Shown: positions 1-61,350, counted from the first letter of the stretch. The stretch: DNA of 61,350 bases from Campylobacteraceae bacterium (GCA_031258205.1 JAIRNE010000010.1:1-61350); one strand, 5' to 3'. Notes: generated by a model from the letters alone, not told the origin. Translations and numbers: made by a program.

Positions 1-900
1 GTTAATAGACAAACTGAAACAAAATAATTTGAAAGATTGTATCAAATACCTTTATATTGTCTTTTTTAACGGTTTCTCTGGATTGCCACGCCGATAAAAT
101 CGGCTCGCAATGACGGAGGGGGTGGAGTATTCCCGTAATGACAGAAAATGTGGGGTATTCATTGCAATGATGGAGTAAAGACGGATACCGACATATATAT
201 GAACGTTTCCCCATAGCCCCTCTTGACTTTTGACCGCCCGCGCCCGTGACGAACACCGACATATATATGAACGTTTCCGTATTTTTCTACATTTTGTGTT
301 CTATAAAGACGGATTGCTTTGCTTACAATGATGGAATTGCGTCATTGCGAGCCTCTCCTTCTTTCCGTCATTGCGAGCGACCAGCGGGAGCGCGGCAATC
401 CAGAGGAATTGCCGAAAAAGATTAGTTATTCTATTTTCTTTAAAACAAAAATCTATAGTTTTAATCAAAAACTTAAAATATTAACATTTCGTATTAATGG
501 ATTGCTTCGTCGCTAACGCTCCTCGCAATGACGGGAGGTGTGTTATTGCGAGCGACCAGTAGGAGCGCGGCAATCCAGCAACGCAAAGCGTTTATATCGC
601 AGGACAAACTAAAACAAAATAATTTGAAAATATTGTATCAAATACCTCTTTTGCCAATTCCTATGGATTGCTTCGTCAATTACTGCGTTCTTTCCTCGCG
701 ATGACGGAAAAAGATTTACAATGACAAAAAAGAGGGCTCGCAATGAACATAGTAGGCGTGGATTGCAGGTCAAGCCCGCAATGACAAAAATTGACAATGA
801 CAATGTTTTTATTTCTGTAGCGTCTTATGGATTGCTTCGCCGATAAAATCGGCTCGCAATGACGGATAAACTCGCTTGACAATGACAAGTATGTTTTTGC
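1..900. repeat. Cluster of MITE/REP-like elements (GTCATTGCGAG / GGATTGC hairpin arms around AT-rich cores), cut by the window start
   Basis: Core-A sequence GTTAATAGACAAACTGAAACAAAATAATTTGAAAGATTGTATCAAATACC lies at 1-50, with a degenerate copy at ~596-660. A complete ~170 bp element spans 365-534 with a third core type. Left arms CCGTCATTGCGAGCGACCAGCGGGAGCGCGGCAATCCAG lie at ~365-403 and ~543-578. Inverted arms ...CTCGCAATGACGG lie at ~104-116, ~522-534 and ~853-865. Confidence 0.85.
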
Positions 901-1011
901 GGCTTCGTAAAAAAGCGAAGTCCGTGATAAAATTTATGCTTAACTGACAACGATAAATATATTTTTGCGGTTGCTCTGTCCATATTGTCTTGAAGCAGAA
1001 CAATACAAAAC

Positions 1012-1428
1012 CTACTTGCAGTCCAATTTTATTATTTTTGTGCCGATAGTTATATTATGCTTTTCAAAATCGCCATGTTTAAGTTCAAGCGCAAATTTTG
1101 CCTCTTTTTTGGAATGATGCACGTCAAGAGAGTGCGGTTTCATATCGTCTATTTGAAAAAGCTCCATATTATCGTCAAAAAAACCTATGCTTAAAGCGAC
1201 TCTTGTATCTTTCATCCAAAATGAAAGTCTATCGGCTTTATCCCATACAAATATCATTCCAATTCCGACATCTTCCAAATTTGACAATCCTTCCATGCGG
1301 CTTTTAGGCGTATTTGCATGCGGAAGTTTTTCTATCCTTAAACCGTTGTCAAATTTTATATCGCATAATTTATCGGCAAAAAGCAGAGCGCAAAACAGGA
1401 CGCTTAAAAGTATAAATTTCATATTCAC
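1012..1428 (-). CDS. DUF192 (COG1430) family secreted protein
   Basis: 138 aa with an N-terminal signal-like segment MNMKFILLSVLFCALLFA. GMIFVWDK...SFWMKDTRVALSIGFFD is typical of DUF192. Its start overlaps the upstream gene's stop by 4 nt. Confidence 0.7.
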   Translation of the reverse strand: MNMKFILLSVLFCALLFADKLCDIKFDNGLRIEKLPHANTPKSRMEGLSNLEDVGIGMIFVWDKADRLSFWMKDTRVALSIGFFDDNMELFQIDDMKPHSLDVHHSKKEAKFALELKHGDFEKHNITIGTKIIKLDCK

Positions 1429-2213
1429 CCGTCAAAATTCAAGCGCGGTTGTTTTGTAAGCGCGGCTTTTGTGGGACTTGTTTTTGTAAAACGTATTAAA
1501 TCCTCCGTACTTTTAATCTCCGAGGGGATATTTTGACAAGCGGTTTTAAAAACCTCTGCCGCGCTTCTCGCATCCCAAAGCGCGCGGTGCGGTATATTGT
1601 GGTCTAATCCCAATATTTCGCGCATTGTTTGAAGTCCATACCTTTGTGCTTCTATAGTTCTCATAGCAAATTTTATCGTACAAAGCCGTCTGTTTAAAAG
1701 CGGCGGCAATCCGTAGCGTCTGTATGAGCGCGACAAAGAGAAATAATCAAATTCCGCATTATGCGCGACAAATACGCTATTTCCTAAAAAAAGACGGAAT
1801 TTTTCCAATATCTCTGCTTCGCTTGGCGCGTTTTGCAGCATCTCCTCTGTAATGCCCGTAAGATTTACTATCGCTTCGTTTAATGTCGGCGCATAAATAA
1901 GCGAATGAAACTCTTCTATAATTTCGCCGTTTTTAAGCATCACCGCGCCTATCTCTATAATGCGAGAATCCGAACAGCCGTTTGTCTCTATATCTACAAC
2001 GCAAAAACGCTGTTCTTGCCAAAAACGCCGTCTTGTATTAAGCGTTATCAAATCTCTTTTGAAGCTAACGTCAAGTCCAAGACAGTTAAGACTCTCAATA
2101 TCGTTTATTTCGAAGCCTTCAATATAGCCGCTTTTGTTTAACATTTTGAAAAAATACTCTTGCAGCATATCGCCGCGCGCTAATTTATCCGTAAGTTTGT
2201 CAAAGCTTTTCAA
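1425..2213 (-). CDS. dnaQ: DnaQ-like 3'-5' exonuclease (DNA polymerase III epsilon family)
   Basis: Exo motifs VVDIETNG, FVAHNAEFDY and HRALWDA. It sits beside rpe and rpmB, as I recall for C. jejuni. Confidence 0.8.
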   Translation of the reverse strand: MKSFDKLTDKLARGDMLQEYFFKMLNKSGYIEGFEINDIESLNCLGLDVSFKRDLITLNTRRRFWQEQRFCVVDIETNGCSDSRIIEIGAVMLKNGEIIEEFHSLIYAPTLNEAIVNLTGITEEMLQNAPSEAEILEKFRLFLGNSVFVAHNAEFDYFSLSRSYRRYGLPPLLNRRLCTIKFAMRTIEAQRYGLQTMREILGLDHNIPHRALWDARSAAEVFKTACQNIPSEIKSTEDLIRFTKTSPTKAALTKQPRLNFDG

Positions 2214-2800
2214 GATTTCGCGCTTCTTATAAAATCAATCGTTTTTTGTATATCTTTTTTACCGTATGAAAGTTCTACTCCGCTGTTAACGTCAACGCCG
2301 TAAAATCCGAAACGTTTTATCTTTTCAAGCGCATTTATGTTAATTCCGCCGGCTAAAATGATTTTGGAACAGTCAACTCCGTCAAACCACGACAAATCAA
2401 CGCTTTTGCCCTCCCCGCCGTAATTTTGCACAAACGTATCTACAATGCGGTAAGTAGAGGCGAATTTATGTACGTCTTCTCTCTCTTTTACTCTTACCAC
2501 TCTTATGAACGGTATTTCAAGTTTTGAGAGCAGGTCGTCATCCGCGTCAAAATGTATCTGCGCCAAATCAATCTTTGCCTCTTTGCATACGGCATTGATA
2601 ATCTGCGCGCTCTCATTCACAAAAACGCCTGTTTTTGTTATCAGGGGAGGCAGTTTCAAACTGATATTTTTAGCGTTATTTACGCTGATAAAACGCGGCG
2701 ATTTGGGGTAAAATATAAATCCGACCGCATCCGCGCCGTGTTTAACGCAAAGCATAGCGTCTTCGTAATTTGTGATGCCGCAGATTTTAACTCTCATCAT
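2210..2800 (-). CDS. trpF: Phosphoribosylanthranilate isomerase
   Basis: MRVKICGIT...GADAVGFIFYPKSPR...LAGGI is the classic TrpF pattern. It has 4-nt overlaps with both neighbours. Confidence 0.85.
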   Translation of the reverse strand: MMRVKICGITNYEDAMLCVKHGADAVGFIFYPKSPRFISVNNAKNISLKLPPLITKTGVFVNESAQIINAVCKEAKIDLAQIHFDADDDLLSKLEIPFIRVVRVKEREDVHKFASTYRIVDTFVQNYGGEGKSVDLSWFDGVDCSKIILAGGININALEKIKRFGFYGVDVNSGVELSYGKKDIQKTIDFIRSAKS

Positions 2801-3438
2801 GCTCTCAATGAATCTATCGCTTTTTTGTATGAAGGGGAGCTAAAAATATAATTGCCCGCCACGACTATATCCGCGCCCGCGTTTTTTAGCAGATGTATGT
2901 TTTTATCCGTCACGCCGCCGTCCACTTCTATCAAAGTTTTTAATCCCGCGCCGTCTATCATTTTGCGCAAAATCTCAATCTTTTTAAGCGTTGAAGGTAT
3001 AAAACTCTGCCCGCCAAATCCCGGATTTACGCTCATCAAAAGCGCCATATCAATATCTTCCAAAATGTACTCTATACTCTTTGGCGAAGTGTGCGGATTT
3101 AAAACTATGGCAGGACTTATACCGTAACTTTTTATCTTTTGTATAAGGCGGTGCGGGTGTTTCTCCTCTTCTATATGAAATGAGAGATATTTTGGTTTTA
3201 GGGGAGCAAAAAGTTCTGTGAAAAACGTATTGTTTTCAACCATGAGGTGTATATCCAAAGGTTTTGTTGCCGCTTTCGCCGCCGCGCCGACGACGACAGG
3301 TCCAATTGTAAGATTTGGCACAAAATGTCCATCCATAACGTCTATATGCACCAAATCGCATCCCGCGTCGCAAATCGCTTCTATCTCTTTTTGCAGTTTG
3401 CCGAAATCGGCAGATAAAATACTCGGAGCTACCAACAT
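2797..3438 (-). CDS. rpe: Ribulose-phosphate 3-epimerase
   Basis: APSILSADFGKL...HIDVMDGHFVPNLT...DIHLMV...MSVNPGFGGQ...VDGG are full-length Rpe motifs. Confidence 0.93.
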   Translation of the reverse strand: MLVAPSILSADFGKLQKEIEAICDAGCDLVHIDVMDGHFVPNLTIGPVVVGAAAKAATKPLDIHLMVENNTFFTELFAPLKPKYLSFHIEEEKHPHRLIQKIKSYGISPAIVLNPHTSPKSIEYILEDIDMALLMSVNPGFGGQSFIPSTLKKIEILRKMIDGAGLKTLIEVDGGVTDKNIHLLKNAGADIVVAGNYIFSSPSYKKAIDSLRA

Positions 3439-3532
3439 AGCAAGCCTTTACCAAAAAAATAACGACTATTGTAGCAAAAGTTAACTTATAGCAGTTATTT
3501 TGGTTATAATAGCGCGCAAAAAAAGAGAGAAA

Positions 3533-4513
3533 ATGAAACGACTGTTTGCCGAATGGGAACCGCAAAGTTCGCTTTTATTGGCTTTGCCGCATGAAAAAAC
3601 CGATTGGCTGTCTTATCTTGACGAAATACTTTTTGCCTATAAAGAGTTTATCAAAGCGGCTTCTTTATATCAGCGCTGCACTATCTTGTGCGCCGATAAA
3701 CAAAAAGCTGAAAAACTGCTTGCGGGCATTAATAATATCACTCTTATAGAACTTCCCACAAACGATACATGGATAAGGGATTTCGGCGCGATTGACGTTG
3801 AAATTGACGGTAAGATTGTCTCGTATGATTTTACGTTTAACGCATGGGGAGGGAAATTTGAAGCCGCACTTGACAATGCGGTTAATCAAAAACTTTATAG
3901 CGGCGGTTATATGGAAAATACCCTTATAAAAGTACCGCTTGTGCTTGAGGGCGGCAGTATAGACAGTAACGGCGAGGGCGTGCTTTTGACGACTTCAAAA
4001 TGTCTTTTGGAAGAGAATAGAAATCCAAGCCTTAGCAAAAATGAGATAGACGCCAAACTAAAAGAGTTATTTGGATTAAAACGGATAATCTGGCTTCGGC
4101 ACGGTTTTTTAAGAGGAGACGATACCGACTCACATGTAGATACGCTTGCTCGTTTTATCACAAAAGATACGATAGCTTATACGGTATGCGAAGATAAAGA
4201 GGACGAACATTTTGAGGAGTTGAAAAAAATGGAGGAGCAGTTAAAAAGTACGGGATTTGACCTTCTGCCTCTGCCTCTGCCAAAACCTCTGTTTTACGAA
4301 GGCAAGCGTTTGCCCGCCACTTACGCCAATTTTGTTTTTGTAAACGGCGCGCTTTTGATGCCCGTATATAATGACGCAAACGATTTCGTAGTAAAAGAGC
4401 TTTTAAGCCGCGCTCTGCCCGAATATAAAATAGTCGGAGTAAACGCCGTCGTTTTTATCCGCCAATACGGAAGTTTGCACTGCGCGAGTATAAATAGATT
4501 TATAAAGATTTGA
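3533..4513 (+). CDS. Agmatine deiminase / peptidyl-arginine deiminase (PAD_porph) family protein
   Basis: EWEPQ...TWIRDFG...LEGGSID...[13 protein letters not shown]...GSLHCAS, with a catalytic Cys near the C-terminus. I chose the ATG at 3533 over the TTG at 3500 used by the track. Confidence 0.8.
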
Positions 4514-4610
4514 TTTTAATGATTTTATCAACTATTTGTGCTATAATCACAACTTTGCTTGGTATTTTATCATTTTATCAAGCCCAAAAACAGAGTTTAA
4601 AGGATTTACG

Positions 4611-4799
4611 ATGTCAAGAAAATGTGTGCTTACGGGCAAAGGACCGCTTGTAGGAAATAATGTCAGTCACGCTAATAATAAGACAAAAAGACGCTTTTTA
4701 CCGAATCTTCGCACGATAAGAGTTGCTCTTGAGGACGGAACCACGCGAAAGATTAGGGTTGCAGCCTCAACGCTTAGAACGATGAAGAAAAACGGCTGA
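4611..4799 (+). CDS. rpmB: 50S ribosomal protein L28
   Basis: [33 protein letters not shown]. The real start is the internal ATG at 4611, after AAAGGA. Confidence 0.92.
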
Positions 4800-4824
4800 T
4801 TTTTTACCCCGCAGGGAGTGAATT

Positions 4825-5955
4825 ATGAGCTTTTTTAATAAAAAGGATAAATCACCCCGAGGGCGGCTCCAATCCGCCCCCAAAGTCAAAATAGACAATC
4901 AAATCTATGAGCAGTTAAAACCCTTAAGACTGCCGTTAATACTGCTTGTTTCGATAATGATGGTAGGCACTATGGGCTATGTCATTATAGACGACTTTAC
5001 TCTCATGGACGCCATATATCAATCAGGCTATACATTTACTACCGTAGGATACGGAGAGACAAGCAAAATTTCCACGGCGGGTCGTTTTTTTACTATCGGA
5101 TTAATCATATCAGGGTTTGCCGTATTCTCATTCTCTATCGGCGTTTTGATAGATATGATAAATAAAGGCGTCATCATAAAACTCATCAAGGAGCGCAAAA
5201 TGCTTCAAAGAATCGCACGGCTTAAAAACCATTTTGTTATCTGCCATCACAATAATTTTACGATAGAGTTGGCTAAACAGTTTCGCCAAAACCATATACC
5301 TTTTGTCGTAGTGGATAGCCTGCCGGATTTTGAGCGCATAGCCAAACAAAATCAATATCCTTATTACGTTGAAGGCGAACCGCATACGGAAGTTTCTATC
5401 CTCAAATCTTCTCTCGCATCCGCCAAAGGAGTGATAACATTAAGCGAACATGTAGCGGACAATATCGCTCAAGTCGTTACGACAAGGCTTTACGAAAAAG
5501 AGCTTGGATTGAAAAAAGCCTTTTTTATTATGGCGCATGCAAGCAACGACAGCGAAGCGGAGAGATTGAAAAAGCTTGGAGCAAACTCTGTCGTATCGCC
5601 CTCAAAACTTGTAGCGCAGCGGCTAAGCGCGGTGAGCTTACATCCCGACATGCAAAATATAATGGAAAATCTGCTCTCCAAAAAAGATCCTCCCGTCAAT
5701 ATTGAAGAGGTTGTGATACCGGAATTTTCATGGATAATATTCAAAAAACTGAAAGAGACGCATTTAAGAGAGATAACAAATGCGAGCGTTGTGGGCATCA
5801 GCGATTTAAACGGCAAGTTTGTGCCTATGCCGCGCGGCGATACGATTGTCGGCATAAATGCGAAGCTTTTGATTGTCGGTACGAATGAGAGTATTGTAAA
5901 CTTCAAAAGACTTATCAGACGCAAAACAAAACCGGAGGAGTTAAAATATGTTTGA
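4825..5955 (+). CDS. Potassium channel protein with RCK/TrkA domains
   Basis: Two TM segments flank the selectivity filter TTVGYGE. They are followed by a Rossmann-like RCK N domain (FVICHHN...) and a TrkA-C-like tail. Confidence 0.8.
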   Translation: MSFFNKKDKSPRGRLQSAPKVKIDNQIYEQLKPLRLPLILLVSIMMVGTMGYVIIDDFTLMDAIYQSGYTFTTVGYGETSKISTAGRFFTIGLIISGFAVFSFSIGVLIDMINKGVIIKLIKERKMLQRIARLKNHFVICHHNNFTIELAKQFRQNHIPFVVVDSLPDFERIAKQNQYPYYVEGEPHTEVSILKSSLASAKGVITLSEHVADNIAQVVTTRLYEKELGLKKAFFIMAHASNDSEAERLKKLGANSVVSPSKLVAQRLSAVSLHPDMQNIMENLLSKKDPPVNIEEVVIPEFSWIIFKKLKETHLREITNASVVGISDLNGKFVPMPRGDTIVGINAKLLIVGTNESIVNFKRLIRRKTKPEELKYV

Positions 5956-7129
5956 TATAGTGCCGTTAAAAGGCGGACTTGATAATGTAGAGGGCTTTTT
6001 TTGCGGAGGCGTAAGCGTCGGATTGAAATCTGAGGGCAGAAATGACGTAGCTTTTATAAGAACTTCCAAGCCCGCTTTAGTCGGAGCGGTATTTACGTCA
6101 AATAAATTTCAAGCCGCGCCCATTAAACATTTCAAACGGTACGGCGAAACGTTTTTGACAAATTTTATTTTGATAAACTCTAAAAATGCCAACGCTATGA
6201 CGGGAGAGCAGGGCATAAACGATATAGACGATATTTTCTCCTCTTTGCCGCTTCCTACGGTAAATCCCGTTATGAGTTCCACGGGCGTTATCGGATGCAG
6301 GTTAAATAAAAGCAAAATCGTCAAAGCTTTTGAGCTTTTTGATTTTGAGGGTAAAGATTCTGATGCGGCGGCGCGGGCAATTATGACTACGGATAGATTT
6401 AAAAAAGAGATTTGTTTAAGGGTTGATTTGAAAGAGGGCGGCAGTTTTCATATAGCCGCGATAGCAAAGGGCGCCGGTATGATATGTCCTTCTCTTGCGA
6501 CAATGCTCTGTTTTATAGCCACAGACGCTTTAACGCCCCAAGATGAGATAATTAATCTTTTAAACGAAGCCGCTGAGGAGAGTTTTAACGCTATAAGCGT
6601 GGACGGCGATACCTCTACGAACGATACCCTAATGCTTATCAGTTCGGGTAAAAGCGGCGTTTGGCACAAAGAAGCCTTTACGCAGGCTTTGAAACTTTTG
6701 ACAAAAGAGATATCGCTTTTAATTGTAAAAGACGGCGAAGGAAGCAAAAAAGTCGTTGCGTTTGAAGTGAAAAACGCCGTTACTTTACAGGACGCCAAGA
6801 GTGCGGCTAAAGCTTTAAGCAATTCGCTTTTGGTAAAAACCGCGCTTTTTGGCGAAGACCCGAATTGGGGGCGCATAGCTTCTACGATAGGAGCCAGCGG
6901 CGTTATCTGTGACGAAGAGAGATTGTATATAAAGTATGACGACGTGCTTGTATATTCGCCCTCTCAAAAAGAGATGAGTGCGGAGATTGAGAGTTTGGCA
7001 GCGCGCGTGATGAAAAAAGAGAGTTTTAAAATCACCTGCGATTTGGGAGCGGGAGATAAAAGTTATACGGCGTACGGGTGCGATTTGGGACATGAGTACG
7101 TAAGCATCAACGCCGACTATCGTTCATAA
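5948..7129 (+). CDS. argJ: Bifunctional ornithine acetyltransferase / N-acetylglutamate synthase
   Basis: KGAGMICPSLATMLCFIATDA is the autoprocessing site, and ...DGDTSTNDT...NWGRI... follows. 393 aa. Confidence 0.9.
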   Translation: MFDIVPLKGGLDNVEGFFCGGVSVGLKSEGRNDVAFIRTSKPALVGAVFTSNKFQAAPIKHFKRYGETFLTNFILINSKNANAMTGEQGINDIDDIFSSLPLPTVNPVMSSTGVIGCRLNKSKIVKAFELFDFEGKDSDAAARAIMTTDRFKKEICLRVDLKEGGSFHIAAIAKGAGMICPSLATMLCFIATDALTPQDEIINLLNEAAEESFNAISVDGDTSTNDTLMLISSGKSGVWHKEAFTQALKLLTKEISLLIVKDGEGSKKVVAFEVKNAVTLQDAKSAAKALSNSLLVKTALFGEDPNWGRIASTIGASGVICDEERLYIKYDDVLVYSPSQKEMSAEIESLAARVMKKESFKITCDLGAGDKSYTAYGCDLGHEYVSINADYRS

Positions 7130-7182
7130 GATTTTAATGACAAAATCGTTAAAATAAAAAAATTTTTATAAGGAGAATCGCT

Positions 7183-7410
7183 ATGTTACACGAGTACCGC
7201 GACATTATCACAAAATTAAAACAAGAAGACGCGCATTTTGCTAAGATTTTTGAAAAGCACAACGACTTAGACCAAAAAATCTTAGACGTGGAAGAGGGCA
7301 GGGAGTATCTGGAGCATTTAGAGCTTGAAACCCTGAAAAAAGAGAAACTTCGCCTGAAAGACGAAGCTTATGCGCTTATCGTAAAATACAAAAAAGAGCA
7401 TGAATTGTAA
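7183..7410 (+). CDS. DUF465 (YdcH-like) small coiled-coil protein
   Basis: 75 aa. LKQEDAHFAKIFEKHNDLDQKI is typical of DUF465. GGAGAA lies upstream. Confidence 0.7.
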   Translation: MLHEYRDIITKLKQEDAHFAKIFEKHNDLDQKILDVEEGREYLEHLELETLKKEKLRLKDEAYALIVKYKKEHEL

Positions 7411-7519
7411 AATCAACAACGCCTCTTGCATGGAGGCGTTACTCTATCTGCCGCCAAATGTTAAAACGTTTTCAACGATTAAATATCCCTGCATGTAAAA
7501 CCCAAGAGTAAAAATCAAT

Positions 7520-8010
7520 CCTGTCATTGTAAACCCTCCTTCCGTCATTACAAGGAAATACCCTCTGTCATTGCAGCTTCCCCCTTTTTTTCCATCATTG
7601 CGCGCCGACCTTCCACGTCATGGCGAAAATATCCGCCCCCTCCGTCATTGCGAGGAATGCCTCCCCTCCGTCATTGCGAGCAAACGAAGTTTGCGTGGCA
7701 ATCCAGCAACGCGAAGCGTTAATAGACAAACTAAAACAAAATAATTTGAAAGATTGTATCAAATACCTTATATTATCTCTTTTGACGGTTTTTCTGGATT
7801 GCTTCGTCAGCTTACGCTTCCTCGCAATGACGGAGGATGAGGTAATGACGGAGGAATATGTCATTGCGAGCGTAAGCGCGGCAATCCACACCCTTTTATC
7901 ACAAAAAACGACTTTTTATTATAACCATCATACTGTTTCTGTCATTGCGCGCGGACGAAAATCTCACCCCCCCGTCATTGCGAGCAAACGAAGTTTGCGC
8001 GGCAATCCAC
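7520..8010. repeat. MITE/REP-like repeat cluster (core-A element at 7668-7833 plus solo arms)
   Basis: At least eight GTCATT(G/A)C heads. The full element has left arm 7668-7706, core A from 7718, and right arm CTGGATTGCTTCGTC...CTCGCAATGACGG ending at 7833. Confidence 0.85.
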
Positions 8011-8302
8011 ATGTAAAGCCACAAAACGGCGTTTTAATTGTTTATAACCAAACGGGCAATTTCATTATACCGCTCAATTTACCGCTCATTTACCATTTAA
8101 CCCTATACTGCTTTTTGACTTTTTATTTAGCTCCTTTTGCGGAAAAATGAAAGGGACGCAGCGCTTACCCCCTTATAGATTATTTGCGCGTTCCTTTCCT
8201 TATTTCCAGTTTAAATACTATGAATGTAGAGTAAATCTATCTTTTAACTATCCTTTTATTGTAAAATCAATATTCTTTCGTTATGTTTTCGTAATCATAT
8301 CC

Positions 8303-8311
8303 TGCTATAAT
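8303..8311 (+). promoter_or_regulatory. Candidate extended -10 promoter (TGcTATAAT) for the porin gene
   Basis: TGCTATAAT lies 36 nt upstream of the ATG, with the RBS AAAGGAG at 8334-8340. Confidence 0.4.
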
Positions 8312-8346
8312 TCCCGCATACTTTAAAATAGCAAAAGGAGCAATTT

Positions 8347-9540
8347 ATGAAGTTTGTAAGATTGAGTTTAGCCGCGATTATCGCGGCAGGTGCGCTTAGT
8401 TCTTTAAGCGCGGCGCCTCTTGAAGATGCTATCAAGGGCGTTGAGGTAAGCGGTCAGGCAAGATACAGATATCATTCCCAATCTGATTTTGCCACTCCAG
8501 TTTCAAGCGGCAACAAAGGCGTGGACGCTCACCGTTTTTCGGGTTATTTGCAGTTAATCTCGCCTATAGCGGACGGCTTGAAGTTTGGTACGTCTCTCGT
8601 AACAGACGTATGGAACAAGGGTGAATCCGAAGCGAGTAAACCGGCAGGCGATTTGGGCGAAAGTACTTTTACGTTTGACAAATACTTTTTTCAGTATGGC
8701 GCAGGCGGTTTGAACGTTAAAGCTGGTAAGATAGAGATACCTACTCCATGGACGCAGTCAGCCGCTATTTCAGGCTCTCGCGGCAACGGCGTTTTAGCTC
8801 TGTACTCCATCAATTCCGATTGGACGGTAGCGGGTGCGGCATATTTGCAGACAAACGCTTTAAATGGTTACGCTACGACGGGTTTAGGCAATCTTGACAG
8901 TTATCAAAACTTATACGCTTTAGCGGCTATCGGCAAAGTGGGACCTGTCGGCTTGCAAGTTTGGGCGGCAAATTATGAGCATTTAGCTGACGCGGCTGTT
9001 TTTGGCGAAGCGAAAGTTGCCATAAGCGGCTTTAACGCAAAAGCTCAAGCAAGCTATGTTAAACTTGCAGACCAAGTGGCAGGCGTAGGCGGAGCTATTG
9101 ACGACGCAGGTATATTTGTCGGCGTTGAGGGCGGATATAAAAATCAACAATTCGCCGTAACCGCAGGCTATACGGCGAGCGACAAAGAGCAGCCTATCTA
9201 CACGCTTGACGCGGATGCGGACGGTATTATCAAATTTGGTAAACAACTCTATTATAGAACTACCAATATCAGAGACGTTGGCACGGCATTTTTAAAAGGC
9301 GGCGCGACTTTTGATAAAGTCGGCTTTGAGCTTGGCTACGGCGTAGCGGATTTGGGCGTTACCGACCAAGACTACAGCGAAGCTTACGGTACAGTTACGT
9401 ATAAATATGCTAAAAATTTCGGGCTTGAGTTATACTACTCGCATTTGGATCTTGATAATGACACAAGACCAGGCAAGCCGGGAAAAGCAGCTTCTGATAC
9501 CAACGATGAGATTCGTTTCCAAGCGCAATACAACTTCTAA
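8347..9540 (+). CDS. Major outer membrane protein (Campylobacter MOMP/PorA-family porin), paralog 1
   Basis: The signal peptide and mature N-terminus PLEDAIKGVEVSGQARYRY match the conserved MOMP start. The protein is beta-strand rich and ends in a C-terminal F. Confidence 0.88.
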   Translation: MKFVRLSLAAIIAAGALSSLSAAPLEDAIKGVEVSGQARYRYHSQSDFATPVSSGNKGVDAHRFSGYLQLISPIADGLKFGTSLVTDVWNKGESEASKPAGDLGESTFTFDKYFFQYGAGGLNVKAGKIEIPTPWTQSAAISGSRGNGVLALYSINSDWTVAGAAYLQTNALNGYATTGLGNLDSYQNLYALAAIGKVGPVGLQVWAANYEHLADAAVFGEAKVAISGFNAKAQASYVKLADQVAGVGGAIDDAGIFVGVEGGYKNQQFAVTAGYTASDKEQPIYTLDADADGIIKFGKQLYYRTTNIRDVGTAFLKGGATFDKVGFELGYGVADLGVTDQDYSEAYGTVTYKYAKNFGLELYYSHLDLDNDTRPGKPGKAASDTNDEIRFQAQYNF

Positions 9541-9549
9541 AGTTTTCAA

Positions 9550-9580
9550 AATCCCCCTTTATCGGGGGATTAATCTTTTC
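9550..9580 (+). terminator. Rho-independent terminator after porin 1
   Basis: AATCCCCC-tttatc-GGGGGATT is an 8-bp stem followed by a T-rich tail. Confidence 0.7.
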
Positions 9581-9821
9581 AAATTATCCGAATTTAGATT
9601 TTTTTACGCACATGATTATTTGCAAATATGGGTTTAAATGTAGAAGCGCAAAAAAATGCTGTCAAAACAGCCTCAAAACAACTATTTTCTCACTTTTAAA
9701 AAATAACATAATTATTGCTTTTAGACATTAAAATGCGGTTTGTTTAGCTTTAAATATTTTTTTATGCGGCTACATTAAACTAAAAACCGCCGTTTTTTAA
9801 CGCCGCATTATATCGCGCCCC

Positions 9822-10415
9822 CTCCGTCATTGCAAACCGTCTTATCCTGCGTCATCGTGAAAAACAAACTGCCGCCACTCCGTCATTGCGAGCTGACCCT
9901 TTCTTTTCCGTCATTGCGAGCGACCAACGGGAGCGCGGCAATCCAGCAACGCGAAAACTTTAAACTTAATTCACATGTAAAAACAAAAATACTAACTGTT
10001 TTTATTTTATCTATATTTTTAATTCCTCTGGATTGCTTCGTCAGTCGCTGACGCTCTTTCCTCGCAATGACGGAAAAGGCGTGGATTGCTTCGTAGCTAA
10101 AGCTCCTTGTCATTACGGAGGGAGATGTTGTCATTGCGAGCGACCAGCGGGAGCGCGGCAATCCAGCAATGCGAAGCGTTAATAGACAAACTAAAACAAA
10201 ATAATTTGAAAGATTGTATCAAATACCTTTATATTATCTCTTTTGACGGTTTTTCTGGATTGCTTCGTAGCTAACGCTCCTCGCAATGACGGAGGAGGCG
10301 TGGATTGCTTCGTCGTGCTTCGCACTCCTCGCAATGACGGAATAGTGGGGCATTCCTTATAATGACGCATGGAGTAATAGCGGAGGAATTAAGGGATTGC
10401 TTCGTTCGCAATGAC
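9822..10415. repeat. Compound MITE/REP-like cluster: core-B element (9908-10073), core-A element (10130-10292) and solo arms
   Basis: Two complete ~165 bp elements lie in tandem. Their cores differ but their arms are near-identical (CGACCA(A/G)CGGGAGCGCGGCAATCCAGCAA). Confidence 0.88.
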
Positions 10416-10442
10416 ATGGGAAAATCTCATCGCAAGCCCAAA

Positions 10443-12419
10443 TCACAGCCCGCGCAGTTTCATTATCTCATCGCGCAGTTTTGCCGCTTTTTCAAACTCC
10501 AAAGTTTTTGCCGCTTCGTGCATTTTTTTCGTCAATTCTTTTACTATTTCGCGCCTTTGGGATGCGGGGAGTTTATCGGTTTTTTTCTTTTTTAAGGCAA
10601 GTTCGTCTATATTTTCCGCGTGCAGATTTTCATCTAATTTTCTTATAACCGTCTTTGGCGTGATGCCGTGCAAAGCGTTAAACTCCTCCTGTTTTTTGCG
10701 CCTGTTAGTCGTTATATCAATCGCTTTTTGCATTGAAGCGGTGATTTTATTTGCGAAAAGTATGACTTTGCCGTTCTCGTTTCTTGCCGCTCTTCCCATA
10801 GTCTGTATAAGGCTTGTTTCGCTTCTTAAAAATCCCTCTTTGTCCGCGTCCAAAACGCCTATGAGTGAAACTTCCGGCAAGTCAAGCCCCTCTCTTAAAA
10901 GGTTTATTCCTACAAGAACGTCAAATTCGCCGAGCCTTAGCCCTCTTATTAGTTGATTGCGTTCAATGGCGTCTATATCGGAGTGCATGTACTTTATCTT
11001 TAGTCCGAGTTCGGCATAGTAGCGCGTCAACTCTTCCGCCATTTTTTTCGTCAATGTCGTTACAAGAACGCGCTCGTTTCGCGCTATTACTTTTTTTATC
11101 TCGTCAAACAAAGTTTCCACTTGATTGCCGCTTGGTTTTATCTCTATCGTAGGGTCAAGTAAACCGGTAGGTCTTACAACCTGTTCGGCGATATTTTCAT
11201 GTGAGAGTTCAAGTTCAAGCGCGGCGGGCGTTGCCGAGACGAAAAGATAAGCGGGAGCTTTGTTTATAAACTCGTCAAACATCAAAGGACGGTTGTCCAA
11301 TGCGCTCGGCAGTCTGAATCCATACTCCACAAGCACCTCTTTGCGGCTTCTATCACCCGCAAACATACCGCGAAACTGCGGCAGACTCACATGTGATTCG
11401 TCCACGATGACAAGATATTCTTTGCCTATCGCTTCATAATAATCAAATAATGAATACGGCGTTTCTCCGGCTCTTTTGCCCGTCAAATGTCTTGCATAAT
11501 TCTCTATCCCTTTGCACATTCCCGTAGCTTCTATCATCTCCAAATCAAACTCTACCCTCTGTTTTAAACGCTGATACTCTACCAATTTATTCTCATGTTC
11601 AAAAAACGCAAGCCTCGCCGCCAAATCCTCCTTTATCTCTTTCACGGCGGTTTTTAGCCTCTCCCCGCCTACTATAAATTGATTTGCGGCGTAGAGGATT
11701 ATCTTATTTGCGCTCCTTAATTTATCATTTGTAAGCGGGTCAAAGTAGATAATCTCTTCCGCTTCGTCGCCGAAAAATTCTATCCTCACGGCTTCCTCTT
11801 CGCTGTACGCGGGGTATATATCCACAGCGTCTCCCATGACTCTGAAATTGCCTCTGTCAAAGTAGTTGTCATTGCGCTTATATCCCATATCCACGAGTTT
11901 TAAAAGCAGCGTTTTTTGATGTACAATACTGCCTTTTTCTATCACTTCTACCATGCTTTTATATTCGTTTGGATTGCCAAGACCGTAATTTGCCGACACG
12001 GATGCCACGCATATCACATCGTCAAAACTTAAAAGTGACGCGGTTGCAGAAAGCCGCAGTCTCTCAAGCTCTTCGTTTATGGAGCTGTCCTTTTCTATAA
12101 ACAGATCCTGTCTTGGGATATAAGCTTCGGGCTGATAATAGTCATAGTAACTTATAAAATACTCCACATGGTTTTTTGGAAAAAAGCCTTTAAATTCGCT
12201 GTATAACTGCGCGGCTAAAGTTTTATTGTGCGTCATTATAAGAGTCGGCATTTGCAGCTTTTGTATGATATTTGCCATAGTGTATGTTTTTCCGCTGCCC
12301 GTAACGCCTATGAGCGTTTGATAACGATTGCGAGATTTAATAGACGCGCTTAGTTTATCTATAGCCTGAGGCTGGTCGCCTGCCGGCTGATATGACGATA
12401 TGAGTTCAAATTTCCCCAA
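10443..12419 (-). CDS. uvrB: Excinuclease ABC subunit B
   Basis: 658 aa. Walker A GVTGSGKT, helicase motifs, and the C-terminal UVR domain ...[11 protein letters not shown]. Confidence 0.95.
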
Positions 12420-12500
12420 AATTTTTCCTTATTACTATAATATATACTTTTTTAAATGATTTTTGTTACAATTATACCCTAACATTATAAAACAAGGAGT

Positions 12501-12737
12501 TTGATGAGCGAGGACAATAAAATTTCCGCTATTCTAAGAGATAGAGTAGAAAAGCTGATAGTGAAGTTTAACGCGCTTGAGATGCAAAACGACGCTTTAA
12601 AAGAGGAGCTTGAGAGCCTCAAAGCCGAACTTTTTGAAAAAAACGAACTCATAGTTAAACTCCAAAACGACATAAAAGCCAAAAGTTTAGAGACTGATGA
12701 GCTTTTGGAGAAGATAGAATCCGTTCTTAATATATGA
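12501..12737 (+). CDS. Small coiled-coil protein (function unknown, possibly ZapB-like)
   Basis: 78 aa with heptad-rich E/K/L composition. AAGGAG lies upstream. It has a 4-nt ATGA overlap with the next ORF. Confidence 0.55.
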   Translation: MMSEDNKISAILRDRVEKLIVKFNALEMQNDALKEELESLKAELFEKNELIVKLQNDIKAKSLETDELLEKIESVLNI

Positions 12738-12958
12738 AAAAAATCACCATATCCATCTCCGCTAAAAGCTTTGACATTACTTTGGAAGACGAGTTTGCGC
12801 GTTTTTTTTCCGAAGAGATTGAGAGGCTTTTTAAAAATAAAAACAGCCTTGAGATAAAGGATATTTTAGCCGCTTTTATACAAGAGTGCCATGATAAATT
12901 TGAAAACGAAAAAGCGATAAGAGAAGTGTCGGAGAAGATAGAGCTTGAGCTGTTTTAG
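12734..12958 (+). CDS. Small hypothetical protein, translationally coupled to the preceding ORF
   Basis: 74 aa. ATGA overlap. I recognised no motif. Confidence 0.5.
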   Translation: MKKITISISAKSFDITLEDEFARFFSEEIERLFKNKNSLEIKDILAAFIQECHDKFENEKAIREVSEKIELELF

Positions 12959-13034
12959 ATTTTTATAAGATTAAAAGAGTAGAATTTCCGTATGTCAATA
13001 AATGTATTGACAAATTCATTTTAAGGAGTCTCCC

Positions 13035-13493
13035 ATGAGACGCGGTTTTACTATGATTGAGTTGATCTTTGTGATCGTTATTCTGGGTATTTTGGCGGCT
13101 GTAGCAATTCCAAGATTGGCAGCTACGAGAGATGACGCCGAAGTTACAAGAGCGCTTGCGAACTTTGCAACTATAATAAATGACTTTGGTACATATTATA
13201 CCTCACAAGCTACTTTTGGTAAGGTTAAAGATATGACAAATGTTATTAATTTTGACAATACAAATGCAGATTTTGCTACTGGTGAAGTAGTAAATTTTCA
13301 AGTTAGATCGGGGACTAATGCCGTTAATTGTATACAAATTACACCTACACTTGCAACCGGAACTATAACATTCGCTGCCAATAATGGTGGTCATCAAGTT
13401 TGTGCTGATGTTTTGATTGATCCAAAGGTTGCCGGATATCTCACCAATAATGGTGGCGCATTAACTTTTGGCGGAAGCAGAGTGGTTAGATAG
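13035..13493 (+). CDS. Prepilin-type N-terminal cleavage/methylation domain protein (type IV pilin / pseudopilin-like)
   Basis: MRRGFTMIELIFVIVILGILAAVAIP is a class III signal (G|FTMIEL). GGAG lies upstream. Confidence 0.85.
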   Translation: MRRGFTMIELIFVIVILGILAAVAIPRLAATRDDAEVTRALANFATIINDFGTYYTSQATFGKVKDMTNVINFDNTNADFATGEVVNFQVRSGTNAVNCIQITPTLATGTITFAANNGGHQVCADVLIDPKVAGYLTNNGGALTFGGSRVVR

Positions 13494-13525
13494 TATTTCT
13501 CTGATATATTGTTTAAGAGTAATAC

Positions 13526-13567
13526 AAGGCGGTACGTTGTTTTAGGATGACGTTCCGCCTTTTTTGT
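13526..13567 (+). terminator. Rho-independent terminator after the first pilin-like gene
   Basis: AAGGCGGTACGT...ACGTTCCGCCTT forms a stem with one mismatch, followed by a T-run. Confidence 0.65.
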
Positions 13568-13585
13568 TATGATGAAGGGGTTTTT

Positions 13586-14056
13586 ATGAAAAGAAAAGCT
13601 TTTACAATGATTGAACTTGTATTTGTCATAGTTGTTTTGGGTATTTTGGCTTCTATTGCTATTCCTAAACTCAATGTTACAAGAACAGATGCGCAAATGA
13701 CAAGAGGTATGAATGATGTATCTGTCATACGAAGCTCCATTATTACTACAAGAAGTGAAAATCTTTTAAAAGGTGATGCAACTTTTCCGCCACTGGAGAA
13801 AAATACTGGGGATGATATGCTCTTTGATGGTGTACTTGATTATCCGATTAAAGAAAAAGCTGCAAATTCAAATAATGGATGGACTACCAAAAAAGAAGGC
13901 AATGGAGTTGGCAAAGAATATACATTAACTATAGATGGTACGGCGGTAGAATTTGACTACAGTAATACGACAGGTATTTTTACCTGCGTCGGTTTTAATG
14001 AGGGCGATACTGATGAAGCCATAATGGCACGGAACCTTTGCGATAAATTGCGATAG
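13586..14056 (+). CDS. Second prepilin-type N-terminal methylation domain protein
   Basis: MKRKAFTMIELVFVIVVLGILASIAIP. The ATG at 13586 is preferred over the track start at 13547, which lies inside the terminator. Confidence 0.85.
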   Translation: MKRKAFTMIELVFVIVVLGILASIAIPKLNVTRTDAQMTRGMNDVSVIRSSIITTRSENLLKGDATFPPLEKNTGDDMLFDGVLDYPIKEKAANSNNGWTTKKEGNGVGKEYTLTIDGTAVEFDYSNTTGIFTCVGFNEGDTDEAIMARNLCDKLR

Positions 14057-14069
14057 ACTGGCACAGTAA

Positions 14070-15905
14070 GTGTTTTATTACAAAACGGCTCTTCTTGGCT
14101 CGCCGCTTGAGCTTTTGATATACCGCGCTTGCGAACAGATCCAAATCGGGCGCGTTATTAAAGTTTTGCTGAAAACAAAAGAGTGTTTAGGCGTTGTCAT
14201 GCAGGACGCGGAAGAGCCGCCTTTTGAATGTCAATCCATAAACGATATAACAACGCGTTTCTTTACCGCCGACCAAATCCGAAGAGCAAAATTTATCTCC
14301 GAATACTACAGCTCGTCTTTAGGGCTTGCTTTGGGGCTTTTTACGCCTCATGAGAGCGAAAAGCGCGTTTTTGAAAAGCTTACCCTCCCCGCGCCGAAAC
14401 TTTCAGCCCAGCAGCAAAAAGCGTTTGAATTTGTCCGCTCAAATGAACGTTCGCTGATATTCGGCGATACGGGAAGCGGCAAAAGCGAAATATATATCGC
14501 GCTTATATGCGATACGCTTTCTCAAGGCAAAAACGCCGTTTTTTTACTGCCCGAAATCGGACTTACCATGCAGCTTGAAGCGCGTTTAAGGGTGTTTTTC
14601 GGCGATTTGACGGCTGTTTGGCATTCAAAACTTACAAAAAAAAGAAAGTCCGAAATCCTGCGCGCTATACATGAGGGCAGGATAAGAGTTGTGATAGGCG
14701 CGCGTTCGGCTCTGTTTTTACCGCTTTACGATACGGGATTGATTATCGTGGACGAAGAGCATGACGAAAGCTACAAATCAAACTCCGCGCCGCGCTACAA
14801 CGCAAGAGATATGAGCCTTGCAATAGGCGCGAAAGAGGGCATAAAGGTAGTTTTGGGAAGCGCTACGCCGAGTCTCCAAACTGCGCTTAAAATGCCGTAT
14901 TTCAGGCTAAAAGGCACATTTTTCAAAACCGACAAAGAGATAATTTACGAAAATGCGCATAATGACATTTCGCCGAAAATGCTGTGCGAGATTGAAACGG
15001 CTTTGGCTTCTGGGCGGCAGATAATCGTTTTTTTGCCCACGCGCGCGCATTTCAAATACGTTACATGTAAAGCATGCGGCAAAAATGTAGAGTGTCCGTT
15101 CTGCGCCGTTTCTATGAGCCTTCACAAAAATATAAACGCGCTCAAATGCCACTACTGCGGCTTTACCGAACGCATACCAAAAGCCTGCCCCAAATGCGGC
15201 AGCGAAATTATGGAGGCTGTACGGCTTGGCACGGCGGAAGTCATGGACAGGCTGCGCGTGATTTTTAACTCTTACAGGATTGAAAAATTTGACAGAGATG
15301 AAATCACGACAGACGCAAAGTTAAATAAAATTTTGAAAAGCTTCCAATCGCGCGAAATTGATATTTTGGTCGGCACGCAAATGCTTAGCAAGGGGCATGA
15401 TTACCACAATGTCGGACTTTCTGTCATTATGGGCATAGATTCTCTGCTTGCTATGAACGACTTCAAAGCGCGCGAGCACGCTCTCTCTCTTGCAGTGCAG
15501 ATAGCCGGACGAAGCGGACGCAAAGAGAGCGGAAAAGTCTTTATACAGAGCAAAAACTGCGATTTTTTCAAGAAATATTTGAATAATTACGATTCGTTTT
15601 TAGAGTATGAAAAAACCGTTAGAAAGGGGCTGTATCCGCCTTTTAAAAAACTAATGCGGCTTTTGATATCCCACAAAAACGAAGCAAAAGCGAAAGAGAT
15701 TACGGATAAAACCGTGCAAATCCTAAGAGAAAACGCCAGTGTGGAAATAGTGGGGGCAGGCGTTTGCGATATATCTAAAATCGCGGGCAAACACCGCTGT
15801 TTTGTACTTCTTAGATGTGATAACGTTAAGCCGCTTTTATACGCCGCCGCGCTTACGCGAAATCCGTTTGTACAAGCGGACATGGATCCTTTGAACTTTT
15901 CATAA
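14070..15905 (+). CDS. priA: Primosomal protein N' (replication restart helicase)
   Basis: Walker A GDTGSGKS, DEEHD, Cys4 zinc fingers (CKACG...CPFC...CHYCG...CPKCG), and helicase C motifs. Confidence 0.93.
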   Translation: MFYYKTALLGSPLELLIYRACEQIQIGRVIKVLLKTKECLGVVMQDAEEPPFECQSINDITTRFFTADQIRRAKFISEYYSSSLGLALGLFTPHESEKRVFEKLTLPAPKLSAQQQKAFEFVRSNERSLIFGDTGSGKSEIYIALICDTLSQGKNAVFLLPEIGLTMQLEARLRVFFGDLTAVWHSKLTKKRKSEILRAIHEGRIRVVIGARSALFLPLYDTGLIIVDEEHDESYKSNSAPRYNARDMSLAIGAKEGIKVVLGSATPSLQTALKMPYFRLKGTFFKTDKEIIYENAHNDISPKMLCEIETALASGRQIIVFLPTRAHFKYVTCKACGKNVECPFCAVSMSLHKNINALKCHYCGFTERIPKACPKCGSEIMEAVRLGTAEVMDRLRVIFNSYRIEKFDRDEITTDAKLNKILKSFQSREIDILVGTQMLSKGHDYHNVGLSVIMGIDSLLAMNDFKAREHALSLAVQIAGRSGRKESGKVFIQSKNCDFFKKYLNNYDSFLEYEKTVRKGLYPPFKKLMRLLISHKNEAKAKEITDKTVQILRENASVEIVGAGVCDISKIAGKHRCFVLLRCDNVKPLLYAAALTRNPFVQADMDPLNFS

Positions 15906-16122
15906 ATAACGCCGCTGTTTTACACGATGATACGGATTGCAAATATCTGACGATTGCGCTGTTTAATATTAAGCCGATAGAGGAAAAAATGAAAAAGAAA
16001 ATTACGATAATGGCAGAATAGGCTAAATTAAACCGCAAAAGGATATGTAAATCAAGTAAGACAACAGAATAATCCGAATATGTTATAATTGCAAAATAAA
16101 AACTACCAAGTAAGGAGAGACA

Positions 16123-16341
16123 ATGATTGTAACTATTACTAATGCAGATAGCAGCTTTATTACGATATTGAAAGAGATAAATAAAAAACTTAAAAAACCT
16201 TATGAGTTTATAAGAGAAGATGAACCTATTGACAAAAATGAAATACTTGAAGAGATAAAGGAGATTAAAGCCCGTCATAAAAACGGAACTCTCAAAACTT
16301 ATACAAGTATGGAAGAGTATAGAAAAGCAACGGATTTTTAG
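16123..16341 (+). CDS. Putative antitoxin (upstream partner of the YafQ-like toxin), family not recognised
   Basis: 72 aa and acidic. RBS AAGGAGAG. Its stop abuts the toxin start. TGtTATAAT lies at 16081-16089. Confidence 0.55.
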   Translation: MIVTITNADSSFITILKEINKKLKKPYEFIREDEPIDKNEILEEIKEIKARHKNGTLKTYTSMEEYRKATDF

Positions 16342-16617
16342 TTGGCTTCTTATGTTATAACAACCTCAAAAGCTTTTGATAAAGCATATGCAAAGTTGCA
16401 AGATAAAGATAAAGACTTTACCGATATTGTGATAAATAAACTTGCCGATGACGAACCTCTCGAAGCTAAACACAAAGACCACGCCCTAAAAGGTAAAATG
16501 GCAGATTTTAGAGACTGCCATATAAAGCCCGATTTAGTCTTAATATACACAAAAGATAAAGATTTACTCATACTCACCGCTGTTCGTATAGGCACACACA
16601 GCGAACTGTTTAAATAA
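16342..16617 (+). CDS. Type II toxin, YafQ/RelE-family mRNA interferase
   Basis: KDHALKGKMADFRDCHIKPDLVLIYTKDKDLLILTAVRIGTHSELF matches the YafQ signature (H..L.G....R.CHI.PD.LLIY...R.G.HS.LF). TTG start. Confidence 0.8.
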   Translation: MASYVITTSKAFDKAYAKLQDKDKDFTDIVINKLADDEPLEAKHKDHALKGKMADFRDCHIKPDLVLIYTKDKDLLILTAVRIGTHSELFK

Positions 16618-16757
16618 CGTACAAATTATTTTCTAAAGCTTATAAAATAGATAATTTTTATTGCTTACTGTTTTGCAAAGCCTGAAGTCTTTGCGGCACT
16701 CTTTGCTTCGTCAAGCAAGAAAGAGGCAAGGAACATAAGTTGTACCGTTTTATTAGG

Positions 16758-17250
16758 TTGTCATTGCAAACGCGGCAATCCATATGCAAAATCCAAAGAT
16801 AAAAACCGACAAAATGTTTACATGTAAGCGTGTAAAACTTTCCAAATCCGTAAATCCGACATGCGCCTTTTCCGTCATTGCGAAAAAACCCGCCGTTTCC
16901 AAACCACGCACGCCACTTCTCCCGTCATTGCAAGCCGACACTCCCCTAACACCCCCACTTCCGTCATTGCGAGCAAACACGCCTCTCTCCGTCATTGCGA
17001 GCGACGGGCGCGAGCGCGGCAATCCAGCAACGCGAAGCGTTAATAGACAAACTAAAACAAAATAATTTGAAAGATTGTATCAAATACCTTTATATTATCT
17101 CTTTTGACGGTTTTTCTGGATTGCTTCGTCAGTCGCTTCGCTCCTTCCTCGCAATGACGGAGGAATATGGATTGCTTTGTCGCTTCGCTCCTTCCTCGCA
17201 ATGACGGAAATGGGACACTTGCAGCGACAAAGAGGAGTGCAATGATGGAA
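16758..17250. repeat. MITE/REP-like cluster (core-A element 16989-17160 plus solo arms)
   Basis: Five left-arm heads (CCGTCATTGC) are followed by core A from 17039 and two right arms ending in CTCGCAATGACGG. Confidence 0.88.
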
Positions 17251-17258
17251 GAAATGAC

Positions 17259-17287
17259 TTGACAAATATACATAATGTGTATACAAT
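17259..17287 (+). promoter_or_regulatory. Sigma70-type promoter TTGACA-N17-TACAAT with an embedded operator palindrome, for the phd/doc-type module
   Basis: TTGACA at 17259-17264, TACAAT at 17282-17287. TATACA-N5-TGTATA (17267-17283) lies inside the spacer. GGAGG at 17306-17310 precedes the ATG at 17316. Confidence 0.6.
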
Positions 17288-17315
17288 AATGGACGAAATA
17301 ATAATGGAGGAACAA

Positions 17316-17546
17316 ATGTTTAAAAAGCTTATACAACACGGAAACAGTTCGGCTATTGTGATAGACAAGCCGATTATGGAAATGCTGAATATCAACGGTG
17401 ATACCACATTTAAGCTCTCTACCGACGGAAAAAATATAATTCTCTCCCCGCAATATTCAGAAACTCAAGAGCTTGATATCTTGAAGTCTTTGGAAAAAAT
17501 AAACAAAAGACACGGCAAGATATTGCAGGATTTGGCAAAGTCATGA
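17316..17546 (+). CDS. AbrB/MazE/SpoVT-fold antitoxin (Phd-role partner of Doc)
   Basis: MFKKLIQHGNSSAIVIDKPIMEMLNI is a swapped-hairpin AbrB-type motif. It has a 4-nt overlap with doc. The start is moved from the track's 17259, which coincides with the promoter. Confidence 0.75.
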   Translation: MFKKLIQHGNSSAIVIDKPIMEMLNINGDTTFKLSTDGKNIILSPQYSETQELDILKSLEKINKRHGKILQDLAKS

Positions 17547-17932
17547 TAAGATTTTTGAATATGTCTGATGTTTTAATGATACTTGAAGACCAAATAAGAA
17601 ATTACGGCGGAACATACGGCGTAAGAGATATAAATCTGCTTAGTTCGGCAATATATATGCCGCAAGCAAGTTTTGACGGTAAGTATCTTCACAAAACAAT
17701 ACCTGAAATGGCGGCGGCTTATACATATCACCTTTGCCAAAATCACCCGTTTGTGGACGGAAATAAAAGAACGGCATTGACTGCGGCTCTGGTATTTTTA
17801 GATATAAACGGTTACTCTCCCAATTGCGGCGGCAAAGAGTTGTATGATGTAATAATGAATGTCGCTAATGGAAAAATGAACAAACAAGAATTGATAGAAT
17901 TTTATAAGCAGAATATATCAAAAAATCTATAA
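17543..17932 (+). CDS. doc: Doc (death-on-curing) Fic-fold toxin
   Basis: The Fic/Doc motif HPFVDGNKRTALTAALVFLDINGY. 129 aa. Confidence 0.88.
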   Translation: MIRFLNMSDVLMILEDQIRNYGGTYGVRDINLLSSAIYMPQASFDGKYLHKTIPEMAAAYTYHLCQNHPFVDGNKRTALTAALVFLDINGYSPNCGGKELYDVIMNVANGKMNKQELIEFYKQNISKNL

Positions 17933-18009
17933 AAGAGCTTTCGCGTACTCATTTTGTGTCATTATATGATAACTGCCGTATCAAAAATCACTTTTTTGCA
18001 ATAATTCTT

Positions 18010-18090
18010 TTCCCGTCATTGCGAGCTGGCGAAAATCCAAATACCGTCATTGCAAGCCGACCCCCTCCGTCATTGCGAGGAGCGAAGTTC
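18010..18090. repeat. Three solo left-arm repeat units
   Basis: CCGTCATTGCGAGCTGGCG, CCGTCATTGCAAGCCGA and CCGTCATTGCGAGGAGCGAAG in tandem, with no core. Confidence 0.75.
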
Positions 18091-18248
18091 GAAATAAAAC
18101 TCCCGCTGTTTCCATGCACTAACGCTCTTCGCTTGCTGCGGAAGCATAATACCTCCATTTGCCTATTTAATCATTTCTCAAGCCGCCGCCAAGCGTGAGA
18201 TTTGGTATTTGAGCGTTTTTGCAGTTCGCACGGTAAATAAAAATCACA

Positions 18249-18277
18249 TTGACAAATGATAACAAATATGTTATCAT
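18249..18277 (+). promoter_or_regulatory. Sigma70-type promoter TTGACA-N17-TATCAT with an 8-bp perfect inverted repeat operator, for the higBA-like module
   Basis: TTGACA at 18249-18254 and TATCAT at 18272-18277. ATGATAAC-N6-GTTATCAT (18256-18277) overlaps the spacer and the -10. Confidence 0.6.
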
Positions 18278-18307
18278 AAAAGATAATTAAAATTTGGAAA
18301 AGCAACA

Positions 18308-18679
18308 GTGTACGAAGTAGAGTTTTATTATGACGAAAACGGCAAATCCGAAATCGTTGAAATGCTTGATGAGTTGGGCGAAAGAGCGGCAACAAGCAAA
18401 ACAGAGCGTATCAATAGAGAAAAGATACTGGTATATATAGGCGTTCTTGCTAAACACGGAACAAAAGTCGGACAGCCGATTGTGAAGCATATAAAAGATG
18501 ATATATGGGAGCTGCGTCCATTGCGGAATAGAATATTTTTCTTTTATTGGAAAGATAACAGATATATATTACTGCACCACTTCATAAAAAAGACGCAAAA
18601 AACACCTGTTAGAGAGTTAAATAAGGCACAAAACAATTTAAAAAACTTTTTGAAAAGGAAAGAAAACAATGAATACTAA
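18308..18679 (+). CDS. HigB-like / phage Gp49-like (DUF891) RelE-superfamily toxin
   Basis: VEFYYDENGKSEIVEMLDEL...IWELRPLRNRIFFFYW.DNRYILLHHFIKKTQKTP is the Gp49/HigB family pattern. GTG start. The toxin comes first in the gene order. Confidence 0.78.
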   Translation: MYEVEFYYDENGKSEIVEMLDELGERAATSKTERINREKILVYIGVLAKHGTKVGQPIVKHIKDDIWELRPLRNRIFFFYWKDNRYILLHHFIKKTQKTPVRELNKAQNNLKNFLKRKENNEY

Positions 18680-18950
18680 AAAAGTTACAACTTTTTCAGA
18701 GTATATGTCTGATGAAAACCGCGTCAGCTTGATAGAGCGTGAAAAGATTGATTTTGAGGTAGAGCTTATAGGAAAAATGATTGAATTGCGAAAGAAAAAA
18801 GGATTATCACAGCGAGAACTTGCACTCTTAAGCGGACTGAAACAGCCTGCTATAGCAAGGCTTGAGAGTTTCCAGAGCACGCCGCAGATAGATACGCTTA
18901 TAAAGGCGCTTCGTCCTCTTGGTTACACGATTAGTTTGATGAAGTTATAA
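18669..18950 (+). CDS. XRE-family HTH antitoxin (HigA-like)
   Basis: LRKKKGLSQRELALLSGLKQPAIARLES is a Cro/C1 HTH. It overlaps the toxin by 11 nt. Confidence 0.8.
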   Translation: MNTKKVTTFSEYMSDENRVSLIEREKIDFEVELIGKMIELRKKKGLSQRELALLSGLKQPAIARLESFQSTPQIDTLIKALRPLGYTISLMKL

Positions 18951-19019
18951 ACATATAGAACAGCTTAAAAGGATAGAAATCATACTCTTGTCCTCTCATT
19001 GATACGGTTGGCGCGGTTT

Positions 19020-19235
19020 AGGTCTGGATTGCTTCGTCAGTCGCTTCGCTCCTTCCTCGCAATGACGAAGGAATATGTCATTGCGAGCGCGGCAATCCGC
19101 ACCATGACATTGCACATTCCCCCCCCCTGTCATTGCGAGCAAACACCACCCCGTCATTGCGAGCGACTAACGGGAGCGCGGCAATCCAGCAATGCGAAGC
19201 GTTAATAGACAAACTAAAATAAAATAATTAAAAAA
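19020..19235. repeat. MITE/REP-like cluster with a truncated core A
   Basis: A right arm (19023-19067) is followed by four left arms. GTTAATAGACAAACTAAAATAAAATAATTA (19201-19230) breaks off after ~30 nt. Confidence 0.8.
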
Positions 19236-19384
19236 ACGACAACTTTACCATATTTAAAGCAGACAAAAATTATCCGCAAACTCAAAATATTTTAAAAATT
19301 GTAATTTAAATGACAGATTTTTATAAAAAATAAAGTTACATAAACTTATAATACTGCTTATAATTTTATGCTTAAGGAGCAAAA

Positions 19385-20548
19385 ATGAAATTGACTAAGT
19401 TAAGTTTAGCCGCGATAGTAGCGGTAGGTGCTTTAGGCTCATTCGCAAGCGCGACTCCATTGGAAGAGGCTATCAAAGGCGTTGACGTAAGCGGTTTTGC
19501 AAGATTAAGATATACGCATAACACTGTAAGCGTAACAGGCGCTGACGATGTAACAGGTGAAGCCATCAGAGTTTCAGGCGAGTTAAATATAGTAGCTCCC
19601 GTAGCCGACGGATTGGCTTTTGGTACGACTTTGGCTACAGACGGATATAACAATCCTGACACTTTAGCAAGCGCTCCAACAGGCGATTTAGGAATTGGCG
19701 TTGTAGGCGGAAGCGGATCATTTTACTTTGATAAATATTATTTCTTGTACACGGGTATTCAAGACTTAGCTATCATTGCAGGTAAATATACTATTCCTGC
19801 TCCATGGGCTGAGTCAGGTTTTAACGGCGACAGAGGCAACGGCGTAGTAGCGTTGTACTCAGGCGTAAAAGATTGGACATTTGCGGGTGCATTGTATTTG
19901 CAGACAAACGGTTTCCTTGATACAAACTTATTGAGTAATCTTGGCAACGATGTAGGACATGAGAATCTATATGCTGTAGGAGCTATCGGTAAAATAGGTC
20001 CTGTTGATTTGCAATTCTGGGGTGCAAGTTTAGAGAAAATCATAGACTACACAGTATATGCAAATGCGGCTTTTGAGTTAAACGGTTTCAACGCAAGAGC
20101 TCAAGTAAACTACTTAGCAACTCATGAAGACTCTCCTTTATATGCTGATGAGTCTGGTATATTCTACGGTATTGAGGGCGGATACAAAAATGATCAATTC
20201 TTCGTAACCGCAGGCTACACCAAGACAGATAAAGATCAGCCTGTCTACGCGCTTGACGACGATAACGACGGCTTTATCAAATTTGGTCAGCAGCTCTATT
20301 ATGCAACAACAAATATACCTGACACGCCTACATACTTTGTAAAAGGCGGTGCGACATTCGGCAAAGCAGGCGTTGAGCTTGGTTATGGCGCTGCTGATTT
20401 AATTGGCGCAGTAGATATCAGCGAGATTTACGGACTTGTCTCTTATCAGCTTGCTCCTAAATTCAATGTAGAGTTATACTACTCATATCTTGATTTGGAT
20501 GTTGCTGAGAACAGCGAAATTCAGTTAGAACTTAAATATACTTTCTAA
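19385..20548 (+). CDS. Major outer membrane protein (MOMP/PorA-family porin), paralog 2
   Basis: MKLTKLSLAAIVAVGALGSFASATPLEEAIKGVDVSGFARLRY. It is collinear with paralog 1 (DKYYF, RGNGVVALYS, YLQTN, GGYKN.QF.VTAGYT, FIKFGQQLYY, ELYYSYLDLD) and ends in F. Confidence 0.9.
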   Translation: MKLTKLSLAAIVAVGALGSFASATPLEEAIKGVDVSGFARLRYTHNTVSVTGADDVTGEAIRVSGELNIVAPVADGLAFGTTLATDGYNNPDTLASAPTGDLGIGVVGGSGSFYFDKYYFLYTGIQDLAIIAGKYTIPAPWAESGFNGDRGNGVVALYSGVKDWTFAGALYLQTNGFLDTNLLSNLGNDVGHENLYAVGAIGKIGPVDLQFWGASLEKIIDYTVYANAAFELNGFNARAQVNYLATHEDSPLYADESGIFYGIEGGYKNDQFFVTAGYTKTDKDQPVYALDDDNDGFIKFGQQLYYATTNIPDTPTYFVKGGATFGKAGVELGYGAADLIGAVDISEIYGLVSYQLAPKFNVELYYSYLDLDVAENSEIQLELKYTF

Positions 20549-20565
20549 TCTGAGTTAAACTTCTT

Positions 20566-20606
20566 ATCCCGACGGACGGTTCGCCGCTGTCGGGATTTCT
20601 GTTTTT
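20566..20606 (+). terminator. Rho-independent terminator after porin 2
   Basis: ATCCCGAC...GTCGGGAT forms a stem with an inner CGG/CCG extension, followed by TTTCTGTTTTT. Confidence 0.7.
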
Positions 20607-20847
20607 ATGCCTCCTTAAAAAAGCCTTTTGTTAAAAATGCGCTGATGATTATTACGCAGTTAATTTCATTTTTTGTTACTCAAAGCCCGCTCAAATTTCG
20701 TTTCGTCATTTTTCAATTTCATTTTTACTACTCCTTTTGTTACTGCTGACGCTTTCTACGGCAAGGGGCTTGAAAAAGCCTTTGTTACTGCGGGCGTTGG
20801 ATAAATGCTAAAAATCTTATCTTATTTAATGGATAAAAGCATTAACC

Positions 20848-21060
20848 GTTTTATTTTATCTATATTAATAATTCCTCCGGATTGCTTCGTCAGTCGCTTC
20901 GCTCGCAATGACGGAATGGGGGGCGTAATGATGGAATGGGAGAGGCGTAATGAGAGAGGAAGATGGATTGCCACGCTTCGCTCGCAATGACGGAATGGGG
21001 AGGGGCGCGATGACGGAGAGTGAGGCAATGACGGAATGGGGAGGGGCGCGATGACGGAAA
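20848..21060. repeat. Repeat cluster of right arms only, with a partial core B
   Basis: The 3' part of core B (TTTTATTTTATCTATATTAATAATTCCTCCGGATTGCTTCGTC) is followed by CGCTCGCAATGACGGAATGGGG units. AATGACGGAATGGGGAGGGGCGCGATGACGGA is duplicated at ~20986 and ~21026. Confidence 0.8.
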
Positions 21061-21366
21061 AAGTCTGCATGCGTGAAAATCTTGTAAAAATTTTTTAAAG
21101 GGGAATATTTAATCCCTACCATTTATATAGACAAACGTTTAGAGGAGTATTTTTATTAAAGATTTGCGCGCGCTAAAATGCTCATAAAAGTTTTTTGAAT
21201 GAATTAAATCAAATTTTATAAAATAAATGATAATATTGCTAATTTAGTCTTAATCTTTGTCCGTGCCGTGTAAAATAGAGCGTTTTTTAATCAAAACGGC
21301 GTTTTTTACAGTAGATGGACGGATTAAGCTTATTTTTGTACCGCAGTTAAACGAGGGGTTATACAA

Positions 21367-24300
21367 ATGTCAGAGCTAAAGTCATATCCGTTTTCTATCG
21401 GCTATTTTTTTAAAAAAGTATTGTTTAGCGGTTTTTTGAAAAAAACATCGTTTTCCATCAGTTGTTTTCTAAAAAGCGCACTGTTTAGCGGTTTTCCGAA
21501 AAGAACATTGTTTTCTATCGGTTGTTTGAAAAAAATCACTCTTAGTTTCATAGGCGCGGCAGTTTTGAGTACAAGCGCTTATGCGGCTACTTGGAATTGC
21601 AATTATCTATACATTTCCGGCAGCAGTATCATGTCATTTAATCCAGCTAACGGCGCAATAAATACCCAAGATGTCGGTTATGGTGCGGCTACTATAGCAT
21701 TAGGACCGGTTGCGGGAAATATGAACATGCTTAGAATGCGCTACTGGAATTATGGCGGCGGCACAATATACTATTCTGACTCCGGCGCGACGTCATGGAC
21801 AAACTCAGGCTTAAGTTCCGATTTTCTTGGCACCAGCCTTACAAACGGCGGCGAAATAAATCAGCTGACCGCAGAGATATATATCACGGGCGCGGCAAGT
21901 AACGATGACGCTTATACCGGCACCAGCACCAGCTCTACGGGCTCTTTCAGGATAGGCGTATATAGCCCTCCTTATGGCACAGCCAATCGCCGTGTAAGTC
22001 CGGTTATAACTCCCGGCATATCATACGCCGTAGCTTCCGATATGGCGATAGACGCGGATGGAAATGCGTATATACTGGCGAGGTACAGCGGCACTTCTTA
22101 CTCTTTGATACGCATCAATATGAAAGATCAAAACGGCAACTTTTTACCCACGCCATGGTATGGTACCGCTATCAAAACCGGTATCATTTTAAGCAGCGCC
22201 AGTTCGTACTCAGGCATATGGGGAATGGCATTTTTAAACGGTAAACTCTATTTTACGCGCAGCGATGATTTATACTCCTTAGATCCGCTCACGGGAGCCG
22301 TAGCGACGGTTAGAACAGACCTGCCCGGCAGCAGCCCGTACGATTTGGCGTCCTGCCAAGTCGCCCCTATTGTTAGAGGCACCGTATATAACGATGCCGA
22401 CGGAGACGGCGTGATAAGCGGCAGCGAAGCGGGCATAAGCGGTTTGACGGTACAGCTCTACAGCGCGGCAGGCAGCCTGCTCAGTACCGCGACTACCGCT
22501 ACTGACGGAACTTACTCTTTTATAATAAACAATTCAAACAACGCGGACTTTTATATCCGCGTCAAACAGCCGTCTATAAACGGCATACATGCGGCTCAGA
22601 CATGGGCTTCGGGAGGGACGTTCACAGACAGAGACAGCAAAATTAACACCGTATATAACTACTGCACGGATTTTACAAACGACGATACCACAGGAAGCTC
22701 GCAAAATCGTACATGCTACGGCGCGAGAGCGGACGGCGTAGATGGCGCGGCAAACGGTATAGCGGGCGTCGCCAACTATTACTCAAGAGTCCATGTAACT
22801 ACAAGCTTAGCCGTTTCGCGCGCTGACTTCGCTTTTTCTACCGCTTCGGACAGAAGCGACTCCAATATCAATGAAGTTTTGCACAATACCGCCATAAAAA
22901 CTACCGGCAACAGCTTGAGAGCGTATCTTGGCGCAAACGTCAGCACAGACGCGGCTTCCATACAAAGCCAGACGGCAGACAGCGACAGTTATGACGACGG
23001 ACTTTACGTTCTTTTAAACGGCAGATATGTTCCTGTGCAGCAGAGAGGTTTTGTACAAAATAGAAATTACAATTTTAGAGCCAATATCAACGGTTCTAAG
23101 AAGAGCGACGCTAAACTCAGCGTTTTTCAAACTCCTCAGACTTCAGTCTCTTGGAGTTCTTTGGGCGCGGCGGATTTGACTGGCAGCGGAAATTATATAA
23201 CTTTCACGGGAGCGCTCACAGCGGCTCCCGGCGCTAACAGTATCATAAGAGCAAGATACAGCACCTCTGCGGGGCTTACGGCGACAGCCAATGCCAGCAC
23301 AAATGCTGCCGATCCTTGGGTATTGGACGGAGAGGTTGAGGATTATCAAGTATATGTAGTGGACAGACAGATAAAACTTGCTCTCAAAACCGTAGGCACT
23401 TCGGGCAACAGCGGCAATTTGACTTTCACTATGACCAACATGCATACAACGTCTCCGTCTTCAGCTTCAGCCGTGATATCTACAGACGCTCCTGACGTGG
23501 TAACGGACGAACCGATAGGGAAAACGCACAGGATAAATACGGCAAACTCTCCTGTCTCTATCACGGTAGATAAGCCTCAGAATTTGGGCATTATCACGAG
23601 CGAGACTACATGCGTGGATTTGACTGACAGTTCCAATGTGCCTTTAACGTTCAGCCGTTATCAAAGCGGCGGCAAATGGTACGACAATGTAACTATAGCG
23701 GCTACTTCCGTAAAAGCGGATTCCGATATAGCGTGCACATTTGCTTACGGTGTGGCTCCCGCTATCAATGTAACGGCTAATATAACTTTAAGGGCTTTTG
23801 CAAACGACCAGTTTAATTTGAGTATTGCCGATACGAATGCAAGTTCTATTCTTACTTCAAACGTTTCAACGGGAACAAACACGGCGGTGAGCGTTTCTAC
23901 CGTACTTGCGGCAGATCACAATAACACCGTCTCCGTCTCAATGGCAGGCGGAAGCACAAGTCCGCTGAGCAGATACGCTCTTGTGGCGATCTGCGACGGC
24001 GTTCAACAGACGGTAACAAACGGAGCGTTCAGCGTATCGCCGACATTCGGGCAAACCGTAAACTGCTCGGTTACCGTCAGTACGTCGTCCGTTCATACGG
24101 GTTATTCCGGCATAGTTGTTATCCCTCATAGTAACGTAGTGGGAAACAGCTCTTTGGTATTGATAACCCTCAAAGACGCCAATAATGTAACTATACCATC
24201 CGGCGGCGACAATGTAACAGTGTTTATAGCATCTCAATCTACAAACGGCGCTTCTCGGCTTTCAAACGGCACACACACGGTAACAGATGGCGTTAATATA

Positions 24301-27300
24301 AGAGCTATAGACCACCATAACGGTTCATACAGCTTAAATCTCACTTCAAATAGTACGGGTAACGGAACCATAAGCTTCTATGTAAACGGCGTTTTGTCTG
24401 CCAACGGCGGCGCATATCAATTTTATGCCGAAGAACCGGATGTAAACAGTACCAATACCACGATACAAATACCTTCGCCGAATGTAGGCGTTTCGCAAAA
24501 CGCGACCGCTTGGATAAGAGTGGTAGATAAATATAATAATCCCGTAACAAATGCCACAGTAGCTCTTTATACCGTAAGTACTACTACCGGAGGCTCTCCT
24601 GTTTTATATAATGCAAACGTTCACAATTTTAATAACGGCACTTATAATGTAAACCTTACAAGCGTACTGCAAGGTAACGTAACGGTAGGCATGAGTATAA
24701 ATCAAGTTACGGTAAACCCTGCGGGACAGTATAAAAACGCTACGGCGCGCTTTTTGGCGACCAATTATAACGCTACGGGCAATTATACTACCATCAAAGC
24801 GGAGCCAAACTCAACAAATGCGGGCAATACCTCTTTAGTAACCGTATATCTTGCAGATAACGACAATAACTCCATAGACGGAAGAAACGTCATAATATAC
24901 GTAAACTCTACAAACGCCGCAAATGCCATCATTACTCCGACTCCCGCTACGGGCTTGGGAGGCGGACTGTATAGCGCAACTCTTACTTCAAACGTATCCG
25001 ACAATTATACCGTAACGTTTAGAGTGGACAGCAATATTAGCAATAAGAGCGCGAATGTGCTTTTCACGGTTAATCCGCCTAAGTTAGATAATAAAACGCT
25101 CTCTTATATAGACGCTACAAATGTCGTTCCGGCAGGCTCTAACTCTACGATAAAAGTATATCTCGCGGACGAATACAATAACTCTATAAAAAATGCGACT
25201 GTGAGCGTGAGAGTATTAGAAAACGACAGCGGCAGTTTTGTCCCTGCAGGCTCAAATAATTCTATCGCTTATACTGCGGACAGTTCTGACCCGAAAGGCG
25301 GATATTATAGAGTTATTTACAGCACCGTAACGGCTCACAACGTAACGTTTGGCTTTAGCGCAAACGGCGTACTTGCTCCTGAGAGCAATAACGATACGAC
25401 AACATTTACAAGCGGAGACGTCGACTTAACTCACGTAAATACTACGTTCGCGGTAACTCCTCATGAAACGGATATAGAAAAGAACGTTACTTTAAGAGTT
25501 CACTTAGTGGATAACCTCAGTAACGTCAGAGCCAGTGAAAATGTAACATTTGTAGTGGTTGGCGCTACTTTTGAAAACGGTACCGCAGCTTCGCTCGCAA
25601 CTATTAATTTAATCGGCAGCGTAACAAATCACGGTAACGGCACATATACGCAAAACGCTTCTACGTCTGTAGCGCAAAACGTTACGTTCAGCTTTGAAGT
25701 GGAGGGTATCGGAGACGGAGTATCTGTCGGCAAAACAGACTGGGCTAAGTTCAAATCCGCAGGCTGGGACATCTCTCATGTCAATACGACTATCACGGCA
25801 ACGCAGTCTGTGGAGGTAAACAGTAACTCTACCGTAACGGTAACGCTGGTAGATAACAAGAATAACCCTGTCAATAACGAAAGCGTTACGATAGTTAGAT
25901 TAAGCGGCGCGGGCGGTACATTTTATCCTGCCGACGCCATTGTAACGCAAGATGGAACGGGTAACGGAAAATATACCGCGCGCTTTACTACGCCTACGGC
26001 AGGAAACGTAACGTTTGGATTTGTCGTGGGCGGAAATTCAAATAACAGTAAAAACGCCAGCACTATATTTAGAAGCGGACAACCAAACAGCACTACTTCC
26101 GAACTTACGTTCAATCCTCCAACTGCGTCTGTGAGCGTAGAGGAGAATTATACCGTTATAGCTGCGATAAAAGATAAAGACAATAACCCTATAAGCGGTA
26201 CAACGGTTAATTTCCGCGTAAACGGCGGCGCGCTTAACGCTCAAACTTGCCAAACCGGCTTAGACGGCAGATGCTCCGTCATATGGACAAGTACCGTTAC
26301 GGGTGACTTTACGATAAACGCTACTATAGGCACGCTTACAAATCATATCAAAAACAGTCCGGCAGATAGAACTTTCACGGCGGGATTAGCCAATGAAACT
26401 ACCTCTACATTTTTATTGGAGCCCGGTCCTAAAACGGTAGGGCAGAGTTTTAATATGAATGCTACCTTAAGAGATAGATTCGGCAACGCGATACCTAATC
26501 AACTTGTATTTTACAGCGTAGAGCCGGCGATAGCAGGAGCTGGATTCGGAGCTGTCGGAGTAGAAACGGACAGCGAGAATAAAACTACGGGAAGCATAGC
26601 AAGAAGCGACAATACGTTCTGGAGCAATATAGCGGGCAGTTATAAAATAACGGTTCGTTTTGGAAGCGCGACCGGACCTGAGATTAGCGGTTCTAACCAA
26701 ACGGCGGTATTTATTCCCGCGCCCGCAAATCAATATACTTCCAATCTTACGGTAACGGGAGCGGGACCTGTGGATTCGGCGGGCGGCTACTATACCGTAA
26801 GAGCGTACGCTAAGGATAATATAGGTCCAAACGCCGTACCTAACGTTAATTTTAATATCGCGGTAACCAACGGCACGCTCTCAAACGGCACATTAAGCGG
26901 AAAAAACATTGTTTGTACCACAAACGCTGCGGGATACTGCGAATTTTTATGGAGCAGTCCATCTGAAAAAGGAGTATTTACCGTAACGGCGGCTTTTACA
27001 AACGGAACGGCGATATCGGGCTCTCCTCAAACAAGAGAGTTTATCTCGGGAGACGCCAACACTACAAATTCACAGCTTGTTATACAAGAAGCGGGTCCAA
27101 AGACCGCAAACGGTACGGATAGATATACGGCGGTGATAACTCTAAGAGACGGCAGTAATATACCTACGGCAGGCTCGGTTTTGGTCAGCGTAACGGGCGG
27201 ATTGTTAGACGGAGCATATACGTCTCAATCTTACGGCGTGGATAACACTACCGGAAGCGTAACGCTCTATTGGTCAAGCTTTGACGCAAATAACTTTACG

Positions 27301-30300
27301 ATAAACGCTTCCATAAGCGGTGGATTGATAACAAACGGCGAGCAGGTAAGAGAGTTTATAACAGGACCTGTGTATCCTGCAAACTCTAACTTTACGATAA
27401 CTCCTTTTTCTGGCGTTACGGCAGATAACGTTTCGGCTTATACGTTAAGAGTAAATATACAAGACGCTTATCATAATAACAGACCGGGAACGGTAGTTAC
27501 GTTTAACGCCGGGGAGGGTTATTTGAATAACGGCACGAGCGCGCCTAAAACTATCGCATGCACTACCGACGCTAACGGAAACTGCACAGTTACATGGGTA
27601 AGCGATAAGGTAGGAAATTTCTCTGTGAGCGCTCTTGCGGGAATTCAGACGATAGGTCAGCTCCAATACAGAGACTTTGTGCAGGGAGCCGCCGATATTA
27701 CCATGTCAAATCTAACGGTATCGCCTGCGACTTCAAGAATAGCGGATAATTCTACCTATTTTACCGCTGTGGCTCGTATCCAAGACGCTTTGGGACATGA
27801 TGTAACCGGAGAGCTTATCACGTTTAGCGTAACGGGCGGATGGATTGATAACGGCACAAATAAAGGTACAACTCTTACATGCGTAACCGCAAGCGGAATT
27901 TGCACCGTCTATTGGAAAAGCGATACGCCCGGCAATCCTACTATCGTCGCAAATATTACAGCCGGACAAGTAGGCACAGCGCAAAGGCAGTTTATCGCTA
28001 CAAACGCTACTGCCGTTAACTCTACGCTTGAAGTTACGCCGGGTGGTCCCGTTACGGCGGGCACAGGCTCTTATACGGCACAAGTAACGGCGATGGATAA
28101 CGGAGGAGTAGCCGCGCCCGGAGCTGTCATTCAGTTTACGGTAAGCGGCGGAGTTTTGAACTCTGATAGCTGCGAAACTAACTCTTCAGGTCAATGCTTT
28201 GTTACATGGACAAGCAATCAAACGGGTAATTTCTCTATCAATGCGACTATAGCCAGCACAAATATCGGAGGAAACGGGGAAGCTCTCAAAGCCTCTCCTC
28301 AGTACAGAGTATTTGAAGCGGATGTGCCGACAGCCGATAATTCAACGCTTGTCATAACCCCAGCTACAAATACGGTTGTCGCAAACAGCGGTAATTATTA
28401 TACGCTTAATATAACTGCGCGCGATACGCATGGAAACGCTGTCCCTAATCAAACTATGAATATCTATATAGGTTACGGAGAGTTAAATAACGTTACAGAT
28501 TTTCCGGCAGGCAGTTTTACTTCAGGCAACAGCTCATGCCTTACAAACGCTACCGGCGGCTGCTTAGTCGCATGGAGAAGCGATAAGGTAGGCGAATATC
28601 CGGTCAATGTTACTATCGCTGGACAAGGCGGCGTTATATACTCTTCCAACGAAGATAAGGCAAGGAGATTTAGGTACGGCGATGTAGGCGAGGGTAACTC
28701 ATACTTTACGGTAACGAGTTATAACATTTCGCAGCCGGATAATATACCTGTCTGCGAAGAGAGCGAAGACTCTATAAATTTATGCGGTACCTATTATAAT
28801 ATTAACGCTTATATAGAGGATAACAGCTCCAATGCTTATGAGGGCGCAAATGTTACGTTTAGAATATTTAGAGACAATGAGCCTGCGAGAGACGCTTATT
28901 TGAACGATCTAATTACGGACGGTTTCCACGGCAACGAGGCGGCTTCATACTCATGCGTTATGAATGCCACAGGCAGATGCTCTGCAAATATTACGCTAAA
29001 AGCCAATATTGCAGGCACATATCAGATATACGCAAGCGTGGGCAGTACGTACATTAAAGGTTTAAATAACAACGACGACACGAAAGTGGAGAGAACGTTT
29101 GTTGCGGCAAAAGCCTCAAATCAAACTTCTCAAATACATTTTAATCCTAACGCAGACAGGTCGGTAGAGGCAGATAACGTCTCTTACTATAGCGTTACGG
29201 TAGAGGTGTTGGACGCTCACTCCAACCCGATTAACGCCACATTGGTTACGTTAAATGTGCCTGCGACAAGCTGGCTTGACAACTCCACCTCCGTTAGTTC
29301 TTCCGTCTCATGCGTCACCGCAGGCAGCGGCAATTGCTCGGTATTATGGAGAAGCGTGCTTGCCGACAATCCTCAAACTATTACGGCGCAGGTTCAAAAC
29401 ATAACGCTTGAGGGAACAAGAACGTTTTTCACGGGCGCGCCAAGCTCCAATACGTCAAATATTACCGTAAGTTCTCACAACATAACGACAGACGAGAATG
29501 TAACCGTAACCGTAACCGTTAACGACGCCAAAGGCAATCCAATCAAAGAGGTCAATCATAATGTGGTTATCTATACGAGTTTGGGCAACTCCTCATTTGT
29601 AGGAGGCACAGCAGGGCATACGGGAACTTTGACAAACGTCAACGGCACTTATACGGCAGTATTGAAATCTGCCAATATAGGCAATACTACGCTTACATTT
29701 ACGGTGGACAGCGTGCCGAGCGACAATACCGAATGGGTCTATTTCAATTCGGGCAAACCGGACGTAAACGGCTCCAATAATAACTCTTATATCAAAGCCG
29801 TAAGTCCTGTAGAAGTAGGAAACAATTCGTTAGTTACCGTATATATTGGAGACAGCAACTCCAATCCTATAGACAATTTAAGCGTTACTATATATATTGT
29901 AGATAACGCCACAAACAGTTCCGCGCTGATTAACGGAAGCGAGCAGGTTACGATAAACGGCGGAACGGGCGGAAACTATACGGCTAATTTGACCGCTTTA
30001 AATCAAGGAAACGTTACGGTAAGCTTTATCGTAAACGATATACCCGTGAATGCCAACGATGTTGGAAAGAATGCTACCGTTATGTTTAAAACGGGTATTC
30101 CAAACGCCAACAATTCGGATATTTACGTTATTCATGATATAGATAATACCACAAACGCTTCGGCGGACGGCGTAGACTACTATACCGTAACGGTTATCGT
30201 GAAAGACGCCTATAACTCGACCGCTACGAATGGTATAGTTATTGACTTTGAAGTGGACAAAGGCAGACTCTCAGAGGATAATAACACTTTGGGCGCATAC

Positions 30301-31221
30301 CAAACCATTCAATGCACAACGGAAGCCGACGGCTCATGCAAAATATATTGGATGAGCGAAGATTGGGGCAGCGCAAATATCACGGCGTATATAGATGGCG
30401 ATATTGTCAGCGGCTTTCCTATAGAAAGAGTGTTTAGAAGAGTGGTATTTGACGATAATATCACTATCGTAGATTTTGCTCCGTCATCCAAGCGGGTACA
30501 TGTAGGAGACTTGGTAAGATATACGGTTAAGATTGAAAATAATATAGAGCAGGATACGGTATTTAGATTAAATAGCCTTATACCTAAAGGTTTCTCTTTT
30601 GTAGAGGGTTCAATCGTATCAAGTACGGCTAACGGCAGTATAAATTCAACCGTTATAAGCTCTCACGAGTTTGATGCAGAGAATTTGGCTATATACTCCG
30701 GCGGCGAATTGACGGTAGTTTATGTACTAAGAGTAGGAGCGGGAGCTAAAAAAGGAACGCATAAATCATACGTAGAAGCTTTTAAAGCAACAGAATCAAT
30801 CTCCAACAAAGCTTCAACCGAAGTGGAAGTTACGGGAGATCCTATGCTGGATGAGAGTTTGATATTCGGAACGGTTTATGTGGACGCTAACGCTAACGGT
30901 ATGCAGGATGTTGGAGAGATGGGAATCCCCGGAGTTAGAATTGCGACTGTGGAGGGTTACATCATAACGACAGACCAATTCGGAAGATATCACCTCTTGA
31001 ATATACTTGGAGGAGAGTGGGGCATAGGCAGGAATTTCATCATGAAAGTTGATGAGAGTTCGCTGCCTAAAGGTTCTACTTTTACTACGGCAAATCCTCT
31101 TTTGAGAAGATTAACTCCGGGTATTCCTGTAAGGTTTGATTTTGGAGTGAAACTGACAAACGAAGCAAGGAGCATTGAAACGCTCATGCGCTCCTCTGCT
31201 GCCGAAGGAGGTGCACAATGA
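21367..31221 (+). CDS. Giant (3284 aa) secreted surface protein / putative adhesin. Order of parts: N-terminal globular region, SdrD-B/Cna-B-like domain, GEVED motif, ~20 or more bacterial Ig-like (Big_1/invasin-like) repeats, DUF11-like domain, second SdrD-B-like domain.
   Basis: An uninterrupted 9.85 kb ORF with the RBS GAGGGG 8 nt upstream. Signal-like ...ITLSFIGAAVLSTSAYA|A. GTVYNDADGDGVISGSEAGISGLTVQLY and GTVYVDANANGMQDVGEMGIPGVRI are SdrD-B-like. DGEVEDYQVYV is the GEVED motif. The ~95-aa repeats follow the pattern Y.V.V...D..GNP......V.F.....G.L... Confidence 0.85.
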   Translation: MSELKSYPFSIGYFFKKVLFSGFLKKTSFSISCFLKSALFSGFPKRTLFSIGCLKKITLSFIGAAVLSTSAYAATWNCNYLYISGSSIMSFNPANGAINTQDVGYGAATIALGPVAGNMNMLRMRYWNYGGGTIYYSDSGATSWTNSGLSSDFLGTSLTNGGEINQLTAEIYITGAASNDDAYTGTSTSSTGSFRIGVYSPPYGTANRRVSPVITPGISYAVASDMAIDADGNAYILARYSGTSYSLIRINMKDQNGNFLPTPWYGTAIKTGIILSSASSYSGIWGMAFLNGKLYFTRSDDLYSLDPLTGAVATVRTDLPGSSPYDLASCQVAPIVRGTVYNDADGDGVISGSEAGISGLTVQLYSAAGSLLSTATTATDGTYSFIINNSNNADFYIRVKQPSINGIHAAQTWASGGTFTDRDSKINTVYNYCTDFTNDDTTGSSQNRTCYGARADGVDGAANGIAGVANYYSRVHVTTSLAVSRADFAFSTASDRSDSNINEVLHNTAIKTTGNSLRAYLGANVSTDAASIQSQTADSDSYDDGLYVLLNGRYVPVQQRGFVQNRNYNFRANINGSKKSDAKLSVFQTPQTSVSWSSLGAADLTGSGNYITFTGALTAAPGANSIIRARYSTSAGLTATANASTNAADPWVLDGEVEDYQVYVVDRQIKLALKTVGTSGNSGNLTFTMTNMHTTSPSSASAVISTDAPDVVTDEPIGKTHRINTANSPVSITVDKPQNLGIITSETTCVDLTDSSNVPLTFSRYQSGGKWYDNVTIAATSVKADSDIACTFAYGVAPAINVTANITLRAFANDQFNLSIADTNASSILTSNVSTGTNTAVSVSTVLAADHNNTVSVSMAGGSTSPLSRYALVAICDGVQQTVTNGAFSVSPTFGQTVNCSVTVSTSSVHTGYSGIVVIPHSNVVGNSSLVLITLKDANNVTIPSGGDNVTVFIASQSTNGASRLSNGTHTVTDGVNIRAIDHHNGSYSLNLTSNSTGNGTISFYVNGVLSANGGAYQFYAEEPDVNSTNTTIQIPSPNVGVSQNATAWIRVVDKYNNPVTNATVALYTVSTTTGGSPVLYNANVHNFNNGTYNVNLTSVLQGNVTVGMSINQVTVNPAGQYKNATARFLATNYNATGNYTTIKAEPNSTNAGNTSLVTVYLADNDNNSIDGRNVIIYVNSTNAANAIITPTPATGLGGGLYSATLTSNVSDNYTVTFRVDSNISNKSANVLFTVNPPKLDNKTLSYIDATNVVPAGSNSTIKVYLADEYNNSIKNATVSVRVLENDSGSFVPAGSNNSIAYTADSSDPKGGYYRVIYSTVTAHNVTFGFSANGVLAPESNNDTTTFTSGDVDLTHVNTTFAVTPHETDIEKNVTLRVHLVDNLSNVRASENVTFVVVGATFENGTAASLATINLIGSVTNHGNGTYTQNASTSVAQNVTFSFEVEGIGDGVSVGKTDWAKFKSAGWDISHVNTTITATQSVEVNSNSTVTVTLVDNKNNPVNNESVTIVRLSGAGGTFYPADAIVTQDGTGNGKYTARFTTPTAGNVTFGFVVGGNSNNSKNASTIFRSGQPNSTTSELTFNPPTASVSVEENYTVIAAIKDKDNNPISGTTVNFRVNGGALNAQTCQTGLDGRCSVIWTSTVTGDFTINATIGTLTNHIKNSPADRTFTAGLANETTSTFLLEPGPKTVGQSFNMNATLRDRFGNAIPNQLVFYSVEPAIAGAGFGAVGVETDSENKTTGSIARSDNTFWSNIAGSYKITVRFGSATGPEISGSNQTAVFIPAPANQYTSNLTVTGAGPVDSAGGYYTVRAYAKDNIGPNAVPNVNFNIAVTNGTLSNGTLSGKNIVCTTNAAGYCEFLWSSPSEKGVFTVTAAFTNGTAISGSPQTREFISGDANTTNSQLVIQEAGPKTANGTDRYTAVITLRDGSNIPTAGSVLVSVTGGLLDGAYTSQSYGVDNTTGSVTLYWSSFDANNFTINASISGGLITNGEQVREFITGPVYPANSNFTITPFSGVTADNVSAYTLRVNIQDAYHNNRPGTVVTFNAGEGYLNNGTSAPKTIACTTDANGNCTVTWVSDKVGNFSVSALAGIQTIGQLQYRDFVQGAADITMSNLTVSPATSRIADNSTYFTAVARIQDALGHDVTGELITFSVTGGWIDNGTNKGTTLTCVTASGICTVYWKSDTPGNPTIVANITAGQVGTAQRQFIATNATAVNSTLEVTPGGPVTAGTGSYTAQVTAMDNGGVAAPGAVIQFTVSGGVLNSDSCETNSSGQCFVTWTSNQTGNFSINATIASTNIGGNGEALKASPQYRVFEADVPTADNSTLVITPATNTVVANSGNYYTLNITARDTHGNAVPNQTMNIYIGYGELNNVTDFPAGSFTSGNSSCLTNATGGCLVAWRSDKVGEYPVNVTIAGQGGVIYSSNEDKARRFRYGDVGEGNSYFTVTSYNISQPDNIPVCEESEDSINLCGTYYNINAYIEDNSSNAYEGANVTFRIFRDNEPARDAYLNDLITDGFHGNEAASYSCVMNATGRCSANITLKANIAGTYQIYASVGSTYIKGLNNNDDTKVERTFVAAKASNQTSQIHFNPNADRSVEADNVSYYSVTVEVLDAHSNPINATLVTLNVPATSWLDNSTSVSSSVSCVTAGSGNCSVLWRSVLADNPQTITAQVQNITLEGTRTFFTGAPSSNTSNITVSSHNITTDENVTVTVTVNDAKGNPIKEVNHNVVIYTSLGNSSFVGGTAGHTGTLTNVNGTYTAVLKSANIGNTTLTFTVDSVPSDNTEWVYFNSGKPDVNGSNNNSYIKAVSPVEVGNNSLVTVYIGDSNSNPIDNLSVTIYIVDNATNSSALINGSEQVTINGGTGGNYTANLTALNQGNVTVSFIVNDIPVNANDVGKNATVMFKTGIPNANNSDIYVIHDIDNTTNASADGVDYYTVTVIVKDAYNSTATNGIVIDFEVDKGRLSEDNNTLGAYQTIQCTTEADGSCKIYWMSEDWGSANITAYIDGDIVSGFPIERVFRRVVFDDNITIVDFAPSSKRVHVGDLVRYTVKIENNIEQDTVFRLNSLIPKGFSFVEGSIVSSTANGSINSTVISSHEFDAENLAIYSGGELTVVYVLRVGAGAKKGTHKSYVEAFKATESISNKASTEVEVTGDPMLDESLIFGTVYVDANANGMQDVGEMGIPGVRIATVEGYIITTDQFGRYHLLNILGGEWGIGRNFIMKVDESSLPKGSTFTTANPLLRRLTPGIPVRFDFGVKLTNEARSIETLMRSSAAEGGAQ

Positions 31222-34200
31222 GAAAGAGTATTAAACTCAGCGCCTTAGCGGCGGCTTTGTTGATAGGTTCTATGCCGTTGAATGCGGCTAACGAGGCAGA
31301 TAATGACATCATTGTAGCGACGGACAATCAATCTTTAGAGCCCAAATCGGTTATCATACAGACAGAACCTGATTTAATCTCTTTGATTGAGAGTGATGAC
31401 AGTCTATTAAATGACGAGGCAGACAGCGATATTGTCATTATTGCACAGACAGAACCGTCTTTAGTTTTGCCTGAGAGCGATAAAGACGATGATGGTCTGT
31501 TGAATAACGAGGCAGACAGCGACATTGCCGACGAACAACCTTTAGAGCCTAAATCGGTTATTATACAAACAGAACCGTCTTTAGTCTCTTTGCCTGAAGA
31601 GGAGGGCGATAAAGACGATTCTAATGCGCTCAATAGTCCGTTTGCCGACAATGTCAAAGCTCCTTTGATATACCCAAGCGCCTATTCGCTTCAGCTTCCA
31701 AATAACGGTTTAATATGGATATCCGAAGACCCCAACATGGGCGAGACGTCTTTGAATGCCGTCAGCTTGTCGTTTGTCTCTGCAGAGAATGGACAGCTTA
31801 GCGAAAGTTTGGATTTTTATATCAGGACAAATTATGCGGCTTTTATAGACAAATTAGAGATATCTATCTATAGAAGCGCGGATAAGGATTTCATAGAGCC
31901 TTTGGCTGTACTTAACGCAAATCCAACATCTTTTACAAGGATAAGATGGGACGGCAAACTGCCCGATAAATATACTTATCAAGCGGGAGACGAGTTGGTT
32001 TACGTATTGAGAGCTTACGATAAAGACGGAAGGTTTGACGAAACAACCGCTAAAACAATCTCTATTCTTAGAAAAGAGGATGTAAAAGAGGCTAAAGACG
32101 AACTGAGAGTTCGTATCTCAAAAGAGCAGGGCATATTAATAGACGATAACGAAGCCGCCGTCATGCAGTATCTGCTAAACGAAGCGTTTGGCAGAAACGC
32201 TATAAGCAAGCGAAATATCGTTACGTACGGTTCAAAGATTATCTTAAGAGGCGTTAATATCCCTAAAGACACCGTTCTTTTGATTAACTCCGAGCAGTAT
32301 CCGATAGACTTTGAGAGAAGATTTACCGCCGAATATATAATGCCGGTAGGAACTCACTCTTACGATATAGCTCTCATCGGAGCGGAGAATACGCAAGGAC
32401 GCTTAAGCTTAGAGGTCTCTCCGTACTACATGTTCGGTATGGCTATAGCCGATATAACTATAAGCAAATCGGACGTAGGCGACAGCGAATTGAGAGGAGA
32501 TGACGACGAAGACGTATTAGAAGAGGGCAGATTGGCTTTCTATACGAAAGGCAAGTTATACGGCAAATACAATTTTACCGCCCAAGCGGATACTACTCAA
32601 AAAAGTATCAATAAGCTCTTTTCAGGATTTACGCAAGCGGACGCAGGGGATTTGTTTGAGACGTTAGATCCGGACATGTACTATCCTACTTACGGCGACG
32701 ACTCTACCGTGTTTAAAGACGTAAACACTCAAGGCAGATTTTATGCGAAAGTAGAGTGGGATAAGAGCGAAGCTTTGTGGGGCAACTACGACACCGGCTT
32801 TAGCGGTACGGAGTACGCCGCGTATTCAAGAAGTTTGTACGGAGCAAAGCTTGATTATAAATCTTTGGATATAACTCCTTACGGAGAGTCTAAATTAAAC
32901 GTAAAACTATTCGGTTCAGAAGAGGTCAGCGCGTTAGGACATAACGAATTTTTGGGAACGGGCGGCAGTTTATATTATCTGCAGCACATGGATATACTGC
33001 CCGGTTCAGAGAAGATATCGCTGCGCGTAACGGATACTTTGACGGGCAATACGATAGCAAAAATAGATTTGAATAACGGTATAGATTATGAGATAGACAA
33101 TATACAAGGAAGGGTGATTTTGACCCGACCTTTGTCTCAAATCATTTACCAAAATGTCAATACTATAACAATCACATCGCCTCTAAGCGGCTATGAACAG
33201 AGATTGATAGTAGATTATGAGTATGTCCCAAGAGGATTTGAGGGAGACACTCTCACGGGCGGCGTAAGAGCTAAACAGTGGCTTAACGATTATATAGCCG
33301 TAGGCGGAACATACGTAAGAGAAGAGAAGGGAGGCTATAGCGACGACTATCAGATAGCGGGGGGCGATATAACTTTGCAGGTGGGCAAAGGAACGTATAT
33401 AAGAGGCGAGATTACAAGAACGGAGTCAAACGCGGGCTCTATATTCTACTCTGATAACGGAGGTCTTAGCTTTACCGATATAAGAGATAACTCCAACGCT
33501 ACCGGCGGCAACGCTATATCTGTTGATGCGAGAGCAAACTTCAAAGAGCTCGGAATTGTAAATAACGAATTTACAATGGGCGGCTGGTACAGAGATACTC
33601 AAAGCGGATTTGCCACAACGGCTTCGACGCTTGCTTTTGGCGGCATAACCGAGTACGGAGCCGAGGCTGCGGCGGAGATTACAAACAGTATAAGCATATA
33701 TACAAAAGTAAGCGAGAGCAAAAAGAAAAGCGACGACAGTTCATACTCCGAAGCCGCCGTAAAAGCTTCGTATAAAGCCGCTGAGAAATTGACGCTAAGC
33801 GCAGAGGCGGATTACAGGCAGACAGAGCGTAATGCCACTTCAAAAGTACATGGAGCGGTAGGAGCTTTAAGAGCCGATTATGATATCACTCCAAATCTTG
33901 AAACATATCTGACCGGTCAATTTATGATAAACGACAACAGCGGTCAATATGAAAACAATGACGCCGTTATCGTGGGCGCGAGATATATTCTTAACGGTTC
34001 AAGTTTAGAGGGACGATATATAACGGGACATAGAGGAGAGTCTTTAGGTCTTGACGTCTCTCATGAGCTCAATAAAGACCATACGGTATATGCGGGCTAC
34101 ACTTACAGCGCAGAGGGATATTCAAGCGATAATATATTCAATTCGCAAACGGGTACAGGTTTTACGGTAGGTCAAAAGTGGAGCGTTACGGATAAGATAA

Positions 34201-35081
34201 ATCTTTACAACGAGTCACAGCTGCTTAGAAACGGAAACTCAAGAGGAAACTCAAACTCCTTAGGTATGGATTTTTACCTTGGAGAGGGTTGGAATATGGG
34301 ATTTTTATACCAGCAGGGAGCTCTTGAATCAAGCGGGGGAGAGACTACCGACAGAGATGCATTCTCTTTCAGCGTGGGTCAAACTTCAAGCGTTACTAAT
34401 TGGCTAAGCAAATTGGAATACAGACAAGACAGGGGACATGAGGAGAGAGAGCAGTTTTTGACTACAAACAGAATCTCATACAAATGGAACGATTCTCTAA
34501 GTTTTGCCGGAAAATTCAACTACGCTAAAACAAAAGACGATAAAAACGCTCAAAATCAAGCGGAGTTTACGGAGTTAAACACAGGCTTCGCATACAGACC
34601 GTTTGATTCCGGTAAATTGGCGTTCTTTGGAAGATTTACCTATCTTTACGATATGTCTCCAGAACAGCAGATAGACTATACCAGTTTGTCAGGCAGTTCT
34701 TATGACCAAAAGAGTCAAATCATCTCGCTTGAGGGAGTATATAAATATGACGCCAAATGGGAGTTTGCTCTAAAATACGCTCAACGGTTCGGAAAAGTTA
34801 AATATGACGGATTGGAAGAGTGGTTTGATTCCGAGACTACTTTTTATGCGGGACAAGTCAGGTATGACCTTATTTATGATTGGCATGCTCTCGTAGAGTA
34901 TAGAGTTCTTGACGTAAAAGACGGAGGCAATAAAGAGGGATACATGGTGGGTATAGATAAAGATATCACCAAAAACTTCAGACTCGGCATCGGTTATAAC
35001 TTTACCGACTTCTCTGACGATTTGAGAGTGTTGGATTATAAGTCGCAAGGCTGGTTCCTAAACGCGGTAGGAACATACTAA
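31218..35081 (+). CDS. Large (1287 aa) predicted outer-membrane protein, translationally coupled to the giant surface protein
   Basis: The ATGA start/stop overlap at 31218-31221. Signal peptide MRKSIKLSALAAALLIGSMPLNA|A. An acidic repeat region. The C-terminal ~700 aa has alternating aromatic and small residues typical of beta-barrel strands, and the protein ends ...GWFLNAVGTY. Confidence 0.7.
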   Translation: MRKSIKLSALAAALLIGSMPLNAANEADNDIIVATDNQSLEPKSVIIQTEPDLISLIESDDSLLNDEADSDIVIIAQTEPSLVLPESDKDDDGLLNNEADSDIADEQPLEPKSVIIQTEPSLVSLPEEEGDKDDSNALNSPFADNVKAPLIYPSAYSLQLPNNGLIWISEDPNMGETSLNAVSLSFVSAENGQLSESLDFYIRTNYAAFIDKLEISIYRSADKDFIEPLAVLNANPTSFTRIRWDGKLPDKYTYQAGDELVYVLRAYDKDGRFDETTAKTISILRKEDVKEAKDELRVRISKEQGILIDDNEAAVMQYLLNEAFGRNAISKRNIVTYGSKIILRGVNIPKDTVLLINSEQYPIDFERRFTAEYIMPVGTHSYDIALIGAENTQGRLSLEVSPYYMFGMAIADITISKSDVGDSELRGDDDEDVLEEGRLAFYTKGKLYGKYNFTAQADTTQKSINKLFSGFTQADAGDLFETLDPDMYYPTYGDDSTVFKDVNTQGRFYAKVEWDKSEALWGNYDTGFSGTEYAAYSRSLYGAKLDYKSLDITPYGESKLNVKLFGSEEVSALGHNEFLGTGGSLYYLQHMDILPGSEKISLRVTDTLTGNTIAKIDLNNGIDYEIDNIQGRVILTRPLSQIIYQNVNTITITSPLSGYEQRLIVDYEYVPRGFEGDTLTGGVRAKQWLNDYIAVGGTYVREEKGGYSDDYQIAGGDITLQVGKGTYIRGEITRTESNAGSIFYSDNGGLSFTDIRDNSNATGGNAISVDARANFKELGIVNNEFTMGGWYRDTQSGFATTASTLAFGGITEYGAEAAAEITNSISIYTKVSESKKKSDDSSYSEAAVKASYKAAEKLTLSAEADYRQTERNATSKVHGAVGALRADYDITPNLETYLTGQFMINDNSGQYENNDAVIVGARYILNGSSLEGRYITGHRGESLGLDVSHELNKDHTVYAGYTYSAEGYSSDNIFNSQTGTGFTVGQKWSVTDKINLYNESQLLRNGNSRGNSNSLGMDFYLGEGWNMGFLYQQGALESSGGETTDRDAFSFSVGQTSSVTNWLSKLEYRQDRGHEEREQFLTTNRISYKWNDSLSFAGKFNYAKTKDDKNAQNQAEFTELNTGFAYRPFDSGKLAFFGRFTYLYDMSPEQQIDYTSLSGSSYDQKSQIISLEGVYKYDAKWEFALKYAQRFGKVKYDGLEEWFDSETTFYAGQVRYDLIYDWHALVEYRVLDVKDGGNKEGYMVGIDKDITKNFRLGIGYNFTDFSDDLRVLDYKSQGWFLNAVGTY

Positions 35082-35085
35082 TAAA

Positions 35086-35110
35086 TACTCCCGCAAATCT
35101 TGCGGGAGTA
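35086..35110 (+). terminator. Hairpin after the outer-membrane protein gene (terminator-like, no clear T-tract)
   Basis: TACTCCCGCA-aatct-TGCGGGAGTA is a 10-bp perfect stem 5 nt after the stop. Confidence 0.5.
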
Positions 35111-35213
35111 AATCCTTCAAGCGCATACACAGCGGTTATATATACATTTTGTCAAGCTATACATAATTTTATTTTAGATAAAATACCTCTTATTTTTTTA
35201 ATTAAGGTGCGTT

Positions 35214-36413
35214 ATGGATTTTGCAAAACTTGCTTCAAAATATAAAACGCCGTTGTATATTTATGATTTTGATTATATAAGTGCGCAGTTTAATAGTCTA
35301 AAAGAGGCTTTTCATGCCAGAAAATCGCTTATTTGCTATGCCGTGAAGGCAAACTCAAATTTAAGCGTTTTGAAGCTTTTGGGCAGATTGGGAGCAGGGT
35401 GCGACTGCGTCTCTATCGGAGAGATTAAAAGAGCGTTATTCGCCGGAATTGCAAAATACAAAATCATATTCAGCGGCGTGGGCAAAGACGACAGCGAGAT
35501 AGAGTTTGCGCTGCGTTCGGATATTTTGATGATAAATATAGAGAGCGAGGCGGAATTAAAAAGAGTTGAAAAAATAGCCGAAATTTTAAACAAAACGGCA
35601 AGAATAAGCATACGCGTCAATCCAAATGTAGATGCCAAAACACACCCTTACATCTCTACCGGACTTAAGAAAAATAAGTTTGGCGTGGATGTAGATACGG
35701 CAAAAAAACTCTATATCTACTGTAAAAATTCGCCGTTTTTAGAACCTGTTGGCATACATTGCCATATAGGAAGTCAAATACTTGATATCGCCGCATACAG
35801 CGAAGCCGCCGCGATAACAGCCGAACTTTTAAGAAATTTAAAAGCGATTGAGATAGATATCAAATTTTTTGACGCAGGCGGCGGACTTGGTATCCGTTAT
35901 AAAGACGAAATTACGATTAAACCTTATGATTTCGCGCAGGCGGTATTGGCTAATCTATCCGGAACGGACGTAACGATAGTGTGCGAACCCGGACGTTTTT
36001 TAGTCGGCAACAGCGGATATTTGCTGACAAAAGTTTTGTATGAGAAAAAAAACGGCGTTAAGCGGTTTGTTATCGTAGATGCGGCTATGAATGATTTAAT
36101 CAGACCCAGCTTATATGACGCTTATCATGAGATAGAGGCGGTAGGCAAAAGTGACGGCGCGGCTTTAGCGGACGTTGTGGGACCTATTTGTGAAAGCGGC
36201 GATTTTTTGGCGCAGGATATAATGCTGCCGCCGCTTGAGAATGGAGATTTGCTTGTCGTAAAGAGCGCGGGAGCATACGGATTTAGCATGAGCGGCAATT
36301 ATAATTCGCGTCCGCGCGCGGCAGAGGTCGCCATAGAGGGCGGCAAAGACCGTTTGATAAGGGATAGAGAGCGTTTTGAAGATTTGATAAGATTGGAAAA
36401 AGAGTATCTTTAA
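35214..36413 (+). CDS. lysA: Diaminopimelate decarboxylase
   Basis: YAVKANSNLSVL holds the PLP lysine. Also HIGSQ, GGGLGI, CESGD and AGAYG. Confidence 0.93.
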   Translation: MDFAKLASKYKTPLYIYDFDYISAQFNSLKEAFHARKSLICYAVKANSNLSVLKLLGRLGAGCDCVSIGEIKRALFAGIAKYKIIFSGVGKDDSEIEFALRSDILMINIESEAELKRVEKIAEILNKTARISIRVNPNVDAKTHPYISTGLKKNKFGVDVDTAKKLYIYCKNSPFLEPVGIHCHIGSQILDIAAYSEAAAITAELLRNLKAIEIDIKFFDAGGGLGIRYKDEITIKPYDFAQAVLANLSGTDVTIVCEPGRFLVGNSGYLLTKVLYEKKNGVKRFVIVDAAMNDLIRPSLYDAYHEIEAVGKSDGAALADVVGPICESGDFLAQDIMLPPLENGDLLVVKSAGAYGFSMSGNYNSRPRAAEVAIEGGKDRLIRDRERFEDLIRLEKEYL

Positions 36414-36426
36414 AAGGAGATGCGGA

Positions 36427-37497
36427 GTGCATAAAATCAGCGAATATAGACGCAAGATAGATGAAATTGACGACGAGATTTTAAGACTTTTAAACGAGCG
36501 CATGGGGTTTGTGAAAGAGATAGGCATACTCAAACACGCAAGCGGCGCTTCTATATATAGACCTGAACGCGAGAAAGAGATACTTGATCGTTTAAAACGA
36601 CAAAATAACAGTTTTGTAAAAAGCGGCGCGATTGAGGCTATATATTCGGAGATATTTGCCGTAAGCCGCAATATAGAATTGCCTGAAAAGATAGCGTTTT
36701 TAGGACCTGAGGGGACATATTCTCATCAGGCGGCCAAGAGTAGATTTGGCGCGCAGGGCGTATATTTGGCGTTAAGCTCTATTGAGGCGGTATTTGAGGT
36801 GTTACGCAACAAAGAGGCTAAATACGGCGTTGTACCGATAGAAAATAATACCGAAGGGGCGGTCGGCATTACGCTTGATTGTCTGGGCAAATATCAAGAT
36901 ATTAAAATCGCGGCTGAAATTTACATGGATATTCACCACTCTTTTGCGACATTTGCCGAAGACGTTAAAGATATAAAACGCATCTATTCGCATCCGCAAG
37001 GCTACAACCAATGCAGACAGTTTTTGGAAACGCATATGTTAAGCGGCGTAGAGTTTATACCCGTTGAATCAACCGCGCAAGCGGCGCATATGGCAAGCAT
37101 AGAAAAAAGCGCGGCGGCTGTCTGCTCGCATATAGCGGCGAAACTTTATAATGTCCCGATACTGTTTGAGAAAATAGAGGATAATTTGGCAAATAGAACG
37201 CGTTTTATTATTTTGAGCGATTTTAAAAACGCAAAAGGCACGAAAAATAAAACCTCTATTTTGGCTAAAACGCAGGATAAGCCGGGCGGACTTTTATCTT
37301 TACTGCAAATTTTTAACGATGCTAAGATAAATCTTACAAAGCTTGAATCGCGTCCGATAAAAGGCAGAGAGTTTAAAAGGGTGTTTTATTTGGATTTTGA
37401 AGGACACATAGACGATGAGAATGTCCAAAGCGTTTTAAACGGGAAAGGAAAGAGTTATGATATTATATGGCTTGGAAGTTACATATCAGAGGATTGA
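36427..37497 (+). CDS. pheA: Bifunctional chorismate mutase / prephenate dehydratase (P-protein)
   Basis: The N-terminal CM_2 region is IDEIDDEILRLLNERM. The PDT region is FLGPEGTYSHQAA...TRF. The ACT region is LESRP....Y.F..D..GH. GTG start after AAGGAG. Confidence 0.9.
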   Translation: MHKISEYRRKIDEIDDEILRLLNERMGFVKEIGILKHASGASIYRPEREKEILDRLKRQNNSFVKSGAIEAIYSEIFAVSRNIELPEKIAFLGPEGTYSHQAAKSRFGAQGVYLALSSIEAVFEVLRNKEAKYGVVPIENNTEGAVGITLDCLGKYQDIKIAAEIYMDIHHSFATFAEDVKDIKRIYSHPQGYNQCRQFLETHMLSGVEFIPVESTAQAAHMASIEKSAAAVCSHIAAKLYNVPILFEKIEDNLANRTRFIILSDFKNAKGTKNKTSILAKTQDKPGGLLSLLQIFNDAKINLTKLESRPIKGREFKRVFYLDFEGHIDDENVQSVLNGKGKSYDIIWLGSYISED

Positions 37498-37500
37498 TTG

Positions 37501-38598
37501 ATGAAATTTAACGAAACGCTTGAAAAATTAGTAAATTACGAAGCGGGCAAGCCGATAGAGCTTGTCGTAAGAGAATACGGCATAAATGCTTGCGATGTGA
37601 TAAAAGTGGCGAGTAACGAAAACCCTTACGGATGCAGCCCTAAAGTAGTCAAAGCGATACAAAACGAAGCTTTTAAAATGTCTTTGTACCCGGACGACAG
37701 CATGTACGAATTAAAAGCCGCGCTTGCCGACAAATACGGAGTTGGAAGTGAAAATATCATTATAGGTTCAGGCAGCGACCAAGTGATAGAGTTTTCACTG
37801 TTTGCGAAAGCTAATGCGTCCAATAAAATTTTAATGGCGAAAACAACATTTGCCATGTATGAGATTTACGGCAAACGCACAGGCACGACCGTGCTGAAAA
37901 CATCTTCGCATGGACACAATATAGAAGAGTTTTTAGATGTTTACAAGAACAATAAAAATATAGCCGTTATATTTTTGTGCCTGCCCAATAATCCGCTTGG
38001 AGAGTGCTTGGATAAAGATGAGGTTTTCGGATTTTTAAAAGAGGTCTCAAGCGATACTTTGGTCGTGATAGACGGAGCTTATCAAGAGTTTGCGGGTTTT
38101 AAAGATAAAAATAAAAAGATAGACCCAAAAGAGCTTATAGACAGATTTCCCAACGCCATATATCTTGGCACATTCTCAAAAGCTTACGGACTTGGCGGAA
38201 TGAGAGTGGGATACGGCGTGGGAAATAGAGAAATTGTCAAATCTTTGCACAAACTCCGTTCGCCTTTTAATATCACTACTTTAAGTCTTAAAGCCGCCAT
38301 AGAGGCGTTAAAAGATGAAGAGTTTGTAAAAAATACGGTTATTAAAAACTTTGAAGAGATGGCAAGATATGAGGAATTCGCCGAAAAACTTGATATTGAG
38401 TTTATCCCAAGCTATACAAATTTTATTACGTATAAAGTCCAAAAAAACTCGTCTTTGATTTGCGAAGAGCTCATGAAAAAAGGAATCATCATAAGAGACC
38501 TTAAAAGCTACGGTTTAAACGCCGTGCGCATTACGGTAGGCACAAAAGAGCAAAACGACAGGCTGTTTAAAGTTTTTGAGGATATTTACAGAGGCTGA
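37501..38598 (+). CDS. hisC: Histidinol-phosphate aminotransferase
   Basis: [15 protein letters not shown], and [15 protein letters not shown] with the PLP lysine. I used the ATG at 37501. The track starts 3 nt earlier at a TTG. Confidence 0.9.
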
Positions 38599-38601
38599 AA
38601 C

Positions 38602-40416
38602 TTGGATATAAAAAACTTCAAAACCGAAGAGTTAGAAAATTTATGCGGCGAGATACGCGCGAAGATTATTGAAGTCGTGAGCCGCAACGGCGGGCATCTT
38701 AGCTCCAACATGGGCGCGGTGGAATTAATAGTTGCCATGCATTATGTATTTGACGCCAAAAACAACCCTTTTATATTTGACGTCAGCCACCAATCTTATG
38801 CGCATAAACTTTTAACCGATAGATGGGATAAGTTTGATACTTTGCGCCAAATAGACGGCATCAGCGGTTATACAAAACCGTCTGAGTCGCCGTACGACTA
38901 TTTTGTGGCAGGACACAGTTCCACCTCTATCTCTTTGGCTGTAGGTGCGGCTAAAGCTATCAAATTAAAGGGCGAAGACCGCGTACCGGTAGCTTTGATA
39001 GGAGACGGCGCAATGAGCGCTGGAATGGCGTATGAAGCGTTAAACGAACTTGGAGACAGAAAATATCCCGTTGTCGTAATACTTAACGATAATGAGATGA
39101 GTATCTCAAAACCCATAGGAGCCATCAGCAAATATCTCTCTCAAGCGATGGCGGGACAATTTTATCAAAAATTTAAATCCAGAGTGGAAAAGGTATTGGA
39201 TTATCTGCCTGAATCTGCCATGTACATGGCAAAGAGATTTGAGGAGGGGTTTAAGCTGATAACTCCGGGAATGCTTTTTGAAGAGCTTGGATTGGAGTAT
39301 ATAGGACCCATCGACGGGCACAATCTGCCCGCTCTCATCAGCGCTTTAAAAACGGCTAAAAAACTAAAAAAACCCGTTATCGTACATGCACAAACGATAA
39401 AAGGCAAAGGTTATATAAAAGCTGAGGGGCAGTTTGAAAAGTGGCATGGAGTGTCGCCTTTCAATGTAGAGAGCGGCGAGAGTATTTCAATAAAAACGTC
39501 AAAAAAGAGCGCGACCGCGCTTTTTAGCGAAGCGCTTTTGGATTTGGCGAAAGCAAAAGAGAGTGTCGTAGGCGTAACTGCCGCTATGCCGAGCGGTACG
39601 GGCATGGACGAATTGATAAGAGAATTTCCGGATAGATTTTGGGATGTAGCGATTGCCGAACAGCATGCGGTAACGTCCATGTGCGCAATGGCAAAAGAGG
39701 GTTTTAAACCTTTTGTCGCGATATATTCTACGTTTTTACAGCGCGCTTACGACCAAATCATACATGATGCCTGTTTGATGAATTTAAATGTTGCATTTGC
39801 AATAGACAGAGCAGGTATTGTCGGAGAGGACGGAGAGACGCATCAAGGAGCTTTTGATATATCATACCTGAATGCCATACCAAATATCACGCTGTTTGCG
39901 CCAAGAGACGACATCGGCATGAAATACGCGGTAGAGTTTGCTTATGAGCATAAAGGCGTATGCGCGTTTAGATACCCAAGAGGAAGTTTTATCTCCTGCG
40001 GAAAAGTGAAATCAAAACCTTTTTTATTGGGACAGGGCGAAATTTTACATAAAGGCGAAAGCGATACGGCGTTTATAGGATACGGTAATGGCGTTGGGAA
40101 AGCGCATGAGTGCGCGAAATTTTTAGACGAAGATATTACTATAGTTGATTTGAGATTTGTCAAGCCGATAGATAAAAGGCTTTTAAAGCAACTTAGCCTC
40201 ACATGCAAGAGGTGGTATATATTCAGCGACAGCGCAAAAAGCGGCGGTGTGGGCGAAATATTGTCGGGTTTTTTAAACGAAGAGGGGATAAAAGATGTAA
40301 CCCTCAAGAGTTTTGAATATAGGGATATTTTCATACAGCATGGCGATACGGCGAAAATAGAAGAGCGGCTCGGACTCTCCCCGAAACTGTTAGCCGAAAA
40401 AATCAGCATATTATGA
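38602..40416 (+). CDS. dxs: 1-deoxy-D-xylulose-5-phosphate synthase
   Basis: GGHLSSNMG, DVSHQSY.HK, the ThDP motif GDGAMSAGMAYEALN, and IAEQHAVT. TTG start. Confidence 0.93.
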   Translation: MDIKNFKTEELENLCGEIRAKIIEVVSRNGGHLSSNMGAVELIVAMHYVFDAKNNPFIFDVSHQSYAHKLLTDRWDKFDTLRQIDGISGYTKPSESPYDYFVAGHSSTSISLAVGAAKAIKLKGEDRVPVALIGDGAMSAGMAYEALNELGDRKYPVVVILNDNEMSISKPIGAISKYLSQAMAGQFYQKFKSRVEKVLDYLPESAMYMAKRFEEGFKLITPGMLFEELGLEYIGPIDGHNLPALISALKTAKKLKKPVIVHAQTIKGKGYIKAEGQFEKWHGVSPFNVESGESISIKTSKKSATALFSEALLDLAKAKESVVGVTAAMPSGTGMDELIREFPDRFWDVAIAEQHAVTSMCAMAKEGFKPFVAIYSTFLQRAYDQIIHDACLMNLNVAFAIDRAGIVGEDGETHQGAFDISYLNAIPNITLFAPRDDIGMKYAVEFAYEHKGVCAFRYPRGSFISCGKVKSKPFLLGQGEILHKGESDTAFIGYGNGVGKAHECAKFLDEDITIVDLRFVKPIDKRLLKQLSLTCKRWYIFSDSAKSGGVGEILSGFLNEEGIKDVTLKSFEYRDIFIQHGDTAKIEERLGLSPKLLAEKISIL

Positions 40417-40471
40417 TATAATAACTCAAATTATGATTAAAATGTTATAAAAATATTTGCGAGGTACAGTT

Positions 40472-40888
40472 ATGAATTTCATTCATCATTTAAAAGAGAG
40501 ACATCTTAAAGCGACGCCGCAGAGAATATCCGTATTAAAAATTTTAAATCGGCACACGCATCCTAGTATAGACGAATTGTATGAAGAGATAAAAAAAGAG
40601 TTTCCGACTATTTCACTTGCGACAGTTTATAAAAATCTGAATATTTTGAAGCAAACGGGCATGGTTCTTGAAGTAAACGCAAACGGCAAGCCAAAACTTG
40701 ATATATACCTGCACCCTCATGCGCACATTGTATGCAAAAACTGCGGCGCGGTAGAAGATGCGGATTTTCAAAAGAGCGTATATGCGTATCAACAAGAGAT
40801 TGAACAAAAGAGCCAATATAAAATAGTGCAGCTTGACGTAACGGCTGTCGTAGATACATGCCGTCAGTGCCAAAAAGTTACCCCTTAG
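40472..40888 (+). CDS. perR: Fur-family metalloregulator (PerR-like, judged by its position next to dxs)
   Basis: LKATPQRISVLKIL...SLATVYKNLN is a winged helix. HAHIVCKNCG...CRQC are the Cys pairs. The ATG at 40472 is preferred. Confidence 0.75.
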   Translation: MNFIHHLKERHLKATPQRISVLKILNRHTHPSIDELYEEIKKEFPTISLATVYKNLNILKQTGMVLEVNANGKPKLDIYLHPHAHIVCKNCGAVEDADFQKSVYAYQQEIEQKSQYKIVQLDVTAVVDTCRQCQKVTP

Positions 40889-40978
40889 CTTTAAACAGTT
40901 TTAAATAGTTTTAGTACGTTTTTTTTCATAGATATTTAAAATATTTTATGCAATAATGGAATATTTATAAGGGATAAC

Positions 40979-41824
40979 ATGAAAGAGCAAGTTCAGATTA
41001 ATAGGAAAAATCCTACGGCGTTTTTGTTTGTTGTAGATCAGTCGCTTTCTATGGGCTATGTAATGCCTTCCGTAAATAAGCCCAAGGCTAAACATGTGGC
41101 GGATGTTATCAATAGAACGATTTTAAACTTAATAGATTTATGCAATAAAGCGGACGGTATCAGAGACTATTTTTATATAGGCATTATCGGTTACGGCGGG
41201 AAGGGCGTTAAAAATATACTTTTTGACGAAGAGGATAGACCGATTTTAAATTTTATCTCCGAAGTAGCCGACAATGTAAAAAAGATAGAGCGGTTAACCG
41301 AAAAGGTAGATAACGGTCTTGGCGATATCGTAGAGAGAACGGTAGAGTTTCCCGTATGGATAGAGCCTGACGTGGACGGCGAAACTCCCATGTGCGAAGC
41401 TTTTAGTTTAGCCAGAGAGACGCTTAAAGAGTGGTGCGCGAATAATCTAAACTCTTATCCGCCGACATTGATACATATCACGGACGGCGATTCTACGGAC
41501 GGAGATCCTGAGGAGATAGCCGAAGATATCAAAAAACTTCGCACGCTGTGCGGCAGCGCGCTTGTTTTCAATCTGCATGTAAGCTCGTTTGATACAAATA
41601 CGATAGAGTATCCGTTCAGCGACAACAACATAAAAGACGAATATGCAAAAATGCTTTTTAGAATGTCCAGTATTTTTCCCGAGCATTTGATAGGCAAAGC
41701 AAACGACAGAGGATATAGAGTAGTGGACAATTCAAGGGGTTTTATATTTAATGCGGATGCCGTAGATATCGTAAATTTTCTCGAAATAGGCACGCTGCCG
41801 ACAAACCCGTACAAAAAACGATAA
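40979..41824 (+). CDS. von Willebrand factor type A (vWA) domain protein, TerY/YegL-like
   Basis: The MIDAS motif DQSLS sits in FLFVVDQSLSMG. The second and third MIDAS elements are GETPMCEAF and LIHITDGDSTDG. 281 aa with no signal peptide. Confidence 0.8.
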   Translation: MKEQVQINRKNPTAFLFVVDQSLSMGYVMPSVNKPKAKHVADVINRTILNLIDLCNKADGIRDYFYIGIIGYGGKGVKNILFDEEDRPILNFISEVADNVKKIERLTEKVDNGLGDIVERTVEFPVWIEPDVDGETPMCEAFSLARETLKEWCANNLNSYPPTLIHITDGDSTDGDPEEIAEDIKKLRTLCGSALVFNLHVSSFDTNTIEYPFSDNNIKDEYAKMLFRMSSIFPEHLIGKANDRGYRVVDNSRGFIFNADAVDIVNFLEIGTLPTNPYKKR

Positions 41825-41836
41825 GGCAGTCGTTTA

Positions 41837-42568
41837 ATGGAGCTACTGTTTTGCGGCTCAATACCTAAAAATTATGATAGACCTTATGAAAATGAGGATT
41901 GTTATAATATAAACATGATAAATCAAACTTTGCGCGTAGCCGTCAGCGACGGCGCGAGCGTTTCGTATGATTCTAAAAATTGGGCAAAAAATCTGGCGGA
42001 TTGCTTTGTGCAAAAAGAGTTTATTTTAAGCAGGGATATAAACAGACTTATTAAAAGTTACTATTCCAACCGTTTTGATTTTAAAAATTTGACGCTTTTC
42101 CAAAAAAGAGGGCTTAGATTTGGGAGTTACGCCACCATACTCGGACTTGAGTACAATCCAGTTTCAAATTTTATACAAGTTTTAAGCGTAGGAGACAGCG
42201 TTGCGGTTTTTTTGGATAATGATAAACTTATAGACTCTTTCCCGTACTCTTTATCTGTTGAATTTAAAAAAAATCCAAAACTGTTGAGCGTGAAAAAGAG
42301 ATATAACTATTTTTTTTCACGCTCCAAAGAGTATGATAGATTTTATAGAGTCTGGAATCTCAAAACCGCGCATCGTCCGACAGTTCTTTGCATGACAGAC
42401 GCGCTTGCCGAGTGGGCGTTCAAATCTTACGAGAGCGGCAATACGGATACATGGAGAGAGATAAGCTCTATTAGCTCAATGAAAGATTTTAAGAGTTTTG
42501 TGGACGCTAAGCGTTTGGAAAATAGTATCAAAGTGGATGATACTACGCTTGTTTGCATAAGATTTTAA
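41837..42568 (+). CDS. PP2C-family Ser/Thr protein phosphatase-like protein
   Basis: NEDCY...VAVSDGAS..., SVGDSVAVFL and LCMTDALAEW resemble PP2C metal-binding Asp motifs. It starts 12 nt after the vWA gene. Confidence 0.65.
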   Translation: MELLFCGSIPKNYDRPYENEDCYNINMINQTLRVAVSDGASVSYDSKNWAKNLADCFVQKEFILSRDINRLIKSYYSNRFDFKNLTLFQKRGLRFGSYATILGLEYNPVSNFIQVLSVGDSVAVFLDNDKLIDSFPYSLSVEFKKNPKLLSVKKRYNYFFSRSKEYDRFYRVWNLKTAHRPTVLCMTDALAEWAFKSYESGNTDTWREISSISSMKDFKSFVDAKRLENSIKVDDTTLVCIRF

Positions 42569-42577
42569 AGGAAAAAA

Positions 42578-44650
42578 ATGTCGTTAAATTACCCAAGTTC
42601 GCATGATTACAGAGCCGCTTTTCAGCATATACGACAGAATTTAACAGATCCGATTTTGCAAGAGGGCATAGTTAAGACCAACTCGTTGGGACCGCAGATT
42701 TTCAGCGGCAATTTCGCTTACGCGTATGAAGTTACTTCTCAATACAGGATAAAATACGCCGTGCGTTGTTTTCGTTATTTTTCAAAAGACCGCGAAGAGC
42801 GTTACGCGGCGATAGCCTCTTTTTTGAAACGGCTTAGATCTTACTATTTTGTAGATTTTGAGTATCAGCCTGAGGGAATTACCATACGCGGCATTAAATA
42901 TCCGATTGTGAAAATGGCATGGGTGGACGGCGATTTGTTGGGGCAGTTTATAGCCGAGAATTACACCAACAGGCGAAGGCTTAAAAATCTCATAAGTTCG
43001 CTCATCGCGCTTGCGAGATTTATTGAACAGCACAATTTTGCGCACGGAGATATACAGCCCGGAAATATAATAGTCAATAACGACGGCAAGGATTTGAAAG
43101 TTATAGATTATGACGGCATATATGTAAAAGAGATTAATGAGCTTGGCAATTGCGAGTGCGGCACGCCGAATTTTCAGCACCCAAAAAGAGGCAATACATG
43201 GAGCGCGAAGTTGGATAGATTTTCGTTTATATCGCTTTATGTCGCCTTGAATGCGCTTGTGGAACGCTACTCTTTATGGGAGGAGTTATCCTGCGATACC
43301 GAATCCATTCTCTTTGTGGCGGCAGATTACGAGGATACCAAACATTCAAAAGCTTTCGCTAAGATTATGAGTATTGAAAATATGAAAGACGATGCACAAA
43401 AGTTTAAAAGGGTATGCGACGCTTCTTTTGATAAAATCCCCTCTCTTGACGATTTTATTGAGGGGAAAAATGTCCCGAATTATTACCGCACAAGTAAATT
43501 TGTCTATTTTGCGGGCGCAATTATTGCGCTGATGTTTTGTACGGTGTATTTTTTAGAGCGCGGCTATACGGTGAATACGATATATGCCAAAATATTAGAG
43601 GCAAAAGAGTTTTTCGCGGGCAAAAAAGAGGAGGTTAAGAGTGAAGAGATGCACGCGAGAGTTAGTTTGCGCACAAGCAGGGATTATGCGGATACTATCA
43701 AACAGCTTGACGATTTGCACGCTAAACTGCCCAACGACAACGATATAACTCTGCTTGCCGCCGCGACATACGCCATAAGCGGTTACGACGATGATAAACT
43801 CTCAACGCTCACAGAGTCTTTGTTGGGGCAAAAGATTGACGATTCAAGGCTCTATTTTGCTCTTGCCGCGCTGTATTGGCGCAGAAACGATATAGAAAAA
43901 GCAAATTATTTCATAGATTTGACAAATAACGATATACGTATGGATGATAAATTAAGAAATATGATTGTGCCGCTGCGCGCTATTTTGAAAATGGAATTAA
44001 ACATGTACAACCGCTATAAAGCAGACGCGGGATTTGGCGATAAAGATAATGAAATATTTGCCGCCGCTATGCCTTTGTGGGAAGATAGCAAGTCGGCGTA
44101 TGAGTATTTCATGCAGATTTATTCGTATGGCTTTACGGGTTTTTCCAGTGAGTATCCGCTTAGCTTGACATATCAATCTTTTGCCGAATGGTTTGACGCT
44201 TATGCAAATTATAAAATCGGCAAAAATTTAAAAACGCTGATGGATTTGCATAAAAAATACCCCGAAAATGCAGAACTTTTATACCGCATCACAATTGATA
44301 TCGCAAATCTTTATATAGAGGGCAGCGAAGGCAGATGCTATTTTCGCCGCGATAAATATCTGAAAATTATCAGAGAGATTAAATACGAACCTTCAGCCAT
44401 TAACGCTCAAAAAGCTGTTGATTTTGCGAAAAAACTGGTAGAATTGCCATATTCTGCGCCAAAGAGTTATTACGCGCTTTCTCTCGCTTATTACGCGAAC
44501 GGTGAATTTGACATCGCCGAGGGCATTGCAAATATAGCCAAAACAAAAATAACAAACAGCGATCCTGTAGAGGTGAAAAAGCGCATAGAGACGCTTTTAG
44601 GAAATATAAACAGCAGTATCTCATGCAGATTGAAAAGCGGCGCGGAATAA
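42578..44650 (+). CDS. Membrane-anchored Ser/Thr protein kinase-like protein with a C-terminal TPR-like helical repeat domain
   Basis: Catalytic loop FAHGDIQPGNIIV, metal-binding KVIDYDG, and FQHP in the activation segment. A single TM helix FVYFAGAIIALMFCTVYFL lies at aa ~305-325. The ~360-aa alpha-helical C-terminus is rich in A/Y/L. It starts 9 nt after the PP2C gene. Confidence 0.75.
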   Translation: MSLNYPSSHDYRAAFQHIRQNLTDPILQEGIVKTNSLGPQIFSGNFAYAYEVTSQYRIKYAVRCFRYFSKDREERYAAIASFLKRLRSYYFVDFEYQPEGITIRGIKYPIVKMAWVDGDLLGQFIAENYTNRRRLKNLISSLIALARFIEQHNFAHGDIQPGNIIVNNDGKDLKVIDYDGIYVKEINELGNCECGTPNFQHPKRGNTWSAKLDRFSFISLYVALNALVERYSLWEELSCDTESILFVAADYEDTKHSKAFAKIMSIENMKDDAQKFKRVCDASFDKIPSLDDFIEGKNVPNYYRTSKFVYFAGAIIALMFCTVYFLERGYTVNTIYAKILEAKEFFAGKKEEVKSEEMHARVSLRTSRDYADTIKQLDDLHAKLPNDNDITLLAAATYAISGYDDDKLSTLTESLLGQKIDDSRLYFALAALYWRRNDIEKANYFIDLTNNDIRMDDKLRNMIVPLRAILKMELNMYNRYKADAGFGDKDNEIFAAAMPLWEDSKSAYEYFMQIYSYGFTGFSSEYPLSLTYQSFAEWFDAYANYKIGKNLKTLMDLHKKYPENAELLYRITIDIANLYIEGSEGRCYFRRDKYLKIIREIKYEPSAINAQKAVDFAKKLVELPYSAPKSYYALSLAYYANGEFDIAEGIANIAKTKITNSDPVEVKKRIETLLGNINSSISCRLKSGAE

Positions 44651-44688
44651 AAAAGAGTATAATTGCAAAAATTTTTAAAGGAGCGGCT

Positions 44689-45237
44689 ATGCGGCAGACA
44701 AAAGCGATAAAAGCTTCAAAATTGTGGAAAAGCGCAGATATAACTGCCGCTTTTGACTCTTCGCCGATTAAAAAAATAAGTCAAGAGTGGATAGCCTTGA
44801 GCGCGGGTACGAAAGACGACTATAATGTCATGACGGCGTCATGGGGAGGGATTGGGTATCTTTGGGAGAGAAGCGTAGCTATAGTTTATGTGCGTCCTGT
44901 TCGCTATACGTATGATTTTATGGAAAAATCTGACTTTTTTACGCTTACGTTTTTTGACAAATCTCTAAAGGCTAAAGCGCATAAGATTTTCGGCAGCAAA
45001 TCGGGACGCGATATAAATAAAGCCAAAGAAGCAGGCGTAACGGCTGTGTATTTTGACGAAAACGCTATAGGTTTTGAAGAGGCAAAAGAGACGGTAGTCT
45101 GCAAAAAGATATATTTTAACGACTTTAATCCGCGTAACTTTTTGGATGCGCAGATAAACGATCTTTATCCCGACAAAGATTATCACAGAATATATATCGG
45201 CGAGATAAAAAAATTTTATAAAAAAACGACAGCATAG
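44689..45237 (+). CDS. Flavin reductase-like (FMN-binding split barrel) family protein
   Basis: LSAGTKDDYNVMTASWGGIGYLWERSVAIVYVRPVRYTYDFME.SDFFTLTFF. The ATG at 44689 follows AAAGGAG. Confidence 0.7.
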   Translation: MRQTKAIKASKLWKSADITAAFDSSPIKKISQEWIALSAGTKDDYNVMTASWGGIGYLWERSVAIVYVRPVRYTYDFMEKSDFFTLTFFDKSLKAKAHKIFGSKSGRDINKAKEAGVTAVYFDENAIGFEEAKETVVCKKIYFNDFNPRNFLDAQINDLYPDKDYHRIYIGEIKKFYKKTTA

Positions 45238-45351
45238 ATTTTATCGTCTCTAATGCTGCGTATCGTTCTTTTTCTCATCTATTAGACAACGACAATCGGG
45301 AAATAACTCAACGCTGCGCATCGTCCACTCTTGGCGTAATGTCCACCACCC

Positions 45352-45710
45352 ATGTCATCGTGAAAAAACAATCCGCCGCCATCTCCGTCATTGCGAGCGA
45401 GATAAAATTTCAACTATACGTCATTGCGAGCGACCAACGGGAGCGCGGCAATCCAGCAATACTAAAAAACTTTAAACTTATTCTCATGTAAAAACAAAAA
45501 TACTAACTGTTTTTATTTTATCTATATTATCAACTCCTCTGGATTGCCACGTCGCTTCGCTCCTCGCAATGACGGAGAGAGGGGAGGTTACTTCGCCGCT
45601 GTGTTCCCATAATGATAAAAAAAGGAGTATTCCAGCAATGACGGAATGGGGGGCTCGCAATGAGGGGGGGGGACACAATGACAGACAGAAAGAGGGTTTG
45701 TAATGACAAA
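45352..45710. repeat. MITE/REP-like cluster (core-B element 45419-45575 plus degenerate arms)
   Basis: Left arm CGTCATTGCGAGCGACCAACGGGAGCGCGGCAATCCAG, core B 45461-45538, and right arm CTGGATTGCCACGTCGCTTCGCTCCTCGCAATGACGG. Confidence 0.85.
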
Positions 45711-45765
45711 GAGGGATGCAGTATCGCTAAGTATTTAGCAAAACAGATAAGTATAAAAATTTATC

Positions 45766-46479
45766 CTATACTATTTTTACGCCTACGGCAAATCTACCGC
45801 AAACGCCCTCACGTCTGTATGAAAAGTAGTTTTTATCGCAGCAAGAACAGACATTTTCATCAATGATATTAACGACTCCGTTTTCATGTAACTGTTTTTT
45901 GACGATTGTCTGCAGTGAGAGAAAATGCCGTCCTTCTTTGCCGCTCAATGCATACGAAAACCTATCCTTAGCTTCGTTTAAAATTTCGCCTTGTATCTCA
46001 TAACAGCAAGAACGGATAGAGACGCCGATATAAGCCCCTATATCTTTTGAGCTGCTTTTAAAACTATTTTTCATCGCTAAAACGGTATTTGAAATAATAT
46101 CCGAAAATATCCCTTTGCGCCCTGCATGTACGGCGGCAGCGGCTTTTTTATCGTTATCGTATAATATAACGGGCACGCAGTCGGCGACCATAACGCACAA
46201 AACTAAATTTTTCTCTTGAGTAATGAGGGCGTCTGTTTTAAGCGTCTGCTCTTTTTTTGCCATTGTTGCTAAAGAGCCGTGTATCTGCTCCATAAAACAC
46301 AACTCTTTTACGCTTACGTCAAAATATGAAGCAAAAATCTCTCTGTTTTTTTCGACGTTCAAAGGTTTGTCGCCTACATGAAATCCAAGATTTAAACTTT
46401 CGTATGCATCCGCGCTCACGCCGCCCGCTCTATCGCTTGCGATGATTTTTACCCATTCTTGCGTGAAAACTTCTCTCAT
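45766..46479 (-). CDS. pgeF: YfiH/PgeF (DUF152) purine nucleoside phosphorylase / peptidoglycan editing factor family
   Basis: ADCVPV, AVHAGRKG and CCYE are the conserved metal-site residues. Confidence 0.85.
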   Translation of the reverse strand: MREVFTQEWVKIIASDRAGGVSADAYESLNLGFHVGDKPLNVEKNREIFASYFDVSVKELCFMEQIHGSLATMAKKEQTLKTDALITQEKNLVLCVMVADCVPVILYDNDKKAAAAVHAGRKGIFSDIISNTVLAMKNSFKSSSKDIGAYIGVSIRSCCYEIQGEILNEAKDRFSYALSGKEGRHFLSLQTIVKKQLHENGVVNIIDENVCSCCDKNYFSYRREGVCGRFAVGVKIV

Positions 46480-47094
46480 TTAATATAACGCTGTTATCCT
46501 ATCTACATCGCTCCATTTCAAACCATTCTCTTTGTTCTGCATAAGAGCAAAAAGATAACGGGCTATCATGTCGGTCTCTATATTTACCCTGCGCCCGACT
46601 TTGTACGCGCTAAAAAGCGTTTGTCGCATAGTATGCGAAATAATAGTCAATTTGAAAGTCTCGTTTTCGCCGATATCATTAACGGTAAGACTTACGCCGT
46701 CAATTGCTATGCTTCCTTTCGCAGAGATGAATTTCATAATATCTTTTTGCGTTTTTATGAAAAAATTTACGGCGTTTTCATCTTTTTGTATATTGGTTAT
46801 TTCGCCGACAGCGTCTATGTGTCCCTGCAAGAAATGCCCGTCTATACGGTCTCCGATTACCATTGCAGGTTCTATATGAACTAAACCTTTAAAATTCTCC
46901 GTTGCCAGATTTTTTCTGCTTTCAACGGAAAGTTCAACTTTAAAACCGCCGGCTTTAGCTTCTATCACCGTTAAACATGCGCCGTTTACTGCAATGCTGT
47001 CTCCGACATTCGGCCGGTATTGCGCGCTAAGCCATAAAATATTCTCTTTATATGAAAGCGTTCTGGCGCACTCTCTGATAAGTCCTGTAAACAT
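46480..47094 (-). CDS. ribE: Riboflavin synthase (alpha chain)
   Basis: MFTGLI... and the duplicated lumazine-binding repeats (GDSIAVNGACLTV / GSIAIDGVSLTV). Confidence 0.92.
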   Translation of the reverse strand: MFTGLIRECARTLSYKENILWLSAQYRPNVGDSIAVNGACLTVIEAKAGGFKVELSVESRKNLATENFKGLVHIEPAMVIGDRIDGHFLQGHIDAVGEITNIQKDENAVNFFIKTQKDIMKFISAKGSIAIDGVSLTVNDIGENETFKLTIISHTMRQTLFSAYKVGRRVNIETDMIARYLFALMQNKENGLKWSDVDRITALY

Positions 47095-47358
47095 TGCTCA
47101 CCCCTCTTAAGATTTATCGCGTTAAAAACCGTCAATATCCCAGATTTCCTCCGCGAGATAAAAAAACCTTTTATTATAGCATATATATTTATATTCTTTT
47201 AATATTTTCATATTAGTATTTTATTTTAATAATTCATAATAGGCGTTATTTAATAAATTTTACCCTTTATGTATAACTGTTATCTTTCACGCTATTTGTA
47301 ACAACGACTTTTATGCTACAATACCTCCTCTAAAAATTTTAACTCTTTTGAGGAACAG

Positions 47359-49224
47359 ATGAAATATGATATTATCGTGATAGGCGGCGGGCATGCCGGT
47401 ATTGAAGCGTCATTGGCGAGCGCCAGAATGGGTAAAAAGACGCTTTTAATTACTATCTTAGCCGAACAAATCGGAGCCGCCAGCTGTAATCCCGCCATAG
47501 GCGGACTCGGCAAAGGGCATCTTGTAAAAGAGCTTGACGCTTTGGGCGGTCAAATGGGACTTGCTACGGATGCGACCGGAATACAATTTCGTATCTTAAA
47601 CGAATCAAAAGGTCCAGCCGTAAGAGGCACAAGAGCGCAGATAGACATGGACAGATACCGCATATTCATGCGAAATACCGTATTAAACACTGAAAATTTA
47701 GACGTAACTCAAGAAATAGTTGAAAAAATACTTACGCAAGATGGCGAAGTAAACGGGGTTTTGACACATATTCAAAATAGATATTACGCCAAAAAGGTTA
47801 TTATAACGACAGGCACTTTTTTAAAAGGACTCATACATGTAGGAGAGTTTCGCCAAAGCGCAGGCAGAACGGGAGAGTTTGCTTCAAACGCATTGTCGGA
47901 TTCTTTAAAAAACTTGGGACTTACTTTGGGAAGATTGAAAACGGGTACATGTCCCAGAATTGACGCTAAAAGCATAGATTTTACTAAAATGCAAGCACAA
48001 GGAGGCGACGCCAAACCTTTGCCGCTTAGTTTCAGAACCGATAAAGAGAGCTTTAACCCGTATCAACTTCCCTGCTTTATAACATATACAAACATAAAAA
48101 CGCACGAAATCATAAGAGATAATTTTCACAGAGCGCCGCTTTTTACGGGGCAGATAGAGGGGATAGGACCTAGATACTGCCCAAGTATTGAAGATAAAAT
48201 CAACCGTTTTAATGACAAAGAGCGTCACCATCTTTTTGTAGAACCGCAGACAAAAGAGGCAACCGAATACTATATAAACGGACTCTCCACATCTTTGCCG
48301 CCTGATGTTCAGATAACTCTTTTGCGCACAATCCCGGGACTTGAACATGCAAATATCGTTCGTTTTGGCTACGCTATAGAGTATGATTATGTAGATCCTA
48401 CGGAATTAACCCATACTCTGGAGACAAAAAAGATAAAAGGACTTTATTGCGCGGGACAGATAAACGGCACTACAGGATACGAGGAGGCGGCGGCTTTGGG
48501 CATTACTGCGGGCATAAATGCCGTTTTGTCCATAGACGAAAAAGAGCCTTTAATATTCAGAAGAGACGAAGCTTATATAGGCGTTTTGATAGACGATTTG
48601 ACGACAAAAGGCACAAAAGAGCCTTACAGAATGTTCACTTCCCGCGCTGAATTTAGACTGCTTTTAAGGGAAGATAATGCCGATATAAGACTTATGGAAT
48701 ATGGTCATAAAGCGGGATTGATAGACGATAAAACATTTGCAAAACTGCAGTCAAAAAAAGAGCAGTTAAAAACGGGATTGGAATTTTTAGAAAATAACTT
48801 TCTTACCCCCTCGCGCGAGAATACCGCATTTTTAGAGAGCATGGGAGAGGAAGCGGTGAATGATAAAACCTCTTATCAAAAAATATCGGCAAGAAAAAGC
48901 TTCACTCTTGAAAAATTGGACAGATTATCATCTGTTTTTAAAGAGTATTCAAATGACGCCAAAGAGCAGATACTGATATTTTCAAAATATAAAAACTATA
49001 TACAAAAGCAAGAAGAGCAGGTAAAAGCTATGAAAAAGATGATGGAGGTTAAAATACCTGCGGATATTGATTTTACAAAAGTAAGCGGGCTTGGAAACGA
49101 AGCGGCTGAAAAACTAAAACGCTTCAATCCGCCTACTCTTTTTGAAGCAAGCGAAATCAGCGGTATAACTCCGGCTGCAATTGACGCTTTGCATATTTAT
49201 ATAGTCATGAGAGAGAAGCGATAA
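47359..49224 (+). CDS. mnmG: tRNA uridine 5-carboxymethylaminomethyl modification enzyme
   Basis: [23 protein letters not shown] and [11 protein letters not shown]. 621 aa. Confidence 0.95.
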
Positions 49225-49228
49225 ATTG

Positions 49229-49690
49229 CTATAAACTTTCGCTTTTTACTATATTTATAGGGCAGGACGCCTCTTTGCTTTGGTCTTCCAAAAATTCGGC
49301 GATGCGCTGCTGCAAGAACCGTTTGTCTTCGCTTATGTCGTCTCTTAAAAATCTGTTGATATGATTCATATTAATCTTCATAGCGAAGCTTTTATTGGCT
49401 CTTACTTTACGGTTTATATCTTTGATTGCCTCGTCATAGGAAGCGGGCTCGTTACGCAAAATCATCGCCGCATAGCCTCTTGTGATATTTAAAAATACGT
49501 CTTGTCTGTGGCGGTCGTTTTTGTATATCTCTGCCGCGACCTCTTTTAATATTTTAAAGCTGCAATCTTTAGCGTTTTTACAGCCCGGAGCGATTATGAG
49601 CGCGAATACTTCGGCTCTAAACTCAAGCGATTTGTAATGATACAAAAAAAGTTCCCTAAAAACCGTCAAAAGCCAGCTTTTAACGCTCAT
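49229..49690 (-). CDS. Hypothetical protein
   Basis: A 153-aa ORF with an RBS-like AAAAGGAAAA upstream. It converges on mnmG with a 4-nt gap. I recognised no motif. Confidence 0.5.
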   Translation of the reverse strand: MSVKSWLLTVFRELFLYHYKSLEFRAEVFALIIAPGCKNAKDCSFKILKEVAAEIYKNDRHRQDVFLNITRGYAAMILRNEPASYDEAIKDINRKVRANKSFAMKINMNHINRFLRDDISEDKRFLQQRIAEFLEDQSKEASCPINIVKSESL

Positions 49691-49752
49691 GTTTTTCCTT
49701 TTTGGTTTTTTGAAAAGACGAAGTATAGCATAAAGAGATTACCGTTTTCATG

Positions 49753-50325
49753 TTATAAGTAGTTTATCTTTTCCAAAAATCTTTCCAACTCCTCTTTTTG
49801 CGCTTTTGTTACTTGAATTTTCCATGTGATATTATCCGTATTAAAATCTCTATTTTCAAACGTTATTCCTGTCTTTTGCAAAAAATATTCTATTTTTGGC
49901 GTAAAAGAGTATTTTGAAGAGAATACAAACTCCTCTTTTTGTTCGTAAAGATATGCTTTTGCTTCGCCCAAAACCATCTTTGCCGCAGTCTGGTAAGCTC
50001 TTACAAGTCCTCCCGTGCCGAGTTTCACGCCGCCAAAGTAACGTACGATCAAAACGCACACGTTTATAAACTCCGCGCCTCTTAAAACGCTTAGTATCGG
50101 CTGGGCTGATGTGCCTTTTGGTTCGCCGTCATCGCTGCCGTTTTCTACTGTTTGATTATATTCGTTCAATTTTCTGTATGCCCAAACTACATGAGCGGCT
50201 TTGGGATGTTCGGCTTTAAGCTTTACATGTAAAGCGTCAAATCCGCTTATTGGCGCGGCGAAAGCTATAAATATTGATTTTTTAATCTCATATCGGTAAA
50301 AATTTATCTCATTTAGCGTTTGCAT
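49753..50325 (-). CDS. yigZ: YigZ / IMPACT-family (UPF0029) protein
   Basis: VWAYR......NGSDDGEPKGTSAQPIL and VVRYFGGVKLGTGGLVRAY. Confidence 0.85.
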   Translation of the reverse strand: MQTLNEINFYRYEIKKSIFIAFAAPISGFDALHVKLKAEHPKAAHVVWAYRKLNEYNQTVENGSDDGEPKGTSAQPILSVLRGAEFINVCVLIVRYFGGVKLGTGGLVRAYQTAAKMVLGEAKAYLYEQKEEFVFSSKYSFTPKIEYFLQKTGITFENRDFNTDNITWKIQVTKAQKEELERFLEKINYL

Positions 50326-50415
50326 CGGGATATTTTAACAAAACTATTCAAAAAAACTTGCAAACTAAAGCCAAAATTATATACAATATACGCGATTTCT
50401 TTCAAGGGGTTTTGA

Positions 50416-51654
50416 GTGTTTAAAAATACGCTCTATTTTGACGTGTCTGATACGCCGAAAATAGAAGAGCTTTGGAATAAAATATCCGTAGAAAAAACTT
50501 CCAAAGCGGTTGGTTATTATAATCTGCCGGCAGAGGGCGAAAAACTGCTGTTAGATATAGGAGTGTGGGGAGCCGGGATACGAAATGTAGAAAATATCGT
50601 AGTTATCGGCGTTGGCGGCAGCTCTTTAGGGACAAAAGCCTTGTATTCTATGCTCTATCACGAGAAAAAAGCGTCTACGCCAAATCTCTATTTTTTGGAA
50701 AATATAGACTCTGTTACTATCAAAAAAACGCTTAAAAGTATAAAACTTGACAACAGCCTGTTTTTACTCGTATCCAAATCCGGAACGACTTTAGATACTA
50801 TCTCTATCGCTAAAATCGTTATGGTGCATTTTGGCATTTTTCCGGGCGACAAATATTTTGGCAAATATTTTGCCGTTGTTACGGACAGCGGTTCGGCTCT
50901 CAATAAATTTGCAAACGAGTACGGATTAAAAAGTTTTTTTATACCCAAAAACGTAGGCGGGCGGTTTTCGGTATTGAGCGCGACAGGAGTTGTGCCGCTG
51001 ACGCTTTGCGGTATAGATACGGCAAAACTTTTGCAGGGCGCGGCAGAGTGCCAAGACGATTTTTTCAGCCGCAAAATATCGGATACGCTCATTAAAAAAT
51101 CGCTTGCTTACACCGTAAAAAGCGGGCAAAATATAAATGTTCTTTTTTCATATTCGGACATATTCCGCGATTTTAACGCATGGTATGTGCAGTTGTGGGC
51201 TGAGTCTTTGGGCAAAAAAAAGGGCGATGAACGCGTAGGATTAACTCCTGTGGGGCTTATCGGCGCGATAGACCAGCATTCGTTTTTGCAGCTCATCATA
51301 GATGGACCGAAAGATAAAAGCGTAACGTTTATAAGAGTGGAAAATATGACAGAGGATATGCCGATTCCCGATATTTCGCTAAAATTTTTAGAAAAAACCA
51401 ATCTGAAAAAAGGTATCGGCGCAGGGCAGCTGTTGAATGAACAGGCTATAGCCACAATGAAAAGCGTATTAAACGAAGGAGCGATAACGGACGAGATAGT
51501 TTTGGCAAAAGCGGATGCTTTTCATGCGGGTTATCTTATCTACTATTTTGAACTTTTGACCTCTTTGTGCGGATTGGCGCTTGAAATTAACGCTTACAAT
51601 CAGCCCGGAGTTGAGGTGGGCAAAAAGATACTGTTGGATAAATTGGGCAAATAA
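50416..51654 (+). CDS. pgi: Glucose-6-phosphate isomerase (short Campylobacter-type)
   Basis: IGVGGSSLG, VSKSGTT, GGRFSVLSA and the C-terminal INAYNQPGVE. GTG start. Confidence 0.88.
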   Translation: MFKNTLYFDVSDTPKIEELWNKISVEKTSKAVGYYNLPAEGEKLLLDIGVWGAGIRNVENIVVIGVGGSSLGTKALYSMLYHEKKASTPNLYFLENIDSVTIKKTLKSIKLDNSLFLLVSKSGTTLDTISIAKIVMVHFGIFPGDKYFGKYFAVVTDSGSALNKFANEYGLKSFFIPKNVGGRFSVLSATGVVPLTLCGIDTAKLLQGAAECQDDFFSRKISDTLIKKSLAYTVKSGQNINVLFSYSDIFRDFNAWYVQLWAESLGKKKGDERVGLTPVGLIGAIDQHSFLQLIIDGPKDKSVTFIRVENMTEDMPIPDISLKFLEKTNLKKGIGAGQLLNEQAIATMKSVLNEGAITDEIVLAKADAFHAGYLIYYFELLTSLCGLALEINAYNQPGVEVGKKILLDKLGK

Positions 51655-51662
51655 GCCCAATT

Positions 51663-52223
51663 TCACTTCAAAATTCTTGGAAGCGTAATTCCGGTTTGCC
51701 CTTGATATTTGCCCGCTTTGTCTTTGTACGTAACTTCACACGGCGTATCGCCTTCAAAAAAGAGCACTTGAGCGATGCCTTCATTGGCGTAAATTTTAGC
51801 CGGAAGCGGCGTAGTATTTGAAATCTCAATAGTAATGTGTCCTTCAAATTCAGGTTCAAAAGGCGTTACATTCACTATAATGCCGCATCTTGCATATGTG
51901 CTTTTGCCAAGACATATCGCAAGGACGTTTTTTGGTATTCTAAAATACTCTACCGTTCTGGCAAGCGCAAAAGAGTTCGGCGGGACAATGCATATATCTC
52001 CCACAAAATCAACGATATTTCTATCCTCAAAATTTTTAGGATCAACAACTGTGGAGTTTACATTGGTGAATATTTTAAATTCCGTGCCTACTCTTATATC
52101 ATAGCCGTAACTGCTTACGCCGTAACTTACGACATTTGAGCCGATTTGACCGCTCTCAAACGGCTCTATCATTTTCTCTTTCAAAGACTTTTCTCTTATC
52201 CAGCTGTCTGCTTTCAATCCCAT
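51663..52223 (-). CDS. dcd: dCTP deaminase
   Basis: [11 protein letters not shown]...SYGYD.R...ARCGI...[14 protein letters not shown]. The real ATG is at 52223. The upstream part of the track's 279-aa ORF is not coding. Confidence 0.92.
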
Positions 52224-52319
52224 GTTTATCCTTAAGAACAAGTTATAATGAAGTGTGGTATTATAACACATCATTATCGCGCATTGCTTTCTGCGGTAAA
52301 AATAATAGGAGATAAAGGT

Positions 52320-52781
52320 ATGAATAAACAGGATTTGAATATTAAAGAGTTGATACGTATCTTTGATAAGAGCAGTATGACAAAACTCAAAATAACGGAG
52401 GGCGATTTTTGTATAGATATGCGAAAAGAGACCTCTTTGCAGCCATTTACGGGCGAAAATACACAATCTGTTACGATAATTCCTCAAGCGGCAGCTATAC
52501 AATCAAAACCAAAAGAGGATATCGCAGAGATTAAAAGTTCTCTCCCCTCTTTCAAATCACCGATGGTAGGCACATTTTATAAAGCTCCCTCACCCGGAGC
52601 AGAGCCGTTTGTTAAAATCGGAAGCGTTGTAAAAAAAGGACAGCCTATAGCTATCGTAGAAGCTATGAAAATCATGAATGAGATAGACGCCGAGTTTGAT
52701 TGCAGGATAGTAGATATTTTAGTTGAAGACGGACAGCCTGTCGAATTTGATATGCCTCTATTTAGCGTGGAGAAGCTATAA
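52320..52781 (+). CDS. accB: Acetyl-CoA carboxylase biotin carboxyl carrier protein
   Basis: The biotinylation motif EAMKIMNEI. The ATG at 52320 follows AGGAG. Confidence 0.92.
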
Positions 52782-54115
52782 TGAGCACAATCAAAAGAGT
52801 ACTGATTGCCAATCGCGGCGAAATCGCCCTTAGGGCTATACGAACGATAAAAGAGATGGGCAAACAAGCCATTGCGGTTTATTCTACGGCAGACAAAGAC
52901 GCTTTGTATTTACAGCTTGCAGACGCATCTATTTGCATAGGAGGCGAAAAATCTTCTCAAAGCTATCTTAGCATTCCCTCAATCATTTCAGCGGCTGAAA
53001 TCAGCGAGTGCGACGCTATATTTCCCGGTTACGGCTTTCTTAGCGAAAATCAAAATTTTGTGGAAATTTGCGAACATCATAAGATAAAATTTATAGGTCC
53101 AAGCGCAGATGCTATGATAATGATGAGCGACAAATCAAAAGCGAAAGACGTCATGAAAAAAGCGGGCGTTCCGGTAATTCCCGGAAGCGACGGCGCGCTT
53201 GTTGATTTGCATGACGCATATAAAAATGCAGATGAGATAGGCTATCCCGTCATCATTAAAGCGGCGGCAGGCGGCGGCGGACGCGGCATGAGAGTCGTAG
53301 AGAAAAAAGAGGATTTGGAAAAACTCTACTTAGCCGCCGAGAGCGAAGCGATAACGGCGTTTGGCGACGGTACGCTTTACATGGAGAAATTTATCAAAAA
53401 ACCGCGTCATATAGAAGTGCAGGTAATGGGCGATAAATATAGAAACGCTATCCATATAGGAGAACGCGACTGCTCTATGCAACGCCGTCATCAAAAGCTT
53501 ATAGAAGAGTCGCCGGCAATTTTATTGGACGACAATACAAGAAAAAGACTGCATGATACCGCTATACGAGCTACGCAGGCTATCGGTTACGAGGGCGCGG
53601 GGACATTTGAGTTTTTAGTAGATGAAAATAAAAATTTCTATTTTATGGAGATGAATACAAGACTTCAAGTAGAGCACTGCGTGAGCGAAATGGTAAGCGG
53701 GCTTGATATAGTAGAGTGGATGATAAGAGTAGCCGAAGGCGAAAAACTCCCGTCTCAAGAGAGTATCAAACTGCAGGGACACTCCATAGAGTGTAGGATA
53801 ACTGCCGAAGACCCCGTAAGATTTATACCAAGTCCGGGCAAAATCAGCAAATATATAGCTCCGGGCGGCAGAAATATAAGAATGGATTCGCACGCTTATC
53901 AAGGTTATGTCGTGCCGTCTCATTATGACTCTATGATAGGCAAGCTTATTGTGTGGGGCGAGGATAGAACGCGCGCTATAGCAAAAATGAAACAGGCGTT
54001 AAGCGAGCTTACTATAGAGGGTATCAGCTGCACAAAAACATTTCATCAAAAGATGATGGAAAATCCGGATTTTATAGACAACAATTACGATACGAATTAT
54101 CTGTCAAATCATTAA
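52781..54115 (+). CDS. accC: Acetyl-CoA carboxylase biotin carboxylase subunit
   Basis: IANRGEIA, KAAAGGGGRGM, and EMNTRLQVEH of the ATP-grasp fold. Confidence 0.95.
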   Translation: MSTIKRVLIANRGEIALRAIRTIKEMGKQAIAVYSTADKDALYLQLADASICIGGEKSSQSYLSIPSIISAAEISECDAIFPGYGFLSENQNFVEICEHHKIKFIGPSADAMIMMSDKSKAKDVMKKAGVPVIPGSDGALVDLHDAYKNADEIGYPVIIKAAAGGGGRGMRVVEKKEDLEKLYLAAESEAITAFGDGTLYMEKFIKKPRHIEVQVMGDKYRNAIHIGERDCSMQRRHQKLIEESPAILLDDNTRKRLHDTAIRATQAIGYEGAGTFEFLVDENKNFYFMEMNTRLQVEHCVSEMVSGLDIVEWMIRVAEGEKLPSQESIKLQGHSIECRITAEDPVRFIPSPGKISKYIAPGGRNIRMDSHAYQGYVVPSHYDSMIGKLIVWGEDRTRAIAKMKQALSELTIEGISCTKTFHQKMMENPDFIDNNYDTNYLSNH

Positions 54116-54144
54116 AAAAGGCGCGTTTTGCGCGCCTTTTTTTT
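54114..54144. terminator. Bidirectional rho-independent terminator between accC and the convergent SurA-like gene
   Basis: AAAAAA-GGCGCG-ttttg-CGCGCC-TTTTTTTT, with an A-run on one side and a T-run on the other. Confidence 0.8.
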
Positions 54145-54160
54145 AAATAAAACTCTTTAC

Positions 54161-55168
54161 TTATGGCATTCTTATTATCGTAATGCTCGCTCTTGCTTTT
54201 ATCGTTTCAAAATACTCTTTTATAATTGTGCTTTCTTGAACAGACGAGAGTTTTGTCATAATAGCGTTTTTTGCCTGTTCAAACGAAATAACGCTTTTGT
54301 TGTTTTTAGAGACTACTATGTATGTTGCAAATCCATCGTCCGTTGGGATAATGGGCGTACGCTCTCCAACTTCCAGACTTGACAATAAAGCAATTAATTT
54401 CGGATCTTCGTCTATACTCAAAATCTGTACGTAAGAGCGCGTTACATTCTGAGTCGTATTGTCATCGGTTTTGGCAGTTAAATTATCCGTTTGAATATCG
54501 CTCTTTTGCGCGCTGTCTGTTATTTGGGTTAAATTATCCGTTTGATTGTTGTCGGTTTGTATGTCATCCGTTATTTTGTCGGCTTCAACGGTTAGATTAT
54601 CCGTTTGACCCGCATTATCCGCTTTTTGGTCATCATAAAAGACAGCCGCGATATCGTCCGCATTCTCTCCTTCTATTTTTACAACGTCAAAACTCTCAAA
54701 TTTTGTAAACTCCATCGGATTGTTGTTATAATAAATAAGCAGTTTATCCTCGTCTATATTCTCATATTTACTGCTTAGAATATATTGATAGAGTCTGTCG
54801 CGCTGTAGTTTTTGTTTTAATTCAGACCTGTAAGCGTCTACTGAAATACCCTCTCTTAAAAGCGCGCTGTAAAAATTTTGGACATTCATATTGTTTTTAG
54901 CCGCTATCGCCTCTATCTGTTGATTTAGTATAAAATCATCTATTTGGATATTCATCTGCTTTATCTGAGACAACTCCAATTTTTCCCTGATTAAAACATC
55001 TAAAGCCTCTCTGGTTGGGATATCAAACTGTTTTGAGAGTCTGTATATCTCGTATATGGTTATAGGTTCGTTATCCACGACAACCGACACCGCATCCACT
55101 AAAGCCGCATTTGCGCTCACATTTAGAAAAAACCCGAAGACAATGGCTAAAAAACTTTTTTTGAGCAT
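54161..55168 (-). CDS. SurA-N-domain periplasmic chaperone-like protein (C. jejuni Cj1289-like by position) with an internal low-complexity insertion
   Basis: A signal peptide MLKKSFLAIVFGFFLNVSANA and a SurA_N-like helix bundle (VVVDNEPITIYE...). It lies between accC and gltX, as I recall for C. jejuni. A D/T/Q-rich segment contains three QTDNLT copies. Confidence 0.7.
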   Translation of the reverse strand: MLKKSFLAIVFGFFLNVSANAALVDAVSVVVDNEPITIYEIYRLSKQFDIPTREALDVLIREKLELSQIKQMNIQIDDFILNQQIEAIAAKNNMNVQNFYSALLREGISVDAYRSELKQKLQRDRLYQYILSSKYENIDEDKLLIYYNNNPMEFTKFESFDVVKIEGENADDIAAVFYDDQKADNAGQTDNLTVEADKITDDIQTDNNQTDNLTQITDSAQKSDIQTDNLTAKTDDNTTQNVTRSYVQILSIDEDPKLIALLSSLEVGERTPIIPTDDGFATYIVVSKNNKSVISFEQAKNAIMTKLSSVQESTIIKEYFETIKARASITIIRMP

Positions 55169-55302
55169 CGTTATAATCCTTTATTAAGTAAAAATCAATA
55201 TAATACCGCACTTAAAAATTGCAATATTAGCATTTTTTTAGTAATCAATCAAATAGAACAGAAAATAGCTGCAATATTTATTGATAAATAAGAGGACTTC
55301 TT

Positions 55303-56697
55303 ATGATTATTACAAGATTTGCTCCTTCTCCGACCGGATACTTACACATCGGAGGACTTAGAACAGCGCTTTATAACTACTTATGGGCAAAGCGAAACGG
55401 CGGAAAGTTTTTGCTTCGCATTGAAGACACCGACCTCAAAAGAAACTCTCTTGAAGCGGCGCAAGCTATAGAAGAGGCTTTCAAATGGACAGGGCTTTCG
55501 TATGACAAAGAGATAATTTATCAATCTCAAAGATTTGATTTATATAAAGAGTATGTCCAAAAACTTTTAAAAGAGAAAAAAGCTTACTACTGTTACATGA
55601 GCAAAGAGGAGTTAGACGCTTTGCGAGAATCGCAAATAGCCAAAAAAGAGCGTCCGCGTTATAACGGCAAATATAGAGATTTTGAAGGCATTCCTCCTTT
55701 GGGCGTAGAGCCTGTTGTGCGTATAAAAGCTCCTTTAAGTGGCGAGATAATATTTGAAGACGGCGTTAAAGGCAAAATTAGTTTTAAGGCTGAAGATATA
55801 CTGGATGATTTTATCATCGCAAGAAGCGACGGCACGCCGACATATAATTTTACTGTTGTAGTTGACGACGCACTCATGGGCATAACAGACGTTATAAGAG
55901 GAGACGACCATCTCTCAAATACTCCAAAACAGATAATCCTTTATGAAGCTTTAGGGTTTAAAATACCAAAATTTTTTCATGTTCCCATGATAAACAATCC
56001 GCAGGGTAAAAAACTCTCAAAAAGAGACGGCGCGATGGATGTCATGGAGTATAAAAATATGGGTTATTTAAGCGAAGCGCTTTTGAATTTTCTCGTGCGG
56101 CTTGGCTGGAGTCACGGCGATCAGGAGATATTTTCATTAAAAGAGATGATAGAGTTTTTTGACCCGCACGATATTAACGCTTCCGCTTCGTCTTACAATC
56201 AACAAAAACTCGAATGGCTTAACGCCTGCTATATTAAAAACGCCCCCTCGCAGAGACTTTGGAGTGAGGCTTTGAATTTCGGGCTTGACATGAGAGAAAA
56301 TAAAAATGCCGATTTTTTAGCGGATATGCTAAGAGAGCGCGCAAAAACAGTAGTTCAATTTGTACACATGACAAAAACTATCATAGATGAGCCTCTCTCA
56401 TATGACGAACAGGCTGTAAAAAAGTTTGTAACTGTTTTAGGCGTTGAATATTTGAAAAATTACGTTGTATTTTTAAAAGAGTACAACGGCGGATTTGAGG
56501 ATGCGGCAAATGAGTTTTTGGAAAAGAACGGCATTAAACTAAAAGACATCGCTCAGCTTATCCGCATAGCTCTTACGGGTTCGTCTGTTAGTCCGTCTAT
56601 ATTTGAAGTTATGGACGTTATAGGATTAAAAGCCGTTTTAACGCGGCTTGAAAATTTTATATATTTTATAGAAAAGAAAGGTATTGAAAATGAGTAA
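55303..56697 (+). CDS. gltX: Glutamyl-tRNA synthetase
   Basis: [14 protein letters not shown] is the HIGH motif and KLSKRDG is the KMSKS motif. Confidence 0.95.
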
Positions 56698-57946
56698 AAT
56701 AACCGAACAAGAGGTTTTAGACTATCACATAGGCGGAAAAATAGAGGTTAATATCAAATCTCAATGCAAAAGTTCAAGGGATTTGAGTATGGCTTATACG
56801 CCCGGCGTTGCTATTCCATGCCTTGAGATAGAAAGAGATAACGATTTGGCTTACGCATATACAAATAAGTCAAATTTGGTTGCGGTTGTTACAAACTCCA
56901 CGTCTATTTTGGGACTCGGCAAAATAAGCCCCGTAGCGGGAAAGCCCGTCATGGAAGGCAAAGCGGTTTTATTTAAAAAATTTGCAGATATAGATGCGTT
57001 TGATATTGAAGTAGACGCTTATGATATAGATTCATTCGTGGAGATTGTCAGCGCTATTTCGCCGACATTCGGCGGTATAAACTTGGAAGATATAAAAGCT
57101 CCCGAATGTTTTGAGATAGAAGCTAAATTGCAAGATGCGGTAGATATCCCTATTATGCATGACGACCAGCATGGAACGGCGATAATAACAAGCGCAGGGC
57201 TTATAAACGCGCTTGAAATCAGCGGCAAAAATATAGCCGATATAAAGATAGTCGTTTTAGGAGCGGGCGCGGCAGGCACGGCATGCGCTAAAATGTACAG
57301 AGCTTTAGGCGCGAAAAATATCGTCATGGTAGATTCAAAAGGCGTTATATACAAAGGCAGAGAAGAGTTTGACGCGCATAAAGGTCGTTTTGCTATAGAT
57401 ACGAAAGATAGAAATTTATCGGACGCTATGAATGGCGCCGATATGTTTTTGGGGCTTTCGCGCGCCAGACTGCTCACGCAGGATATGGTCAAATCCATGA
57501 ATAAAAATCCCATTATTTTCGCGCTCGCAAACCCAACGCCTGAAATTTTACCCGAAGAGGTTGTAGAAGTTAGAGACGACGTTATCATGGGTACGGGCAG
57601 GAGCGATTATCCAAATCAAGTAAATAATGTTCTTGGTTTCCCATTTATCTTTAGAGGCGCGTTAGATGTCCGCGCTAAAAAAATAACGGAAAATATGAAA
57701 ATGGCGGCAGCATTGGCTTTGGCAAAACTTGCAAAAGAGCCTGTGCCGGATTATATAAAAGACGCATACAACGGCAGAGAGTTTTCATTCGGCAAAGATT
57801 ATGTGATACCAAAACCGTTTGATAAAAGAGCGCTCGCGAGCGTTGCTTCAGCTGTGGCAAAAGCGGCGGTTGACGAAGGCGTGGCAAGAGTTAAAGATTT
57901 TGACATAAATGCCTACATAAAAAATTTGGAAGAGAAAATTAAATAA
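56684..57946 (+). CDS. NAD(P)-dependent malic enzyme (short MaeB-type, no PTA domain)
   Basis: YTPGVA, DDQHGTA, and the Rossmann motif VVLGAGAAG. It overlaps the gltX end by 14 nt. Confidence 0.9.
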
Positions 57947-58204
57947 TAACAATATGCTTTTTCTCCCTAAATGTCTTGAGTAGGGAATGCTATAAAATTC
58001 GCGGTTTTCTTTATCTATCGTCTTCTCATGCAGCCGCTTTATGCGTGGGAAGATTGATTTTGGCAAATTTATATTTCACAAATTATATATTACCGCTTTT
58101 GTACCGCAAAAAGTTTGAAAATATCTGAAAAAACACTTTGAGTATCAATTTGAAACAACGCTAAAATTAGATAAAATGATAAAAATTAAAAAAGGAGTTT
58201 TTGC

Positions 58205-58834
58205 ATGGAAAATGTGCATGTGATAACTCATCCGCTGATAGAACACAAACTCTCTATACTGCGCGATGTAAAGACGGAAAGTTTTCAATTCAGGCTGTTG
58301 GTGGACGAGATAACGTATTTACTCATTTTTGAAGCCGCGAGGGATTTGCCGTTAAAGGATATAGACGTTCAAACGCCTGTGGCTTTGACTAAGTCCAAAC
58401 GGCTTGCCTGCAGTATCATGATTTGTCCGATTTTGCGCGCCGCTCTTGGAATGCTTGACAGCGTTTTTAAGATAATCCCAGATGCAAGTGTCGGATTTTT
58501 GGGATTTCAGCGAAATGAGGAGACGCTAAAACCTGAGTTTTACTATGCTAAACTGCCAAGTGACCATAAAGAGAGAATAGCCATCATTATAGACCCCATG
58601 TTTGCAACGGGCGGCACCGCCATAGACGCGGTAGATTTTTTAAAATCAAAAGGCGTAAAAGATATCCGCTTTTTATCTATCCTCTCGGCTCCCGAAGGAC
58701 TTAAAAAGTTTTGCGCTATTCACCCCGATGTTCCTGTATATACGGCGTATATAGACGAGAGATTAAACGATAAAGGGTATATAGTGCCCGGACTTGGAGA
58801 CGCTGGGGACAGGGTATTTAATACAATTTCTTAA
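58205..58834 (+). CDS. upp: Uracil phosphoribosyltransferase
   Basis: HPLI.HKL..LR, the PRPP loop DPMFATGGTA, and YIVPGLGDAGDR. Confidence 0.95.
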   Translation: MENVHVITHPLIEHKLSILRDVKTESFQFRLLVDEITYLLIFEAARDLPLKDIDVQTPVALTKSKRLACSIMICPILRAALGMLDSVFKIIPDASVGFLGFQRNEETLKPEFYYAKLPSDHKERIAIIIDPMFATGGTAIDAVDFLKSKGVKDIRFLSILSAPEGLKKFCAIHPDVPVYTAYIDERLNDKGYIVPGLGDAGDRVFNTIS

Positions 58835-59045
58835 GGGCAAAATGTGAGATTTGCGGCTTTTTTATTTATGCGTTAAATCCACTATTAATATCAGGCATAG
58901 ACAGTATTTTGGCGGCAACGAGTATAATAATTATCGCATTATGTTATAGGAATTTTATCGTTTGCAGTCGTCATGTGGCTTATATACAGAAACATCAAAG
59001 GCATTATATATTTGAATACATGTAAAGATTTATAAAACGGCGGCG

Positions 59046-59708
59046 TTACAGCTTTAAAAGCCTTACCGCTCTCAAAAATCTATTGAGTCCCGCCTGCGCT
59101 TTTGCGTCTATATCGTAAGATAGAAGTTTTAGATACTCTTTTATATCATTCCCTAAAATACCGCGTTTTTGCGCGTAATCTTCCAAAATGTACTGCGGTA
59201 TAAAAATCTTTTGCTTTTTAAATTTATCGGCTGTTTTTTTAAAAAAACTATAGCGCTTATTGACGCTAAGTCTTGCAAAAACAAACGGCAGCCGCTCTTT
59301 TTCATACCACGCCGCGCCCATGTCTATATATTCGTTCGGATTTTCCAGATACAGTTTTAAAGCATTGTCGCCTATCGTAACCTTGCCCTCTATGCCAAGT
59401 ACTTTAGCAAGAGCGTTTGATGTGGCAGAGTGCGGATCTTTTGCGTAAACGCCTTTTTTAATGATGACGCTTTTAACTGCCTTTTTTGCCGCAATGCCCG
59501 AATTTATAGTGCGAAGAGATTTGTGAACGCTTGCGATACTGGAGATATAAGCGGCATGAATGCGGCGTTTTTTTAATCCCTCGTTTAATTTGGCAGGATA
59601 ACTTTTTTTATAAGCTATAGACTGTTTGAAAGAGTTTGGAAGCGGCGATTTTTTCAAAAATACATGAAACGGCAGCATATTTATATAGTCAATTTTTCCA
59701 AATATCAA
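59046..59708 (-). CDS. mqnA: Chorismate dehydratase MqnA (futalosine pathway)
   Basis: (L/M)IFGKIDYINMLPFHVFLK is a typical MqnA N-terminus. I prefer the TTG at 59708, which has AAGGA 7 nt upstream. The track extends to another TTG at 59780. Confidence 0.75.
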   Translation of the reverse strand: MIFGKIDYINMLPFHVFLKKSPLPNSFKQSIAYKKSYPAKLNEGLKKRRIHAAYISSIASVHKSLRTINSGIAAKKAVKSVIIKKGVYAKDPHSATSNALAKVLGIEGKVTIGDNALKLYLENPNEYIDMGAAWYEKERLPFVFARLSVNKRYSFFKKTADKFKKQKIFIPQYILEDYAQKRGILGNDIKEYLKLLSYDIDAKAQAGLNRFLRAVRLLKL

Positions 59709-59838
59709 GCTAAAATCCTTATAAATCAAATGGCATATTATACCGTTTAAGGCTAAAATTCCGCATATATATAAACTCAACTATTCTAAATAATATTTAT
59801 GATAAAATCGGTTTTTCAAATTAAAATTAGGAGAATTA

Positions 59839-60387
59839 ATGACAGCCATAAAAAATCAGGTTGTATCAATGTTTTATGAATTAAAAGATGCAGACGGAAA
59901 TCTGCTTGACACTAATATGAATAACGCTCCCCTCTCTTTTATAACAGGTAAAAATCAGATAATTCCCGGACTTGAGCGCGAAATAGCAAATATGAACCAA
60001 GGCGATACTTCGCATGTAGCCATAAAAGCGGCAGACGCTTACGGAGAGTACGACAGCAAATCAATTCAAACGCTTCCGATAGAACAGTTTGCGGGAATTA
60101 AACTCTCTAACGGAATGACGCTTTACGGTCAAGGCGAAGACGGCAATACTGTCCAAGCGCTCGTTAAAGAGTTTAACGAACAAGAAGTTACGATTGATTT
60201 TAACCACCCTTTAGCTGGAAAAGACCTCTATTTTAAAGTTGAGATAGCCGAGATTAGAGATGCCACTGAAGAGGAATTAGAAAACGGCTGCGCGGCTGGT
60301 TCGCATCAATGCTCATGCGGTTTAGATGATGATTGCTGCGGCGGAGAACATCATCACGAAAATGACGACTGCTGTGGCAAACACTAA
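59839..60387 (+). CDS. slyD: FKBP-type peptidyl-prolyl isomerase SlyD with a His/Cys-rich metal-binding tail
   Basis: An FKBP domain with an IF insertion (...GKNQIIPGLE...DFNHPLAGK.L.F.VEI). The tail is SHQCSCGLDDDCCGGEHHHENDDCCGKH. Confidence 0.88.
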   Translation: MTAIKNQVVSMFYELKDADGNLLDTNMNNAPLSFITGKNQIIPGLEREIANMNQGDTSHVAIKAADAYGEYDSKSIQTLPIEQFAGIKLSNGMTLYGQGEDGNTVQALVKEFNEQEVTIDFNHPLAGKDLYFKVEIAEIRDATEEELENGCAAGSHQCSCGLDDDCCGGEHHHENDDCCGKH

Positions 60388-61153
60388 CTTTATAGCAAAC
60401 TCCCGCGCCGCAAAAGAGGCGGGAAGGCTTGCAAACCTTCTAAAAAACCTCAACTTAAACGCCCTTATCGTTGGTGAAAGGGGAGTTGGCAAACTAACTT
60501 TAGCCTTAAATATATTAGATGCGAATGTTGTGGACGGCTCCGACTTAAATGCGGTTTTAAACGCTATTAGTTCAAATTCGGCGTTGATTATCCGCAATTT
60601 TCACAAGATAAGCAACTATATTATTTTAAAAGAGGCTTTATCAAAAGAGCCGACACGCATTATCGCAACCGCTTCCAAAAAGATTGACGAGAGTATAGCG
60701 GATACGTTTTTCGGACTTAAAATATCCATACCGCCGCTTAGCGAGAGACCCGAAGATATAAATGCTTTAGCGCAGAAGTTTTTAATAGACGCAAAAGAAC
60801 TTTTTATATCCGAGGCAGGCGATATTGATATTGATTTGGAAAAAATTCCTCTCAATTTAAGTCAAAACGCGTACTCTTTAAGGCAATCTGTTTATATCGC
60901 GTTTATATCGGCGCGGTTTAAGGAAAAAGATATTTTAAATCTGCTTGAAAAGTTCCTAATACAAAGACTTGGCAGCGGAGACGATTACCGAAAACTTTTA
61001 TATCTCTTTGATGTGCCGTTGTTAAAAGCGGGATTTAAAAAGTTTCGCTCTCAGCTTGCAATATCAAAAAATTTCGGTTTAAACAGAAATACTCTGCGCA
61101 AAAAAATATCCGAACTGCACCATTTTTTTAAAAGCGACGAGTATAAATTTTAA
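60362..61153 (+). CDS. Degenerate sigma-54-activator (AAA+)-like protein with a C-terminal Fis-type HTH
   Basis: A Walker-A-like LIVGERGVGKLTLA. ISIPPLSERPEDINALAQKF is a typical EBP sensor-II region. NFGLNRNTLRKKI is the HTH. I saw no GAFTGA or Walker B. The start is uncertain (60326, 60362 or GTG 60374) and overlaps the slyD end. Confidence 0.55.
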   Translation: MTTAVANTNFIANSRAAKEAGRLANLLKNLNLNALIVGERGVGKLTLALNILDANVVDGSDLNAVLNAISSNSALIIRNFHKISNYIILKEALSKEPTRIIATASKKIDESIADTFFGLKISIPPLSERPEDINALAQKFLIDAKELFISEAGDIDIDLEKIPLNLSQNAYSLRQSVYIAFISARFKEKDILNLLEKFLIQRLGSGDDYRKLLYLFDVPLLKAGFKKFRSQLAISKNFGLNRNTLRKKISELHHFFKSDEYKF

Positions 61154-61171
61154 CATTTCAGGATAACAATA

Positions 61172-61350
61172 ATGTCAAAAAACATATCATTTATTTTCCC
61201 CGGACAAGGTTCGCAAACACTCGGAATGGGGAAAGATTTTTACGAAAAAAGTCCTCTTGTTCGGGATATTTTTAAGTATGCTTCAAAAAGACTCAACATT
61301 GATATGCAATCTCTTCTGTTTGAAGAGAATGAAAATCTAAACGAAACGGA
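61172..61350 (+). CDS. fabD: Malonyl CoA-ACP transacylase, 5' fragment (runs off the window)
   Basis: MSKNISFIFPGQGSQTLGMGKDFYE is the canonical FabD N-terminus. Confidence 0.9.
   Translation, partial: MSKNISFIFPGQGSQTLGMGKDFYEKSPLVRDIFKYASKRLNIDMQSLLFEENENLNET

Follow-up and report, generated by a model that had tools for sequence, protein, structure and literature searches.

A TerY-P-family vWA–PP2C–kinase cassette with a transmembrane, TPR-like kinase architecture in termite-gut Campylobacteraceae

Organization of the triad and its TerY-P family membership

The 61,350-nt stretch of DNA analyzed here (the window) comes from a lineage of uncultured termite-gut Campylobacteraceae known from MAGs. 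On its plus strand it carries a gene for a 281-aa, TerY-type vWA protein with an intact MIDAS (40979-41824), a gene for a 243-aa PP2C/PPM-fold Ser/Thr phosphatase (41837-42568), and a gene for a 690-aa protein that joins a Hanks-type Ser/Thr kinase to a transmembrane (TM) helix and a TPR-like domain (42578-44650). The three co-directional ORFs lie exactly where the first-pass annotation had placed them, separated by gaps of 12 nt (GGCAGTCGTTTA) and 9 nt (AGGAAAAAA), the latter containing an AGGA ribosome-binding site, and a scan of the cassette found no terminator-like site between the genes.

Upstream of the vWA gene lies a promoter-like block (40923-40957, plus strand) comprised of a -35-like TAGATA, a 17-nt spacer and an extended -10 element, TGcAATAAT; a promoter scan matched positions 40929-40957, including the TG. 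As detailed below, the triad occurs in two forms, A and B. The block is nearly invariant across five aligned form-A loci, in which the spacer preceding the vWA gene has otherwise diverged, and it may also hold an operator. Its motif is unique in the window, against an expectation of zero. Six of 20 loci (L001, L002, L003, L005, L007 and L008) contain a single copy, at the same place in each, and the remaining loci have none; the form-B triad is not preceded by it. At the level of sequence, these features and those of the encoded proteins establish the triad as a predicted single operon with its own conserved promoter, encoding a MIDAS-competent vWA protein and an active-looking PP2C phosphatase and Hanks kinase.

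The vWA protein matches the PADLOC TerY model over its full length (1.7e-103) and shares 50% identity across 272 aa with the vWA protein of a Pseudomonas TerY-P triad. Its match to Pfam VWA_2 (2.8e-5, 25.1 bits) falls slightly under the gathering cut-off of 27. The MIDAS residues D20, S22, S24, T136 and D169 show no variation across eight homologues, including that of Pseudomonas, and a hydropathy scan found no TM or hydrophobic segment, indicating a cytoplasmic protein.

The phosphatase is recognized weakly by Pfam PP2C_2 (E 0.038) and strongly by PADLOC PP2C (8.1e-67), and it is 32% identical to its Pseudomonas counterpart over the full length. An AlphaFold (AF2) model of the protein (pLDDT 95, pTM 0.91) was compared with the PDB using Foldseek, and the top 50 matches were all PPM/PP2C enzymes, with TM-scores of up to 0.61 and including PPM1K, Stp1, PstP, tPphA and PppA. 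The predicted structure thereby confirms the PP2C fold, and the metal-binding aspartates D38, D120, D188, D234 and D235 are identical across 48 homologues.

The first-pass annotation had assigned the three proteins to the vWA, PP2C and kinase families, and profile searches bear this out: all three match the PADLOC TerY-P models strongly (E 1e-103, 1e-67 and 1e-111), with Pfam above cut-off for the kinase alone. The Pseudomonas triad, whose proteins have 277, 237 and 558 aa, has the same gene order and tight spacing and is flanked by a resolvase and an integrase; identities to it are 50% for the vWA protein, 32% for the phosphatase and 47% for the kinase. Profile and homology searches thus show the three proteins to be orthologues of the PADLOC stand-alone TerY-P defence system (the Gao-type system with an OB-kinase). 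The triad is confirmed as a true member of the TerY-P family, and its novelty lies in the architecture of the kinase.

That two of the three Pfam scores, those of the vWA protein and the phosphatase, fall under their gathering cut-offs might suggest a coincidental adjacency, or a decaying remnant whose genes no longer cooperate. We consider this reading as good as dead, the conservation data having already refuted it. The vWA-PP2C-kinase order is kept in 10 of 10 related loci examined and also in Pseudomonas, so the adjacency is not due to chance; neighbouring genes overlap or lie no more than 12 nt apart in the clade loci, and the Pseudomonas gaps measure 5 and 9 nt. No catalytic or MIDAS residue varies, the kinase is intact in 18 of 18 homologues, the vWA and PP2C frames are intact in the loci examined, and the phosphatase and the TPR-like domain yield high-confidence AF2 models.

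A TerY-like vWA protein with an intact metal-binding MIDAS could also belong to a sensor of metal or tellurite stress of the Ter type, in which a metal or metalloid detected at the MIDAS would be signalled onward by the kinase and phosphatase, a role originally suggested for triads that accompany ter operons. vWA MIDAS sites usually mediate protein-ligand binding, however, rather than metal sensing. A passage of PMC11090510, citing Anantharaman et al. 2012, presents the triad as a hypothesized metal-sensing, phosphorylation-dependent switch. Against such a role, Pfam scans covering 37 of the 44 window ORFs of at least 100 aa found no TerD, TerZ, TerC or TerB, none was called among the Pfam-family genes of the related loci, and the stand-alone version of TerY-P works against phage. 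We therefore regard a metal sensor as very improbable, while the TerY-P-type triad is correctly described as standing alone, its MIDAS intact and no ter genes found.

Architecture of the kinase

Residues 1-300 of the kinase (42578-43477, plus strand) form a Hanks-type Ser/Thr kinase domain of the TerY-P subfamily. Pfam Pkinase recognizes it over its cut-off (32.6 bits), its catalytic core aligns to MEK1/2, and residues 3-299 are 47% identical to the Pseudomonas TerY-P kinase. The catalytic loop HGD158IQPGN163, the D177-Y-D-G motif and a TPNFQHP motif are invariant in 18 homologues, including each of the residues H156-G-D158, N163 and D177-Y-D179-G. At the canonical position of the beta-3 lysine the protein has the motif KYAVRCF, which it has in common with the Pseudomonas kinase.

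The C-terminal half departs from the family. The PADLOC STK_OB match (2.8e-111) covers profile positions 2-340 of 562 only, and the OB fold beyond position 340 is missing. Directly C-terminal of the kinase domain, residues 305-327 (43490-43558, plus strand) form a single predicted TM helix, the sole Kyte-Doolittle peak of the protein. All 18 clade homologues have a TM helix at this position, and none of 102 other TerY-P kinases does. Among these other homologues, a TM helix lies late in the protein or at its end in 33 of the 102, and 64 of the 102 end in a CFI-box, so membrane tethering as such is a trait of the TerY-P kinase family.

Residues 330-690 (43565-44650 including the stop codon, plus strand) constitute a clade-specific, all-alpha TPR-like domain whose location is predicted to be periplasmic. 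Its AF2 model (pLDDT 83, pTM 0.77) contains 16 helices and retrieves generic TPR superhelices in Foldseek, and the stretch at residues ~607-651 fits the TPR consensus. The kinase is thus shown to have swapped the usual OB fold and C-terminal anchor for a TM helix and a TPR-like domain of ~360 aa. This non-standard C-terminus (residues 300-690) was overlooked in the first-pass annotation. A profile of the domain searched against 1.84 billion (1.84e9) representative proteins returned just two full-length matches, the form-B kinase P0012 and P0241, a protein of 461 aa that we read as a fragment belonging to this kinase family; among these 1.84 billion representatives, the domain therefore appears confined to the TerY-P kinase family of termite-gut Campylobacteraceae. 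The 18 full-length kinase homologues, all intact, range from 674 to 692 aa and align over 97-100% of the query.

Hydropathy and conservation suggest that the kinase domain is cytoplasmic and the TPR domain probably periplasmic, an orientation proposed because the kinase needs ATP and the Cys pair is invariant. The only two cysteines of the TPR-like domain, C587 and C683, are both invariant and would probably form a disulphide that stabilizes the domain. Pfam found no PASTA domains in the kinase. The sensor domain diverges faster than the catalytic one: within form A, identities are 59-77% for the TPR-like sensor domain versus 80-92% for the kinase domain, and between forms they are 30-35% versus 58-64%. 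Fast divergence of this kind is what one would expect of a surface that binds ligands in a conflict system.

Distribution and genomic context of the cassette

The cassette occupies the perR-ahpC gap, lying directly after perR in form A and between perR and ahpC in form B. At least 18 relatives (18 kinase clusters) carry it there and at least five do not. The same locus lacks the triad in L016, L017, L018, L019 and L022, relatives that have an identical lysA-pheA-hisC-dxs-perR block and whose dxs is 76-85% identical to that of the window. Comparison of L016 with L009 reveals a clean 3.8-kb indel that takes in exactly the triad and the spacer upstream of it and leaves no remnants. Forms A and B are divergent, with identities between them of 63% for the vWA protein, 52% for the phosphatase and 45% for the kinase; in the genomes bearing them, dxs and hisC are 84-85% identical. 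Trees of the triad genes are incongruent with the trees built from dxs and hisC, which flank the cassette. In relatives, the same gap also holds unrelated sulfatase, CAP and DNA-alkylation repair genes.

These comparisons show that the cassette was gained or lost as a unit in a variable perR-ahpC gap of termite-gut Campylobacteraceae. The earlier conclusion that it is an accessory acquisition therefore stands, carried by presence and absence, the clean indel and the incongruent trees rather than by the AT-richness and MITE arguments first offered for it. The cassette is not AT-rich: its GC content is 0.403 and that of the whole window 0.414, and neither GC3 nor codon usage places it outside the range covered by the other genes. 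Nor does a MITE cluster mark it, as the repeat is dispersed over the window (33 matches in eight clusters) and is therefore uninformative about this cassette. Within the window, no other recognizable defence genes or integrase flank the triad, whose neighbours are housekeeping genes.

Proposed function and comparison with known systems

The role of such triads had been described as not established, a view that is now outdated. Anti-phage activity has been validated for stand-alone TerY-P with an OB-type kinase, which acts against T7-like phages (PMC7699616, PMC11090510), and TerY-P from P. aeruginosa protects against Autographiviridae whether the MOI is low or high, and infected cells survive (10.1101/2022.08.12.503731). 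We propose, with a probability of roughly 0.6, that the cassette is a lineage-specific, receptor-kinase form of the TerY-P-family phosphorylation switch and most likely serves as a conflict system directed against phage. Given that the OB fold that defines the validated system is absent here, the defence activity of this variant is an extrapolation.

A literature search under the system's names found no mechanistic study of TerY-P, including the validated OB-type. In the mechanism that we envisage, an envelope or periplasmic ligand would bind the TPR solenoid and activate the kinase, most likely through oligomerization and autophosphorylation; the ligand could come from a phage, as an ejection or tail protein, or be produced by damage to the envelope. 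The activated kinase would then phosphorylate the vWA protein, and possibly other targets, switching the metal-dependent binding of the vWA domain to a phage or host factor such that infection is blocked. The PP2C phosphatase would hold the switch off when no infection is under way and reset it afterwards. Relative to the standard arrangement, in which a cytoplasmic OB fold serves as sensor module and is tethered to the membrane by a C-terminal anchor, sensing would have been moved across the membrane.

Other observations also weigh against a defensive function: no flanking defence genes or integrase were found in the window, and the composition of the cassette is fully ameliorated. Its retention in most sampled clade members, at a single locus beside perR, also fits a domesticated signalling role. 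We consider it possible, if rather unlikely, that the cassette is a domesticated TM signalling module similar to PknB/PstP or PrkC/PrpC, in which a periplasmic envelope or redox cue (a peptide or protein ligand, or thiol oxidation of the Cys pair) would elicit a housekeeping response in which the phosphatase and a vWA adaptor take part, and which may tie in with the adjacent perR-ahpC peroxide regulon. The succession of kinase, TM helix and extracytoplasmic sensor is the layout of classical bacterial receptor Ser/Thr kinases, and the two invariant cysteines, if periplasmic as predicted, could be a redox sensor. Also consistent with this role are the position of the cassette between perR and ahpC or directly after perR, its occurrence at one locus in 18 kinase clusters, its host-like composition, the strongly conserved promoter/operator block, and the failure to find mobile-element or defence genes beside it. 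However, five close relatives do without the triad at this locus, one through a clean cassette-sized indel, indicating that it is dispensable, and its history is incongruent with that of the flanking genes. The unrelated accessory genes found in the perR-ahpC gap point to a variable hotspot rather than a functional link, and neither ahpC nor any other place in the loci carries the conserved upstream motif. In addition, the kinase domain changes far more slowly than the sensor domain, and all three proteins lie within a family validated against phage. On balance we favour the anti-phage reading.

Among known systems, the triad most resembles Gao-type TerY-P (Gao et al. 2020; PADLOC TerY/PP2C/STK_OB), with which it shares genes, order, spacing, a lack of ter genes and a membrane-associated kinase. 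The Gao-type kinase is comprised of a kinase domain, a cytoplasmic OB fold, a Ser/Thr/Pro-rich linker and a C-terminal TM anchor or CFI-box, whereas the window kinase consists of a kinase domain, a TM helix and a 360-aa TPR-like domain and has no OB fold. Standard TerY-P cassettes also reside in integrase- or resolvase-flanked islands, while the window triad occupies a variable chromosomal gap after perR without mobility genes. The CoCoNuT version (Type II / III-A, McrBC-related), which includes the Helicobacter pylori island and is represented in Campylobacterota by H. pylori and Sulfurimonas (PMC4978471, PMC11090510), is like the window triad in its vWA/PP2C/kinase content and MIDAS, but its kinase ends in a zinc ribbon and its large McrBC-like / CnuH-CnuE operon contains genes for McrB/McrC-like, helicase, HEPN and nuclease proteins (PMC11090510). 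Pfam scans of the window found no McrB, McrC, helicase-HEPN or nuclease partners beside the triad, and a zinc ribbon is not present in the window kinase, whose C-terminal domain has only two cysteines.

The E. coli yegL-pphC(yegK)-yegI cluster encodes the same three kinds of protein, including YegI, an inner-membrane kinase with a DSD (DxD) variant of the DFG motif, and PphC, a characterized PP2C-like phosphatase (10.1101/819920, 10.1101/303594). Compared with YegI, the window kinase has a single TM helix and carries DYD at the DFG motif. The correspondence with this cluster drawn in the first-pass annotation holds for gene content, but as a distant analogue and not an orthologue: BLASTP aligned the kinases at 26% identity over 68 aa (E 2e-4) and the vWA proteins at 36% over 47 aa, with no match between the phosphatases. 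Profile comparison with hhalign gave a probability of 86% for part of the vWA protein against YegL and 0.2% for the phosphatase against PphC, so that no similarity between the phosphatases was detectable even when a profile was compared with a sequence. In E. coli K-12, moreover, yegJ interrupts the cluster.

Finally, the receptor kinase pairs PknB/PstP, PrkC/PrpC and StkP/PhpP, and PpkA/PppA of the P. aeruginosa T6SS, in which PpkA joins a kinase to a vWA domain, resemble the window kinase in combining a Hanks kinase, one TM helix and an extracytoplasmic sensor with a PP2C partner, a layout that is predicted here. The window kinase lacks PASTA domains and has a TPR-like solenoid as its putative sensor; its kinase domain belongs with the TerY-P subfamily, and its vWA partner is a separate cytoplasmic protein. 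By this analogy, the likeness to receptor Ser/Thr kinases would be one of working principle and not of membership.

Operon structure and protein families of the triad

The triad consists of three ORFs on the + strand, encoding a vWA protein (40979-41824, 281 aa), a PP2C phosphatase (41837-42568, 243 aa) and a Ser/Thr kinase (42578-44650, 690 aa), at exactly the positions assigned to them in the first-pass annotation. The vWA and PP2C genes are separated by 12 nt (GGCAGTCGTTTA) and the PP2C and kinase genes by 9 nt (AGGAAAAAA), the latter spacer containing an AGGA ribosome-binding site, and a scan of the cassette found no terminator-like site between the genes. Upstream of the vWA gene lies a 35-nt promoter-like block on the + strand (40923-40957), comprised of TAGATA, a 17-nt spacer and TGcAATAAT, which is nearly invariant across five aligned loci carrying form A of the triad, the version found in the window; the rest of the upstream spacer has diverged. 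The motif occurs once in the window and once, in the same place, in six related loci, and nowhere else among 20 loci. The tight gaps, the lack of a terminator and the conserved upstream block argue that the triad is a single operon with its own predicted promoter. A 182-aa ORF (44689-45237, +) lies 38 nt 3' of the kinase gene in the same orientation; its only match, to Flavin_Reduct, is weak (E 5e-5, for a longer 204-aa reading). Since the next ORF (at least 100-120 aa) past the kinase is of different size and on the opposite strand in four related loci (L002, L005, L007 and L008), this ORF was kept out of the cassette.

Pfam recognizes the three proteins weakly, with VWA_2 at 25.1 bits against a cut-off of 27, PP2C_2 at E 0.038 and Pkinase at 32.6 bits, barely over its cut-off, and NCBIfam has no name for any of them. 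The PADLOC defense library matches all three family assignments of the first-pass annotation, over full length, with models that belong to one system, namely TerY (1.7e-103), PP2C (8.1e-67) and STK_OB, the model for an OB-fold kinase (2.8e-111), although the STK_OB match ends at profile position 340 of 562. The triad is thus very probably a variant of the TerY-P family, a system type that is already known and is annotated by standard defense finders. A Ter-type metal-sensing role found no support, as Pfam scans (37 of the 44 window ORFs of at least 100 aa) returned no ter genes, and we consider it highly improbable.

Catalytic and metal-binding residues are conserved in each protein. The MIDAS residues of the vWA protein (D20, S22, S24, T136 and D169) are invariant among eight homologs, one of them from Pseudomonas, and a hydropathy scan found no hydrophobic segment in this protein. 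Alignment profiles of the vWA protein and the phosphatase returned nothing meaningful from the PDB; for the phosphatase, we therefore predicted a structure (AF2) from a 48-sequence alignment, obtaining a model with a pLDDT of 95 and a pTM of 0.91. All 50 of its 50 best Foldseek matches in the PDB are PPM/PP2C phosphatases, including PPM1K, Stp1, PstP, tPphA and PppA, with TM-scores up to 0.61, such that the PP2C fold is confirmed for the predicted structure, via AF2 and Foldseek only. The metal-binding aspartates D38, D120, D188, D234 and D235 are invariant in the same alignment. In the kinase, for which MEK1/2 is the alignment partner of the catalytic core, no substitution occurs across 18 homologs in the catalytic loop HGD158IQPGN163 or in the D177-Y-D-G motif. 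The site of the Hanks beta-3 VAIK lysine is instead occupied by an invariant K-Y-A-V-R-C-F (window 42752-42772, kinase residues 59-65), shared by all TerY-P kinases examined, the Pseudomonas one included. By eye, an arginine takes the canonical beta-3 lysine position and a lysine lies four residues upstream, a family-wide peculiarity.

The perR-ahpC gap in related genomes

The related records are MAGs of an uncultured Campylobacteraceae lineage, whose isolate names suggest an origin in the termite gut. We set 75% dxs identity as the lower limit of this clade; Campylobacter species come next, at 71%. The triad follows lysA-pheA-hisC-dxs-perR in ten related loci, and its gene order is kept in all ten and in a Pseudomonas cassette; this conservation refutes a coincidental adjacency of the three genes. 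Form A (the window and L002-L008) lies directly 3' of perR, and the divergent form B (L009-L011) comes after perR and a sulfatase-family gene and is followed by ahpC-fdx-ndk, with a CAP-family gene between the triad and ahpC in L009.

A survey anchored on dxs was used to search for relatives that lack the triad. In two loci, L018 and L022 (dxs 78% and 76% identical to the window), ahpC comes straight after perR; perR and ahpC are separated by a DNA-alkylation-repair gene in L019 (76%), by a CAP gene in L017 (about 84-85%) and by a sulfatase pseudogene and a CAP gene in L016 (84%). Relative to L009, the piece missing from L016 is exactly the triad and its upstream spacer (L009 8242-12052), with no remnants. 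In Campylobacter iguaniorum, dxs-perR is followed by unrelated genes. The triad-less relatives and the L016/L009 indel show the triad to be an accessory cassette, housed in a perR-ahpC gap of variable content. The accessory acquisition proposed in the first-pass annotation is therefore upheld as a conclusion, by absence from relatives at the same locus, but not by the arguments from GC content and a MITE cluster that were offered for it. Plasmid carriage was rejected, the only plasmid matches being two distant cyanobacterial ones at 34-42% identity. Gain, loss and replacement at a fixed perR-ahpC site are undescribed in the literature searchable here, and the gap offers a small natural case of such turnover of a defense cassette with no visible mobility genes.

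The form-B sulfatase-family (PF00884) gene 5' of the triad occupies 6633-8243 in L009 and 6626-8224 in L010, and its counterpart in the triad-less L016 (10394-11997) is frameshifted, giving two tblastn segments in different frames. With sulfatase, CAP/PR-1-like and DNA-alkylation-repair genes all found there, the perR-ahpC gap thus collects varied accessory genes. On the other side of dxs, C. iguaniorum (L020 3486-6999) has fliF-fliG-fliH between hisC and dxs. In the window (37498-40416) and all termite-gut relatives examined, hisC is directly 5' of dxs, so these flagellar genes moved or were lost from the locus.

The genes of the locus do not share one history. By dxs and hisC, the window is equally close to the form-B genomes (84-85%) and L002, with L005, L007 and L008 further away (75-80%). 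With perR and the three triad genes the picture changes: the window clusters with L005, L007 and L008, leaving form B as outgroup (63-65% identity for vWA, 52-55% for PP2C and 45% for the kinase). Judged from these identities, the locus is a mosaic whose history appears to change between dxs and perR. Because L016 and L017 have an L009-like perR though they lack the triad, perR divergence tracks lineage and not the triad, and so does not speak for a functional tie to perR. A link to PerR via the upstream block was likewise rejected, the motif being absent from ahpC promoters, from form-B loci and from elsewhere in the 20 loci. The nearest kinase domains outside the clade are gamma- and betaproteobacterial (~47% identity), and forms A and B have in common a kinase with a transmembrane (TM) helix and a TPR-like domain. 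Read most simply, a TerY-P cassette would have been acquired once and its kinase C-terminus remodeled, with divergence, exchange and loss following within the clade.

Composition does not mark the cassette as foreign. Its GC content is 0.403 against 0.414 for the window. Measured against the other 34 genes, each triad gene falls within ~1 sd in GC, GC3 and codon-usage distance, the one exception being the GC of the PP2C gene (0.369, ~-1.7 sd). A foreign origin by composition was rejected on these grounds, and the AT-richness perceived at first pass is not borne out by the composition profile or codon usage. The MITE cluster at 45.35 kb, taken there as a sign of acquisition, is merely one of eight clusters of TCATTGCGAGCGA-type repeats (100-860, 7645-7987, 9883-10414, 16964-17204, 18016, 19053-19166, 20899-20990 and 45388-45663), which have 33 matches across the window against 1.9 expected, often as inverted pairs. 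The repeat looks like a genome-wide REP/MITE-like element, and an insertion scar was discounted, as the repeats are dispersed and not cassette-specific.

Other parts of the window depart further from its average composition. A low-GC patch at 16000-19200 (0.36-0.38), bracketed by dispersed repeats, is more foreign-looking in composition than the TerY-P cassette; it carries a Fic/Doc-family gene (17543-17932) and a Gp49/HigB-like toxin gene (18308-18679) and probably represents a small toxin-antitoxin island. The highest GC (0.44-0.51) is found in the first 3 kb of a 3284-aa ORF (21367-31221, +), a giant adhesin by its content of six Invasin_D3 and six Big_1 Ig-like repeats with SdrD_B and SpaA_3 domains, which is overlapped by 4 nt by a 1287-aa ORF without Pfam match (31218-35081, +). 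Two Campylo_MOMP (Campylobacter major outer-membrane porin) paralogs (8347-9540, + and 19385-20548, +) lie 10 kb apart, each beside repeat clusters.

The kinase C-terminus

In the usual TerY-P kinase, the kinase domain is followed by an OB-fold region and then a Ser/Thr/Pro-rich linker, and the protein ends in a C-terminal TM anchor or CFI-box; in a few, a small extra domain comes after a late TM helix. The window kinase instead has one hydrophobic helix (residues 305-327) immediately past the kinase domain, and next a 360-aa domain. Among the 120 best kinase homologs, a TM helix right behind the kinase domain is present in 18 of 18 clade members and in none of the 102 others, which end in a CFI-box (64), a C-terminal tail TM (26), a late TM with extension (7) or none of these (5).

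The C-terminal domain, modeled with AlphaFold from an 18-sequence alignment (pLDDT 83, pTM 0.77), forms 16 predicted helices. Foldseek matched it to generic TPR superhelices only (consensus TPR proteins, LbcA, OGT and Naa15; TM-scores 0.2-0.3), and a match to the consensus TPR sequence spans residues ~607-651. In a search of 1.84 billion representative proteins, the profile of the domain gave only two full-length matches, the form-B kinase P0012 and a 461-aa protein, P0241, which we interpret as a fragment from this same kinase family; the remaining matches are weak, partial and of TPR type. A specific structural homolog was thus discarded, and with only generic TPR folds and no relatives outside among these proteins, no ligand can be inferred.

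The domain evolves far faster than the kinase domain: among form-A sequences the identities are 59-77% against 80-92%, and from one form to the other they drop to 30-35% against 58-64%. Its only cysteines, C587 and C683, are both invariant across the two deeply diverged forms. Given this cysteine pair and the need of the kinase domain for cytoplasmic ATP, we infer that the TPR domain is periplasmic and disulfide-bonded. A receptor-type kinase of this kind, in which a TM helix and a clade-restricted TPR domain replace the OB fold or zinc ribbon, is undescribed in the literature searchable here. The window variant keeps the signaling core of TerY-P (vWA, PP2C and kinase domain), while the presumed sensor, a cytoplasmic OB fold in the standard form, is here a TPR domain that evolves fast and is probably periplasmic; this singles out the kinase C-terminus as specificity determinant.

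A receptor-kinase layout could also belong to a domesticated envelope or redox signaling pathway, as could the position beside perR and ahpC, the host-like composition and the absence of neighboring defense or mobility genes in Pfam scans of the window ORFs. We regard such a pathway as unlikely, given the presence/absence polymorphism of the triad, the cassette-sized indel, its incongruent history and the fast-evolving sensor.

Proposed function and relation to known TerY-P systems

The first-pass annotation held that the role of the triad was not established, which is out of date. The TerY-P triad was defined by Anantharaman et al. (2012), as related in PMC11090510 and PMC4978471, and its stand-alone version, whose kinase carries a fused OB fold, has been validated as an anti-phage system (Gao et al. 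2020, as cited in PMC7699616 and PMC11090510). At low as well as high MOI, TerY-P of P. aeruginosa gives protection from Autographiviridae, with most infected cells surviving (10.1101/2022.08.12.503731). The literature searched under the system's names contained no mechanistic study. By analogy with these systems, we put the probability that the window triad works in phage or mobile-element defense at roughly 0.6. The practical impact is moderate, because this type of system was known before and its host here is an uncultured organism.

As a tentative proposal, less secure than the defense role itself, the triad may be an outside-in immune receptor that senses a phage component or envelope breach before or during genome entry and relays it to a cytoplasmic vWA effector. 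The periplasmic TPR solenoid would bind a protein or peptide ligand, either a phage component or an envelope-damage product of genome ejection, and binding would activate the cytoplasmic kinase domain. The kinase would then phosphorylate the vWA protein or other targets, altering MIDAS-dependent binding to a phage or host factor, and the PP2C phosphatase would keep the switch off and later reset it. On this proposal, the OB fold, zinc ribbon and TPR domain found at the C-termini of TerY-P kinases would be interchangeable sensor cartridges, and comparing them would reveal what TerY-P systems detect.

The E. coli yegL-pphC-yegI cluster, credited with the same gene content at first pass, is only a remote analog. 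Pairwise and profile comparisons ruled out equivalence: the kinases share 26% identity over 68 aa and the vWA proteins 36% over 47 aa, and no similarity between the window phosphatase and PphC was detectable. A P. aeruginosa/paraeruginosa cassette, located after ligA and adjoining a resolvase and a phage-type integrase, encodes proteins of 277, 237 and 558 aa in the same order and with the same spacing as the window triad. Identity to this cassette is 50% for the vWA protein and 32% for the phosphatase, both over full length, and 47% for the kinase (aa 3-299). Past its kinase domain, the window protein carries a TM helix and a TPR domain, in contrast to the OB fold of the standard TerY-P kinase.
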